Part shown: positions 1 to 64,000 of the stretch, piece by piece
Position numbering within the stretch: position 1 is the first letter of the stretch
How the letters are laid out: each line of letters starts with the position of its first letter
Assembly (NCBI GenBank): GCA_963764625.1
Contig: CAVXTH010000009.1
Span: forward strand, 199,739 to 263,738
Length of the DNA: 64,000 nt
Reading direction: 5' to 3'
Source of the DNA: Candidatus Krumholzibacteriota bacterium
GTDB taxonomy: Bacteria; Krumholzibacteriota; Krumholzibacteriia; JAJRXK01
The notes under the pieces: model-generated
Database searches by the model: none
Seen by the model: only the letters and a program-made list of their open reading frames with translations
Told to the model about the DNA's origin: nothing
Program-made: the position numbers and the translations under genes

Positions 1-351
1 GCTGATCATGGGGAATGCCACCGAACGCGCGCCCGCCTCTCTCGCCAGCCGCAGACTCTTCCGGTAGCAGCTCTCCAGTCGCTCCGCCTCGTGGGCCTTG
101 CCTCCTTGGTACACCGGACCCACGGTGTGGATCACCCAGTTCGCCGGCAGCTGATAGCCACCGGTGATTCGCGCCTCCCCGGTGGGACAGCCCCCCAGAC
201 CACGACATTCTTCCAGTAGTTTGGGTCCGGCGGCCCGGTGGATGGCGCCGTCGACCCCACCGCCTCCCAGCAGGCTCGTGTTGGCCGCATTCACGATCGC
301 ATCCACCGCCAGGGTGGTGATATCCCCTTGCAGAATCGCGATCCGATCCAT
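1..351 (-). CDS. Macro domain protein (ADP-ribose / O-acetyl-ADP-ribose processing family); C-terminal part lies beyond the window edge
   Basis: Not in ORF track (no in-window stop). Reverse-strand frame from ATG 351..349 reads [43 protein letters not shown]...VIHTVGPVY with no stop to position 1; purine-rich AAAGGGGA 5 nt upstream. Confidence 0.75.
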
Positions 352-428
352 GGTGTTCCCCTTTCGCACTTGCTTTGACTATAATAAGGACCAGATTGAG
401 CCGACCAAGACCCTGGAGATGGAGTGCG

Positions 429-1386
429 ATGATTTCGATGCGCAGAATGGCCCTCGTCGTGGGCGCAGCGGTGCTGATCCTGAGCTTCGTAGGCTGTAGC
501 CAGAAAGAGCCCATCACCCCGGTGGCTCCCCCGCCCGGGGGAAATGACCTCTTCCCTGGCCTGTCATTCGGAGACGACACGAGCTTCGACATCGTCACCT
601 GGAATATCAAGACCTTCCCCAAGGGGCCCAGCCAGCGGCCTCACTACCTGGCCAAGGCCCTGAGCGCGCTCGACGTCGACGTGGCGGCTCTCCAGGAAAT
701 CGGGAGCGCGAGCGGCCTTCCAGCAGGTGCTCAGCGAGATGGACGGGTACGACGGCCACCTCTCTTCGAGCGCGGCCTACGACGTCAACCTGGCCATCAT
801 CTACAAGACCTCGACCGTGACGAACGTGAGCTTCGAGGAGATCTTCACCTCCGATTGGAACCCCTTCCCACGCAGCCCCTTGGTGATGCACTGCGATTTT
901 CAGGGTACCCCGCTCGTGATCATCGACAATCACTTGAAGTGTTGCGGGGACGGCACCATCGATTCCTCGAGCCATGATGACGAGGAGTACCGCCGGCAAC
1001 GGGCCTGTGAGATGCTGGCCGGCTACATCAACGACAACCTGCCCAACGATCGCGTGATCGTTCTGGGCGATTTCAACGACAGCCTCACCGATCCGGTTCA
1101 GAACAACGTCTTCGAGGCCTTCCTCGACGATTCGACGCACTTCACGTTCTCGGACATGGCCATTGCCGAGGGACCGAGCACCGGCTGGTCATGGATCTTC
1201 TCCAGCTCGTATGGGCCCTCTCACTTCGATCACATCCTCATCACCGACGAGCTCTTCGGCGCCTTCGCCAAGAGTTCCACCGATGTGGAGACGCTGCGTC
1301 CGGACAAGGCTCTGTCGGGTGGCCGGAGCGAGTATACGCAGTACTTGAGCGACCATCTGCCGGTGGGCATGCGCATCGCCTTCTGA
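429..1386 (+). CDS. Endonuclease/exonuclease/phosphatase (EEP) family lipoprotein; reading frame interrupted near 705-716
   Basis: ATG 429 then signal peptide with Cys (LSFVGCSQ); EEP N-terminal motifs (FDIVTWNIK, DVDVAALQEIG) in ORF 375..977, EEP core and C-terminus (AIIYKTS, VLGDFND, SDHLPV) in the +1 frame ORF 727..1386. Confidence 0.7.
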
Positions 1387-1410
1387 TTCGGCTTCAGGCT
1401 AACTCGACCG

Positions 1411-2394
1411 TCACACCCGCACACCACGGCGCAAGAGCGCGGCTCTCACCAGCTGCCGCGTGAAGCCCTCGTGTCCCGCCGGGTCTTGGGCGAGGCAGAG
1501 GTCGGCGCTTCCCGCGTCGGTGGCGGGATAGTAGACGCCGCAGTTGGGATTGATCTCGAGCATGAAGGGAATCCCCTGCGCGTCGACGCGGAGGTCGCAA
1601 CGACCGAAGCTCGCGCCCTTCAGCGCGACGAAGAACCGCGCCGAGACATCGCGCAACCGGGCTTCCAGCACCGGTTCGGTCACCGGAAACGAAGTGAGCT
1701 TGTCGTAGTCGACCCACTTCATCTTCTCGTGTTTGAAACTCTCTCCCTGCGGAAAGCGGTACTGCATCGGCGTGTAGGTGGTGGGTCGCAGGGGATCATC
1801 CGGATTTTCCGCCACCAGAACGGTGCATTCGATTCCGTCGACGTACTCCTCGATGAGAGCAGCTCCGTGCCGTGAGATGATCTTGCGGGCTTGCCGCCGC
1901 AAACCGGCCGGGGACTTGACCCGTGATGCGCGACTCAAATCGACGCTGGCGTAACTGCTATAGTGTTTGACGAAGAGGGGAAAGGAGAGGGTGCGGGCGG
2001 CGAGTTCGACCTCCTCCTCGCTTCTGGCGATGAGGTACGCGGGGGTGGCGATCCCCTCGCGCCGGCAGGCATCCTTCATCGCCTCGCGCGAGGGTTCATA
2101 GAATTCCGAGGTCGCACCGGTGAAGGGCACCCCCGCTTCCTCCAGGACTCGCACCACCTCGATCCCGGGCACATCCTGGTCGGCGGCGCCGTCGCAGAGG
2201 TTGAAGAAGAGATCGAAGCCGTTGCGCACCAAGTGCGTCACCTGGCTGATAGAGGTGCTCTTCCTCAGAGTCGCCACCGTCCAGGCGGCTTCGGGCAGAA
2301 AGGGACGCGGATCGCAGGGCCAGTCGTCGTCCGGAAAGGGGTCGGCGTCGAGTTCCTGAGTGGTGAGGAGGCATATCCGCAACGGCTCCGGCAT
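1411..2394 (-). CDS. ATP-grasp enzyme, D-alanine--D-alanine ligase-like fold
   Basis: ORF 1411..2763 trimmed to ATG 2394; Ddl-like N-domain and ATP-grasp core (FVKHYSSYASVD, LIEEYVDGIECTV, MLEINPNCG); start 1 nt after upstream stop. Confidence 0.8.
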   Translation of the reverse strand: MPEPLRICLLTTQELDADPFPDDDWPCDPRPFLPEAAWTVATLRKSTSISQVTHLVRNGFDLFFNLCDGAADQDVPGIEVVRVLEEAGVPFTGATSEFYEPSREAMKDACRREGIATPAYLIARSEEEVELAARTLSFPLFVKHYSSYASVDLSRASRVKSPAGLRRQARKIISRHGAALIEEYVDGIECTVLVAENPDDPLRPTTYTPMQYRFPQGESFKHEKMKWVDYDKLTSFPVTEPVLEARLRDVSARFFVALKGASFGRCDLRVDAQGIPFMLEINPNCGVYYPATDAGSADLCLAQDPAGHEGFTRQLVRAALLRRGVRV

Positions 2395-2395
2395 C

Positions 2396-2824
2396 CTAGG
2401 ACTCCAGCCATCGGGATGAATCAAGCTCGGGCGGAAGGGGGCAGCTCGAATAGGGAGAAAACCAGGAGTACCGGTGACGGGCCACGAAGGAATAGAGTTG
2501 GTCACGAAAGCATCGGGGAAAGACTCGTCCGAAGCGCAAGATTCTCCATACTCCTGACAGTTCGGCGAAGACGGCCAAGACCGCATCCGATCGGATCCTG
2601 GCTCGACCATCGACGATGACCACGATAGTATCCGTGGGTGGGGCGGGTGGATCAAGCTCGGAAAGCACTCGCCGCGCGGCCGCCGACTGCAGGGGAGCAA
2701 AGCGAAAGACCTCGCGCCGGTCGTGCCGAAGCACCCAGCGCACCCAACCGTTGCACAGGGCACACAGGCCGTCGTAAAGAATCAGTGGATCGCGCGGATG
2801 GGAGGAAGAGACCTCGCTCTTCAC
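2396..2824 (-). CDS. DUF393 / DCC-family thiol-disulfide oxidoreductase-like protein
   Basis: LILYDGLCALCNGWVRW motif; GTG 2824 overlaps the upstream TGA stop (GTGA), so start chosen there rather than ORF-track 2851. Confidence 0.65.
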   Translation of the reverse strand: MKSEVSSSHPRDPLILYDGLCALCNGWVRWVLRHDRREVFRFAPLQSAAARRVLSELDPPAPPTDTIVVIVDGRARIRSDAVLAVFAELSGVWRILRFGRVFPRCFRDQLYSFVARHRYSWFSPYSSCPLPPELDSSRWLES

Positions 2825-3381
2825 CGGAAACCGGCCTTGAGCGCGCTCCACCCCGATTCGTTCTCCACGCCTACCGGTCCGGTTCGGACGGCCGCCACCT
2901 GAAACACCCGATCGTAGCAGTACATGCCGTTCATGGAGACCGTTACGTTCAGATCGGGAAACTCGTTCACGAGTGGAACCAGGCCGCTATCGAAGTGGAG
3001 AGGCGGCTCGCCGTCGATGCTCAGATCCAGGAGAAGCTGCTGCTGATGGGCGCCTTCATCGAGGCGCAGGAGCCCATTCCCTTCGATCCGGTGAAACACT
3101 TCGCCTTGCCACCGGACGATCCAATTCACCCGGCTCAGCTCGTAGTCCACGAACTGGCCGTCCTCGCCGCTGCGCCGTAGGATGAACGTACCCTTCAGCC
3201 CAGTTTGTGCCAGGATCGGACACTCGCAGGGATCGAAGCAGCCCTCCTGATAACCGGCATCGGCCTGGAGCTCGTAGAGGTACTCGATGGTCGCGGAGAT
3301 TTTGGGATTCGAGCTCGGGGCTGCCCCGACAGATGATGAGCCTGTTGCCAGCATGAGCAGAACGAGGGTGGTGAGTCCCAT
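2821..3381 (-). CDS. Hypothetical secreted protein (signal peptide, Cys-containing)
   Basis: ORF 2821..3828 trimmed to ATG 3381, which is preceded by GAAGGAGG with 7-nt spacer; N-terminus MGLTTLVLLMLATGSSSVGAAPS is signal-peptide-like. Confidence 0.6.
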   Translation of the reverse strand: MGLTTLVLLMLATGSSSVGAAPSSNPKISATIEYLYELQADAGYQEGCFDPCECPILAQTGLKGTFILRRSGEDGQFVDYELSRVNWIVRWQGEVFHRIEGNGLLRLDEGAHQQQLLLDLSIDGEPPLHFDSGLVPLVNEFPDLNVTVSMNGMYCYDRVFQVAAVRTGPVGVENESGWSALKAGFR

Positions 3382-3513
3382 GCCACGGCCTCCTTCAGCT
3401 TCGAGGCGCGGGTCGAAGACGGAAAGAACTTCCCTCACTCCGTCCCGCTTTCTGTACTCTCGAAGCTGATGACAGTATAGCACCCTGTTCCCTCCCGCGG
3501 AAGGACCGCAAGG

Positions 3514-4323
3514 ATGTTCCGAATCGCCATCATCGGCTGTGGCAACATGGGTTTGAGCTACGCTCGGTCGTTCCTCCGCTTCAATCTGGTGACGAAGGAG
3601 AATCTGCTTCTCGTCGCCAAGAACGAAGAGCATGCGAAGAAGCTGGCGGAGATGAACCTGGGGAGGGTCATCCCCAAGATCGATGAGCGCGTGGCGGACT
3701 ATGGCGTGCTCGTGCTCGCGGTCAAGCCGCAGGACTTCTCCAGCATTGCGCCCGCGCTGAGCAGCGTACTCCGCCCCGACCACGTACTGCTTTCGGTAAT
3801 GGCGGGAATAACCACCGCCACTCTTCAAGAGCAGTTACATCACGACGCGATCGTTCGAGCCATGCCCAACACTCCGACCCAACTCGGCATGGGCGTGACG
3901 GCGTTCATCGCCACCGAGGTCGTCAATCTGCATCGGATTAGCGTGATCGACAGTCTCTTGTCCACGACGGGTCGTACCATCCTCTTGGGAGAGGAGAGCC
4001 AGCTCGACGCGGTCACCGCGCTCAGCGGCAGCGGCCCGGCCTATTTCTTCCACATCATCGAAATCATGATTCGAGCCGGGGTGTCCATGGGCCTGGACGA
4101 GTCGGTGTCGGCCATGCTGGTCAAACAGACCATGCAGGGGTCGTTTCATCTACTCAACCAATCGTCCGAGAGTCTGGAGGAGCTCGTGGCCGCGGTCAGT
4201 TCCAAGGGGGGCACTACTGAAGCCGCGTTCCAGAGGCTCGAAGAGGGCGAGTTCGCACGAACACTCAGTGAGGCGATTCTCGCCGCGCACAAGCGGGCAA
4301 AGCAACTTTCCGAGTCGAAGTGA
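3514..4323 (+). CDS. proC: Pyrroline-5-carboxylate reductase
   Basis: 269 aa; Rossmann N-terminus IAIIGCGNMG and full-length ProC-like sequence (AMPNTPTQLGMG, SGSGPAYFF, SKGGTTEAA). Confidence 0.95.
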   Translation: MFRIAIIGCGNMGLSYARSFLRFNLVTKENLLLVAKNEEHAKKLAEMNLGRVIPKIDERVADYGVLVLAVKPQDFSSIAPALSSVLRPDHVLLSVMAGITTATLQEQLHHDAIVRAMPNTPTQLGMGVTAFIATEVVNLHRISVIDSLLSTTGRTILLGEESQLDAVTALSGSGPAYFFHIIEIMIRAGVSMGLDESVSAMLVKQTMQGSFHLLNQSSESLEELVAAVSSKGGTTEAAFQRLEEGEFARTLSEAILAAHKRAKQLSESK

Positions 4324-4465
4324 GGACGTTCCCGATGAAAGCTGGGATGGACCGCCCGCCACGTCTCTGGTATTCTTCGTAGCCCCCTCGAACTGAAAGA
4401 CGCGCACTTGATCGGGAAAATGCCTAGGCCAATACGAAATCGTCAAACTGCTCGGTCGCGGAGGA

Positions 4466-7141
4466 ATGGGAGAAGTCTATCTCGCGCGCGACACCCGACT
4501 GGACCGCGAAGTCGCTCTGAAACTTCTGCCGAAGAATCTCTCTGCGGATTCCGAGCGTCTGGCTCGCTTCAGAAGAGAGGCAAAAGTGTTGGCCTCTCTC
4601 AATCACGACAACATCGCGGGACTCTTCGGTTTGGAGGAGGAAGCGGGGAACATTTTTCTGGTGATGGAGTTGGCGCACGGGCAGGAACTCGCCCAGCGGA
4701 TCGCGAAGGGGGCCCTCGCGTTGGAAGAGGCGGTCCAGATCGCCCGGCAGATCGCGGCCGGCCTGGAGGAAGCGCACGAGAAGGGGATCGTCCACCGCGA
4801 CCTCAAGCCCGCCAACGTGATGATCTCCGAGGACGGCAAGGTCAAGATCCTCGACTTCGGTCTCGCGCGCGCCTTCGCCGGGGAGGGGACACACGAGGAA
4901 GAGATTGCGAATTCCCCGACGATCACGGCCGCGATGACCCAGGCGGGAACCATTTTGGGCACTGCCGCCTACATGAGTCCCGAGCAGGCACGAGGAAAAC
5001 GCGTCGATCGCCGCGCCGATATCTGGGCCTTCGGAGTCATTCTCTTCGAAATGCTTACGGGGAGGCAGCTCTTCGCCGGGGAGACGGTCACCGATACCCT
5101 GGCGGGCATCCTCAAGACCGATCCAGATTGGGAAGCCCTGCCGGCGGACCTGCCGCCCCACGTGGAGCGGGTGTTGCGCCGTTGCCTCTCCAAAGATCCC
5201 AAGCAACGTCTGCGTGACATCGGGGAAGCGCGCATTCGGCTGGTGGGAACCCCGGGCGAAACCGGGACGGCCTCCCCGCGCGATCACGAGCCGGCATCCC
5301 CGTGGAGTGTGCGACTACCCTGGGGCATCGCGGTGGCCGCGGTCGCAGTGGCGGCCCTGGCGATCTGGCTTCCCGGGCCCCTGAAACCACGCGGGCTTTC
5401 GAGCGAGAGATTGGGAGTCATCCGCTTCAGCATCCCCATCGCGCATCCCGTCGACGGGGGGGCGGGAGTTCCCACCGAACCCGGCGCATGGCTGGACAGC
5501 CGCTTCTTCAACCTCAGTCCCGATGGCAAAACCCTGGCATTTCTGGTGAGCGAGGACAGCAGCTACGCGCTGGGTGTCCGCCGGCTCGACCACGAGGGAA
5601 TCCAGCGTTTTGCGGCGCCCGACTATCTGGGTGACATTTTCTTTTCGCCCCGAGGCGAACGGATCGGCTATTGCGGCCCCACGAAATTTCAGGCGATTTC
5701 GCTGAATGGGGGTGCTCTCACCGATCTGTGCGCCGCGATGGGCTACACGCGCGGTGTGCTTTGGGAGACCGAAGATACCCTGATCCTGCCCTTTGGCGCG
5801 AATTCTCCTCTCCTGCGTGCAAATCTGAGTGAGGCGAAGTTCGATACCCTGAGCCATCTCGATCTCGATGCCGGCGAGCGGACTCATCGTTGGCCTGCGA
5901 TTCTCCCCGACGGGCGCGGCTATCTGGTGACGGCGGGCAACGACCTCATCCTGGATTTCGACGATGCGCAAGTCGCGGCCATCGACTCCAAGGACCACAG
6001 CATTCACTACCTGGTTCAGGGCAACATGCCGAGCTACACCAGCAATGGGCTACTCATCTTCCACCGCTCGGGGACCCTCTACGCCGCGCGCTTTGATCTG
6101 AAGTCGCTCTCCATCCTCGGTGATCCCTTGTCCGTGCTCAGCGGAGTGATGTACCGGCCGGTAAGCGGGGTTGCCCAGTACGCGATCTCGCAGAATGGCA
6201 CTTTGTGCTACGTGCCCGGCGGGCCCATGAGCTCTCGCACCAAGCTCTTCTGGGAGTCTCCCGACGGATCGCGCACGGAAATCCTCGATCAGGAGGGGAC
6301 GATTCAAAATGTCGCAGTGAGTCGGGATGGACGCCATTTGGCGATGGAGATCGACGCCGCCAACTCCAACGTCTGGACCTTCGACATCGCGCGCAAGAGT
6401 CTGTCGCGCCTCACGTTCAAGGGTAGTGTCGGTTACCCCGCATGGGATGCCAAGGGCGAGATGGTGTACTTCTCCTCTACTCGGCGCGGCATTCGCTCCA
6501 TCTACCGGCGGCGGGCGGACGGCGGTGGAGAGGCCGAGTTGGCATTCAAGGGAAGCGACGAAAGATCTCCCCGCGACTGTGACGTATCCCCGGTGGGAAA
6601 TCAACTCTGTGCGGTCGTCGTGCTTCGCAATGGCTCGAGCGATCTCTACCGAATCGATCCCGAGCATCCCGAGGAAGGAGTGCCATTTCTCGATTCTCGT
6701 TTCCTCGAGTTCGATCCCAGCTTCTCCCCCGATGGTCACTGGCTGGCCTACGCCTCTGACGAAACCGGGACGCCGGAGATCTACGTACGCCGCTTTCCCC
6801 AGGGAGACAAGAAACAGAAAGTCTCCTCCGACGGCGGCCGGGATCCTCACTGGTCTCGCAACGGAAGTACTCTGTACTATATGGGACTGCGGAAAATCAT
6901 GAAGGCCAGTATCGTTCAAGATGAGAATCTCCTCATCGGAGTCCCGACTGTAGCCCTATCTCTACCGAATGCCCGGGTGGATACGGACCTGAGGGACATC
7001 TATTCCAAGAAGAATTTCGAAGTGGGGCCGCTGAAAGACAGATTTCTGCTCACCGAGGTGCAATCGGTGGGAGAGCTTCCCGAGCGTCTGGAGATCGTGC
7101 TGAACTGGTTCGACGAGTTGAAGCAGAAGCTGGGCAACTAG
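4466..7141 (+). CDS. Ser/Thr protein kinase (Hanks type) with transmembrane segment and periplasmic TolB-like beta-propeller repeats; true start probably upstream (see findings)
   Basis: Kinase motifs HRDLKPANV, DFGLAR, SPEQ; TM helix GIAVAAVAVAALAIWL; repeated FSPDG/VSRDG propeller blades. In-frame ORF begins inside the glycine loop (GRGGMGEVY). Confidence 0.85.
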   Translation: MGEVYLARDTRLDREVALKLLPKNLSADSERLARFRREAKVLASLNHDNIAGLFGLEEEAGNIFLVMELAHGQELAQRIAKGALALEEAVQIARQIAAGLEEAHEKGIVHRDLKPANVMISEDGKVKILDFGLARAFAGEGTHEEEIANSPTITAAMTQAGTILGTAAYMSPEQARGKRVDRRADIWAFGVILFEMLTGRQLFAGETVTDTLAGILKTDPDWEALPADLPPHVERVLRRCLSKDPKQRLRDIGEARIRLVGTPGETGTASPRDHEPASPWSVRLPWGIAVAAVAVAALAIWLPGPLKPRGLSSERLGVIRFSIPIAHPVDGGAGVPTEPGAWLDSRFFNLSPDGKTLAFLVSEDSSYALGVRRLDHEGIQRFAAPDYLGDIFFSPRGERIGYCGPTKFQAISLNGGALTDLCAAMGYTRGVLWETEDTLILPFGANSPLLRANLSEAKFDTLSHLDLDAGERTHRWPAILPDGRGYLVTAGNDLILDFDDAQVAAIDSKDHSIHYLVQGNMPSYTSNGLLIFHRSGTLYAARFDLKSLSILGDPLSVLSGVMYRPVSGVAQYAISQNGTLCYVPGGPMSSRTKLFWESPDGSRTEILDQEGTIQNVAVSRDGRHLAMEIDAANSNVWTFDIARKSLSRLTFKGSVGYPAWDAKGEMVYFSSTRRGIRSIYRRRADGGGEAELAFKGSDERSPRDCDVSPVGNQLCAVVVLRNGSSDLYRIDPEHPEEGVPFLDSRFLEFDPSFSPDGHWLAYASDETGTPEIYVRRFPQGDKKQKVSSDGGRDPHWSRNGSTLYYMGLRKIMKASIVQDENLLIGVPTVALSLPNARVDTDLRDIYSKKNFEVGPLKDRFLLTEVQSVGELPERLEIVLNWFDELKQKLGN

Positions 7142-7223
7142 ACGACGGACCGGGGCGCCTTGCCGAGCCTTCGGGGGCTGAATATCATGGACAGGCAGCC
7201 ATGCGGCATTCCCACCGTTCACC

Positions 7224-8702
7224 ATGGAGATCTGCGATGAAGGCTCCCCGGCCAGAATCCGCCGAGGCCACGGCAGCGGCGCACGGGCTTCCGACTCCGT
7301 ACGCGCTTGGGGCGCATTGCTTCTCCTGCTCGCACCATTCGTTCTCTCTTCCTGCGGCTTGGTTCAGAACCGCGAAAACACGGCGATGAAGAAGCTGCGC
7401 GAGGAGGTGCGCGGCAAGAATCTCGTGATGGTATTGCTCGACGCGGGGGGCTATGGCCACTTCGGTTTCGCGGGCTACGATCGCGATACCACCCCGAACA
7501 TCGACGCGCTGGCCGCCCAGAGCCTGGTGTTCGACACGGCCTACACGGAGGCGGCGTCGACCGGACCTTCGGTCTACGCCATGTTCACCTCCAGTTATCC
7601 CTTTCTCGCGGAACAGCAAGGACTCAAGGGCATCCGGGACGCCCCCTTCAAGATCGATGAGAAGACGGAGTTGATGCCGGCGCTCCTCGCACCGAAGTTC
7701 ACGCGGCGCGTGGCCTATTCGGCCAATGCTTGGATTGGCCCCGCGTTCGGTTTCGATCGCGGGTTCACCCAGTTTCACGAGATCTACGACAACGAAGCGG
7801 TGCCCGATTCGACCGAGCACCTCGCGGCTCGCAACGTCGATGCGTTCAAGAAGGATTTGAAGTCGTGGGGAAACGAACCGGTCTTCGTCTATCTTCATTT
7901 TCTGGAACCGCACTCGCCGTACAAACCCCCCGAGGAATTTGCCCGCAAGTTCGATTCGACGGCAATGGACAGCATCGACGCCAGCTCGCAGAGTCTCCTG
8001 CAATACCGCTTCGATCCTCCGAGCCCCCACCGGCAGGAAATGATCCGATCCCTCTACGACGGAAATCTGACCTACGTCGACTCAAAGGTTGGCGAGGTGA
8101 TCGAAGCCCTGAAGAAGAGCGGACACTGGAACGATACCGTCTTCTTGGTGATCGCCGATCATGGGGAAGCGTTCTGGGAGCATGGGGTCTACGAGCATGG
8201 TCACCATATCTATGATGAGTTCATGCGAATTCCTTTCATCCTGCACCTTCCGGGAGCGAAGGATCTCGTGGGCCGCCACATCAAACAGCCGGTTTCCCTG
8301 GTCGATCTGTTGCCCACCTACCTGGATCTCTTCGGAATCACTCCCCCGGACAGCCTGAGAGGTGACAGCCTGCTTCCCCTCATCGCGGGCAAAACCAAGG
8401 CCTTCGAGACGCGAAAGATCTTCCTGCGCAACACCCACCGAACCGTGCCGGAATTTGGCGTGCGCGCAGGTGATTACAAGTGGATCTATCGGGTGCGCGA
8501 GAGCAGCTACCAACTGTACGACCTCGCGGAGGATCCGCACGAACAGCACGATTTGGTCGCGGCGGGCATGGTTCCACCGGCCATCGAACCCCTTCGCAAG
8601 GAGATCGGGTTGTGGATCGCCACCGGAACGCACCGCATTCAACCGGTGGAAAAGCTCGATCCCAAGACAGAACAGAGACTCCACGCCATCGGCTATTTTT
8701 GA
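7224..8702 (+). CDS. Sulfatase-like (alkaline phosphatase superfamily) lipoprotein, paralog 1; Thr in place of the formylglycine Cys
   Basis: 492 aa ORF; lipobox VLSSCG; active-site region ASTGPSVYAMFTSSYP replaces the CxPxR motif; ADHGE and HG.H metal-binding motifs. Alternative start ATG 7237 has a GGAG SD but is in another frame. Confidence 0.8.
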   Translation: MEICDEGSPARIRRGHGSGARASDSVRAWGALLLLLAPFVLSSCGLVQNRENTAMKKLREEVRGKNLVMVLLDAGGYGHFGFAGYDRDTTPNIDALAAQSLVFDTAYTEAASTGPSVYAMFTSSYPFLAEQQGLKGIRDAPFKIDEKTELMPALLAPKFTRRVAYSANAWIGPAFGFDRGFTQFHEIYDNEAVPDSTEHLAARNVDAFKKDLKSWGNEPVFVYLHFLEPHSPYKPPEEFARKFDSTAMDSIDASSQSLLQYRFDPPSPHRQEMIRSLYDGNLTYVDSKVGEVIEALKKSGHWNDTVFLVIADHGEAFWEHGVYEHGHHIYDEFMRIPFILHLPGAKDLVGRHIKQPVSLVDLLPTYLDLFGITPPDSLRGDSLLPLIAGKTKAFETRKIFLRNTHRTVPEFGVRAGDYKWIYRVRESSYQLYDLAEDPHEQHDLVAAGMVPPAIEPLRKEIGLWIATGTHRIQPVEKLDPKTEQRLHAIGYF

Positions 8703-8761
8703 GGGAATCTCATGAACGGACGCACAACCAGTACTCATTCCGTCTCTCTTGGAGGTCCTTC

Positions 8762-10225
8762 ATGAAGGTTCCTCGAAGATCCTCGGACGATACCGCGACC
8801 AGCCGGATTCGGCGCATGCCCCTCAGCAATCTGGGACTGTTGCTCGTTCTGGTGGCGCCCTTCTTTTTGATCTCCTGCGGCTCTCTCTTCAATCGTGAGA
8901 ATGCCAAGATGAATCGGCTGCGCGACGCGGTACGGGGCAAGAATCTCGTGATGGTACTGCTCGACGCGGGGGGCTACGGACACTTCGGCTTCGCGGGCTA
9001 CGATCGCGACACCACCCCGAACATCGACGCACTCGCCGCGAAGAGCCTGGTGTTCGATACGGCCTATACGGAGGCAGCGTCGACGGGGCATTCCGTCTAT
9101 GCAATGCTCACGTCGAGCTATCCCTTCCTCGCCGAAAAGCAGGGACTGAAGGGAATCGTCGATGCTCCCTTCAAAGTGGGCGAGAAGACCAATCTCATGC
9201 AGGCGCTCTTGGCGGCCAAGTTCGGCCGTCGCATCGGTATCTCGGGAAATCCCTGGTTCGGGCCGGATTTTGGATTCGATCGAGGGTTCACGAAATTCTA
9301 CGAAATCTACGACAACGAATCGGTGCCCGATTCGACGGAGCATTTGGCCGCGCGTACCGTCGAGGCGTTCGAGAATGACATGAAGTCCTGGGGAAATGAG
9401 CAGGTCTTCGCCTACCTGCATTTTCTCGAACCGCACACTCCCTACACTCCCCCTGATGAGTTCGCCCGCAAGTTCGATGCGGTGGCGGCGGATAGCGTCG
9501 ACGCGAGTGCGCGGAATCTGATCAAGTACCGGCTCGATCCTCCCAGTAAACACCGGCAAGAGATGATCCGCGCGCTCTACGACGGCAATCTGGCCTATGT
9601 CGATTCGAAGGTTGGGGAGGTCATCGAGGATTTGAAGAAGAGCGGCCGCTGGGACAGCACCGTGTTCTTGGTGATCGCCGATCACGGAGAGGCGTTCTGG
9701 GAACATGGGGTCTACGCGCATGGGCGCCACATTTACGAGGAGTTCATGCGGATTCCCTTCATCATGCACATTCCGGGAGCACCCGAATTCGCGGGGCAGC
9801 ACGTGAAGGAACCGGTTTCCCTGGTCGATTTGCTACCCACTTATCTCGACCTCTTCGAGATCAAACCGCCGAGTGGTCTGAAAGGGGACAGTTTGGTGCC
9901 CCTCATCGCGGGACGCACGGAGGACTTCAAGACGCGCAAGGTCTTTCTGCGCAACACCCACAGCATCGTACCGGAGTTCGGACTCAGGGCCGGTCGCTAC
10001 AAGTGGATCTACCGGGTCTACGAGAGCAGCTACCAACTCTACGACCTCGTGGAAGACCCGCACGAGAAGCACGATCTGGTCGCCGCGAACGAGGTGCCGC
10101 CGGAGATCGAGCCGCTTCGCAAGGAGATCGCACTGTGGATCGCAACCGGTACCGACCGCGTGGAGCCGGTGGACCATCTCGATCCGAAGACCGAGGAGCG
10201 CCTGCACGCGATCGGGTATTTCTGA
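8762..10225 (+). CDS. Sulfatase-like (alkaline phosphatase superfamily) lipoprotein, paralog 2
   Basis: ORF 8480..10225 trimmed to ATG 8762 (GGAGG 6 nt upstream); near-identical architecture to 7224..8702 (tandem duplicate), lipobox FLISCG. Confidence 0.85.
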   Translation: MKVPRRSSDDTATSRIRRMPLSNLGLLLVLVAPFFLISCGSLFNRENAKMNRLRDAVRGKNLVMVLLDAGGYGHFGFAGYDRDTTPNIDALAAKSLVFDTAYTEAASTGHSVYAMLTSSYPFLAEKQGLKGIVDAPFKVGEKTNLMQALLAAKFGRRIGISGNPWFGPDFGFDRGFTKFYEIYDNESVPDSTEHLAARTVEAFENDMKSWGNEQVFAYLHFLEPHTPYTPPDEFARKFDAVAADSVDASARNLIKYRLDPPSKHRQEMIRALYDGNLAYVDSKVGEVIEDLKKSGRWDSTVFLVIADHGEAFWEHGVYAHGRHIYEEFMRIPFIMHIPGAPEFAGQHVKEPVSLVDLLPTYLDLFEIKPPSGLKGDSLVPLIAGRTEDFKTRKVFLRNTHSIVPEFGLRAGRYKWIYRVYESSYQLYDLVEDPHEKHDLVAANEVPPEIEPLRKEIALWIATGTDRVEPVDHLDPKTEERLHAIGYF

Positions 10226-10241
10226 GGAAGCGGTTCGCGCC

Positions 10242-11921
10242 TCAGTCGTGCAGATTCTTGATCATGTAGGTTCCCTGCAACGCGTATCCCCGTCGGCGGT
10301 AGTAGGCCCGGGTTCCCACCGAGGCGATAACGGCCATGCGCGGATAGCCGCCCTCTTGGGCGAGTTCCTCGGCGCGTACCAGCAAGCGGCGTCCGAGCCC
10401 ACGGTGTTGGCGAGTCGCGGCGGGTGAATCCTCGGCGTCACGCCCGATCTGAAGCGCCGGCCCGTAGACGTGCACCTCGCGCACGAGCGCGCAGCCTTCG
10501 AGCTCATTCAGTCCGAGGTTCTGTCCTTGGGAGAAGCCCGGCGTTTCGGGCAACGAGAGCCGCAGGTACCCGGCGCAGCGGTCCTGGGGGTCGTCGAAGG
10601 AGAGAAAGACCTCTTCGCTCTCGCGACAATGGTACTTCTGCTCGTTCAGGGAGAGACTGCCGGTATCGACAACGTGGCTTCTCACTTCCCGACAGCGCAG
10701 GCAGTGGCAGCTCCGGTGCGACTGCTTCATGATCTCGGCGATTCTCTGGCGCAGATTGGTGATCTTGCAACCGGCCACCACGTTGGTCGAGGGAATGTCG
10801 CGGTAGATGCGATTGATGCGACAGTAACGGGGAACAAGTTCTTTGCAGGCGATGATCAATTCGATCAGGGTGTCGTCGTCGTAGGGTTCATAGTTCCCTT
10901 TCAACCAGTTCTGGTAGAGCGCGGCGTTTTTCAGGAGAGTCGTGGGGTAGATCTTGATCTCGTCGGGCCGCAGACCTGGATCCTCGAAGAGCTTCTGGAA
11001 GTCCTCCAGATCGCTGTGCGCGGCGGCCCCGTGCAGGTTGGGCATCCAGTGGAGCACCAGCTTGAAGCCGGCAGTGCGCAGTCGCGCCATGGCCCCGCGC
11101 GTCTGTTCCACCGTGTGGCCGCGCTGATTGAGCCTCAGGATCCGATCATCCAGCGATTGCGCGCCCATTTGGATCTTGGTAGCCCCCAAGTGGCGCAGGT
11201 GACGGATCTCTTCCAGAGTCACGTGGTCGGGGCGGGTCTCCAGCACGAGTCCGACGTTGCGGCATCGTGCGCTCTCGTTTCGCCTTTGGGCTTCCGGTAG
11301 GTTGGTGGAAGGTGTGAGGGTCTTTCCTCGCACGGAAGAACCCGACAAGCCCGTCGCGTCGTTCATGGCGTCCAGGCAACGCCGTACGAAATACTCCTGA
11401 TACTCGCGTGGATAACTCGACCAGGTGCCACCCAAGACCAAAAGCTCGATCTTGTCCGCGGGGTGCCCATTGCTCTCGAACGCGGCGATCCGCCCCGCAG
11501 TCTGCTCGTAGGGATCGAACCCGTGTTGCTCGGCTCGCATTGCACCGGGTTCATCGCGCAGATAGCTCTTGGGCATGCGGGCGTCGGTAGGGCAGAAAAT
11601 GCACTGGCCGGGACAGGGAAAGGGCTTGGTGAGGACGGTGACCGGGGTGACTCCACTCAGAGTTCGGACCGGCCGCATTTGGATGCGACGCAAGAGTCCC
11701 TCATCCGGAGCGATTACCCCGGTGGAAGAGAGCAGGCGGTATCCGGCGACGAGGTGGTTCTTGCTGAAGACGCCGTTGCCATCCCGGGGATGACGGCGCA
11801 GGATGGAAGCCAGGCGTTTCTCGCTCATCCGGTCGAGCGCGGCGACTTCCCGCAGAATGACGCGGAGGGTTTCACGGTAGTGATGAAGGTCGAGCTCTGA
11901 GAGTGGAGCTGGCTTCGCCAT
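10242..11921 (-). CDS. Elp3-like radical SAM / GNAT acetyltransferase (elongator protein 3 homologue)
   Basis: ORF 10242..11993 trimmed to ATG 11921; radical-SAM Cys triad PCPGQCIFCPT, blocks LETRPD, NRGHTV, LVREVHVYG, C-terminal GNAT VGTRAYYRRRGYALQGTYMIK. Confidence 0.85.
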   Translation of the reverse strand: MAKPAPLSELDLHHYRETLRVILREVAALDRMSEKRLASILRRHPRDGNGVFSKNHLVAGYRLLSSTGVIAPDEGLLRRIQMRPVRTLSGVTPVTVLTKPFPCPGQCIFCPTDARMPKSYLRDEPGAMRAEQHGFDPYEQTAGRIAAFESNGHPADKIELLVLGGTWSSYPREYQEYFVRRCLDAMNDATGLSGSSVRGKTLTPSTNLPEAQRRNESARCRNVGLVLETRPDHVTLEEIRHLRHLGATKIQMGAQSLDDRILRLNQRGHTVEQTRGAMARLRTAGFKLVLHWMPNLHGAAAHSDLEDFQKLFEDPGLRPDEIKIYPTTLLKNAALYQNWLKGNYEPYDDDTLIELIIACKELVPRYCRINRIYRDIPSTNVVAGCKITNLRQRIAEIMKQSHRSCHCLRCREVRSHVVDTGSLSLNEQKYHCRESEEVFLSFDDPQDRCAGYLRLSLPETPGFSQGQNLGLNELEGCALVREVHVYGPALQIGRDAEDSPAATRQHRGLGRRLLVRAEELAQEGGYPRMAVIASVGTRAYYRRRGYALQGTYMIKNLHD

Positions 11922-12010
11922 GGTCCTGTGGGAGGGAGGAGAGGTGACTGGGTGGCGGAGCGCGGCCGAGGGCTTCGCCCTGCATCGCTCCATAGTATAG
12001 AAGGATTCTA

Positions 12011-12748
12011 GTGCAGCGGTCCATTCGCCGAAAGCTGATCGAACTGAATCTCGCCCTGTACGGGCGCTTCGCAGGCGAATTCTCGAGTTCGAGAGCCGTC
12101 TTGCAGCCAGGAATCGTGCGCGCCCTCGCGACGCTGGGTTCGTTCTCGAGCCTGGTGGACCTCGGGTGCGGCGATGCGCGCGTGGGCCGGGCTCTGCTGG
12201 GGGGGCAAGTGGGGCCTACCGTCCAGGGATGGCGAGGGTACTACCTGGGCGTGGACGCCAGTCGGGAGCTTCTGGCTCTGGCCCCATCGCAAACCGAGAG
12301 CTTCCAGCTTCTGCCGGTCGATCTGTCGCGAGAGGATTGGATCGAGCATATCCCGCGACCCGAGGGCGGATTCGAGGCGCTCGTACTCTTTTCCGTTCTG
12401 CACCACATTCCAGGACGAGCGCAACGCCTTCGCTTTCTGCGGGAATGCTCCACGCTTCTCTCAGAGGGTGGACGGTGGGCCCTCTCTGTTTGGCAGTTCC
12501 TACATCACGAGCGCTTTCGGGATCGCCTCGTCCCATGGTCGAGTATCAAAGTGAGAGAGGACGAGGTGGAGAGCGGTGACGTCTTGCAGGACTGGCGGCG
12601 CGGTGGAAGAGGGCTGCGCTACGTACACTCCTTCGGGCTGGAGGAACTGCACGAGCTGTGCGAGAAGGCGGGTCTGCAGGTCGAGGAGCACTTTCGAAGC
12701 GACGGGGAGAGTGGCGACCTGGGGCTCTATCTGCTGGGCGAAAAGTAG
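12011..12748 (+). CDS. Class I SAM-dependent methyltransferase (Trm9-like by motif inspection)
   Basis: GTG start after AAGGA; SAM-binding motif LVDLGCGDARVG; C-terminal half VLHH...GG.WALSVWQF...RLVPW. Confidence 0.75.
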   Translation: MQRSIRRKLIELNLALYGRFAGEFSSSRAVLQPGIVRALATLGSFSSLVDLGCGDARVGRALLGGQVGPTVQGWRGYYLGVDASRELLALAPSQTESFQLLPVDLSREDWIEHIPRPEGGFEALVLFSVLHHIPGRAQRLRFLRECSTLLSEGGRWALSVWQFLHHERFRDRLVPWSSIKVREDEVESGDVLQDWRRGGRGLRYVHSFGLEELHELCEKAGLQVEEHFRSDGESGDLGLYLLGEK

Positions 12749-12749
12749 A

Positions 12750-15228
12750 CTAGGTACGATCGTGCAAGAGTTCCTGAATGCGGGCGAGAAAGATCTCGGC
12801 GACATAGGGTTTCATCAACACCTCCTCCTCGGCATCCAGCTCGGAACTTCCTTCCACTTCCGTGGAATTGTAGCCGGAGACGAACAAGATGCCCGCCTCG
12901 GGTTTCAGGGTGCGGATCTGAAGGCTCGTCTCGCGCCCACCCATTCTAGGCATGACAACGTCCAGGACAGAGAGTGCGATCTCGTCCTTGTGTAGTTGGA
13001 ACAACTCGAGAGCTTCCTTCCCGTCGGAAGCGGCCAGGACGCGATAGCCTCCACGCTCGAGCACTCGCGCGGCAATCTCCCGAACCAGGCGATCGTCTTC
13101 GGCGAGCAGGATGGTTTCTCCATTGCCGCTGTGGGGTTCGTTGGCGTCCTGGGGGCTCTGCGCCACCGCTTCGTCGGAGGCTGGAAGATAGACGGTGAGC
13201 TTGGTTCCCTTCCCCAAGGCACTTTCCAGGTCGATGCTTCCACCGTGTTGGCGAACGATTCCGTACACGGTCGCGAGCCCGATTCCCGTACCCGCCCCCA
13301 CCTCCTTGGTGGTGAAAAAGGGCTCGAATACATGCTTCTGGACTTCACGCGACATGCCCGAACCGTGGTCGCTGACTTCCAGGAGGGCAAACAGCCCTGC
13401 ATAGGTTCCCGGGTGCTCTTCGAGAAAGTGATCGTCGGCGAGCGTCATCGCCGGTGCGAACCGTGATGGTGCCTGATTTGCCCATCGCGTCCCGTGCATT
13501 GACACAGAGATTCATCAGAACTTGGCCTAGCTGGCTTTGGTCGGCATAGACCGCCGGGCAACGCGGATTCGCTTCGAAGCGGATTTCGACCGATTCGCCC
13601 ATGAATCCGCGCAGCATCTGAATAGTCTCCCGGCAAACCTCGTTCAGATCGACCACCTCGGGATTGAGGGTTTGCCGGCGACTGAAGGCAAGCAATTGCC
13701 GGGTCAGATGGATGGCTCGTTCGATCCCCTTGTGTACTTGATCCAGATCTTTGCGAGCGGACGACCCCTCGGGAATTTCCCCGCTCGCGAACTCCAGATA
13801 TCCGATCATGGCCTGGAGAATGTTGTTGAAGTCGTGAGCGATGCCCCCCGCGAGTTGTCCTACCGCTTGTAACTTCTGCGATTGAATCAGTTGCTCTTCC
13901 AGTTCGTGTCGCCGAGTGATGTCGGTTCCCACTCCGATGATTTCCGCGACTGAACCGTCGTCATCGAGGATCGAAGTTATCGACCAAGCCAGCCAACGCC
14001 AACCTACACCCGTCGTGGCTTTTTCCTCGAGGTGGCACGAGTGCGGTGGGCGGTCCAGTCCCGCCAGCGCGCGCTTCACCGCCTCGCGGTCATCTTCGTG
14101 GATCAACGACAGGAAGTCGGTTCCTAGGAGTTCCTCTTCTGATTTGGCGAAGAACTGGAAGCAACTCGGGCTCAGATAGAGGAAGCGACCCCGTGGGTCC
14201 ATCTTGACCACCATGTCGCTCTGATTCTCCACCAACAACTTGTAATTCTCCTGACTCTCCGCGAGAGCCTCGTGTCGCTCGATCAGAGCCCTGAGCGCCA
14301 GGGAGAGAGCGAGGATCAGCGCCAAACCCGCCAGGACCAGGATTTCATCGGCGAAAGTTCGTGAACCAGAGAGGTATTGAGGATCCAGGGCGAAGCGCAG
14401 AGTCCACGGTCGGTCCACCACGCGGACCTGGAGAGACACCGCCAGCGGCCATTTCGCATCCTTGTCATCGGGGGGATGGAGATAGGCCCGATGGCCAGTG
14501 GAGTCGAGAACTTCGAAGCGGAAGTGATCGCGCAAATCAGCTTCTGGAAGACAACTGTCTATCAGCGCATCGACTCGGAACACGCAGTTGGCGAATCCCA
14601 GCTGTGTTCCGGTGTCGGTTCGCAGCGGTTCATAGGTGGCGAACCCCTTTCCCCCCTGGAAGAGGTCGACCACGGGAGTCCGGCTGATGGAACCGCTCGC
14701 TTCAGCCCGCTCGAGCGTGACCGTGATTTCGGGGCGTGGATCGTGTCGCAGGTCTTGCCCCAACGCCGCCACGTTGGAAGTCTCGGGGACGACGATCTGG
14801 ATGATTCCCTGGTTATCAACGAAGTTCAGAGCCTGAATTCCGGGATAGAGTTGGACGAAGCGTGATGCGGTCGCTCGAAAGTTCTGACGCACCTCCAAGC
14901 TGTCGCTGAATTGCCGGCTGCATAGGTAGTCTACCGAAGCGGTGCGAGTGTCGATCCAAGATTCTACACGGCGACGAATTTGCTGCGCGGTGATGCGAGT
15001 CTCTTGTTGAATTCTCTCGTTCTCGATCCCGTCGATGATCGTCCACAGTGCGATCGTGGCGGCCGCACCGACGACGAAGAACACCAGCGGCAATCGCCGC
15101 AAGAAAGGACCCACCCGCTGCGCCTTCGGGGGATGTCGTGAGGGCTTGGAGGATTTGCTGGAGAAGAGCACGAACAACCCTCGGAGAAGTGTCGGAGTCG
15201 TCGAATCTACCACGAAGAAGCATTTCAA
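12750..15228 (-). CDS. Hybrid sensor histidine kinase (2 TM + periplasmic sensor, PAS, HisKA, HATPase, receiver); frame disrupted near 13446-13452
   Basis: ORF 13345..15228 carries TM/sensor/PAS/H-box (GGIAHDFNN) and the HATPase N-box (NLCVNARDAMGKSGTITVRTG); ORF 12750..13505 continues in another frame with G-boxes (DHGSGMS, GAGTGIGL) and a REC domain (ILLAEDD, DVVMP). Confidence 0.8.
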
Positions 15229-15690
15229 CTGTTACCATTGGGTAGGGCAGAGTACCAGTTGAAACCGCGCAGCCACCGATGGCGATCGGCAAGCCAGGTG
15301 GAAACGCGGCTCATCTTCCACCGCTTGGGCCGAAACGACGCCGATCGCGAGACGGCCAAGCCGCTCCGGTCTTCCAGTACGTATTTTGATTAGAACCGAC
15401 GAGAGAAGGACGGAGGGGCCAGCCTCGCGACCGCTGCCCGCGGGGAGGGTGCTCCGCGAGCCCTTCGTCCGTGGAGGAGCCGGGCATCGCCATGCCTAAG
15501 TTCATCAAAGGCAGCCGGATAGCGAAGCTCTCCTGGAACACGGAGGACTCAGAAGCGCGAAGCCACCAATCGAGAGGTGGCAGGAGGCGGCGCTCGGGCG
15601 GCGCCAGAACGTCCCAGGGGGTGAGCGTTCGGTCCCTCCAGGACGGGGAAAACTCGCCGCCGGCGGGGGGGCGTGCGGGCGACAAACAGT

Positions 15691-15718
15691 TTGCGAAAAT
15701 GGCGGGGCGCGCTATGCT
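15691..15718 (+). promoter_or_regulatory. Candidate sigma70-type promoter (TTGCGA-N16-TATGCT) about 290 nt upstream of the RRM protein gene
   Basis: Hexamers read directly from sequence; lies in a 780-bp region without convincing ORFs. Confidence 0.3.
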
Positions 15719-16011
15719 CACAATTGTACGAGCGGGTGCATCCTGGCCCGCGGAGATTGGTTATGGAGTTAGGATCGATCGGCTTGAGCCCTCGAATTCC
15801 CGCCATGTCCCACCTGTGCGTGGACGTCTTCGTAGCCGAATCCAGAGTTTTGCTCGGGAGTCATCCCGAGCTCGAGATTCCCTCGATCGTCGAGGGAAGA
15901 TGTCCGGCATTTCGCTGGATGAGCATGAGGCGTGGTGGTTCTTCCGGATAGTCCGGCGACCCCGAGCGCCTCAGATAGACCGGCGATGCCGGTTGATGGA
16001 GACGAAAGAAC

Positions 16012-16329
16012 GTGAAGAAGCTTTATGTAGGCAACCTGCCTTTTAGTGCGACCGATGCTGAGGTCAATGAATTGTTCAGCCAACACGGTACGGTGCACTC
16101 GGTGGCTCTGATCAACGACCGTGAGACTGGCCGTCCCCGCGGATTTGGATTCGTGGAAATGGATGACGATGCTGCGCAGGCTGCCATCAGCGCCCTGAAC
16201 GGTTTCGAGATGGGTGGACGCGCTCTGCGTGTCAATGAAGCCCAGGAACGTCCCCGCCGCAGCGGTGGTGGTGGCGGTGGCGGTGGCTTCGGTGGTGGTG
16301 GCGGCGGTGGTCGCCGAGATCGCTGGTAA
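16012..16329 (+). CDS. RNA-binding protein, RRM domain with glycine-rich C-terminal tail
   Basis: GTG start; RNP1/RNP2 motifs LYVGNL and RGFGFVEM; C-terminal GGGGGGGGFGGGGGGGRR. Confidence 0.9.
   Translation: MKKLYVGNLPFSATDAEVNELFSQHGTVHSVALINDRETGRPRGFGFVEMDDDAAQAAISALNGFEMGGRALRVNEAQERPRRSGGGGGGGGFGGGGGGGRRDRW
16264..16311 (+). repeat. Simple GGY-triplet repeat encoding the poly-Gly tail of the RRM protein
   Basis: ggtggtggtggcggtggcggtggcttcggtggtggtggcggcggtggt. Confidence 0.5.
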
Positions 16330-16360
16330 TCCCACACCACTCACATCGTGAGTTGACGAG

Positions 16361-16393
16361 GCCCCGTTCCCTTCGAGGAGCGGGGCTTTTTTT
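16361..16393 (+). terminator. Rho-independent terminator downstream of the RRM protein gene
   Basis: GC stem gccccg...cggggc followed by a run of 7 T. Confidence 0.7.
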
Positions 16394-16502
16394 ACCCTGA
16401 AAACCAATTCAAGATGATGGACTCACGTCTTGGGCGGCGCCGTGGAGGGACGCGCTTGCCCGGAGCATGTAATAATCGGATCTCTCCATCGTTGTAAAGG
16501 GC

Positions 16503-17036
16503 ATGGAAACCATGGCAACTCAGGAAGATTGGCTCATGGAGCGGGTGCGGGCCGGTGACCGAGCAGCGCTTGGACGGCTCTACCGGCTGCTATCCGGCGG
16601 GCTCTTCAATTACCTGCGCAAGAGAGGGGCGAACCCGGACGACGCCGCGGATGTGCTCCACGATGCCTTTCTCAAGGTGTGGCGCCATCGAAAGCGATTT
16701 CGCGGTAGAGGCGCACGGCCCTGGATCTACACCATCGCACGAAATGCATGGATCGATACTCGCACGCGTGCCGAGAGTTCGCTGACTCGAGTCAGCCACG
16801 ATCTCGTGAGCAGCGCGCCCTCTGCCGAGGACGAATACTTGGCGCGGGAACTTGCGGACAGAATTCATGAAGCGCTCGCGGGGCTGCCCGAGGCAACCCG
16901 CGAGGTGATTCTCCTGAGTCGTTACTCGGCCATGTCGTCGGCTGAAATCGCGGAAGTTTTGGAAATGAGCCAGGGAAACGTCGCGGTGAGGCTGCACCGG
17001 GGCCTGAAGGCACTGAAGGAGGTGCTCGATGGGTGA
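16503..17036 (+). CDS. RNA polymerase sigma factor, ECF subfamily
   Basis: 177 aa; sigma-70 region 2 (DVLHDAFLKVWRH, RPWIYTIARNAWID) and region 4 HTH (EVILLSRYSAMSSAEIAEVLEMSQGNV). Confidence 0.9.
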   Translation: METMATQEDWLMERVRAGDRAALGRLYRLLSGGLFNYLRKRGANPDDAADVLHDAFLKVWRHRKRFRGRGARPWIYTIARNAWIDTRTRAESSLTRVSHDLVSSAPSAEDEYLARELADRIHEALAGLPEATREVILLSRYSAMSSAEIAEVLEMSQGNVAVRLHRGLKALKEVLDG

Positions 17037-17580
17037 CAGCGATGTAAAGTTCCTGCAGCAGGACAATCTCGATCGTTGGAAGGACACTCTCGGCGAAGAT
17101 GCCGAGAGTCTGTGGGAGGCGCTGGACGAAGAATCTCCCCCTCCCTACTTCAGCCAGGTCGAGGGAAAGCACGGTACGCTGATGCTCTGGCGGATGGCGA
17201 CCGTGGTAGCTGTCTTGCTCGGCATCCTACTCTTGGGGATCAACCTGCATCAGAGGAGCCAGCTACGAGCGCTCGCGATCGACAACGCCATTCAGAAGTT
17301 GAGTTCTTCTGAAATCCGGACCCGGTTCGCGGGAGTCGAGCAGCTTCAGGAGATGCACAGTGGGCTTTCCGATGCCGCGGTCCGCGAGCTCTTTACGCTG
17401 TTGGCAAGCTCCGAGGACCCGAACCTGCAACTCAGCATTCTCGAGATTCTGGTCGCGCAGAAGTGCGTAGACGGTGTGGAGGACATTCCCACTGGATACG
17501 GCGCCGCCAAAAGCCAGTTCCTGCGAACGGTGTACGAGAAGCTCTACCGGAAAGAGGGAGGTAAACATGATCCGCTTTGA
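17029..17580 (+). CDS. Putative membrane-anchored anti-sigma factor
   Basis: Overlaps sigma gene stop by 8 nt; GGAGG SD; single TM (MATVVAVLLGILLLGINL); position immediately downstream of ECF sigma gene. Confidence 0.65.
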   Translation: MGDSDVKFLQQDNLDRWKDTLGEDAESLWEALDEESPPPYFSQVEGKHGTLMLWRMATVVAVLLGILLLGINLHQRSQLRALAIDNAIQKLSSSEIRTRFAGVEQLQEMHSGLSDAAVRELFTLLASSEDPNLQLSILEILVAQKCVDGVEDIPTGYGAAKSQFLRTVYEKLYRKEGGKHDPL

Positions 17581-18387
17581 GGTGAAGCGCCGGAGTCGAG
17601 GAGGGGCATCCACCGCCGCGGTTGCCCTGCTCATGCTCGGCTGGGTCTGCAGTGGGAGCTTGCATGCTACGCTCGCACACGCGGACGAGTTGGCCATTGA
17701 TGGGGTGGAGAAGGTAAGGAGCCTTCGCCTGAGCGCCGATTTCGCAGACGTGGAACTGCGGGCCACCGATGGGGGGTTCCGTGGCTCCTGGCACGCGGAG
17801 AGCTTGGGGGAACCGCGGGAGAACCAGGATGCGGGCATCCCGGTGCTCCCCGCCGCAGCACCCATCACCCTCGTGAACGATGGCCAACTCCTGGTCCGCG
17901 CGCAGAACGCAAGCTACCGCTACCACCTCGAGTTCGACATCCCCCGCGGCTGGGGAGTGACGGTTCAGATCTATCGGCATGGAAACGTGTGGATTGCGGG
18001 AATGGAGGGCGCGGTTAGCGCGTGGTCAGCCGGAGGGGATGTCAACGTGCTGCAACAGACGGGGGCGTTTTCGATCACCGCGATGGATGGGAGTGCCGCG
18101 GTGGATTTCGTCGGCAATACGCTCGAGTCGGCTTCAGCAATTTCTGCTCACGTTCCCACGCTGAAGGAGCGTGGGATCAAACTCACGATTCCGCCCGGTT
18201 TGGCAGCCGAATTTCGTATTTCCACCACGGGAAGGATTCACACCGACCTTCCCCCGCTGCTTCACGGCCTGAAGCAGGCCAACGCGAAGGGGGGGCTAAA
18301 TCCTCTGAGCGTCATGTTGAATGGGGGTGGCCCTTCCATTCGCTCCGGAACGTCAACGGAGATGTCGAAATCCTCGCTCACGACTGA
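17567..18387 (+). CDS. DUF4097-like putative adhesin/beta-helix protein (secreted); frame disrupted near a G7 tract at 18289-18295
   Basis: ATG 17567 after GGAGG; signal peptide; repeated GDV/GxI beta-strand motifs; C-terminal repeat (NVNGDVEIL) and stop at 18385-18387 lie in ORF 18022..18387, a different frame from ORF 17474..18583. Confidence 0.55.
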
Positions 18388-18425
18388 GCCACTTCGAGTT
18401 CAACCTATTTCCAATGGAGTCTGGG

Positions 18426-19808
18426 ATGAAAGCAGTTCTTGCCCTGATCGCATTTCTCTTTCTGTCGCAGGGCACGGCTGCGGCCAAAGAGCCAAATCAC
18501 AAACTCGAGGAGAAACTCCGGGAGTACCTGGAGGCTCTCGAGGCGAACGAAGACTTCATGGGCGAAGTCATGTTTTGCGATGAAGGGGGTCAGGTCACGG
18601 ACGTGGTCGTCGGGATGGCGGATATCGAAAGCGCGCGTCCCCATGAACCCGGGGATGTCTATCATGTCGCGTCGCTGACCAAACAGTTCACCGGAGCGGC
18701 GATTGCAAAGCTCGCTTCTGAAGGGAAGCTGGCGCTGGAAGACCCTCTGCAAGAGTTCATTCCCGGTTTTCCCCATGCCGATGAAATAACCATTCGCGCT
18801 CTCGTGAACCAGGATGCCGGCGTTCCCGACTACAATGACTTCGACGACTACGCTCAGCGGATCCACCAGACCCTGTCATTGGAAGAGGTGATCGAGTGGA
18901 TCGAAAGCAAAGCGGGTGATTTCGAGGCGAACAATGGATACGGATACTCCAACTCCCAATTCGCTCTGTTGGCAAGGGTGATCGAGATCGCCAGTGGTAC
19001 GCCTTACCGGGAGTACATGAAGAAGAACATCTTCGAACCGGCGGGGATGGACGACAGCGGCAACTTCACCCACGCGCAGGTCGTGATGCGCCGGGTTGCC
19101 GGTTATGATCCCGGCCCCGGAAGGAGTTTGATCAATGCTCAAGTGGTCAATAACTCGATCAAGTTGGGTTCGGGATCGCTCTACACCACCGCTCGAGATC
19201 TGTTGCGGTGGCATCAGGCGCTTCTCCATGACACGGTGCTCACCGAAGAGGCCCAGAAGGTCTACCTGCAACCCTCAGAGTTCGGTTACGCGATGGGGGT
19301 AGCCATCTGGCAGGACAAAAGCTCGGGTGAACACTTCGCCGCCCACGATGGCAAGTCCCCGGGAGGCTTTGCCTACATGAAGCGCTGGCTGGACTCCAAG
19401 CAGGTGCTGATCGTGCTCTCGAACGTCAACAGTGGACAGATGAATCGGATGAAGGGAGACCTCACGAGGTTGGTGAGTGGCGAGCCGGTCGAACTGCCGA
19501 AGTTGCGGAAAGTGCGGAGGCTGAAGGAAGGCGAGGCCGAGCCACTGCTGGGGCAGTATCTCTTTCCCCCCGACAACAAAATTCGGATTGCAGACCTGAA
19601 TGGCGGTCTTGTTCTCTATTGGCGCGACACCGGGCTCGCCCAGTACTTGGTGCCTCTGGCGGACAGTGAGTGGTACTTCATGCCTAGCCGGGCCGAGAGA
19701 GTTCGCTTTACGAGGAATCCCGAGGGGCAAGTGGTCGCTCTAGAATATGATTGGGGGCATGGTATTCAAGAATGTCTACGCGTCGCACTTTCGCCTGAGG
19801 GAGGATGA
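18426..19808 (+). CDS. Beta-lactamase family serine hydrolase (class C beta-lactamase/PBP/esterase-like), secreted
   Basis: ORF 18321..19808 trimmed to ATG 18426 (GGAG 6 nt upstream); signal peptide; S-x-x-K motif in VYHVASLTKQF. Confidence 0.85.
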   Translation: MKAVLALIAFLFLSQGTAAAKEPNHKLEEKLREYLEALEANEDFMGEVMFCDEGGQVTDVVVGMADIESARPHEPGDVYHVASLTKQFTGAAIAKLASEGKLALEDPLQEFIPGFPHADEITIRALVNQDAGVPDYNDFDDYAQRIHQTLSLEEVIEWIESKAGDFEANNGYGYSNSQFALLARVIEIASGTPYREYMKKNIFEPAGMDDSGNFTHAQVVMRRVAGYDPGPGRSLINAQVVNNSIKLGSGSLYTTARDLLRWHQALLHDTVLTEEAQKVYLQPSEFGYAMGVAIWQDKSSGEHFAAHDGKSPGGFAYMKRWLDSKQVLIVLSNVNSGQMNRMKGDLTRLVSGEPVELPKLRKVRRLKEGEAEPLLGQYLFPPDNKIRIADLNGGLVLYWRDTGLAQYLVPLADSEWYFMPSRAERVRFTRNPEGQVVALEYDWGHGIQECLRVALSPEGG

Positions 19809-19935
19809 TTCCCCGTCCTTTCGACCGCTTTGGTATGAAATTCGCAGACGGTGCAGTCGGTTGGGTGAGGCCCGGTGCCTTCGAGGGGCCTGCCCAGGCA
19901 TCCTGGCCGTCTCTTGTCTCTCGACGGGAACTTCG

Positions 19936-20658
19936 ATGAATCACACCATGCGCAGGGCTTTGATCTTCCTCGGCGCTTTGAGCTCTTGGGCGCTCGTGGC
20001 CGCGGCCGCGCAATCCAAGGGTGCGTTCCCCAATCCCGTCCAGATCGCCCCGAAGATCGGAAAGGTCTGGAACGAGAGCCTGGACACCACCCGCACACTG
20101 CAGTGGACCGAGAAAGCAGTTCTGACTCTCGAGAAACTCGATCGGGTGACGGAACTCTCGACCAACCGGATCGTCGCAAGCGGGAAGGTCTCCCGGACGA
20201 TCGAGGAGAGCGAGGTTCATGGCCGGCACCGGACCGGCATGAAACGACGCATCCGTGACAACATCGCTCTGCTTTCCCGGGATGCTATCGCGACGGCAAG
20301 CCAGTTCATTGCCAACTACGCGTTTCCTTCGGAATCTCAGATGCGGGATTGCGTCGCTCGCAGTGCGATCGTCATCAGTGACGTTCCGGGGCTCCAGGGC
20401 GATTGGGAACTCACCACCAGAAACGCCTTCAGGGACGACGACATCTTGACGCAGTGGATCCAGCCAGAATCCGGCCGTGTGCTCAAGATGCGCTACCAAT
20501 CGTGGATCGATGACGAGCCGGTCAAGGCGGAGACCCTCTACCAGGTTTTGCCCGACGGCAGCGACGTTCCGCGGATGACCATTATGAACTACGTAGAGAG
20601 CGACATGACCATTCGGATCGAGTATTCGAACTACGCCAAACAGAAGGCCCCGAACTGA
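19936..20658 (+). CDS. Hypothetical exported protein
   Basis: ORF 19747..20658 trimmed to ATG 19936 giving signal peptide MNHTMRRALIFLGALSSWALVAAAAQS; no family recognised. Confidence 0.5.
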   Translation: MNHTMRRALIFLGALSSWALVAAAAQSKGAFPNPVQIAPKIGKVWNESLDTTRTLQWTEKAVLTLEKLDRVTELSTNRIVASGKVSRTIEESEVHGRHRTGMKRRIRDNIALLSRDAIATASQFIANYAFPSESQMRDCVARSAIVISDVPGLQGDWELTTRNAFRDDDILTQWIQPESGRVLKMRYQSWIDDEPVKAETLYQVLPDGSDVPRMTIMNYVESDMTIRIEYSNYAKQKAPN

Positions 20659-20659
20659 A

Positions 20660-21820
20660 CTAGGAACTCGCTGCCTCGCGCATGATGTTCCGGGCGATCA
20701 CCAATCGCTGAATCTGATTCGTACCCTCGTAGATCTGTGTGATCTTCGCATCACGCATGTACTTCTCGATCGGATAGTCTTTGCAGTAGCCATAGCCGCC
20801 GAAGAGCTGGACGCAGTCGGTGGTCACCTTCATGGCCACGTCGGTCGCCATCAGCTTGCACATGGCGGAGAGTTTCGTGATCTTCCGGCTTCCCGCGTCG
20901 ATCGCGCGGGCCGCAGTGTGCACCAGGGTGCGCGCGGCCTCGATCTGGGTCGCCATGTCCGCGAGCATGAACTGAATTCCCTGGAAGGAATTCACGGACT
21001 GTCCGAATTGCTTGCGCTCTGAGGTATAGGTGACAGCGAGATCGAGAGCGCCCTGGGCTAAGCCCACTGCCTGAGCGGCCACGCCTGGGCGTGCGCGGTC
21101 GAGGGTAATCATGGCCTGTTTGAAACCCTGTCCTTCGACTCCGCCCAGGAGATTCGCGGCAGGAACTTCGACGTCCTTGAAGTGGATCTCGACCACCGGT
21201 ACGCAGCGAATTCCCATCTTGTCCTCGATCTTTCCGACCTCGTACCCGGCCATACCCTTTTCGACGACGAGAGCGGAGATGCCCCGCGCTCCCCGATCGG
21301 GATTCGTGACCGCGAATACCGTGTTCAGCGATGCCACCGAGCCGCCGGTGTTCCACTTCTTCTCTCCGTTGAGTACGTAGCTCTCCCCCTTCTTCTCCGC
21401 GCGGGTGGTCATACTTCCCGCGTCCGATCCCGAGGCCTTTTCGGAGAGTCCGAAGGAGATCAACTTCTCACCGGAGGCGATCTCGGGGAGCCAGCGCTTT
21501 CTTTGCTCCTCGGTGCCGCTGAGAAGAATGGGGAACGAGCCCAACGCGTTCACCGCATAGCCGACGCCCATCCCGCCGCAGGCGCGCGAGAACTCTTCGA
21601 CCACCAGACACAGATCGAGCACGCCACCGCCGAGACCCCCGTATTCCTTAGGGATCCACACTCCCGAGAGTCCCGCGGCGCGGATGGCTTTTTGCACTTC
21701 CCAGGGGTAGCTCTGCTCGACGTCGTACTTGGCCGCCACCGGGCGCATGACTTCCTCGGCCAGGCCGCGGGCTTGCTCCCTAAGTTCGATCTGACTGGGG
21801 GTATAGAGCTCGTCGATCAT
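20660..21820 (-). CDS. Acyl-CoA dehydrogenase
   Basis: 386 aa; full-length ACAD-like sequence including C-terminal QLFGGYGY and YEGTNQIQRLVIAR. Confidence 0.9.
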   Translation of the reverse strand: MIDELYTPSQIELREQARGLAEEVMRPVAAKYDVEQSYPWEVQKAIRAAGLSGVWIPKEYGGLGGGVLDLCLVVEEFSRACGGMGVGYAVNALGSFPILLSGTEEQRKRWLPEIASGEKLISFGLSEKASGSDAGSMTTRAEKKGESYVLNGEKKWNTGGSVASLNTVFAVTNPDRGARGISALVVEKGMAGYEVGKIEDKMGIRCVPVVEIHFKDVEVPAANLLGGVEGQGFKQAMITLDRARPGVAAQAVGLAQGALDLAVTYTSERKQFGQSVNSFQGIQFMLADMATQIEAARTLVHTAARAIDAGSRKITKLSAMCKLMATDVAMKVTTDCVQLFGGYGYCKDYPIEKYMRDAKITQIYEGTNQIQRLVIARNIMREAASS

Positions 21821-22069
21821 GCCGTCCTCGCTTCTCAGAATTCGTAGATTGAGCGTTCATTCGGAACTTAGGGGCCATTCTGGCAGATGGAAGCAGAGAT
21901 GCAAAGTAGAAGATCAAAAGCCCCGGTTCTCGCCCGCGCAGGGCAGGATCCCCCCCATGACGGTGGAGACTCCAACCGGGTCCCTCCGGGTCGAGGATCA
22001 ATCCCCCGCTTGTAGGCGAGTGAAGCCGCACCTATGCTCGCTTTCTCAACCCGCGAGGAGGGAATCGTC

Positions 22070-22903
22070 ATGAACATCCGATCTTCGCTCAAAGCCGGCT
22101 TCCTGTCGGCAATCTTACTCTTCGCTTCCGTTGCCTGCCGACAGAAGGCTGACGCTCCGCGCAACGCGGGCCCATCGCGCGTGGATCGAAATGGACAAGA
22201 GGTCGTATTCTCCGCCGCCGACAGCGTGAAACTCTTCGCCGACGTCCACTGGTTGCGCGAGGACCACCAAGGTCCCCTCATTCTTCTGTTCCACCAGGCG
22301 GGGGCGAGCGCGCGCGGCGAATACGCACCCATCATCCCGCGTCTGCTCGAGCACGGGTTCAGCGTGCTGGCTCTGGACCAGCGAAGCGGGGGCACTCGTT
22401 TCGACGGGGTGAACCGGACGGTGCAGGCGCTGCCTGAAGGCGAGAGCTTCAGCTACTGTGACGCGTATCCCGATTTGGAAGCCGCGCTTCGCTACGTGAT
22501 CGAGCAGGGGAATGAGGGACCCAGGATCGCCTGGGGCAGCAGCTACAGCGCCGCCCTGGTGATTCGTCTGGCCGCCGAACACCTGGAGGATCTTGCCGGA
22601 GTTCTCGCGTTCTCGCCCGCATCGGGTCCGGCCATGGGCGAGTGCTCTCCCGAGCTCTACGCGCAAGAGGTCAAGACCAGAGTACTCGTTCTACGTCCAC
22701 AACCCGAAATGGAGAGCGCGCCGGCGGTGCAGCAGCTCGACTCGTTCAAGACCCTCGGCTTTCAAACCTACGTCGCCGCGCACGGAGTCCACGGCTCCTC
22801 CATGCTGGTGTCGAGCCGGGTGGAGGGGAATGTGGAAGACAACTGGAAAGCGGTGGAGGATTTTCTCGACGGAGTGGTCAAGGAGCACGCGCCCCTAAAA
22901 TGA
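22070..22903 (+). CDS. Alpha/beta hydrolase family lipoprotein
   Basis: ATG 22070 after GGAGGG; lipobox LLFASVAC; nucleophile elbow WGSSYSAA. Confidence 0.7.
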   Translation: MNIRSSLKAGFLSAILLFASVACRQKADAPRNAGPSRVDRNGQEVVFSAADSVKLFADVHWLREDHQGPLILLFHQAGASARGEYAPIIPRLLEHGFSVLALDQRSGGTRFDGVNRTVQALPEGESFSYCDAYPDLEAALRYVIEQGNEGPRIAWGSSYSAALVIRLAAEHLEDLAGVLAFSPASGPAMGECSPELYAQEVKTRVLVLRPQPEMESAPAVQQLDSFKTLGFQTYVAAHGVHGSSMLVSSRVEGNVEDNWKAVEDFLDGVVKEHAPLK

Positions 22904-24987
22904 GCGCCACGGTCCCTTCGAACGGCATCTTTACCACCGCGTGTCCGCGAAACTGCTACAGCACCTGCAGTCTGAGAGTGGAAGTGGAAGACGGCCGCCT
23001 GCGTCGTATTGAAGGACATCCGCTCAATCGGGCCACGACAGAGGGCCCGTGCCTGAAGGGCCTCGCCTACCTCGAACGCGTCTCCTCGCCGGAGAGAATT
23101 CTGCATCCCCTCCGGCGAAAACCGGGGACGAGGGAGTTCGAGCCGATCGATTGGGAGGGCGCACTCGAGCTTCTCAGCGAGAAGCTGGAGCGCGCGCGTG
23201 ATCGCTTCGGACCCCAGAGCATCCTCTATTACTCGGCGAGCGGTACCAAGGGGCTGATGAACGGCGTCGGGATGTCCTTCTGGCGGCTGTTCGGCGGATG
23301 TACCACGACCTACGGCGATCTGTGCTGGCCAGCGGGACTCGAGGCCACGCGCCTGACCCTGGGGGAGAATAAACACAACGCGCCCTGGGACATCGAGAAC
23401 GCCCGACTGATCGTCATGTGGGGAAAGAACGCGGCCGAGACCAACATTCATCAGACGGTCTTCGTGAACCGCGCGCTGCAGAAAGGCGCCAAACTGGTCG
23501 TCATCGACCCTCGCCGCACCGAGACGGCCGAGCGCGCCGATCTGCTCATTCAGCCGCGTCCGGGAACGGACGGAGCTCTTGCCCTCGCGGTGGCCCATCG
23601 GCTCGTGCAGGAGGATTGGCTGGATCGAAAATTTCTCGCGCGGCACGTGAAGGGATTTTCCGAGTTCACGGCGAAGCTCACGAACGCGACGCCGGAGTGG
23701 GCGGCTAGGATCTGCCGGATCCCGAAGGAGCAGATCGAAGAGCTCGCGCACCTCATTGGCACCAACGAGCCGGTCACCATCAATGCGGGCTTTGGCATGC
23801 AGCGTTACGCGAACAGCGGGCAGACCATGCGCGCCCTCATCGCGCTCTTGGCCCTCACCGGAAACATCGGCAAGCAAGGGGCGGGTTGGATTTTCGCGGA
23901 CCTGCAGAGCCACATCTTCGACGAGGTGAAGGATCCCATCGCGTTCTATCCGCCCGAGCATCCCGACGGAGTCGTGCGGGTGGGAATCTCCACCGCGCGA
24001 CTGGGCGAGGATATCTTGGCCTGCAGCGACCCACCGCTGAAAATCGCGTGGGTGGAGCGGGGGAATCCGGTGACCCAGAATCCGGACACCAATACGGTGC
24101 TCAAGGCCTTCCGCTCCCTGGAGTTCAGAGTGGTGGTCGAACAGTTCATGACCGACACCGCGCGTGAAGCCGACCTGATTCTCCCCGCGAAATCGATGTT
24201 CGAGCAGAGCGACGTGATCAACGCCTACTGGCATCCCTACATCCAACTCAAACAGAAAGTGCTCGAACCTCCCGGAGAGGTGAAACCCGAATCGGAGATC
24301 TACTGGCACCTCGCCCGTCGTCTGGGAATTCCCTCGTCACAACTCGAGGGTCTCATACCCGCACCCTCAGACGAATCGGTCACCGCCTATCTCCGCGCGC
24401 GCCTGGCGAAGTTTCCCTCGCTCTCACTCGAGGCTCTGGCGGAGGGACCGCAGCTCGCACCTGGGCACCAGGAAATCGCCTTCTCGGACGGCGTGTTCGC
24501 AACCCCTTCGGGTAAAGTCGAACTGCTCGCTGAGGAAGCCTCTCGCCGCTGGGGAGCGGAGGTCCTGCCCAGCTACGAAGAACCGGTGGAGTCGATCGAG
24601 AGACAAGAGAAAGGTGACGAGAGTCATCCCCTCTACTTCATGACCCCCAACACCAAGAACCGGATCCACTCGCAGTTCAACAACCTGGAGATCATCCGGC
24701 AATTCAGCCCCCGCCCCTTCCTGCACATGCATCCTGGGGACGCTCAAAGGAGAGGGATCGAAGCGGGCGCCCGCGTCAGGGTTTTCAACCGGCGGGGAAG
24801 TCTAAAGATCGAGGTTCGTCTCGACCCCGCGCTCAAGCCGGGATGCGTCTGCATGACCAACGGGTGGTGGATCAGCCAGGGGGGAACGGTCAACTTCCTC
24901 TCGCGGGGTCGCGAGACCGACATGGGACACGGGGCGGCCTTTCACGAGAACCGGGTCGAAGTGCAGCTCCTTTCGGCCGATAGGTAG
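22900..24987 (+). CDS. Molybdopterin (bis-MGD) oxidoreductase catalytic subunit, no Tat signal
   Basis: ATG 22900 overlaps upstream stop (ATGA); N-terminal FeS Cys cluster (TACPRNCYSTCS...GPCLKG); molybdopterin oxidoreductase body. Confidence 0.85.
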   Translation: MSATVPSNGIFTTACPRNCYSTCSLRVEVEDGRLRRIEGHPLNRATTEGPCLKGLAYLERVSSPERILHPLRRKPGTREFEPIDWEGALELLSEKLERARDRFGPQSILYYSASGTKGLMNGVGMSFWRLFGGCTTTYGDLCWPAGLEATRLTLGENKHNAPWDIENARLIVMWGKNAAETNIHQTVFVNRALQKGAKLVVIDPRRTETAERADLLIQPRPGTDGALALAVAHRLVQEDWLDRKFLARHVKGFSEFTAKLTNATPEWAARICRIPKEQIEELAHLIGTNEPVTINAGFGMQRYANSGQTMRALIALLALTGNIGKQGAGWIFADLQSHIFDEVKDPIAFYPPEHPDGVVRVGISTARLGEDILACSDPPLKIAWVERGNPVTQNPDTNTVLKAFRSLEFRVVVEQFMTDTAREADLILPAKSMFEQSDVINAYWHPYIQLKQKVLEPPGEVKPESEIYWHLARRLGIPSSQLEGLIPAPSDESVTAYLRARLAKFPSLSLEALAEGPQLAPGHQEIAFSDGVFATPSGKVELLAEEASRRWGAEVLPSYEEPVESIERQEKGDESHPLYFMTPNTKNRIHSQFNNLEIIRQFSPRPFLHMHPGDAQRRGIEAGARVRVFNRRGSLKIEVRLDPALKPGCVCMTNGWWISQGGTVNFLSRGRETDMGHGAAFHENRVEVQLLSADR

Positions 24988-24990
24988 AGC

Positions 24991-26487
24991 ATGCAGCGGT
25001 CCTTCCATCTGGATCTCAACCAGTGCACCGGCTGTGAAGCCTGCGTGGTCGCGTGCGCGATCGAAAACGAGCTTCCCTGGGGGACGAGTTGGCGGAGGGT
25101 GGAAACCCACAACGAGAATCATCTGCCCGGCATTCCCTTCTTTCACCTCTCCCTGGCGTGCAATCACTGCGCGGACGCCCCGTGCCAGAAGCACTGTCCC
25201 GCCCTGGCCTACTCGAAGGACGAATTCACCGGAGCGGTGGTCCTCGATCCGAATCTCTGCATGGGCTGCAAATACTGCACCTGGGCCTGTCCCTACGACG
25301 CCCCGGCCTACAACCCCTCGGTGGGAGTGGTTGAGAAGTGCACTTTCTGCAACGACCGCCAGAAGGAAGGACACTCTCCCGCTTGCGTGGCTCAGTGCCC
25401 GACCGGAGCGCTGCAGCTGGGCGAACTCGACGGGTCGGGCGAGTGGCGCGCTCTCGATACCCAAGCACGCGCTTCCCTCGGGCACGGCGGCGCGTCGCGC
25501 GATGGGGGACACGAATCCCCAGAAGAAGTGCCTTCCCCGCCGCAGGCGGCGGTGGAGGGGTTTCCCTCAACTTCCGCGCGACCCTCGATTCGCTTCACGC
25601 CTCTGCGCGCGAACCATCTCTTTCCCAAAGTGGCCTCGGAGGCGAGCTGGTGGGGTCCGGGTCCGGCCCCGATGCGCGCGTCCGCGCGGATCAGCTTGCG
25701 GCGGGAATGGCCCCTGGCCGTCTTCACTCTTCTCACCGCGTTTCTGGTGGGATGGATGGCGGCAAGAGTCGCCGGACCCCGACTCGGCGGGTTGGGCATG
25801 CGGGGACCCGGGTTCGACGCCCGGCTTGCTCCGTTGTTCTTTTTGGGGCTGAGCCTGGCTGGAATGGGCTTGAGCACCCTGCACCTGGGTCGCAAGAGCC
25901 GCGCGTATCGCAGCATTCTCAACCTTCGCCATAGCTGGTTGAGCCGGGAAATCTTCTTCTACTCCGCCTTCGTGGGGCTGGCGGGCATCTCGTGGTTGCA
26001 CTCTCCGCTCAATGCAGCCGCGCAATGGGCCGCGCCAATCACGGGCTTTGCGGCACTTTTTTCCATGGACAGCGTCTACCTCGTCACCGGGACGCAGGGG
26101 CTGCGGCGCCACAGCGCGCAGGTCTTTCTCACCGGACTTCTGGTGTTCTCGTTGATGAGTTCTTCGGTGGTTCTGGTGGGGGGCTTCCTCTTGCTGAAGC
26201 TCCTGTTGTATCTTGCGCGCAAGATCGAGGGCCCAAGCCCATGGAGGGTCCGGCTCGGCTGGATCGGTCTCTTGCGTCTGGGTGGCGGGATCCTTCTCCC
26301 GGTGGCAGTTTGGTGGTGGAAGGCAGAGGATGTCGCCGGTTTGGTGCTGCTTCTGATCGCGCTCGGGGAAATTTTGGACCGCTGCGAATTCTACCGGGAG
26401 CTGCGGGTCACGACTCCACGCCGCCAGATAGAGACGGACTTACGGAAGGCGCTCGCGAATGTCCTCCCCGCGCCAGTGGTTCCCTAG
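24991..26487 (+). CDS. 4Fe-4S ferredoxin-type iron-sulfur subunit fused to a polytopic membrane-anchor domain (PsrBC/DmsBC-like fusion)
   Basis: Four Cys clusters (CTGCEACVVAC, CNHCADAPCQKHCP, CMGCKYCTWACP, CTFCN...CVAQCP) followed by about 8 hydrophobic helices. Confidence 0.8.
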   Translation: MQRSFHLDLNQCTGCEACVVACAIENELPWGTSWRRVETHNENHLPGIPFFHLSLACNHCADAPCQKHCPALAYSKDEFTGAVVLDPNLCMGCKYCTWACPYDAPAYNPSVGVVEKCTFCNDRQKEGHSPACVAQCPTGALQLGELDGSGEWRALDTQARASLGHGGASRDGGHESPEEVPSPPQAAVEGFPSTSARPSIRFTPLRANHLFPKVASEASWWGPGPAPMRASARISLRREWPLAVFTLLTAFLVGWMAARVAGPRLGGLGMRGPGFDARLAPLFFLGLSLAGMGLSTLHLGRKSRAYRSILNLRHSWLSREIFFYSAFVGLAGISWLHSPLNAAAQWAAPITGFAALFSMDSVYLVTGTQGLRRHSAQVFLTGLLVFSLMSSSVVLVGGFLLLKLLLYLARKIEGPSPWRVRLGWIGLLRLGGGILLPVAVWWWKAEDVAGLVLLLIALGEILDRCEFYRELRVTTPRRQIETDLRKALANVLPAPVVP

Positions 26488-26530
26488 ACTGTAACCGTGG
26501 GCGAATCGTCTGGGAAGGATGAGAGATCCC

Positions 26531-26989
26531 ATGAAATTTACGATGCAGGTGAACGGAGCGAAGCACACAGTGGACGTCCCCGCCGAGATGCCGTTGCTGT
26601 GGGTCTTGCGCGACGTGCTCGAGCTCACCGGAACCAGGTTCGGATGTGGTCAAGGGGACTGTGGCGCGTGCACGGTGCTGGTGGAGGGCCGGGCGCGGCG
26701 CTCCTGCATCACTTCGATCGACGAAGTCGCAAGCAAGAAGATCCTCACCATCGAGGGCTTGGCCGAAGAAACTCTCCATCCGCTGCAAGAGGCCTGGTTG
26801 GCCGAGCAGGTGTCCCAGTGCGGTGCCTGCCAATCCGGGATGATCCTCAGCGCTGTCGCTCTGCTCGAGGACGTTTCCGACCCCAGCGACGCGCAGATCG
26901 ACTCGAGACTGGGGGCGAATCTGTGTCGCTGTGGGACCTATCAACGCGTGCGCAGGGCGATTCACCGCGCCGCCGGGGTGAAGCGATGA
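26531..26989 (+). CDS. (2Fe-2S)-binding small subunit of a xanthine dehydrogenase-family molybdoenzyme (IorA/CoxS-like)
   Basis: Two 2Fe-2S motifs (CGQGDCGACTV and CGACQSGM...CRCGTY); start ATG 26531 chosen (ATG 26519 also possible). Confidence 0.85.
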   Translation: MKFTMQVNGAKHTVDVPAEMPLLWVLRDVLELTGTRFGCGQGDCGACTVLVEGRARRSCITSIDEVASKKILTIEGLAEETLHPLQEAWLAEQVSQCGACQSGMILSAVALLEDVSDPSDAQIDSRLGANLCRCGTYQRVRRAIHRAAGVKR

Positions 26990-29164
26990 GCGATCAGCCC
27001 AAGGACCAAAGGGGCAAGCGCCTGATGTCCCGACGCGGGTTCCTGGCCCTCTCCGCCATTGGGGGAACCGGCCTGGTCTTGGCTCTCACTCTGCCGCGCC
27101 ACGTGGGAGGGCTTCTCGCGCCCCTGGGCGAGGCGCAGAAGGAGGGTCCCGATCTCTTCGTGCGCATCACACCCCAGAATGAAGTGATCATCAAAGTGGT
27201 GCGATCGGAGATGGGACAGGGAGTGCGCACAGCTTTGCCCATGATTCTCGCCGAAGAGTTGGACGCCGATCTGTCGACCGTCGTGGTCGAACAGGGCGAT
27301 GCCGACGCCAGGTATTTCATGGGAACCGCGGGAAGTCAGAGCATCTTCCGGTCGTTCGAGCTCTTGAGAAGGGCGGGGGCCGCGGCGCGTCTCATGCTGC
27401 TGCAGGCCGCGGCACAACGCTGGAACGAAGGACAAAGCCGGTGTCGCACCGAGTCGGGTTTCGTGCTTGGACCGCGCGAACAGAAGCTCAGCTACGGCGA
27501 GTTGGCCGAGGAAGCGGCAAAGCTGGAGCTCCCGCCGCATTCGACGCTCAAGGAGACGGCCGAGTTCACCCTCGTCGGAACCGAGCCACCTCGCTACGGC
27601 GGCGAGGATATCGTGCGCGGTCGCGCGCAGCTCGGGCAGGACACACGCGTGCCCGGCCTGCGCTTCGCTTCCCTGGAGCGGCCGCCGACCAAGGGAGCCG
27701 AACTGAGGGAGTTCGACGAGAGCGCGGCCAAAAGAGTGCCGGGAGTCCTCGAGGTATTCGCCTTGGACGAGGGGGTGGCGGTTCTCGCCGAGAACACCTG
27801 GGCCGCATTTCAGGGACGCGAGGCTCTGCGGGCGAAATGGCGCGAGGGCAAGGCGGCCGAGTTTTCCACCCACGAGCTGCAGCGCCGCATGGACGAGGCT
27901 CTGCGCCGTCCTGGAAAATCGGTCCACGGGGACGAGGACGCCGAGAAAGAACTCGAGAACGCGGAAGACCTCATCGAGGCGCGCTACGAACTCCCGTTTC
28001 TGGATCAGGCTCCGATGATCCCCCTCAATTGCACCGCCGTCGTCGAGCGAGTCGGAGACCGAGATCTGGGCGCCGGCCCAGTTTCCGAACTGGGCCAAGA
28101 GGGAGGTCGCTCACCGTGTCGGTCTGTCCGAGGACCAGATCACTCTCCACGTGACCCTCATCGGCAGTGGATTCGGCCGGCGCATTTACCCCGACGTGAT
28201 CATCGAGGCAGCGGCGATCGCCAAGCGGGCGCAAGTGCCGGTGCAACTCGTGAATACGCGTAAGGACAATTTTCGGCACGGAGTCTACCGTCCTGCAAAC
28301 CACCACCTCCTCCGCGCGCGACTCGATGCCAACGGAATGCCGCGCGCGTGGAGCCACAGAATTGCCGGCCCTTCGATCACCGCCAGCTGGTCTCCTCGCA
28401 GCTCTCACCCGGAGGCCTTCGAGATTCAGGGGGCGGCGGATCTTCCCTACGCCATCGAGAAGATCCACGTCAGCTACGCTCGGGTCCCGGTTCCGGTGAG
28501 ATTGGGCGCGATGCGAGGGGTCGCGCGGGTGAACAACGCTTTCGTCACAGAGTGCTTTCTCGACGAACTCGCGCACGCTGCCGGACGCGACCCCCTGCAG
28601 TACCGGCTCGAGTTGCTCCAGGGAAGGGAAACTTTCGAGAGCGAAGGCGAGAACATCGAGCCCGAGCGCCTGGCCGCGGTGCTGCGCCTGGCGGCTGAGA
28701 AGGCGGGCTGGGGGAAGACCATGCCCGCGGGCCATGGCCTGGGGATCGCCGCCAATGCGTACTCCTCCTGTCAGAGCTACTCGGCGGAGGTGGCCCACGT
28801 CGAGCTTCTTCCCGGCGGCAAACTTCGGGTGCACGAGGTGTGGTGCGCGGTGGACTGTGGAATCGTGGTTCATCCCGACCTGGTGCGTGCTCAATTCGAG
28901 GGCGGAGTGGTCTATGGGCTGAACTCGGTCCTGAAGCATCGTCTCAGTTTCGAGAAGGGCCGCGCCAAAGAGATCGACTTCCGCGACTACCCTCTGCTCA
29001 CCCTCAAAGAAGCGCCGGAAGTGAGGGTGTACTTCGTGAAAAGCGATCGGCCGCCCGGGGGCATCGGAGAGCCCCCTCTGCCTCCTCTGGCGCCTGCGGT
29101 CTGCAATGCCGTGTTCGCAGCGGGCGGCAGGAGGGTGCGAGTCTTGCCCATCGGCGAGTTCTGA
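26986..29164 (+). CDS. Molybdopterin-binding large subunit (IorB-like aldehyde oxidase/xanthine dehydrogenase family) with Tat signal; frame disrupted near 28057-28060
   Basis: ATG 26986 overlaps small-subunit stop (ATGA); twin-arginine signal SRRGFLALSAIGG; N-terminal part is ORF 26497..28263, C-terminal part is ORF 28151..29164 (EIWAPAQ...LIGSGFGRR continues in the other frame). Confidence 0.8.
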
Positions 29165-29185
29165 GCGTTACCGGGTTGCGGCGCG

Positions 29186-29854
29186 TCAAGTGAGCCGCAA
29201 CGCGACGAGCGCGAGCAGAGCTCCGCCGAGAAGTGATCCGTCGACGAAAGTCGCCACGTAGATCTCGTCGTCGCGACGGGGGAGAAGCGTCAGGAAGAGG
29301 AGCAGGGGAATCAGCCCCAAGAAGCGCGGACTTCCCCGCAGGAACAGCGCCGAAGCGGCTCCCGCCAAGGAGAGTAACAGGGCCGCGTTCCACGCCTTTG
29401 CCGGACCCAACCACTTGGCCTCGGCTTCGCGATCGGCGGCATCGCAGGCCAGGACGTTGGCGAACACCGCGAGCCCCACCGGAGCGAAATCCCTCAGGAC
29501 GCCCAGAATTGGCAGTCCTCCCCAGAGGGTCGGAATCCCCCCCACCACGATCAGCCAGGCCAGGGCGATGTAGAGCGGCTTGACCATCGGCAACTTCTTC
29601 AAGTTGTGGTGCACGAGAGAGAGCGCGAAGACCAAGAGCAAGAGAAAGGCGATTCCCCATCCGGCGAGAAGGCCCAGCACCGCCGTGCCGGCGAAACCGA
29701 TCAATCCGGCCAGGAGCAGGAGACGATGGTAGCTCTGAACGAATCGCCAGCGCCTCGGTTTGGTGAGCGCATCGCTTCGCCGTCCCCTCAGCCGATCAAA
29801 GTTGTAGACCGTGAAACTCCCCATGCAGACCAATAGATAGAGGGTGAAGGGCAA
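29186..29854 (-). CDS. Polytopic membrane protein of unknown function; start uncertain
   Basis: Multiple hydrophobic helices; TTG 29854 has GGAG 5 nt upstream, but in-frame TM-like sequence continues upstream to about 29968 without a canonical start codon. Confidence 0.45.
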   Translation of the reverse strand: MPFTLYLLVCMGSFTVYNFDRLRGRRSDALTKPRRWRFVQSYHRLLLLAGLIGFAGTAVLGLLAGWGIAFLLLLVFALSLVHHNLKKLPMVKPLYIALAWLIVVGGIPTLWGGLPILGVLRDFAPVGLAVFANVLACDAADREAEAKWLGPAKAWNAALLLSLAGAASALFLRGSPRFLGLIPLLLFLTLLPRRDDEIYVATFVDGSLLGGALLALVALRLT

Positions 29855-29969
29855 GTGTACTCCGAGGGCCCCCGCGACCGCGGCCAGGAGCGCGACCGCG
29901 ATGGCGGAAATCCACAGCCCACTGTAGAGGAGAAAGTTTATGCGTGAGAACTCACGCGAGAGATCGGGA

Positions 29970-30359
29970 TTAACTCGGATCGACGTAGGATTTCTCCTCC
30001 ACGATGCTCGAGCCGGTAGCAATGTTGATCCGCCGTTTGATCCCACATCGCTCGTCGTTGCGGCGGTATACGGCGCGGGCCAGAGCGATAAAGGCCTCGC
30101 CGAAGTCGCGGCGAGCCTCACAGCCACGAATCTCATCCTCGATCTCCCACAGCGCTTCGTTCACCGCCGCGAGCTCGCCAAGCCATTGCTCGAGCTGGGA
30201 CTCCTCGAGGGGAAGGCCCTTGGCCACGGCCAGAAGGGCCTTCAGCTCCCGGCGCACGTTGGCCAGTTTCTTCTCGTCACCGATTCGCGCCTCCTTGATG
30301 CGCAGAATCGAGAGCTTATCCAAGAGCTCTCCGGCGGAGATGGGAATGTGAAGCTCCAA
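29970..30359 (-). CDS. Small conserved hypothetical protein (about 129 aa)
   Basis: TTG 30359 preceded by GGGGAGG with 6-nt spacer; non-low-complexity, charged sequence (ILRIKEARIGDEKKLANVRREL, NDERCGIKRRIN). Confidence 0.55.
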   Translation of the reverse strand: MELHIPISAGELLDKLSILRIKEARIGDEKKLANVRRELKALLAVAKGLPLEESQLEQWLGELAAVNEALWEIEDEIRGCEARRDFGEAFIALARAVYRRNDERCGIKRRINIATGSSIVEEKSYVDPS

Positions 30360-30631
30360 GGAGATCCTCCCCAGGCTGGTGGCGGGACGAGAACTCACCG
30401 ACAGTATAGGGGTACCCCGGCCCCGGCCCCAAGCGCGGGTGGAACTCTCTTTTCCTTTCCAGCCCACCCGCTCTGCGCCTTGACACCACCCCAAGCATTT
30501 TCTAGCCTTGTGACCCAATTTCGACCGGGAGCTCTTCTCCTCCGGATCCAATTGGTGGTTTCGCGTCCGGGTCGGCCGTGGGTCGGCCCGACAGGATCAC
30601 TGGTTCTTCTCTCTCGCTCCGGAGTCAACTC

Positions 30632-31081
30632 GTGGAAACCATTGGACGTCACCTGATCGCCGAGTACTACGGCTGCACCAGCAGCGCACTCAATGATGTC
30701 GACCAGCTGCGAGAATACATGATTCACGCGGCCGAGACGGTGGGTGCCACGGTGATGGGAGAGACTTTCCATGCCTTCTCTCCCCAGGGCGCCAGCGGCA
30801 CGGTCGTGATCGCCGAATCCCATCTGTCCATTCATACCTGGCCGGAGCGTGGTTACGTTGCGGTGGACATCTATACCTGCGGCGGGCTCGATCCCCGACC
30901 CGGCTTCGAGTTTCTCGCGGAAGTGCTGGAGGCGCAGAGCTACCGGGTACAGGAAATCCTGCGGGGTCTCCCCGAGGATCTAGACCACCACGGCATGCTC
31001 CTCCCCGAGGACGTCAGCGTGATCACGAAACTCCCGGAGATGCGACCCCTCGCTCCTCGTCGCATCGCTCAGGGAGCCTGA
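30632..31081 (+). CDS. speH: S-adenosylmethionine decarboxylase proenzyme (small pyruvoyl-dependent class)
   Basis: ORF 30578..31081 trimmed to GTG 30632 (GGAG 7 nt upstream); processing/active-site motif ESHLSIHTWPE, ...DIYTCG. Confidence 0.85.
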   Translation: METIGRHLIAEYYGCTSSALNDVDQLREYMIHAAETVGATVMGETFHAFSPQGASGTVVIAESHLSIHTWPERGYVAVDIYTCGGLDPRPGFEFLAEVLEAQSYRVQEILRGLPEDLDHHGMLLPEDVSVITKLPEMRPLAPRRIAQGA

Positions 31082-31087
31082 GTCTCG

Positions 31088-32008
31088 TTGAGCGCCGAAG
31101 AACACCACGACGAGCCCATCGAGATGACAGGCGAAATGCGCGGAGGTCTCTCCGAGGGTTGGCACACCGAGGAGGGATTCGGCGCGGTGCGGCTCGGCTT
31201 GCGCGTATCCTCCCTTCTCCACGAAGAACAGTCCGAGTATCAGAAGATCGCGGTCTGTGAGAGCGAGTTCTTTGGCCGCATCCTGCTCCTGGACGATCTC
31301 ATCATGCTCACCGAGCGCGACGAGTTCGTGTATCACGAGATGATCACTCACGTTCCGCTCTGCGGAATTGAGAACCCGCGTAGAGTCCTGGTCATCGGGG
31401 GCGGCGACTGCGGGTGCCTCCGGGAGATCCTCAAGCACGAGAGCGTGGAGCGCGCGGTGCTGTGCGAGATCGACGAGCGCGTGACCGCGGTGTGCCGCGA
31501 GTTCTTTCCCTGGGTAGAGGATGTCGCCGGTGACCCGCGGGTGGAGCTGGCGTTCGCCGACGGGGTCGCTCACGTGAAGGAACATCCGCAAGAGTACGAC
31601 CTGGTCATCGTGGACAGCACCGATCCCATCGGTCCGGCGGTCAACCTCTTCCGTCGCGAATTCTACGCGAGCGTCGCGCGGTGTCTGAAGCCCGGCGGCG
31701 TGATGGTGGCTCAGACGGAGTCGCCGTTCTATTCCCCGAAGGTGCTTGGTCGCATCAAGGCCGAGCTGGCCGAGGCCTTCCAGTGGGTCGATTTCTACCT
31801 CGGCTTCATTCCCACCTATCCGAGCGGATGTTGGAGCTGGGCCCACGCGAGCAACGATCGAGCCCACGACGCCTACTTCGACGAGGCGCGGGCCGAGCGG
31901 CTGGCCCGCTCCTGCCGCTACTACAATCCGGCGATCCACCGGGCTGCCTTCGCGCTGCCGAACTTCGCGCGCGCCGCCGTTACAGAAGACGATTCCTCGA
32001 AGAAGTAG
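31088..32008 (+). CDS. speE: Spermidine synthase (polyamine aminopropyltransferase)
   Basis: 306 aa; motifs SEYQKIAV, VLVIGGGDCG, IVDSTDPIGPA; immediately downstream of speH; start codon uncertain (TTG 31088 or ATG 31124). Confidence 0.9.
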   Translation: MSAEEHHDEPIEMTGEMRGGLSEGWHTEEGFGAVRLGLRVSSLLHEEQSEYQKIAVCESEFFGRILLLDDLIMLTERDEFVYHEMITHVPLCGIENPRRVLVIGGGDCGCLREILKHESVERAVLCEIDERVTAVCREFFPWVEDVAGDPRVELAFADGVAHVKEHPQEYDLVIVDSTDPIGPAVNLFRREFYASVARCLKPGGVMVAQTESPFYSPKVLGRIKAELAEAFQWVDFYLGFIPTYPSGCWSWAHASNDRAHDAYFDEARAERLARSCRYYNPAIHRAAFALPNFARAAVTEDDSSKK

Positions 32009-32033
32009 GCGTTTCCGCCGCGCTCCAGAGAGC

Positions 32034-33626
32034 TCAGCGCGCCCCCGGGCCCAGGACCAGGGGGGCGAGCCACCAGCACATCAGGGTCACCACCACCAGC
32101 CCCAGGGCATCCAGAATGAGCCCCAGTCGGGCCATCTGACGAATACTGATCCATCCGCTGCCGAAGACGATGGCGTTGGGTGGGGTGGCGACCGGCAGCA
32201 TGAAGGCGAGGGAGGAGGCCAGAGCCGCGGGCACCATCAAGAGGAGGGGAGGCGCGTCGATACTGCGCGCGACCTCTGCCAGAATGGGCATGAGGAGGAT
32301 GGCGGTGGCGGTATTGCTGGTCACTTCCGTGAGTGCCATGGCCAAGAGCGAGATCAGGGCGATGATCAAGGGAAGGGGCAGACTCTGCAAGCCGTGGAGA
32401 CCGCTGCCGAACCAGGTGGCCAGCCCGCTGTCCTGAAAGCCCTTTGCCAGGGCGAACCCGCCGCCGAAGAGGATGAGGATTCCCCAGGGCGAACGGGTTC
32501 GAATGCTCTCCCAGTCGAGCAGGGGAACCCGGCGGCCATCCTGGGGACGGTAGGCACGCAACGCGGTGAGCAGGATCCCCACCCCGATGGCCACCGTGGT
32601 GTCCTGCAGGTAGTCGGAGTGTGGGAAGAGCTGCGACCAGCCCGGCAAAGTGAGCGTGCCCAGGGGCAGGGGTTTGCGGGTGATCCAGAGGATCGCGGCG
32701 AGGAGGAAGCAGGAGAGAACGAGTCTCTCTCCGCTCGCCATCGGTCCGAGCTTCTCCTGTTCCCTTCGCAGGACCTCTCGTCCCACATCTTGGGATTCTC
32801 CACTGACCAGATTCCGCTGCGGGCCGAAGCGCATGAGGACGAAGTACGCCATGGCGAGCATCGCGATCGAGATGGGGACCCCCAAGAGCATCCAGCTTCC
32901 GAACGAAATCTCCGGAAGCTCGGGGAAGAGGGTCTTCACCTGTCCGACGAGCACGATGTTGGGCGGCGTGCCTACCAGGGTGGCGAGGCCCCCGACGCCA
33001 GCTCCGTAGGCCAGCGCCAACATGAGGGCTCCGCCCAGTTTCTCTTCGAACGGAGCATCCGCGTCGCCGAGCCCGTGGGCACGGGCGCTCTCTGCCAGGG
33101 TGCGAACCACTGCCATCGCAATGGGAAGGAGCATGACGGTGGTGGCGGTGTTGGAGATCCAGGCCGAGAGGAAGGCCGAGGTCAAGAGAAAGCCCAGCAC
33201 CAGACGCTGCGGCCGGGTGCCCACCCGCTGGACCAATCCCAACGCGATGCGCCGGTGCAGGTTCCAGCGTTCCATCGCGATCGCGATCATGAAGCCGCCC
33301 AGAAAGAGGAAGACCAGATGATCGCCGTAGTTCTGTGCCGTGGCTCGGCTCGAGAGGATTCCGAGCGCAGGGAAGAGCACCAGAGGCAGAAGCGCCGTCA
33401 CCGCCAGGGGGAGGGCCTCGCTGATCCACCAGAACGCCATGAGGACCGCGACGGCCAGGGTGTGCCATCCCTTGGACCCAAGTCCGGACGGTGGCGGCAA
33501 GAGAAGGAAGACGACGAGCAGCAGGACGCCGGAAACGAGGAAGATGAGATGCCGGTCCACCGCGTGACTCCGGCCAGGACCGGAGCCTGAATTCGATGCC
33601 GCGGAATCCGAATGGGGGACGTTCAT
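32034..33626 (-). CDS. DASS/SLC13-type anion permease (ArsB/NhaD superfamily)
   Basis: 530 aa, about 12 TM segments; duplicated GTPPN motifs (LVGTPPNIV, VATPPNAIV). Confidence 0.85.
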   Translation of the reverse strand: MNVPHSDSAASNSGSGPGRSHAVDRHLIFLVSGVLLLVVFLLLPPPSGLGSKGWHTLAVAVLMAFWWISEALPLAVTALLPLVLFPALGILSSRATAQNYGDHLVFLFLGGFMIAIAMERWNLHRRIALGLVQRVGTRPQRLVLGFLLTSAFLSAWISNTATTVMLLPIAMAVVRTLAESARAHGLGDADAPFEEKLGGALMLALAYGAGVGGLATLVGTPPNIVLVGQVKTLFPELPEISFGSWMLLGVPISIAMLAMAYFVLMRFGPQRNLVSGESQDVGREVLRREQEKLGPMASGERLVLSCFLLAAILWITRKPLPLGTLTLPGWSQLFPHSDYLQDTTVAIGVGILLTALRAYRPQDGRRVPLLDWESIRTRSPWGILILFGGGFALAKGFQDSGLATWFGSGLHGLQSLPLPLIIALISLLAMALTEVTSNTATAILLMPILAEVARSIDAPPLLLMVPAALASSLAFMLPVATPPNAIVFGSGWISIRQMARLGLILDALGLVVVTLMCWWLAPLVLGPGAR

Positions 33627-33881
33627 CGCGGGTCGAGGCTACGTCCACGCTTTTGGACGGTCAAGCGCGGCGCGAGATCCAGCCGCGAAGGAAAACCATG
33701 CACTCGGGGTCAGCATGGGGAGCCGCCGGGTCGAAGGGCGATCGTAAAGAAGCGATCGGGTACGCAAAGAGATGAAACGATGGGCAACCACCCTCAAGAA
33801 CGCTCCCGAAGGGGAAACCACACGGAATCGATCTCTGGTCCAAATCGTGCAAGCCTGGTAGATTTTCCGCGCCACGAGGTG

Positions 33882-35255
33882 GTAAGACGTATGATCGCGG
33901 TGGAGGCGCCAATGGCGACCCAGGGAGTGCGAGTGGAACGCGGCCCGTCGCGATCTGCGCGAGTGGGACTACTCACGCCCTCGGGTTGGGGCAACCTGGG
34001 CGATGCGGCCATCCAGGACGCGGTCATTCAGGCCATCCGCCGCCACCAACCCGACGCGGAGATCTGCGTCTTTTCGCTCAATCCGGCCGACACTCGCATG
34101 CGACACGACATCGAGGCCGACCTGCTGTCGGGCTTCTCGGTGGTGCCCGGATACACCGTCGCGGTGGGCTGGAACGACGCGCCTCCGATGGAGTCGAACG
34201 GCGACTCTCCGGTTGCGCCAAAATCGGCACCGGCTGCGGCGAAACCGTCGCTGCCCCGCGCCATGCTCGCGAGACTCGGTCCCGGCGTGGAGGAAGTCCT
34301 GCGCCGCGTGTACTACGACCAGGCCTATTTGCGGCGGATGCGGCGCAAGCTGAAGGACTTCGACCTCGTCCTGGTTTCCGGAGGCGGGCAGGTGGACGCC
34401 GAATGGGGAGGCGCCTGGGGTCACCCGTGGACCCTGGCCAAGTGGTCTCTTCTGTGCCGCAGCGTTGGGATCCCGTTTCTCGTTCTCAGCGTGGGCGTTT
34501 GTACTCTAGACGATTTTTTCAGCCGGATCTTCGCGCGTATCGCGCTTCGCCAGGCCGACTTCGTCTGTTTTCGCGACCAGAACTCCCGCCGGCGCGCGCT
34601 CGAATTGCACCTGGTGGAGGACGCAACGGTGGAACCCGACCTGGCGTTCGCCTACGACGGCCTCGATCCGTCCCTCTGGAGTCGGGGGGAGAGCGCAGTG
34701 GTGGCGGTCGGGCCCATGGCCTGGTGCGACCCCAGCGTATGGCCACGGCGCGACGAAGTGGCCCACCTGCGATATATGGAGAATTTGAGCAGCTTCGTGG
34801 CAGGGCTCTTGCGAGAGGGAAATCGGGTGCTGCTGGTATCGAGCGACAACCCCGATATGCGGACGGTCGAGTGGATTGCCAGGAAGATCGGAGCCGATCA
34901 TCCGGAATTGCGCTCGGCTCTGGAAACGCCGCGGACCGGAACGGTTGATGAATTCTTGAAAGTAGTGAATCGTGCGGAGTCCATGGTCGCGAGCCGGCTC
35001 CATGGATTCCTTCTGGCGGCGGGGTTGGGGAAGCCAGTGCTTCCTCTGTCCTACGATCCCAAAGTCGATTCACTTGCTCGGGAGTTAGGTCTTTCCGCCT
35101 ATCGCGAGGACATCGCCGACTTCGATCCCGCGGGCTTACGGGAGACCTTTCGTCGGCTTCAGGGCGACGGCGACCGCTGTCGGGACAACTTGAAACACAC
35201 GGTCACCGCTTACCGGAATCGTCTGGAGCGGCTCTTCGCGGAGTCGTTGCGGTGA
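33882..35255 (+). CDS. Polysaccharide pyruvyl transferase family protein
   Basis: ORF 33612..35255 trimmed to ATG 33882; motif GWGNLGDAAIQDAVIQAI and C-terminal SRLHGFLLAAGLGKPV. Confidence 0.7.
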   Translation, partial: VRRMIAVEAPMATQGVRVERGPSRSARVGLLTPSGWGNLGDAAIQDAVIQAIRRHQPDAEICVFSLNPADTRMRHDIEADLLSGFSVVPGYTVAVGWNDAPPMESNGDSPVAPKSAPAAAKPSLPRAMLARLGPGVEEVLRRVYYDQAYLRRMRRKLKDFDLVLVSGGGQVDAEWGGAWGHPWTLAKWSLLCRSVGIPFLVLSVGVCTLDDFFSRIFARIALRQADFVCFRDQNSRRRALELHLVEDATVEPDLAFAYDGLDPSLWSRGESAVVAVGPMAWCDPSVWPRRDEVAHLRYMENLSSFVAGLLREGNRVLLVSSDNPDMRTVEWIARKIGADHPELRSALETPRTGTVDEFLKVVNRAESMVASRLHGFLLAAGLGKPVLPLSYDPKVDSLARELGLSAYREDIADFDPAGLRETFRRLQGDGDRCRDNLKHTVTAYRNRLERLFAESLR

Positions 35256-35279
35256 GTTCACGATCCGAAGGATGAATTG

Positions 35280-36065
35280 ATGCTCGAGCACCTGCGAGAA
35301 CTCTTCCGCTATCGGGAACTCTTGCGCAGCCTCACCTGGCGCGAGATCCGGGTCAAATACAAGCAGTCGATCATGGGCGTGCTGTGGGCCGTTTTCATGC
35401 CCATGATCGTGGTCTCGGCCGGGATTCTGGTAAAGTACGCCGCGGCGAGACTCTCCAACACGCCCTTCAACGCGGCCGCCATCGCCTCCATATCGATTCG
35501 CGCGGTGCCCTGGGCATTCTTCGTCTCGTCTCTGCGCTTTGCCACCGGGAGTCTCATTTCGAACACGAATCTCGTGACGCGTATCTACTTTCCCAAAGAG
35601 ATTTTTCCTTTGGCCGCGGTGCTCTCCCAGCTGTTGGACTTCGCGGTGGCCTCCGGGGTTCTCCTGGTGCTTCTGACCGTGGTGCAAGTAGGGGTTTCGG
35701 TGCACCTCTTGTGGGTTCCCGTGCTCATGCTGCTCCTCATCATTCTCGTGGCGGGACTGGGCGTGTTTCTCTCGGCCTCGGCCCTGTTCTTCAGAGATGT
35801 GAAATACCTCGTCGAGGTCGTTCTGACCTTTGCCATCTTCTTCACGCCCGTGTTCTACGAGGTGAGCTTGTTCGGGAAGTGGTCCAAAGTGCTCCTCCTC
35901 AATCCAGTGGCGCCGATTCTGGAGGGAATGGACGCGGTGATCGTGAAGCATCAGGAGCCGCAGCTGCTGTGGATTCTCTACAGCACGGTGTTGGCCCTGG
36001 TCATCCTCACCGGAGGATATTCCTTCTTCAAGCGATCCGAGCCGGCATTCGCCGAGAACATCTAG
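35280..36065 (+). CDS. ABC-2 type transporter permease (Wzm/TagG-like polysaccharide exporter)
   Basis: 6 TM segments; N-terminal WREIRVKYKQSIMGVLWAV; directly upstream of ATPase gene. Confidence 0.85.
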   Translation: MLEHLRELFRYRELLRSLTWREIRVKYKQSIMGVLWAVFMPMIVVSAGILVKYAAARLSNTPFNAAAIASISIRAVPWAFFVSSLRFATGSLISNTNLVTRIYFPKEIFPLAAVLSQLLDFAVASGVLLVLLTVVQVGVSVHLLWVPVLMLLLIILVAGLGVFLSASALFFRDVKYLVEVVLTFAIFFTPVFYEVSLFGKWSKVLLLNPVAPILEGMDAVIVKHQEPQLLWILYSTVLALVILTGGYSFFKRSEPAFAENI

Positions 36066-36074
36066 GAGAATGCG

Positions 36075-37277
36075 ATGAGCGAGATTGCCCTGAAGTTGGA
36101 TCACGTGAGCAAGAAATTCCGGCGCGGAGAAATCCATGACTCCCTCAGGGATCTCATTCCCGCATTGACCGGAAGCTTTCTCAAGGGAGGGACCGGACTG
36201 CAGAAGGAGGAGTTTTGGGCGCTCGACGACGTGTGCATGGAAGTGAAGAAGGGCGAAGCGTTCGGAATCATTGGTCCCAACGGCGCGGGGAAATCGACCA
36301 TCCTGAAGCTTTTGAGCGGAATCCTGGTGCCCACTCAAGGATCTCTGATCGTCAATGGAACCCTCTCCGCCCTGATCGAGGTGGGCGCCGGATTCCATCC
36401 CGACCTCACTGGTCGCGAGAACATCTATCTCAACGGGTCCATCTTGGGGATGAAGAAGAAGGAGATCGAGGCCAAGTTCGACGAAATCGTGGAGTTCTCG
36501 GGACTCGCGGGATTCCTGGACACTCCGGTGAAGCGATACTCGTCGGGCATGTACGCTCGTCTGGGATTTTCCGTAGCGGCGCACGTCGACCCCGATGTCC
36601 TGGTGGTCGACGAAGTGCTGAGCGTGGGCGACCTGGTGTTCCAACGCAAGTGCCTGCAGCGCATGAGCGAAGTCCTCAGCAGTGGAGTCACCGTGCTTTT
36701 CGTGTCGCACAGCCTGCGGGCGGTCGCCGAACTCTGCTCGAGAAGCATGTTGCTGGTCGGGGGAAAAGTTGCCGCGCTCGGTCCCTCCGACGGGGTCATT
36801 TCGGAGTATCTCGCGCAGGCGACGGGCGAGCGCCGCAAGAGCGATGGGCCGGTGGAAGTGCACTCGGTGCGGATATCTTCACCCAACGGTGACGGGGTCC
36901 ATTTCGTTTCGGGGGAAACCGTCGATGTGGAAGTCGAACTCCGCGCGCGCGAGTCCTGTCCGAGAGTGGCGGTCGTACTCGATTTGCTCGACGAGAGCCA
37001 ATACAACCTCTTCAATACTTCCACCGAGAGAATGGGCCACGCGCCAGTCGATCTCGAACCAGGGGAAGTCTACCGCTGCACCTTCCGTCTGGATCTCCAC
37101 CTCGCGCAAGGTACTTTCTATCTGGGAGCGCACGCTTACCGCTACGACGTGGAACACAACTACGACAGTCTGGTGCCGGCGCTCACCTTCTACGTGAGCT
37201 CGGGGATCGAAGTGCGAGGGGCAGTCAACTGCAATCCTCGACTCGTGGAACAAAAACGAGAAATAGGGAGCAGATAG
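36075..37277 (+). CDS. ABC transporter ATP-binding protein (Wzt/TagH-like) with C-terminal extension domain
   Basis: Walker A GPNGAGKST, signature YSSGMYARL, Walker B VLVVDE; about 150 aa C-terminal beta-rich extension. Confidence 0.9.
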   Translation: MSEIALKLDHVSKKFRRGEIHDSLRDLIPALTGSFLKGGTGLQKEEFWALDDVCMEVKKGEAFGIIGPNGAGKSTILKLLSGILVPTQGSLIVNGTLSALIEVGAGFHPDLTGRENIYLNGSILGMKKKEIEAKFDEIVEFSGLAGFLDTPVKRYSSGMYARLGFSVAAHVDPDVLVVDEVLSVGDLVFQRKCLQRMSEVLSSGVTVLFVSHSLRAVAELCSRSMLLVGGKVAALGPSDGVISEYLAQATGERRKSDGPVEVHSVRISSPNGDGVHFVSGETVDVEVELRARESCPRVAVVLDLLDESQYNLFNTSTERMGHAPVDLEPGEVYRCTFRLDLHLAQGTFYLGAHAYRYDVEHNYDSLVPALTFYVSSGIEVRGAVNCNPRLVEQKREIGSR

Positions 37278-37279
37278 GA

Positions 37280-38323
37280 ATGCGAATTCTGGTCACCGGT
37301 CACCGAGGGTACGTTGGTTCCGTTCTGGTTCCCCACCTTCAGAGCCTCGGTCACGAACTGAGCGGCATGGACATTGATCTCTACCGCAGGTGCAGCTACG
37401 GGAAGAATCCCATCGAGATTCCCGCAGTGGAAAAGGACATCCGCGATGCCGTCGCGGAGGATTTCACGGGGGTGGAGGCCGTCGTTCATCTGGCCGCCCT
37501 CTCCAACGATCCCCTCGGCGATCTCAACCCACAGCTGACCTGGGCCATCAACCACGAAGGTGCGGCCCGAGTGGCGAGAGAGGCGCGCAAGGCCGGGGTC
37601 AAGCGCTTCGTCATGGCTTCCACTTGCAGCAATTACGGAGCGGGAGACGATCGACCGGTCAAAGAGGACGCTCCCCTGCATCCGCTGACTCCCTACTCGC
37701 AGTCGAAAGTGAAAGCCGAGCAAGAAATCACCCTGCTCGCAACCGAAGAGTTCACGCCGACCTTTCTCCGCTTCGCGACGGCTTACGGAGTCTCGCCTCG
37801 GCTGCGCTTCGACATCGTTCTGAACAACCTCTCGGCCTGGGCCTACACTACCGGCAAGGTGCATCTCAAGAGCGACGGATCTCCGTGGCGCCCTCTCATC
37901 CATGTGGAGGACATGGCGCGCGCGTTCGGTGCGGTTCTCGCAGCGCCCTGCGATACGATTCGTGGAGAGGCCTTCAACGTGGCTCCTCCGGGGGAAAACT
38001 ACCGGATCCGTCAGCTGGCGGAGATCGTCAAGGAAGCGCGCCCCGGGTGCGAATTGGAATTGGCGGAAGGGGCTTCCGCGGACGCTCGCAACTACCAGGT
38101 GGACGTGAGCAAGATTCAGGAGCGCATTCCGGCCTTCAAACCCGTGTGGAACGCGACCAAGGGAGCGCGACAGCTGCTCGACGCCTACACGAGCAATGGG
38201 CTCGAGCTCGAGGAATTCGAAGGTCCGACCTACAACCGCATCGATCACGTTCGAATGCTGCTTAGGGAGGGTTACCTGACCACCGACTTGCGCTGGACGG
38301 GGAAGTCCGGCCCGAGTGATTGA
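37280..38323 (+). CDS. NAD-dependent epimerase/dehydratase (extended SDR family)
   Basis: Rossmann motif VTGHRGYVGS; catalytic YSQSK. Confidence 0.85.
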   Translation: MRILVTGHRGYVGSVLVPHLQSLGHELSGMDIDLYRRCSYGKNPIEIPAVEKDIRDAVAEDFTGVEAVVHLAALSNDPLGDLNPQLTWAINHEGAARVAREARKAGVKRFVMASTCSNYGAGDDRPVKEDAPLHPLTPYSQSKVKAEQEITLLATEEFTPTFLRFATAYGVSPRLRFDIVLNNLSAWAYTTGKVHLKSDGSPWRPLIHVEDMARAFGAVLAAPCDTIRGEAFNVAPPGENYRIRQLAEIVKEARPGCELELAEGASADARNYQVDVSKIQERIPAFKPVWNATKGARQLLDAYTSNGLELEEFEGPTYNRIDHVRMLLREGYLTTDLRWTGKSGPSD

Positions 38324-38333
38324 GGAGAGAACC

Positions 38334-39587
38334 GTGAGCGAGAAGAATACGACCGCCCCGGCGTCCGTCTGTCGATCATGCGGCGAGCCGCTCGGCGAAA
38401 TCTTCGTCGATTTGGGCATGTCTCCGCCCTGCGAGAGCTATCTCGCGGCGGATGAGATCCATTCGATGGAACCGTTCTATCCACTCGTGGTGTACGTCTG
38501 CGACAAGTGCTGGTTGGTGCAGCTCGAGGAGGTCGTGGCCCCGGGCGACATCTTCCGCGACTACGCCTATTTTTCGGCCTACTCCACTTCCTGGGTGGAG
38601 CACGCGCGGCGTTACACCGAGCAGATGATCGAGCGCCTCGGCTTGACCCGAGACAGTTTCGTGGTGGAAGTCGCCAGCAACGACGGCTATCTGCTCCAGC
38701 ATTTCGTCCAGAAGGGCATTCCCTGCCTCGGAGTCGATCCCGCCGAGAACGTGGCGGTGGAGGCGGCGGAAAGGGGAGTGGAAACGCTCACCGAGTTCTT
38801 CGGCAGCGAGTTCGCGGAGGAATTGGTGAAGGACCGGGGGAAGGCCGATCTCATCGTGGGGAACAACGTGTTGGCGCAGGTTCACGAAGTCAATGACTTC
38901 GTGGAGGGCATGCGGGTGCTCCTCGCCGAGGGAGGTACCATCACCCTGGAGTTTCCCCATCTTTTGCAGCTGATGGAGCAGAATCAGTACGACACGATCT
39001 ACCACGAACATTATTCCTACTTCTCGCTTCTGGCGGTGGAGAGGATTTTCAGCGCCCACGGATTGCGCACCTGCCACATCGAGGAACTGAGCACGCACGG
39101 GGGATCGCTGAGGGTCCACGCGTGCCACGAGGACGATCCCCGTCCAGAGGACAAGAGCGTGGCGGCGATCCGCGAGCAGGAAGCGAAGGCCGGACTGAAC
39201 GGCCTGGTGGCCTATCGCGAATTCCAGGAGAGAGTGCACGCGCAGAAACGCGATCTCCTCGAGTTCCTCATCGAGGCCCGCCGCGCCGGCAAGCGAGTGG
39301 CGGGATACGGCGCGCCGGGCAAGGGCAATACCCTGCTCAACTACTGCGGGGTTCGCGGGGACTTTCTCGAGTTCACCGTCGACCGAAACCCCCACAAGCA
39401 GGGAAAGTTCCTGCCGGGAACCCACATTCCGATTCTGCCTCCGGAAGCCATCGCGCAGCGAAAACCAGACTATCTGTTCATCCTTCCCTGGAACCTGAAG
39501 GACGAAATCATGGAGCAGAACGCATTCATCCGCGAGTGGGGCGGATCGTTCGTGGTTCCCATTCCCAAGGTCGAGGTTATCCCATGA
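38334..39587 (+). CDS. C-methyltransferase family protein with N-terminal Zn-ribbon (nucleotide-sugar C-methyltransferase-like)
   Basis: GTG 38334 after GGAGA; CRSCG...CDKC zinc ribbon, methyltransferase core (VEVASNDGYLL), C-terminal C-MT domain. Confidence 0.75.
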   Translation: MSEKNTTAPASVCRSCGEPLGEIFVDLGMSPPCESYLAADEIHSMEPFYPLVVYVCDKCWLVQLEEVVAPGDIFRDYAYFSAYSTSWVEHARRYTEQMIERLGLTRDSFVVEVASNDGYLLQHFVQKGIPCLGVDPAENVAVEAAERGVETLTEFFGSEFAEELVKDRGKADLIVGNNVLAQVHEVNDFVEGMRVLLAEGGTITLEFPHLLQLMEQNQYDTIYHEHYSYFSLLAVERIFSAHGLRTCHIEELSTHGGSLRVHACHEDDPRPEDKSVAAIREQEAKAGLNGLVAYREFQERVHAQKRDLLEFLIEARRAGKRVAGYGAPGKGNTLLNYCGVRGDFLEFTVDRNPHKQGKFLPGTHIPILPPEAIAQRKPDYLFILPWNLKDEIMEQNAFIREWGGSFVVPIPKVEVIP

Positions 39588-40132
39588 CCTTCCATCCCAC
39601 GGAAATCGAAGGCGCCTACACTATCGAAGTCGAGAAACTCGTGGATGAGCGGGGCTTCTTTGCGCGTTCGTTTTGCCGGGAGGAATTTCAAGAGCATGGC
39701 CTGGATCCCTTGATCGATCAGTGCAATATTTCGGGAAATCTGAAGCGTGGCACCTTCCGCGGTCTTCACGCCCAGCTCCCGCCTCACCAGGAAAACAAGC
39801 TGGTTCGTTGCGAGAAGGGAGCGCTCTACGATATCTGTCTCGACCTCAGGCCCGATTCGCCCAGCTACCTGCGGCATTTCGGCATCGAGCTGAGCGGGGA
39901 AAACCGCCGCATGCTCTACATCCCCAAGGGGTGTTACCACGGCTTCATCACCCTGGCCGATGATACGGTGGTGTTCTATCAGCTCTCCCACGGGTACGCG
40001 CCAAAGCACGCGCGAGGGGTGAGATGGAACGATCCGGTGTTCAAAATCGAGCTTCCCATCGAAATCGAAGTGATCAACGAGCGGGACGCAAACTATCCCG
40101 ACTACCAGCCGGTGGAAAAGGGCCGATCATGA
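39584..40132 (+). CDS. NDP-4-dehydro-6-deoxyhexose 3,5-epimerase (RmlC-like cupin)
   Basis: ATG 39584 overlaps upstream stop (ATGA); RmlC motifs DERGFF, RGLHAQ, KLVRC, YIPKGCYHGF. Confidence 0.85.
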   Translation: MTFHPTEIEGAYTIEVEKLVDERGFFARSFCREEFQEHGLDPLIDQCNISGNLKRGTFRGLHAQLPPHQENKLVRCEKGALYDICLDLRPDSPSYLRHFGIELSGENRRMLYIPKGCYHGFITLADDTVVFYQLSHGYAPKHARGVRWNDPVFKIELPIEIEVINERDANYPDYQPVEKGRS

Positions 40133-41448
40133 ACGACGCGAGACTCATGCATTGGTCGCTCGTTCAGCGAGAGAGCGAAGGCCGAGCGATGCACGAGCTC
40201 GCGACGGAACTCTATCCCCTGGCCCGGTCCATCACCGGGGACGGTCTGCGCGCCACTCTGAATCGACTGGGCGAAGGTCTGCCGTTTCATCTTCACGAGG
40301 TGAAGACCGGAACGCCGATTCTGGACTGGACGGTTCCCAAGGAGTGGAACTGTAGGGAGGCCTGGATCAAGGGACCTGATGGCGAGATCGTCGTCGACTA
40401 CGCGCGGTCCAATCTGCATCTCATGGGATACAGCACGCCGCTGCACGAGCGCATGCCTTTGGAGCGGCTCCAGAAGCATCTGTATTCGCTACCCGAACAA
40501 CCCGACTCTATTCCCTGGAAGACCTCCTACTACCAGGAGAATTGGGGGTTTTCCCTGCCGCATCGTGAGCGGGAGAAGCTCGTCGAGGGAGAGTATGAGG
40601 TCTTCATCGATGCAAGCCTGAAGGAGGGGAGCCTCAGCTACGGGGAAATTGTCTTGCCGGGACGCAGGGAAGAGGAAATCCTCATTTCTGCCCACGCCTG
40701 CCATCCCTCTCTCGCGAACGACAATCTCTCAGGGCTGGTGGTCACCCGGGCCCTGGCTTGGCACCTGGCCGAACGGCCGCGGCGTTTCACCTATCGCTTT
40801 GTCTACGCGCCGGGAACCGTGGGGGCCATCGCCTGGATCGCGCGCAACCAGGAGTTGCTCGGACTCATCCGGGGCGGGTTGATCGTGGCGGGAGTGGGTG
40901 ACCAGGGCGGATTTACCTACAAGCGCAGTCGCGCCGGTAGCGCCGAATTGGATCGAATCGTGACCAGGATCCTCCACGAATCCGGGGAGGATCACCAAAT
41001 CGTCGACTTCAGCCCGGACGGCTACGACGAACGCCAGTACAACTCTCCCGGGGTTGGTCTGCCGGTGGGTCGTCTGTCGCGCACCCCCTGGGGAAGCTAT
41101 CCCCAGTACCACACCTCTGGCGACGATCTTGCGTTTCTTTGCGGGGAGAGTCTGGCGGGTTCGCTCGAGGTTCTGTTGCGGGTTTGCGGCGAGCTGGAGG
41201 ACAATACCTACTACCGGAACTTGCTACCGGTGGGAGAGCCTCAGTTGGGTCGAAGAGGCCTGTACACGGTTCTGGGCGGGCATCGGGGCAAGAGCGAGCG
41301 CGAGTCCGCCATGCTCTGGCTCTTGAATTTTTCCGATGGGGCTCATTCGTTGAGAGATCTCGAGGAGCTCTCGGGGCACAAGAGCAGCCTCTTGGCCGAG
41401 ATGGCCAAAGTGCTCGAGGAACACGAGCTACTCCGTAGGGAGGATTGA
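40129..41448 (+). CDS. Aminopeptidase-like (M28 fold) domain protein, DUF4910-type
   Basis: ATG 40129 overlaps upstream stop (ATGA); metal-ligand-like motifs HACHPSLANDNLSG, DGYDERQ, YHTSGDD. Confidence 0.55.
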   Translation: MNDARLMHWSLVQRESEGRAMHELATELYPLARSITGDGLRATLNRLGEGLPFHLHEVKTGTPILDWTVPKEWNCREAWIKGPDGEIVVDYARSNLHLMGYSTPLHERMPLERLQKHLYSLPEQPDSIPWKTSYYQENWGFSLPHREREKLVEGEYEVFIDASLKEGSLSYGEIVLPGRREEEILISAHACHPSLANDNLSGLVVTRALAWHLAERPRRFTYRFVYAPGTVGAIAWIARNQELLGLIRGGLIVAGVGDQGGFTYKRSRAGSAELDRIVTRILHESGEDHQIVDFSPDGYDERQYNSPGVGLPVGRLSRTPWGSYPQYHTSGDDLAFLCGESLAGSLEVLLRVCGELEDNTYYRNLLPVGEPQLGRRGLYTVLGGHRGKSERESAMLWLLNFSDGAHSLRDLEELSGHKSSLLAEMAKVLEEHELLRRED

Positions 41449-41449
41449 C

Positions 41450-42766
41450 ATGAGCGGTGATCGTTACACACGTTCCCGAGACTTCAGCCAACGAGCGCAC
41501 GGAGTCATCCCCGGAGGATGCCACACCTACGCCAAGGGCGACGACCAGTATCCCGAGCAGGCGCCGGGAATGATCGAGAAGGGCAGCGGCTGCCACGTGT
41601 GGGATGTCGACGGGAACGAATTCATCGAATACGGCATGGGTCTGAGGGCGGTCACCCTGGGTCACGCCTACCCGGAAGTGGTGGATGCGGTGCGCAAGCA
41701 GATCGAAAAGGGCACCAACTTCTCGCGTCCCTCTCGCCTCGAGGTGGAGTGCGCCGAATCGCTGCTCGACATTCTGCCCGGCGCGGAGATGGCGAAATTC
41801 TGTAAGGACGGCTCGACCACGACCGCGGCGGCCCTTCGCCTGGCGCGAGCACACACGGGTCGCGAGAAGATCGCATATTGCCAAGACCATCCCTTCTTTT
41901 CCTACGAAGATTGGTTCATGGGCACGACCGAATTGAATGCGGGCATTCCCCAGGCGATTTCACGTCTCAGCCTGCCCTTTTCGTACAACGACGCTGAGAG
42001 CGTAGAGCGCCTCTTCGCGGAGAACGAGGGCCAGATCGCCGCGCTCATCATGGAGGCGGAAAGGGAGACGCCCCCGCGGGACGAGTTTCTCGCGCGCACC
42101 CAAGAGCTCTGCCGGAAGAACGGAACCCTATTCGTGCTCGACGAGATGATCACCGGATTCCGTTGGGATCTGCGCGGAGCCCAGAAGGTCTACGGCCTGC
42201 AGCCGGACCTCTCGTGCTTCGGCAAGGCGATGTCCAACGGCTTTGCTCTTTCGGCGCTGGTGGGAAAGCGTGAGGTCATGGAGCTGGGGGGCTACGGCCA
42301 CGATCGGGACCGGGTCTTTCTGCTCTCCACCACGCACGGCGCGGAAACCCACGCCCTAGCGGCTGGCCTGGCGGTGATGAAGGTCTATCGCCGCGAAGAC
42401 GTCGTTGGAACTCTTCATCGTCAGGGAGAGAGACTGCGACTTGGGGTCGAGGAAGTCGTGAATCGAATGGGGATCGGCGATCATTTCGGAGTCGGAGGGC
42501 GCGACTGCAACCTCGTCTACATCACCAAGGACGAGAAGGGAAACCGCTCGCAGAAGTTCCGCACTCTCTTCATGCAGGAGATCATCAAACGGGGGATCTT
42601 GGGTCCGTCCTTCGTCATCTCGTATTCGCACAGCGACGCCGACATCGATCGAACGGTCGAGGCGGTGGCCGGCGCGCTGGAAGTCTATGCCAAAGCCCTC
42701 ACCGACGGGGTGGACCGATACCTGCAAGGCAGGCCGGTGAAGCCGGTGGATCGACGGCGTGGTTGA
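41450..42766 (+). CDS. Class III PLP-dependent aminotransferase (glutamate-1-semialdehyde aminomutase-like)
   Basis: GGGAGG SD; motifs DEMITGFRW and PLP-lysine region FGKAMSNG. Confidence 0.85.
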   Translation: MSGDRYTRSRDFSQRAHGVIPGGCHTYAKGDDQYPEQAPGMIEKGSGCHVWDVDGNEFIEYGMGLRAVTLGHAYPEVVDAVRKQIEKGTNFSRPSRLEVECAESLLDILPGAEMAKFCKDGSTTTAAALRLARAHTGREKIAYCQDHPFFSYEDWFMGTTELNAGIPQAISRLSLPFSYNDAESVERLFAENEGQIAALIMEAERETPPRDEFLARTQELCRKNGTLFVLDEMITGFRWDLRGAQKVYGLQPDLSCFGKAMSNGFALSALVGKREVMELGGYGHDRDRVFLLSTTHGAETHALAAGLAVMKVYRREDVVGTLHRQGERLRLGVEEVVNRMGIGDHFGVGGRDCNLVYITKDEKGNRSQKFRTLFMQEIIKRGILGPSFVISYSHSDADIDRTVEAVAGALEVYAKALTDGVDRYLQGRPVKPVDRRRG

Positions 42767-42819
42767 GGTAGACGGATCGCACCGACGACCGAGCTCGAGC
42801 GAAGCAGAGGAATGAGATC

Positions 42820-43617
42820 ATGAAAGTTGTCTTGTTTTGTGGTGGATTGGGATTGCGTCTTCGCGATTACTCCGAAGACTTGCCCAAGCCGATGGTGAGA
42901 GTAGGGAAGCACCCGATTCTGTGGCAGGTGATGCGCTATTATGCCCACTTTGGCCACAAAGATTTTATCTTGTGTCTGGGCTACAAAGGGGAAGTCATCA
43001 AGGACTATTTCCTGAACTACGAGGAGTGCATGTCCAACGACTTCATCCTCTCCGACGGTGGCCGGCGCATCGAGCTCTTCAATCAGGATGTCGAGGACTG
43101 GACCATCACCTTCGTCGATACGGGTATCGAAGCCAGCATCGGGGAGCGACTGAAGGCGGTGCAGCCGCACTTGAAGGGCGAGGATGTCTTCCTGGCCAAC
43201 TACACCGATGGCCTGACCGACCTCGATCTGAACCAGTATCTGGATTTCGCCACGGAACAGGACAAGATCGCAACGTTCTTGTCGGTGCGACCCACCGCCA
43301 GCTTCCACGTGGTCGAATCCGATCCCGACGGAAGCGTCACCAGGATTTCGCCAGTCGATGAGGCGACACGAATCAATTGTGGCTATTTCGTGTTGAAGCA
43401 GCAGATTTTCGACGAAATGCGCGAGGGAGACGACCTGGTCACGGCGCCGTTCCAGCGCCTCATCGCGAAGCAGCAACTGGCGACCTTCAACCACGAGGGA
43501 TTCTGGGAGTGCATGGATACTTTCAAGGATCGCCAGATGCTGGAGACCATGGTGCGCGCGGGAGACAAGCCCTGGCAGGTGTGGGCCAAGAACCGCACTC
43601 CTTCTGGCCCGCGTTGA
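42820..43617 (+). CDS. rfbF: Glucose-1-phosphate cytidylyltransferase
   Basis: N-terminal nucleotidyltransferase motif VLFCGGLGLRLRDYSEDLPKPMV; 265 aa typical length; visibly lower GC than neighbours. Confidence 0.85.
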   Translation: MKVVLFCGGLGLRLRDYSEDLPKPMVRVGKHPILWQVMRYYAHFGHKDFILCLGYKGEVIKDYFLNYEECMSNDFILSDGGRRIELFNQDVEDWTITFVDTGIEASIGERLKAVQPHLKGEDVFLANYTDGLTDLDLNQYLDFATEQDKIATFLSVRPTASFHVVESDPDGSVTRISPVDEATRINCGYFVLKQQIFDEMREGDDLVTAPFQRLIAKQQLATFNHEGFWECMDTFKDRQMLETMVRAGDKPWQVWAKNRTPSGPR

Positions 43618-43630
43618 AACGAGGTGGCGG

Positions 43631-44284
43631 ATGATGAATCTCGGCTTGGGCAAAGGAGCGCTGAAGGTCCTGTGTCTGGGGGCGCACCCCGACGACATCG
43701 AAATCGGTTGCGGGGGCACACTTCTGGAAATGCTCGGACAGGGGCGAGAAATTCATCTCCGCTGGGTCGTGTTCGCCGCCGGGGGCGCCCGTCGCGCCGA
43801 GGCGCGTGCGGGCGCGGAGACCTTTGGAAAGAAAGCCTCCTCGCTGCAGACCGTTTTTCACGAATTCGAGGACGGCTTCCTTCCCTACGAGGGCGAAGCG
43901 GTGAAGCGAAGGTTCGAGGAGCTGAAGAACGGCGCCAATCCGGATCTCATCCTCACCCATTGGAGCGGTGATCTGCACCAGGATCATCGCCTGGTGAACG
44001 AACTCTGCCTCAACACCTTCCGCGACCACCTCATCCTCGAGTTCGAGATTCCCAAGTACGACGGCGACCTGGGGAGACCCAACTTCTACCTACCGCTCAG
44101 CCGTGCCAGCATGCAGGCCAAAGTCGATGGGCTAAAGAGCTGCTTTCCTTCTCAGAGCAAGAAGGATTGGTTCGATGAGGAGCTCTTTCGCGGGCTGGCG
44201 AGAATTCGCGGAATGGAATGCCGCGCCAAGGATGGTTACGCGGAAGCCTTCTATCTGCGCAAAGCCCGGCTCTCTTTCTCCTAG
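43631..44284 (+). CDS. PIG-L/LmbE family deacetylase
   Basis: Zn-binding motif GAHPDDIEIGCGGT and HxxH region (DLHQDHRL). Confidence 0.85.
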   Translation: MMNLGLGKGALKVLCLGAHPDDIEIGCGGTLLEMLGQGREIHLRWVVFAAGGARRAEARAGAETFGKKASSLQTVFHEFEDGFLPYEGEAVKRRFEELKNGANPDLILTHWSGDLHQDHRLVNELCLNTFRDHLILEFEIPKYDGDLGRPNFYLPLSRASMQAKVDGLKSCFPSQSKKDWFDEELFRGLARIRGMECRAKDGYAEAFYLRKARLSFS

Positions 44285-44314
44285 AAAGAAGGCGGATCTC
44301 CCGGACGCATGGGG

Positions 44315-46291
44315 CTAGGCCGTTTCGTTGCGCGAACGATGCTCCTCGATGAGGTGCTTCACCACATCCGGATCGGCCAGAGTGGAGATGTCCCCCAATC
44401 CGTCATACTGCGAGGATGCGATCTTCCGCAGCAGGCGCCGCATGATCTTACCGCTTCGTGTCTTGGGTAAACCGCTCGCGATGTGAATCACGTCGGGCGC
44501 CGCGAAGCCTCCGATCGCATGACGAACTTGTTCACGAAGCGCGCCGCTGATGTCATCCACCCCCACCTTGCTCTCACCGGCGGACAGCACCACGTAGGCG
44601 TAGATCCCGGTGCCCTTGATCTCATGCGGGACTCCCACCACCGCCGCTTCCGCGACCAGATCGTGCGCAATCAAGGCGCTTTCGATTTCAGCGGTTCCGA
44701 GACGGTGACCCGAGACGTTGAGTACGTCGTCGATCCTTCCCGTGATCCAATAGTCACCGTCTTCGTCACGCGTGCATCCATCGCCGGTGAAGTAGTAGCC
44801 AGGGTACTGTGTGAAATAGGTTTGCTTGAAGCGCTGGTGATCGCCCCACACGGTACGGGCTTGCCCCGGCCAGGGAGTCGCCAGGCATAGCGCTCCTTTG
44901 ACCCCGTCGCCCTCCAGAACGGTGCCCTTCTCCGGATCGAGAATGATGGGCTTGATGCCGAAAAACGGCAGCATGGCGGCGCCGGGCTTGGTGGGGGTGA
45001 CCCCGGGCAGCGGCGTGATGAGGATCCCCCCCGTCTCGGTTTGCCACCAGGTATCCACTACCGCACAGCAACCTCTCCCCACCACGTCGTGATACCACTT
45101 CCAGATCTCGGGATTGATGGGTTCGCCCACCGTGCCCAGGATGCGCAAGCTCTTCAGCTCGTACTTCTTGACCCACTCGTCTCCAGCTCTTGCGATGGCG
45201 CGAAGCGCGGTGGGCGCGGTATAGAAGATCGTGATCCCCAGGTCCTGGACCATGCGCCAGTAACGCCCGGGATCGGGATGGTTGGGAGTCGATTCGAACA
45301 GCACCGTGGTGGCGCCGTTGGCCAAAGGACCGTAGAGGATGTACGAGTGTCCGGTGATCCAACCGATGTCGGCAGCGCAGCAATAGACGTCTTCCGGATG
45401 ATAGTCGAACACGTATTTGTGCGTAACCGCCGCGTAGACCATGTACCCGCCAGTCGTGTGGAGCACGCCCTTGGGCTGACCGGTGCTGCCCGAAGTGTAG
45501 AGAATGAAGAGCGGGTCCTCCGCGCCCATCCACTCCACGGTACAGGTGGCACGTTGCTTATGGGACTCCTCGTCGAGCCAGAGATCGCGGCCCACCGTCA
45601 TGGGGGTCTGTGACTCGGTTCGTCTGGCGACCAGAACCGTCTTCACGAAGTCCATCCCTTCGACGGCCCGGTCGCAGATCTGTTTCAAGGGGATGCGTTT
45701 GCCTCCGCGCAGGCCCTCGTTGGCGGTGATGACTATCTGAGCCCTCGCGTCCACGATGCGATCGCGCAGTGCTTCGGCGCTGAAGCCTCCGAAAACCACT
45801 GAATGCACTGCGCCGATGCGCGCACATGCCAGCATTGAGAAGGCCAGCTCCGGAATCATCGGCATGTACATGCAGACGCGATCGCCCTTCTTCACCCCGT
45901 GGGCCTTCAACACGTTTGCGATACGACACACCTCGTGCTTCAACTCGCGGTAGGTGATGTGTCGATAGGTGCCCGCCTCGTCGCTGGCCCAGATGAGAGC
46001 GGTCTTGTCGCCCTTCTCGGCCAAATGCCGGTCGACGCAATTGTAGCAGGCATTCAGACGGCCGCCGGAGAACCAGGCGAAATCGACCTCGTCGTAATCG
46101 GCGTCGAACACGGTGTTCCAGGGGTGAAACCACTCGAGCGTCTTGGCCTGTTCGGACCAGAACCACTGCGGGTTGTCCAACGAAAGTCGATAGAGTCGTT
46201 CGTACTCTTCCATGCTCTGGATGTGGGCAGATTTCCGAATGTGATCTTTTACGGGGTAGATCTCTGGCACCTCGACCTCCTGAACTCGCAT
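44315..46291 (-). CDS. acs: Acetyl-coenzyme A synthetase (AMP-forming)
   Basis: 658 aa; AMP-binding motifs YTSGSTGQPKG, WWQTETGG, C-terminal GLPKTRSGKIMRRLLRKI. Confidence 0.95.
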   Translation of the reverse strand: MRVQEVEVPEIYPVKDHIRKSAHIQSMEEYERLYRLSLDNPQWFWSEQAKTLEWFHPWNTVFDADYDEVDFAWFSGGRLNACYNCVDRHLAEKGDKTALIWASDEAGTYRHITYRELKHEVCRIANVLKAHGVKKGDRVCMYMPMIPELAFSMLACARIGAVHSVVFGGFSAEALRDRIVDARAQIVITANEGLRGGKRIPLKQICDRAVEGMDFVKTVLVARRTESQTPMTVGRDLWLDEESHKQRATCTVEWMGAEDPLFILYTSGSTGQPKGVLHTTGGYMVYAAVTHKYVFDYHPEDVYCCAADIGWITGHSYILYGPLANGATTVLFESTPNHPDPGRYWRMVQDLGITIFYTAPTALRAIARAGDEWVKKYELKSLRILGTVGEPINPEIWKWYHDVVGRGCCAVVDTWWQTETGGILITPLPGVTPTKPGAAMLPFFGIKPIILDPEKGTVLEGDGVKGALCLATPWPGQARTVWGDHQRFKQTYFTQYPGYYFTGDGCTRDEDGDYWITGRIDDVLNVSGHRLGTAEIESALIAHDLVAEAAVVGVPHEIKGTGIYAYVVLSAGESKVGVDDISGALREQVRHAIGGFAAPDVIHIASGLPKTRSGKIMRRLLRKIASSQYDGLGDISTLADPDVVKHLIEEHRSRNETA

Positions 46292-46477
46292 GGATCCGTG
46301 GGGAACGGGCCGCCAAGCGCGACCACTTCATTTTAGCGGAAGTTCTCTCTTCCATGTAGTGAAGATCTCTGCTCCTTGACGGGGCGGTCGCTCATGACCG
46401 AGACTGGCGCCATGTCAGTTCCACCTGCCCAATTCGAAGCCCAACCGCGGAATCGCCGCGCGATCGGACGCACGAGC

Positions 46478-64000: not shown

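Follow-up and report, generated by a model that had tools for sequence, protein, structure and literature searches.

The usual bacterial route to xm5U34 nucleosides is that of MnmE/MnmG and MnmC, which leads to cmnm5U and mnm5U, and the textbook chemistry of bacterial U34 is based on MnmEG. A methyl esterification is known from CmoM, which converts cmo5U to mcmo5U. Both systems are functional analogues of the gene pair described here but their enzymes and chemistry are unrelated to it, and in Pfam and NCBIfam searches neither protein of the pair matches the MnmE/MnmG-MnmC or CmoM families. According to a review that covers also the MnmEG pathway, bacterial Elp3 is confined to Dehalococcoides without evidence for xcm5U, and mcm5U has not been reported from bacteria (PMC7663514). 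A second review states that no bacterial homologues of Trm112-dependent methyltransferases are detectable (PMC5372719).

Among prokaryotes a comparable combination of enzymes has been described from archaea. The genes for Elp3 and Trm9 are clustered in Sulfolobus solfataricus, and in Haloferax the Trm9 protein (HVO_1032) makes mcm5U together with Trm112 (PMC2584109, PMC6144793). Judged from these published descriptions, the archaeal systems resemble our locus in that a stand-alone prokaryotic Elp3 is accompanied by a Trm9 orthologue. HvoTrm9 depends on Trm112 for solubility and activity and the eukaryotic enzymes require this partner as well, whereas the pair presented here is bacterial, divergently arranged and spread across many bacterial phyla, with no Trm112 gene found near it.

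Here, we analyze this pair in a stretch of 64 kb from a Candidatus Krumholzibacteriota bacterium (the whole stretch is called the window). It consists of elp3 on the minus strand (10242..11921) and of a gene for a Trm9-like methyltransferase on the plus strand (12011..12748), separated by 89 bp, just as a preliminary description had located them. The nearest named relatives are found in MAGs of Eisenbacteria and Latescibacterota, with 63% identity for Elp3 and 54% for the methyltransferase.

The elp3 gene and its product

The product of elp3 has 559 amino acids and was recognized as an Elp3 along its whole length already in the preliminary description. This agrees with the match to the NCBIfam model TIGR01211 (E 7e-145, 483.4 bits with a cut-off of 350), in which residues 76-557 correspond to positions 51-522 of the 522 in the model. 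Pfam detects the Radical_SAM and Radical_SAM_C domains, and the GNAT match alone stays under its cut-off. Elp3 structures from bacteria, archaea, yeast and human are all matched at full length, with E-values of 9e-109 for the enzyme of Dehalococcoides mccartyi (5L7J), 2e-101 for that of Methanocaldococcus infernus (6IA8) and 5e-86 for human ELP3. Domain architecture and catalytic residues are the same as in the two prokaryotic structures. The radical-SAM Fe-S motif CPGQCIFC (CX3CX2C, residues 103-110, 11592..11615 on the minus strand), detected by a pattern search of the translation, aligns with CPGKCIYC of DmcElp3, and the acetyl-CoA-binding motif QHRGLG of the GNAT domain comprises residues 505-510 (10392..10409, minus strand). 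Residues K77, K193, E386 and Y441, which are named as constituents of the acetyl-CoA pocket of DmcElp3 (PMC6367351), are all conserved as K157, K287, E482 and Y540 in the alignment with the structure. The sequence motifs quoted earlier for both proteins, i.e., LETRPD, LVREVHVYG, VGTRAYYRRRGYALQG, VLHH, GGRWALSVWQF and RLVPW, are present, with one correction: the block given as NRGHTV reads NQRGHTV.

Like archaeal and eukaryotic Elp3, and in contrast with DmcElp3, the protein carries an N-terminal extension of about 84 residues that is basic (15 K+R vs 9 D+E). In archaeal Elp3 such an extension drives tRNA binding (PMC6367351), and its lack has been linked to the weak tRNA binding and activity of DmcElp3 (PMC7663514, PMC6367351). 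The start at 11921 (MAKPAPL) is supported by an identical public gene call of 559 amino acids (P0243) and by the two closest loci, where the Elp3 alignment begins at the same ATGGCxAAGCC. The longest form of the minus-strand reading frame (10242..11993) was rejected as an alternative since its upstream ATG (11993) is not conserved in these two loci and the public call has 559 amino acids. By sequence this gene is an elp3; its product is predicted to carboxymethylate U34 of tRNA to cm5U34.

Conservation of the divergent pair

Among 80 genome loci that were retrieved via the methyltransferase, 61 contain a divergent elp3 upstream, and in 47 of these the distance is at most 400 bp. The reverse retrieval via Elp3 gave the methyltransferase upstream in 36 of 44 assessable metagenome loci. 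As these loci are independent, the recurring divergent adjacency is not due to chance. The pair is found in Chloroflexota, Patescibacteria, Myxococcota, Acidobacteriota and others. The two genes do co-occur in other genomes, and the earlier characterization of Elp3 as sporadic in bacteria understates its spread. The two proteins diverge in a correlated manner (Spearman 0.89, 83 loci), and Elp3 and the methyltransferase are the only gene families conserved across the 80 loci; a third conserved gene, including one for Trm112, was not found there. Within the window, a crude pattern search revealed no Trm112-like zinc-knuckle or GIP-type signature, and Rfam and tRNA scans of its 64 kb gave no matches.

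Fusions of both proteins in the sense of a Rosetta stone were considered and rejected: the long Elp3 homologues P0247, P0263 and P0515 contain no methyltransferase domain, and what long homologues of the methyltransferase add is either a small barrel-like domain at the N-terminus, or a GNAT domain, or an insert that resembles an endonuclease. Likewise rejected was the notion that Elp3 is a short protein of the Dehalococcoides type where the partner is missing, as the reading frame of one such locus (L133) can be extended to 515 amino acids with an archaeal-looking N-terminus.

The spacer between the two genes (11922..12010) contains the hexamer AGTATA/TATACT (11994-11999), which is invariant in five aligned loci. 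It is followed by a GAAGGA resembling a Shine–Dalgarno sequence (12000-12005) that ends 5 nt ahead of the GTG start of the methyltransferase. A promoter scan yielded TGGACC-18-TATACT on the minus strand, a weak hit (one site vs 0.5 expected). In other lineages a TATAAT is located 7 nt before the methyltransferase start. It is from the arrangement of the genes only that a co-regulation of the pair might be supposed.

The methyltransferase and its kinship with Trm9

The second gene (12011..12748, plus strand, GTG start) encodes 245 amino acids, and its reading frame can be aligned with 38 homologues from the first residue onwards. The protein scores above the cut-offs of Pfam Methyltransf_23, 12, 11 and 25, its AF2 model has a pLDDT of 95.4, and the family, taken at E <= 1e-30, falls into about 1,500 clusters when grouped by 50% identity. 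NCBI names its members "class I SAM-dependent methyltransferase", and several of them are called TRM9 by JGI. The preliminary description had noted a resemblance to Trm9, and this proved to be well founded. With the single sequence Trm9 is the best PDB match at an E-value of merely 0.012, but the family profile places Trm9 of Yarrowia lipolytica (5cm2_Z) on top with 5.7e-15 over profile positions 26-225 (58 bits, runner-up 46). This alignment takes in the helix at the N-terminus as well as W...RYxH of the C-terminal region, whereas other methyltransferases align mostly in the Rossmann core only. A comparison of the family with 22 fungal Trm9 sequences by hhalign gave a probability of 99.5% and an E-value of 5.5e-23 over 185 columns, and each of the 80 loci yields a member of the family with a fungal Trm9 HMM, which matches one single other reading frame besides. 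The scores of this HMM reach 100-124 bits in members from Patescibacteria and from MAGs labelled as Gammaproteobacteria, compared with 30 bits (E 7.6e-8) for the methyltransferase of the window. One member shares 30% identity with Yarrowia-type Trm9 from end to end (E 8e-25). Foldseek also places Trm9 first, with the qualification that fold searches by themselves do not single Trm9 out.

The methyltransferase is not UbiE/COQ5-like: it reaches 18.5 bits with TIGR01983 (UbiG), far from the cut-off of 102.95, no UbiE model was matched, and the family profile aligns with UbiG of the PDB in the core only (E 2e-8 vs 6e-15 for Trm9). On these sequence comparisons the protein of the window is a divergent member of a family homologous to Trm9, and the margin in favour of Trm9 is modest for its own clade.

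Compared with eukaryotic Trm9 and the methyltransferase domain of ALKBH8 (5CM2 for Yarrowia), the protein likewise belongs to the class I SAM methyltransferases and has a similar size, it is about 22-26% identical to Trm9, and its gene differs in standing back to back with elp3. Common to both are the N-terminal helix Y-x2-[IF]-A-x2-F-S-x-[ST]-R, motif I, an acidic residue after beta2, a pair of histidines, VW, a Trp ahead of the last hairpin, and R-Y-x-H. The N-terminal signature Y17-x2-F-A-x2-F-S-x2-R28 (12059..12094, plus strand as all following) has the same spacing as VYxxIAxHFSxTR of Trm9 and corresponds to Y18...R29 of ScTrm9, R29 being the carboxylate-positioning arginine; Y17 and R28 do not vary among 39 members of the family. 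The SAM-binding motif I VDLGCGDA (residues 49-56, 12155..12178) aligns with VDVGCGNG of Trm9, and D50, G52, C53 and G54 are invariant in the family. H131-H132 (12401..12406) equals H115-H116 of ScTrm9 in the family and Trm9 alignments. The C-terminal substrate site comprises W161, W195, R203, Y204 and H206 (12491..12628), all invariant in the family, and aligns with W145, W168, R241 and Y242 of ScTrm9 and H195 of YlTrm9.

Altogether, Y18, R29, D72, H115, H116, W145, W168 and R241 of ScTrm9 are represented by Y17, R28, D82, H131, H132, W161, W195 and R203, and these eight mapped active-site residues are either invariant or conserved to at least 90% in the family. In yeast Trm9 the exchange R29A costs about 95% of activity, none is left with W145A or W168A and about 1% with R241A, and H116 is essential (PMC4678810). 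The mutagenesis-required set (R28, D82, H132, W161, W195, R203) is invariant in the 39 members with the exception of D82, which is conserved to at least 90%. The bacterial family retains these catalytic residues of Trm9.

Proposed pathway and its alternatives

We suggest that elp3 and the methyltransferase gene could form a self-contained bacterial module for Elongator-type modification of wobble uridine. Elp3 would bind tRNA via its basic N-terminal extension and the central cleft, split SAM at the [4Fe-4S] cluster, hydrolyse acetyl-CoA in the GNAT domain and carboxymethylate U34 at C5. The resulting cm5U34 would be methyl-esterified at its carboxylate by the methyltransferase with SAM to give mcm5U34; here, R28 and H132 may position the carboxylate while W161 and W195 may stack on nucleotides. 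Both enzyme activities, the tRNA substrates and a working of the methyltransferase without Trm112 are what we infer, and we regard this two-gene route from cm5U34 to mcm5U34 as the probable function of the pair.

The most serious alternative is that the methyltransferase is tied to Elp3 without making mcm5U, since the strong linkage of the genes indicates only a shared pathway. It could act on another Elp3-dependent side chain, on another atom of the wobble nucleoside, on an RNA other than tRNA or on Elp3 itself, and the end product would then be unlike the eukaryotic ones. Such a diversion is known from Haloferax, where cm5U is converted to unidentified derivatives (PMC6144793). Two residues that are needed for full activity of Trm9 are moreover not conserved in the clade of the window: mutants of Y243 and N271 of ScTrm9 have 10% of activity or less, with N271 modelled as uracil reader (PMC4678810). 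The position of Y243 is occupied by V205, which adjoins the invariant Y204. For N271 no clear equivalent could be identified in the family and Trm9 alignments, as the profile alignment ends before it and the C-terminal hairpin reads S-D-G...G-D-L-G-L-Y instead of (K)-D-N-W-W. In addition, the beta3-beta4 loop has an insertion of six residues with a nearly invariant W110 that is absent from Trm9. On the other hand, the proposed holders of the cm5U carboxylate (the equivalents of R29, H116 and R241) and the stacking tryptophans are invariant, the members from Patescibacteria and the Gammaproteobacteria-labelled MAGs score high with the fungal Trm9 HMM, and one distant member of the latter label (L038) retains a candidate Asn at the position of N271 (KYNYY aligned to EKDNWW). 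Taken together, this alternative appears unlikely.

A role of this Elp3 outside tRNA, with the pair acting on another substrate by protein acetylation or other radical-SAM chemistry, recalls the former proposal of Elp3 as protein acetyltransferase; we consider it very improbable in view of the full-length match to tRNA-modifying Elp3 enzymes with all residues of the tRNA reaction and the basic N-terminus present. Least probable of all and largely refuted is a mere neighbourhood of elp3 with an unrelated methyltransferase for small molecules or proteins (UbiG/UbiE/COQ5-like or similar), for, although Pfam domains and NCBI names are generic and in a sister clade (59-62% identity) the gene sits behind ZnuA/ABC-3 metal transporter genes away from elp3, the quinone methyltransferase models fail, the adjacency recurs across phyla, Trm9-specific residues beyond the Rossmann core are conserved and the reciprocal search with fungal Trm9 leads back to this family.

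Returning to mcm5U formation, a wider version of this proposal can be put forward tentatively, and we hold it possible rather than probable. The module might install mcm5U-type modifications in at least five bacterial phyla including Patescibacteria and Chloroflexota, with a Trm112-free Trm9. In Trm9 it is the beta3-beta4 loop that is contacted by Trm112, and the extended bacterial loop with its conserved Trp might replace the role of this partner.

In the searchable literature we found no account of Elp3 and Trm9 as a pair in bacteria, and with its probable function the pair would add a bacterial member to a pathway already known. In contrast with the two reviews cited at the beginning, a large bacterial family of Trm9-like proteins shows a tight genetic linkage to Elp3 in many phyla. 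This suggests that bacteria with the pair may modify the wobble uridine of tRNA as eukaryotes and archaea do. The genes now called "class I SAM-dependent methyltransferase" could get a new name. An active module would offer a simple two-protein system for reconstitution of the Elongator pathway in E. coli, and it may provide a Trm112-independent, naturally stand-alone Trm9 for the missing structures with bound tRNA substrate. Should the module be active, then mcm5U-type nucleosides are produced in bacteria and mcm5U would be a modification that the three domains share.

Arrangement of the pair and identity of its Elp3

The elp3 gene lies on the minus strand, where the ORF listing gives 10242..11993 (583 aa) as longest frame. 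The supported ORF is 10242..11921 (559 aa, start MAKPAPL), which has the length of the public gene call for an identical Elp3 sequence (P0243). The two closest loci (L115 and L135, Elp3 80-83% identical) align from this ATGGCxAAGCC onwards and do not share the ATG at 11993, which was rejected as start. On the plus strand the methyltransferase (12011..12748, 245 aa) starts with GTG. This start matches residue 1 of 38 homologues in A1, our alignment of 39 family members, and an upstream GAAGGA ends 5 nt before it. The divergent ORFs, their 89-bp spacer and the elp3 start at 11921, all proposed in the preliminary description, are thus borne out by the ORF listing, the gene call and the closest loci. 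The motifs quoted there were all found except “NRGHTV”, whose true reading is NQRGHTV.

On one side the pair is flanked by two sulfatase paralogues in tandem, on the other by a hybrid sensor kinase. Since these genes are convergent with it and unrelated, the pair forms an isolated divergent unit. The sulfatases (7224-8702 and about 8900-10225, plus strand, convergent with elp3) are highly similar, contain Sulfatase and SGSH_C domains and have each their own signal-like N-terminus. The kinase (12750-15228, minus strand; CHASE-PAS-HisKA-HATPase_c-receiver) is distributed over two overlapping frames (13345..15228 and 12750..13505, minus strand) with HATPase_c broken between them; the split reflects either a frameshift, a pseudogene or an assembly error.

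The designation as Elp3 holds. The protein covers positions 51-522 of the 522 positions of NCBIfam TIGR01211 with 483 bits (E 7e-145; curated cut-off 350 bits), and shows the Pfam domains Radical_SAM and Radical_SAM_C, the CX3CX2C cluster motif CPGQCIFC (residues 103-110, read from the translation) and the GNAT motif QHRGLG. Its closest relative of known structure is the stand-alone Elp3 of Dehalococcoides mccartyi (DmcElp3, 5l7j, E 9e-109), followed among solved structures by the Methanocaldococcus infernus (E about 1e-101), human (E 5e-86) and yeast (E 7e-82) proteins. Lin et al. described K77, K193, E386 and Y441 of DmcElp3 as essential residues of the acetyl-CoA pocket (PMC6367351), and their equivalents K157, K287, E482 and Y540 are all conserved in the alignment. 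About 84 residues stand ahead of the first aligned residue of DmcElp3, with 15 Lys and Arg against 9 Asp and Glu. They correspond to the basic N-terminal extension by which tRNA binding is driven in archaeal Elp3 and which is missing in DmcElp3 (PMC6367351).

The methyltransferase as a relative of Trm9

Pfam and NCBIfam return only generic class I methyltransferase matches for the partner. Clustering with UbiE/COQ5-type small-molecule methyltransferases, an improbable alternative, finds no support in these models since UbiG reaches 18.5 bits (cut-off 103) and no UbiE model matched. Searched as a single sequence against the PDB, the protein hits Yarrowia Trm9 (5cm2_Z) first but weakly (E 0.012). 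A database search gave 327 relatives, several of them labelled “tRNA (uracil-5-)-methyltransferase TRM9” by JGI; such automated KO labels are the only previous link found between this bacterial family and Trm9.

Used as a profile against the PDB, A1 ranks Trm9 first (E 5.7e-15, 58 bits) with an alignment over profile positions 26-225 that includes parts outside the Rossmann core, whereas later matches reach at most 46 bits and mostly cover only about positions 40-160. Comparison by hhalign with A2, an alignment of 22 fungal Trm9 sequences, yields a probability of 99.5% (E 5.5e-23, 185 columns) and pairs window residues 14-227 with Trm9 residues 26-216. In the reverse direction, a fungal Trm9 HMM run on all ORFs of 80 related loci and the window matches the methyltransferase in 80 of the 80 loci listed and only one other ORF. 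Among these loci the scores are highest in Patescibacteria (median about 90 bits, maximum 116) and Gammaproteobacteria-labelled MAGs (median 82, maximum 124), with medians of about 35-40 bits in Chloroflexota and other groups; the window protein obtains 30 bits (E 7.6e-8). One locus, L038, encodes a protein with 30% identity to Yarrowia-type Trm9 over the full length (E 8e-25). By this spread and the L038 match the family forms a continuum, with clearly Trm9-like proteins at one end and the window's more divergent clade at the other, and the postulated resemblance to Trm9 is thereby substantiated.

The most eukaryote-like Trm9 homologues, with up to 124 bits against the fungal HMM, include those of MAGs labelled Gammaproteobacteria or Pseudomonadales (L030, L038, L040, L047, L049, L063, L065, L070, L083). 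Other members carry extra domains (P0435, P0438, P0457, P0468, P0498; P0407; P0389): one group has a conserved N-terminal module of ~65 aa (..DLYP.G..V.I...W..G.V...PGVWV...GR.W.VTN..IR) for which Pfam gave no significant hit (Agenet E 0.024), P0407 a C-terminal GNAT domain and P0389 a large endonuclease-like insertion.

The active site of Trm9 was mapped by mutagenesis by Letoquart et al. (PMC4678810). In that work D72A, H116A, W145A and W168A were inactive and R29A, R241A, Y243A and N271A retained at most 10% activity; R29 and H116 were proposed to position the cm5U carboxylate, and Y18 and R241 were modelled within hydrogen-bond distance of it. According to the alignments Y18, R29, D72 and H115 of the yeast enzyme correspond to Y17, R28, D82 and H131 of the window protein, and H116, W145, W168 and R241 to H132, W161, W195 and R203. 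In A1 each of the eight is either invariant or conserved to at least 90%. The N-terminal signature is equally spaced, with Y-x2-F-A-x2-F-S-x2-R in the bacterial family and VYxxIAxHFSxTR in Trm9. Differences exist as well. Y243 aligns with V205, with an invariant Y204 adjacent, and no counterpart of the N271 region can be aligned in the window clade (SDG..GDLGLY instead of (K)DNWW); L038 has Asn at this position. In addition, the bacterial β3-β4 loop, which in Trm9 is sandwiched between Trm112 and SAM (PMC4678810), holds an insertion of six residues, among them a nearly invariant Trp (W110).

The AlphaFold model has high confidence (pLDDT 95.4), and Foldseek places Trm9 first (TM 0.74 on target, 22% identity); dozens of methyltransferases reach E of about 1e-11, so the fold alone is not discriminating. 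It is the sequence profiles and the active-site residues that carry the case for a putative Trm9 function.

Conservation and expression of the pair

With A1 as query and a single genome for each GTDB species, the search revealed at least 80 methyltransferase loci in Chloroflexota, Patescibacteria, Gammaproteobacteria-labelled MAGs, Myxococcota, Acidobacteriota, Fermentibacteria and others. Among the 80 listed, tblastn places a divergent Elp3 upstream of the methyltransferase in 61 (within 400 bp in 47 of them). In four more, all from Gammaproteobacteria/Pseudomonadales-labelled MAGs, a same-strand Elp3 precedes it by 5-7 kb; no Elp3 was detected in the flank of 15, three of which have less than 710 bp of upstream sequence. 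An Elp3-led scan of metagenomes gave 53 loci, 36 with a divergent upstream methyltransferase (gaps 24-390 bp) and nine cut at a contig end. The expected conservation of the divergent pairing in related genomes was thus found from both sides. The remaining eight, with no methyltransferase within 3-5 kb, constitute one group at 43% identity from digester/fermentation metagenomes (L122-L127, L133, L136). It has a nitroreductase-like gene upstream and an archaeal-looking N-terminus and is possibly archaeal.

Elp3 and the methyltransferase are the only conserved families when all ORFs of the 80 listed loci are clustered. Their identities to the window proteins correlate over 83 loci (Spearman 0.89), consistent with co-inheritance. 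Among 1.84 billion cluster representatives the profile finds 1,496 proteins at E ≤1e-30 and 4,575 at E ≤1e-10.

A sister clade in which the pair is split demonstrates that both genes can be unlinked. There, the methyltransferases P0006-P0008 (59-62% identity; L001-L003, L137-L140) directly follow ZnuA/ABC-3 metal-transporter genes (gap about 15-65 bp), and the Elp3 P0244 (63% identical; L141-L143) follows a Pyr_redox_2/thioredoxin-reductase-like gene near rplU/rpmA. In L141 the unlinked Elp3 is closely followed by an RRM_1 gene. The window also has a small RRM_1 RNA-binding protein with Gly-rich tail (16012-16329, plus strand), at a distance of 3.3 kb from the pair; this may be a vestige of former synteny.

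Within the spacer, five aligned loci share the hexamer AGTATA (TATACT on the minus strand; 11994-11999) without any change. It belongs to the only sigma-70-like site of the scan (one site versus 0.5 expected), which weakly hints at a minus-strand promoter. Of 88 distinct upstream regions, 35 (background 3.3) match TATAAT in at least 5 of 6 positions such that the hexamer ends 5-10 nt ahead of the methyltransferase start codon, 24 of them at exactly -7; an example is 9989-10000 of L004 (loci span L004-L136). The arrangement occurs mainly in Chloroflexota. Given this proximity, the methyltransferase mRNA of many lineages is probably leaderless, with its promoter and the elp3 promoter back to back. 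The window clade differs by its GTG start and the SD-like GAAGGA (12000-12005 in the window, within the region 11994-12010). From their arrangement the two genes may be co-regulated.

Proposed pathway

Clustering of Elp3 and Trm9 genes was noted in Sulfolobus (PMC2584109), and Haloferax Trm9 together with Trm112 makes mcm5U (PMC6144793). A review from 2017 stated that bacteria have no detectable genes similar to Trm112-dependent methyltransferases (PMC5372719), and a paper from 2026 reports Elp3 in “numerous bacteria” with the partner unmentioned; our full-text literature search found no description of a bacterial Elp3-Trm9 pair. The observation of the preliminary description is confirmed and its interpretation as a wobble-uridine pathway is supported. 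A two-enzyme bacterial route, in which Elp3 would convert U34 to cm5U34 and the Trm9-like methyltransferase cm5U34 to mcm5U34, is the function we consider fairly likely. The main rival, in which the partner would catalyse some other methylation linked to Elp3, appears rather improbable. Rather than representing a system of a new kind, the pair adds a bacterial member to a known pathway. What makes it interesting is that it is conserved so widely and tightly, that Trm112 appears to be absent, and that the prediction can be tested directly.

Follow-up and report, generated by a model that had tools for sequence, protein, structure and literature searches.

Proteins of the DUF4910 (CA_C2195) type, named 'polysaccharide biosynthesis protein with aminopeptidase-like domain' in PIRSF015244, sit in a gene neighbourhood that has been described previously (Das et al., 2014; PMC4000134). 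That paper concludes that the neighbourhood serves a modified surface carbohydrate, with linkage to an exporter and a pyruvyl transferase. In its supplement, the linked genes encode a C-methyltransferase, an RmlC-type epimerase, an epimerase/dehydratase of NDP-sugars, a nucleotidyltransferase for sugar phosphates, a GlcNAc-PI-type deacetylase, a GSA-like aminotransferase, a pyruvyl transferase and exporters, and the organisms include Streptomyces ipomoeae, Brucella, Haliscomenobacter, Chroococcidiopsis and Kuenenia. Cj1295 belongs to the DUF4910 family and, by genetic evidence, is needed for one N-acyl variant of pseudaminic acid, the 5-N-(di-O-methylglyceroyl) form (Hitchen et al., 2010; PMC3068675). 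Cj1427 is an alpha-ketoglutarate-recycled C4-dehydrogenase that works ahead of RmlC-type epimerases (PMC10680097).

Here we analyse a ten-gene locus in 64,000 nucleotides of DNA (the window) from a Candidatus Krumholzibacteriota bacterium. An initial annotation called it 'not a textbook pathway'. That is correct, although PMC4000134 had already reported the association of these genes. With the gene set on record since 2014, the locus adds one more instance to a known kind of system.

Results

An intact operon under purifying selection

Ten intact ORFs, all on the forward strand, occupy ~33.9–44.3 kb of the window (Table 1). Pfam/NCBIfam profile searches recovered all of the domains named in the initial annotation, which had described co-directional, tightly packed genes. 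Intergenic spacing runs from −8 to +53 nt, and both of the ATGA stop/start overlaps claimed earlier were read in the sequence (39584–39587 and 40129–40132). Position 33882, previously given as the start of the cluster, is not a gene start, the codon there being GTA; the pyruvyl transferase most likely begins at ATG 33891 or ATG 33912, and a GGAGG Shine–Dalgarno sequence lies 5 nt upstream of the latter. Divergent and convergent housekeeping genes form the edges. We conclude that the region is one intact ten-gene operon.

Table 1. Genes of the operon, its flanks and an outlying glycosyltransferase gene (window positions).
Feature	Position	Strand	Families and remarks
Polysaccharide pyruvyl transferase (CsaB/WcaK-like)	33891 or 33912..35255	+	PF04230 PS_pyruv_trans
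Wzm-type ABC-2 permease	35277..36065	+	PF01061 ABC2_membrane
Wzt-type ABC ATPase with C-terminal Wzt_C (glycan-terminus-binding)	36075..37277	+	PF00005 ABC_tran, PF14524
Extended SDR, predicted NDP-sugar C4 oxidoreductase	37280..38323	+	PF01370
NDP-4-keto-sugar 3-C-methyltransferase (TylC3/TcaB9/MtmC family)	38316..39587	+	PF08421, PF13489, PF08484 (Methyltransf_13/23/14)
RmlC-like cupin 3,5- (or mono-) epimerase	39584..40132	+	PF00908 dTDP_sugar_isom; ATGA overlap with methyltransferase
CA_C2195-type protein (DUF4910 M28-like, DUF2172 insert, HTH_47)	40129..41448	+	PF16254, PF09940, PF16221; ATGA overlap with epimerase
Class-III (GSA-aminomutase-like) PLP aminotransferase, PRK06209 subfamily	41450..42766	+	Aminotran_3
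RfbF-like sugar-1-phosphate nucleotidyltransferase, paralogue clade 'CytT-prime'	42820..43617	+	NTP_transferase, TIGR02623
PIG-L/LmbE-family Zn-dependent de-N-acetylase (predicted)	43631..44284	+	PF02585
SLC13 permease	32034–33626	−	Flanks operon; housekeeping boundary
Acetyl-CoA synthetase	44315–46291	−	Flanks operon; housekeeping boundary
GT2 glycosyltransferase outside operon	52185..53186	−	PF00535

The synteny anticipated by the initial annotation was found: gene order is the same in four related Krumholzibacteriota loci from three distinct genomes. With this order kept in relatives and the core genes co-occurring across loci (see below), the arrangement is far from chance. In comparison with the related locus L004, dN/dS is 0.03–0.14 for all ten genes (dS ~0.65–1.5); amino acid identity is 80% for the pyruvyl transferase (dN/dS 0.14) and 93% for the Wzm permease. 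Strong purifying selection thus acts on every one of the ten genes, and from this we take the operon to be functional.

None of the ten genes encodes a glycosyltransferase, a polymerase or an initiating transferase. Three Krumholzibacteriota-type relatives carry a GT2 gene between wzt and the SDR gene; it is missing here and in L004, and an orthologue was not found anywhere in the 64-kb window. That relatives retain this gene would fit a decaying remnant, functionless since its glycosyltransferase was lost. We regard this as extremely improbable: the ORFs are intact, the dN/dS values are low, and the same GT-less layout, with conserved flanks, is held by two diverged genomes. The glycosyltransferase was lost in this lineage specifically. 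Its absence, as first noted, stands for this operon but does not characterise the system as a whole. The GT2 gene outside the operon is a possible cognate transferase, as a lead only; a GT2 45% identical to it lies directly upstream of wzm in Krumholzibacteriota locus L016, and one 58% identical lies ~5.5 kb downstream of the L005 cluster.

A recurrent cassette in glycan loci

Gene occupancy was surveyed in about 80 loci (80–81) anchored on DUF4910, from at least 10 phyla, and the core cassette genes co-occur in most of them. The recurring set is DUF4910, the 3-C-methyltransferase, the RmlC-like epimerase, the SDR, the RfbF-like nucleotidyltransferase and PIG-L, sometimes with the class-III aminotransferase. 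Among 81 loci, the methyltransferase is present in 65, the nucleotidyltransferase in 64, RmlC in 62, PIG-L in 48, the SDR in 46, the aminotransferase in 28, Wzm/Wzt in 15–16 and the pyruvyl transferase in 11. Across phyla, DUF4910 is linked most tightly to the C-methyltransferase and RmlC. Two front ends occur: canonical RfbF, accompanied or not by a dehydratase, and an RfbF paralogue with PIG-L; these alternatives, worked out here, are not spelled out in the passages of PMC4000134 drawn on. Neighbours in other phyla include initiating phosphoglycosyltransferases, WecG/TagA, GT2s, FemAB-like acyltransferases and AsnB, and the cassette therefore belongs to glycan loci.

Exporter and pyruvyl transferase

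The pyruvyl transferase, the RmlC-type epimerase and Wzm/Wzt export with a Wzt_C domain are all present, as annotated initially. The pyruvyl transferase matches PF04230 at 100.7 bits across the full model and CsaB (TIGR03609) at 84 bits, under the cut-off. The permease scores 51 bits with the galactan Wzm/RfbD model NF050109, and the ATPase 168–202 bits with TagH and Wzt/RfbE models. Residues 253–377 of the ATPase form the Wzt_C domain (52.7 bits), suggesting an exporter that recognises capped chain termini.

The DrrA model also matches the ATPase, at 127 bits, and aminoglycoside pathways are characterised by class-III aminotransferases and PIG-L deacetylases. The product could thus be a small glycoside or aminoglycoside-like metabolite for export rather than a polymer, with a DrrAB-like ABC-2 pump; the lack of a glycosyltransferase and the presence of a GSA-like aminotransferase and an LmbE-type deacetylase would then be accounted for. 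We consider this very improbable, given the Wzt_C domain, the polysaccharide pyruvyl transferase and the absence of cyclitol or aglycone genes. Furthermore, the operons of sister genomes contain a GT2, and in other phyla the cassette lies within classical glycan loci that also hold initiating transferases and WecG.

Methyltransferase and epimerase

The methyltransferase gene starts with GTG and overlaps the SDR stop by 8 nt. Its product matches MtmC (4rv9, E = 1.4e-90), KijD1 (1e-71) and TcaB9 (2e-66) end to end, and keeps the Zn-ribbon CxxC...CxxC and the Y-x-E-H motif (YHEH), which bears out its annotation as a TylC3-type sugar C-methyltransferase. The epimerase scores 190 bits with PF00908 and 146.5 bits with TIGR01221, slightly below the cut-off of 155.75, and RmlC structures match it at E = 1e-35. 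With a genuine sugar 3-C-methyltransferase and an RmlC-type epimerase, the locus is indeed a nucleotide-sugar operon.

Proposed C4 oxidation without dehydration

The best solved relative of the SDR is 6vo6/6vo8 (112 bits; ~31–33% identity to 6vo6). The PDB names 6vo6 a 'putative sugar-nucleotide epimerase/dehydratase'; we take it to be the C4-dehydrogenase Cj1427. All cassette SDRs keep the motifs S-T-C-S-N-Y-G and Y-S-Q-S-K. At the site of the former, dehydratases of the same loci (RmlB-like and RfbG-like) carry TDEVYG or TSDKCYE (TDE or T(S)DK). The SDR is predicted not to be a 4,6-dehydratase, as it is without the dehydratase acid/base residues. A 4,6-dehydratase was not found in the operon or among the annotated ORFs of the window, nor was a second reductase found in the operon.

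The nucleotidyltransferase is 39% identical to Salmonella RfbF (1tzf, E = 1e-53), and canonical RfbF-like genes in other loci are 46–73% identical to RfbF. It scores 227 bits with the RfbF equivalog TIGR02623, against a cut-off of 300, and has G-G-L-G-L-R-L where RfbF has G-G-L-G-T-R-L. PIG-L adjoins the CytT-prime clade in 41 of 47 loci and the canonical RfbF clade in 0 of 17 (Fisher p = 7e-11, which overstates the support because the compared loci share phylogeny and are not independent). By analogy, this coupling hints at an N-acetylhexosamine-type substrate. PIG-L itself scores 63 bits with PF02585 and 51 bits with BshB1, under the cut-off; its translation shows AHPDD and HxDH motifs, and diacetylchitobiose deacetylase, LnmX and BcZBP are weak matches.

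The initial annotation had CDP-glucose converted to a CDP-activated, C-methylated, aminated 6-deoxyhexose, as in cereose and TylC3/NovU-type routes. Homology of the nucleotidyltransferase to RfbF is clear, 4-keto-6-deoxy sugars are the usual substrates of the methyltransferase family, and some phyla pair methyltransferase, RmlC and DUF4910 with canonical RfbF and a CDP-glucose-4,6-dehydratase-like gene; a dehydratase could also be encoded beyond the window. However, the operon and the annotated ORFs of the window are without such an enzyme, the SDR has no dehydratase acid/base pair, and the nucleotidyltransferase falls under the RfbF cut-off in a separate, PIG-L-coupled clade. We therefore consider this route unlikely. 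The gene content of the initial reading holds; its 'deoxy' sugar is not supported, and CDP-glucose as the base is doubtful.

The DUF4910 protein and the aminotransferase

The DUF4910 protein matches PF16254 at 325 bits and 3k9t at E = 1e-124. Compared with 3k9t, the Zn ligands His192/Asp198/His328 are retained; Ser194 and Pro228 occupy the positions of the catalytic Asp and Glu of M28 peptidases. From these residues, it is predicted to be a single-Zn sugar-modifying enzyme. Some loci pair DUF4910 with canonical RfbF and have neither PIG-L nor the class-III aminotransferase, so the role of DUF4910 is not strictly dependent on a PIG-L-exposed amine.

The aminotransferase exceeds the cut-off of NF004856 (707 versus 486 bits) and reaches only 225 bits with HemL (TIGR00713, cut-off 527). 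Solved relatives are GSAMs (1e-51), an aminoglycoside C-6' aminotransferase (1e-29), an aminopentol aminotransferase and a D-phenylglycine aminotransferase; the sugar precedents among them are aldehyde or C6' aminations in aminoglycosides. We know of no class-III aminotransferase that acts on NDP-4-keto sugars. The gene is missing from about two-thirds of cassette loci, and its place in the route is therefore uncertain.

The requirement for Cj1295 in 5-N-(di-O-methylglyceroyl) pseudaminic acid is the model for another alternative, in which the cassette would remodel N-acyl groups on a pre-existing amino sugar or nonulosonic acid and make no NDP-hexose de novo. Removal or exchange of acyl groups would fall to PIG-L and DUF4910, and synthesis of the acyl or amino-acid substituent to the aminotransferase. 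Legionella serogroup 6/12 O-antigen loci hold a GSA-like aminotransferase, a 'putative aminopeptidase' and Pse/NeuB genes together, and FemAB-like and AsnB genes recur around the cassette. Yet NeuB/PseI, ACP, FkbH and acyl-activating genes were not found in the operon or window, and the C-methyltransferase and RmlC, so tightly associated with DUF4910, act on NDP-4-keto sugars. Such remodelling seems to us decidedly improbable.

Discussion

We favour, as reasonably probable, a reading in which the operon joins the conserved DUF4910-centred sugar-tailoring cassette to a Wzm/Wzt exporter and a pyruvyl transferase, with the following route. The product would most likely be an NDP-linked 3-C-methyl amino-hexose for a Wzm/Wzt-exported, possibly pyruvylated glycan. 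Every substrate is assigned by analogy, and the step order, the nucleotide, the aminated position and the role of DUF4910 are inferred. The nearest solved relatives (MtmC/KijD1/TcaB9, RmlC, 6vo6, RfbF 1tzf and 3k9t) agree with the steps given to the methyltransferase, the epimerase, the SDR, the nucleotidyltransferase and the DUF4910 protein, respectively.

The RfbF paralogue would convert a hexose-1-phosphate to its NDP-activated (probably CDP-activated) form; because PIG-L nearly always follows the paralogue clade, this hexose is probably not glucose but one with a 2-acetamido or 2-amino group. At some stage, PIG-L would uncover the 2-amine. The SDR would then oxidise C4 in the manner of Cj1427, without 4,6-dehydration, so that the 6-OH would be kept. 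The TylC3/MtmC-type enzyme would methylate C3 of the 4-keto intermediate, and the RmlC-like cupin would epimerise C3 and/or C5. The 4-keto group would be transaminated by the class-III aminotransferase, or else reduced back. The CA_C2195-type Zn protein would most plausibly make or break an amide bond on the sugar amino group. Finally, glycosyltransferases encoded elsewhere would attach the branched amino-hexose to a lipid-linked glycan, which may be pyruvylated and would be exported by Wzm/Wzt.

The actinomycete antibiotic pathways of TylC3, TcaB9, KijD1 and MtmC share with the operon a homologous full-length methyltransferase, its catalytic motif and an RmlC-type epimerase partner. Unlike the operon, they begin with a 4,6-dehydratase and yield 6-deoxy sugars, use DegT-type rather than class-III aminotransferases, and are without DUF4910 and PIG-L. 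The CDP-cereose route of Bacillus cereus is a further branched-sugar 3-C-methyltransferase pathway, also dehydratase-first with a 6-deoxy product.

The Campylobacter jejuni capsular heptose pathway (Cj1427 C4-dehydrogenase, Cj1430 C3/C5-epimerase, Cj1428 C4-reductase; PMC10680097) has the same logic of NDP-sugar C4 oxidation without dehydration, followed by RmlC-type cupins acting on the 4-keto sugar. It differs in using GDP-heptoses, in having a dedicated C4-reductase, of which the operon has none, and in being without C-methylation, aminotransferase, PIG-L and DUF4910. Cj1295, in the flagellin glycosylation locus of C. jejuni, is of the same family as the DUF4910 protein and its sole member with a genetic phenotype; its context is one of pseudaminic acid, ACP and FabH genes, without C-methyltransferase, RmlC or the nucleotidyltransferase–PIG-L pair.

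As in Wzm/Wzt-dependent export of O-polysaccharides and S-layer glycans, an ABC-2 permease is combined with a Wzt_C ATPase, but here without adjoining polymerising glycosyltransferases, chain terminator or initiating transferase. Compared with the CA_C2195 neighbourhood of PMC4000134, the operon differs in being a Krumholzibacteriota copy with a Wzm/Wzt exporter and no internal glycosyltransferase; the architecture of the anchor protein, its Zn site and the linked genes match.

A compact ten-gene operon under purifying selection

Gene calling guided by codon usage, together with an ORF listing, defined ten co-directional genes at about 33.9-44.3 kb, with intergenic spacings of -8 to +53 nt. 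Pfam and NCBIfam searches bore out every domain label given in the initial annotation: a pyruvyl transferase, Wzm, Wzt with a Wzt_C domain, an extended SDR, a three-domain C-methyltransferase, an RmlC-like cupin, a DUF4910/DUF2172/HTH_47 protein, a class-III aminotransferase, an RfbF-like nucleotidyltransferase and a PIG-L deacetylase. The two ATGA overlaps noted at that stage were both real. The cluster start, placed at 33882, was in error, as this position reads GTA and is not a start codon. Plausible starts of the pyruvyl transferase gene are GTG 33879, ATG 33891 and ATG 33912, the last with GGAGG 5 nt upstream; ATG 33891 or the GGAGG-preceded ATG 33912 is the likely one.

The operon is flanked by an SLC13 permease gene in the opposite orientation and by a convergent acetyl-CoA synthetase gene (acs). 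Apart from a GT-C protein and a GT2, the remainder of the 64 kb encodes housekeeping and regulatory functions without relation to the operon. A promoter and terminator scan gave no promoters, and terminator-like sites that were no more numerous than in shuffled sequence, using consensus patterns that are possibly inapplicable to this phylum. An Rfam scan of the whole window found no RNA family.

The best genomic match was L004, a locus in a Candidatus Krumholzibacteriota MAG, whose ten proteins are 76-93% identical to those of the window and are encoded in the same order between like flanks. Gene order is also kept in more distant Krumholzibacteriota-type loci (L001/L006, L002/L003/L005 and L016), confirming the synteny looked for in related genomes; these loci carry a soluble HpsE/EpsD-type GT2 gene between wzt and the SDR gene. 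In the window 2 nt lie between the end of wzt and the SDR start, and the most parsimonious explanation is loss of the GT2 in the lineage to which the window and L004 belong. Comparison with L004 gave dN/dS values of 0.03-0.14 for all ten genes, indicating purifying selection and ruling out operon decay or a degenerate remnant. A horizontal island was not supported either, since the cluster, at 0.60-0.62 GC, differs little in composition from its flanks, both of which are syntenic with L004. This ten-gene version, compact and free of a glycosyltransferase or other clutter, is a handy minimal set for in-vitro reconstitution.

Several other features were recorded. In L001 and L002, an Exo_endo_phos gene and a META-domain or small gene stand between PIG-L and the conserved genes that follow. 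PIG-L in the window is 30 nt from acs, and an Exo_endo_phos gene lies elsewhere in the 64 kb. The translationally coupled Peptidase_Mx-like/ATP-grasp pair, which directly follows the sugar operon in every close relative (L001, L004 and L005), may have a peptide ligation or cell-wall role. The overlapping MoCoBD ORFs may be a single gene that a frameshift or misassembly has broken in two. The tandem paralogous sulfatases suggest sulfated glycan use.

Coordinates of the operon and other features, in the window unless another locus is named
Feature	Position	Strand	Remark
Exo_endo_phos gene	727-1386
Second Ddl-like ORF	1411-2763	-
Ser/Thr kinase fused to PD40/beta-propeller repeats	4466-7141	+	Signalling, no evident operon link
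Tandem paralogous sulfatases	7224-8702, 8816-10225	+	SGSH_C (N-sulphoglucosamine sulphohydrolase-like) C-terminal domains
Mo-bisPGD oxidoreductase and 4Fe-4S/DmsC-like gene	22978-26487		Upstream of MoCoBD ORFs
Overlapping MoCoBD ORFs	26497-28263, 28151-29164	+	Each matches molybdopterin-cofactor-binding domains (MoCoBD_1/2)
Ten-gene sugar operon	~33.9-44.3 kb	+
PIG-L to acs interval	44285-44314		PIG-L convergent with acs
Peptidase_Mx-like Zn-peptidase and D-Ala-D-Ala-ligase-like ATP-grasp	46478-47521, 47518-48546	+
TMEM260-like/DUF2723 GT-C-fold protein	49538-52177	+	Long C-terminal TPR array; convergent with GT2
GT2 glycosyltransferase	52185-53186	-	Convergent with GT-C gene
FHA-GAF-SpoIIE (PP2C) phosphatase	55188-56813	-	Signalling, no evident operon link
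L001, Exo_endo_phos interval	14080-15533
L002, Exo_endo_phos interval	14186-15522
L072 (Candidatus Kuenenia sp.) locus	1684-10300

A C-methyltransferase and an SDR without the dehydratase acid/base pair

The C-methylation proposed initially is well supported. The methyltransferase comprises an N-terminal Cys4 Zn ribbon, a SAM domain and a C-terminal Methyltransf_14 domain (PF08421, PF13489 and PF08484), and is alignable end to end with MtmC (E = 1.4e-90, residues 13-423), KijD1 and TcaB9. The CxxC...CxxC of the ribbon is aligned, and the Y-x-E-H motif is kept (IYHEHYS in the window, IYDEHFF in TcaB9, IYHEHLS in MtmC). We take this to be the active-site motif, formed in TcaB9 by Tyr222/Glu224/His225. 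The position of TcaB9 His181 is occupied by Gln. The enzyme is predicted to methylate C3 of an NDP-4-keto sugar.

The SDR did not sustain the 'deoxy' part of the initial proposal. In NDP-hexose 4,6-dehydratases (RmlB/Gmd/RfbG), YxxxK is accompanied by an acid/base pair (T-D-E, S-x-E or T/S-D-K) beside the catalytic Ser/Thr. Motif comparison revealed no such pair in the window SDR, which reads S-T-C-S-N-Y-G. The pattern S-[ST]-C-S-x-Y-G is common to all 46 cassette SDRs; RmlB-like or RfbG-like genes in some of the same loci encode STDEVYG or T(S)DKCYE instead. The CDP_4_6_dhtase model TIGR02622 scored 37.5 bits, far below its cut-off of 278. The nearest solved relative is 6vo6, presumably Cj1427. 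Cj1427 is a C4-dehydrogenase that forms a 4-keto sugar without dehydration, which is then passed to RmlC-type epimerases (PMC10680097).

A nucleotidyltransferase paralogue coupled to PIG-L

The identification of the nucleotidyltransferase as a Glc-1-P cytidylyltransferase is doubtful. It scored 227.4 bits with the RfbF equivalog TIGR02623 (cut-off 300.25), is 39% identical to Salmonella RfbF, and has G-G-L-G-L-R-L in place of the RfbF loop G-G-L-G-T-R-L. It also belongs to the second of two clades of RfbF-like nucleotidyltransferase found in the cassette loci. Members of the RfbF clade (46-73% identity to RfbF) often adjoin dehydratase-like genes and are never adjacent to PIG-L (0/17), whereas 41 of 47 in the clade of the window (32-40% identity) lie next to it (Fisher p = 7e-11, for loci that are phylogenetically non-independent). 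The PIG-L product of the operon matched PF02585 at 63 bits, and its metal-binding motifs AHPDD and HxDH are present as GAHPDDIEIG and DLHQDH.

The simplest reading of these sequence comparisons is that two interchangeable front ends feed one methyltransferase-RmlC-DUF4910 core, and that the front end formed by the paralogue and PIG-L would handle an N-acetylated or amino hexose. No literature was found in which CDP-GlcNAc or CDP-GlcN serves as an intermediate of a pathway. The two front ends and the coupling of the paralogue to PIG-L provide concrete, testable substrate hypotheses. The CDP-6-deoxy route originally envisaged is possible given a dehydratase encoded outside the window, no RfbG-like gene being present in the 64 kb; both the SDR motif and the nucleotidyltransferase clade count against it.

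The DUF4910 protein and the aminotransferase

The DUF4910 gene sits co-directionally among the sugar-modifying genes. Its product has three domains, an M28-like DUF4910 domain, a DUF2172 insert and a C-terminal HTH_47 (PF16254, 325 bits; PF09940, 122 bits; PF16221, 72 bits), and matched 3k9t, the structure of CA_C2195, at E = 1e-124 over residues 13-435. In the alignment the single-Zn ligands are kept (His192, Asp198 and His328, equivalent to His189, Asp195 and His324 of CA_C2195), and Ser194 and Pro228 replace the M28 catalytic Asp and Glu, as do Ser191 and Pro225 in CA_C2195. Retention of the ligands and of both replacements makes the protein, as judged from its sequence, a typical member of the CA_C2195/DUF4910 family (PIRSF015244). 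Function in the family is documented solely by genetics: 5-N-(2,3-di-O-methylglyceroyl) pseudaminic acid on Campylobacter flagellin requires Cj1295 (PMC3068675). Pure N-acyl remodelling could be modelled on Cj1295, but the partner genes that it requires are missing here.

The aminotransferase failed both HemL equivalogs (TIGR00713, 225 bits against 527; NF009055, 186 against 637) and passed NF004856 (PRK06209; 707 against a cut-off of 486), a model that bears the GSAM name. Judging by the genes that surround it, both here and in glycan loci of Brucella and Legionella, we read it as belonging to a polysaccharide-associated subfamily. It is an accessory step, because only about one-third of cassette loci have it. 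Its sugar-acting solved relatives are aminoglycoside C-6' aminotransferases. A small-molecule, aminoglycoside-like product is nevertheless disfavoured; Wzt_C, the pyruvyl transferase and the glycan context in other phyla count against it.

Export and glycosyltransferases

The exporter consists of an ABC-2 permease (PF01061) and an ATPase (PF00005) bearing Wzt_C (PF14524), a domain which suggests that a capped chain end is recognised. Initiating or polymerising glycosyltransferases and a chain terminator are absent from the operon, and the earlier statement that the cluster contains no glycosyltransferase held for all ten genes. Glycosyltransferases in the 64 kb are limited to the GT-C protein and the GT2, which together resemble a pair for periplasmic glycosylation of proteins or glycans. 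In the Krumholzibacteriota locus L016, a GT2 with 45% identity to that of the window is encoded just upstream of wzm, which makes the window GT2 a weak candidate for the cognate transferase of the sugar operon. The window GT2 has no relation to the one inside the relatives' clusters, and tblastn found no relocated copy of the latter in the 64-kb window. An Arn-like route, in which a GT2 loads undecaprenyl phosphate and the lipid-linked sugar is deacetylated, flipped and transferred by a GT-C enzyme, was rejected, as the relatives' GT2 is soluble, of HpsE/EpsD/MftF type, and scored 25 bits with ArnC against a cut-off of 529.

A proposed pathway

In the route that we propose as the most likely, a hexosamine-type 1-phosphate would be activated to its NDP form, oxidised at C4, methylated at C3 and epimerised at C3/C5, after which the 4-keto group would be transaminated or reduced back. 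PIG-L would remove an N-acetyl group somewhere along the route, and the DUF4910 step would probably be amide chemistry on the amino group. The finished sugar would be added to a lipid-linked glycan by transferases encoded elsewhere, and the glycan, possibly pyruvylated, would be exported by Wzm/Wzt. More speculatively, alpha-ketoglutarate released by the transaminase could re-oxidise the Cj1427-like SDR.

A bolder reading, which we regard as rather unlikely, is that the cassette makes an undescribed sugar class, an NDP- (CDP-) linked 2-amino-3-C-methyl-hexose that retains its 6-OH, through three unprecedented steps. An RfbF paralogue would activate a hexosamine-type 1-phosphate, with PIG-L acting on the nucleotide sugar; an NDP-keto-sugar would be the substrate of a class-III (GSA-like) aminotransferase; and a single-Zn DUF4910 enzyme of peptidase fold would carry out a new sugar-tailoring reaction. 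Here too, glutamate-derived alpha-ketoglutarate from the transamination might re-oxidise the SDR. If true, this sugar would be a major unrecognised component of surface glycans, because thousands of environmental genomes have the cassette.

The cassette in other phyla and comparison with known systems

DUF4910 homologues number at least about 8,000 at E <= 1e-20, with 53-97% identity among the matches listed. Occupancy was assessed by clustering all ORFs of 81 DUF4910-anchored loci, made up of the fetched loci (77 non-redundant; three duplicates dropped) and the window. The most frequent partners were the C-methyltransferase (65/81), the RfbF-like nucleotidyltransferase (64/81) and RmlC (62/81), followed by PIG-L (48/81), the SDR (46/81) and the class-III aminotransferase (28/81); Wzm and Wzt were found in 16 and 15 loci, and the pyruvyl transferase in 11. 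The genomes belong to Krumholzibacteriota, Myxococcota, Bacteroidota, Chloroflexota, Cyanobacteria, Acidobacteriota, Verrucomicrobiota, Planctomycetota, Nitrospirota, Actinomycetota and others. The cassette is thus very common; it extends over at least ten phyla and takes in pathogens (Brucella, Campylobacter and Legionella relatives) as well as ecologically important Acidobacteriota, cyanobacteria and anammox bacteria. Other recurring neighbours are GT2s, WecG/TagA, initiating phosphoglycosyltransferases, FemAB-like acyltransferases, AsnB, short-chain dehydrogenases and CDP-glucose-dehydratase-like genes; the cassette is therefore embedded in classical glycan loci in other phyla.

The anammox Kuenenia locus L072 combines a canonical RfbF and a CDP-glucose-dehydratase-like gene with the C-methyltransferase, RmlC, DUF4910 and Wzm/Wzt. 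The S-layer O-glycan of Kuenenia contains an unidentified 174-Da residue, described as 'dimethyl-deoxyhexose' (PMC5088730). A 3-C-methyl, O-methyl 6-deoxyhexose would fit this mass.

The structure of CA_C2195 was reported together with its gene linkage, including exporters and pyruvyl transferases, with the same genes tabulated in the supplement for Streptomyces ipomoeae, a Brucella chromosome II island, Haliscomenobacter, Chroococcidiopsis and Kuenenia (Das et al., 2014; PMC4000134). On the Brucella island, published work offers nothing beyond annotation and RT-PCR data, and no glycan. Once solved, the cassette would allow thousands of genomes to be annotated, and new enzymology for DUF4910 proteins and PRK06209 aminotransferases could emerge. 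The present analysis adds the two front ends, the assignment of the SDR as a non-dehydratase, the link between the nucleotidyltransferase paralogue and PIG-L, and the lineage-specific loss of the in-operon GT2. We conclude that the locus is no new kind of system; it is a further instance, in a little-studied phylum, of the neighbourhood published in 2014.
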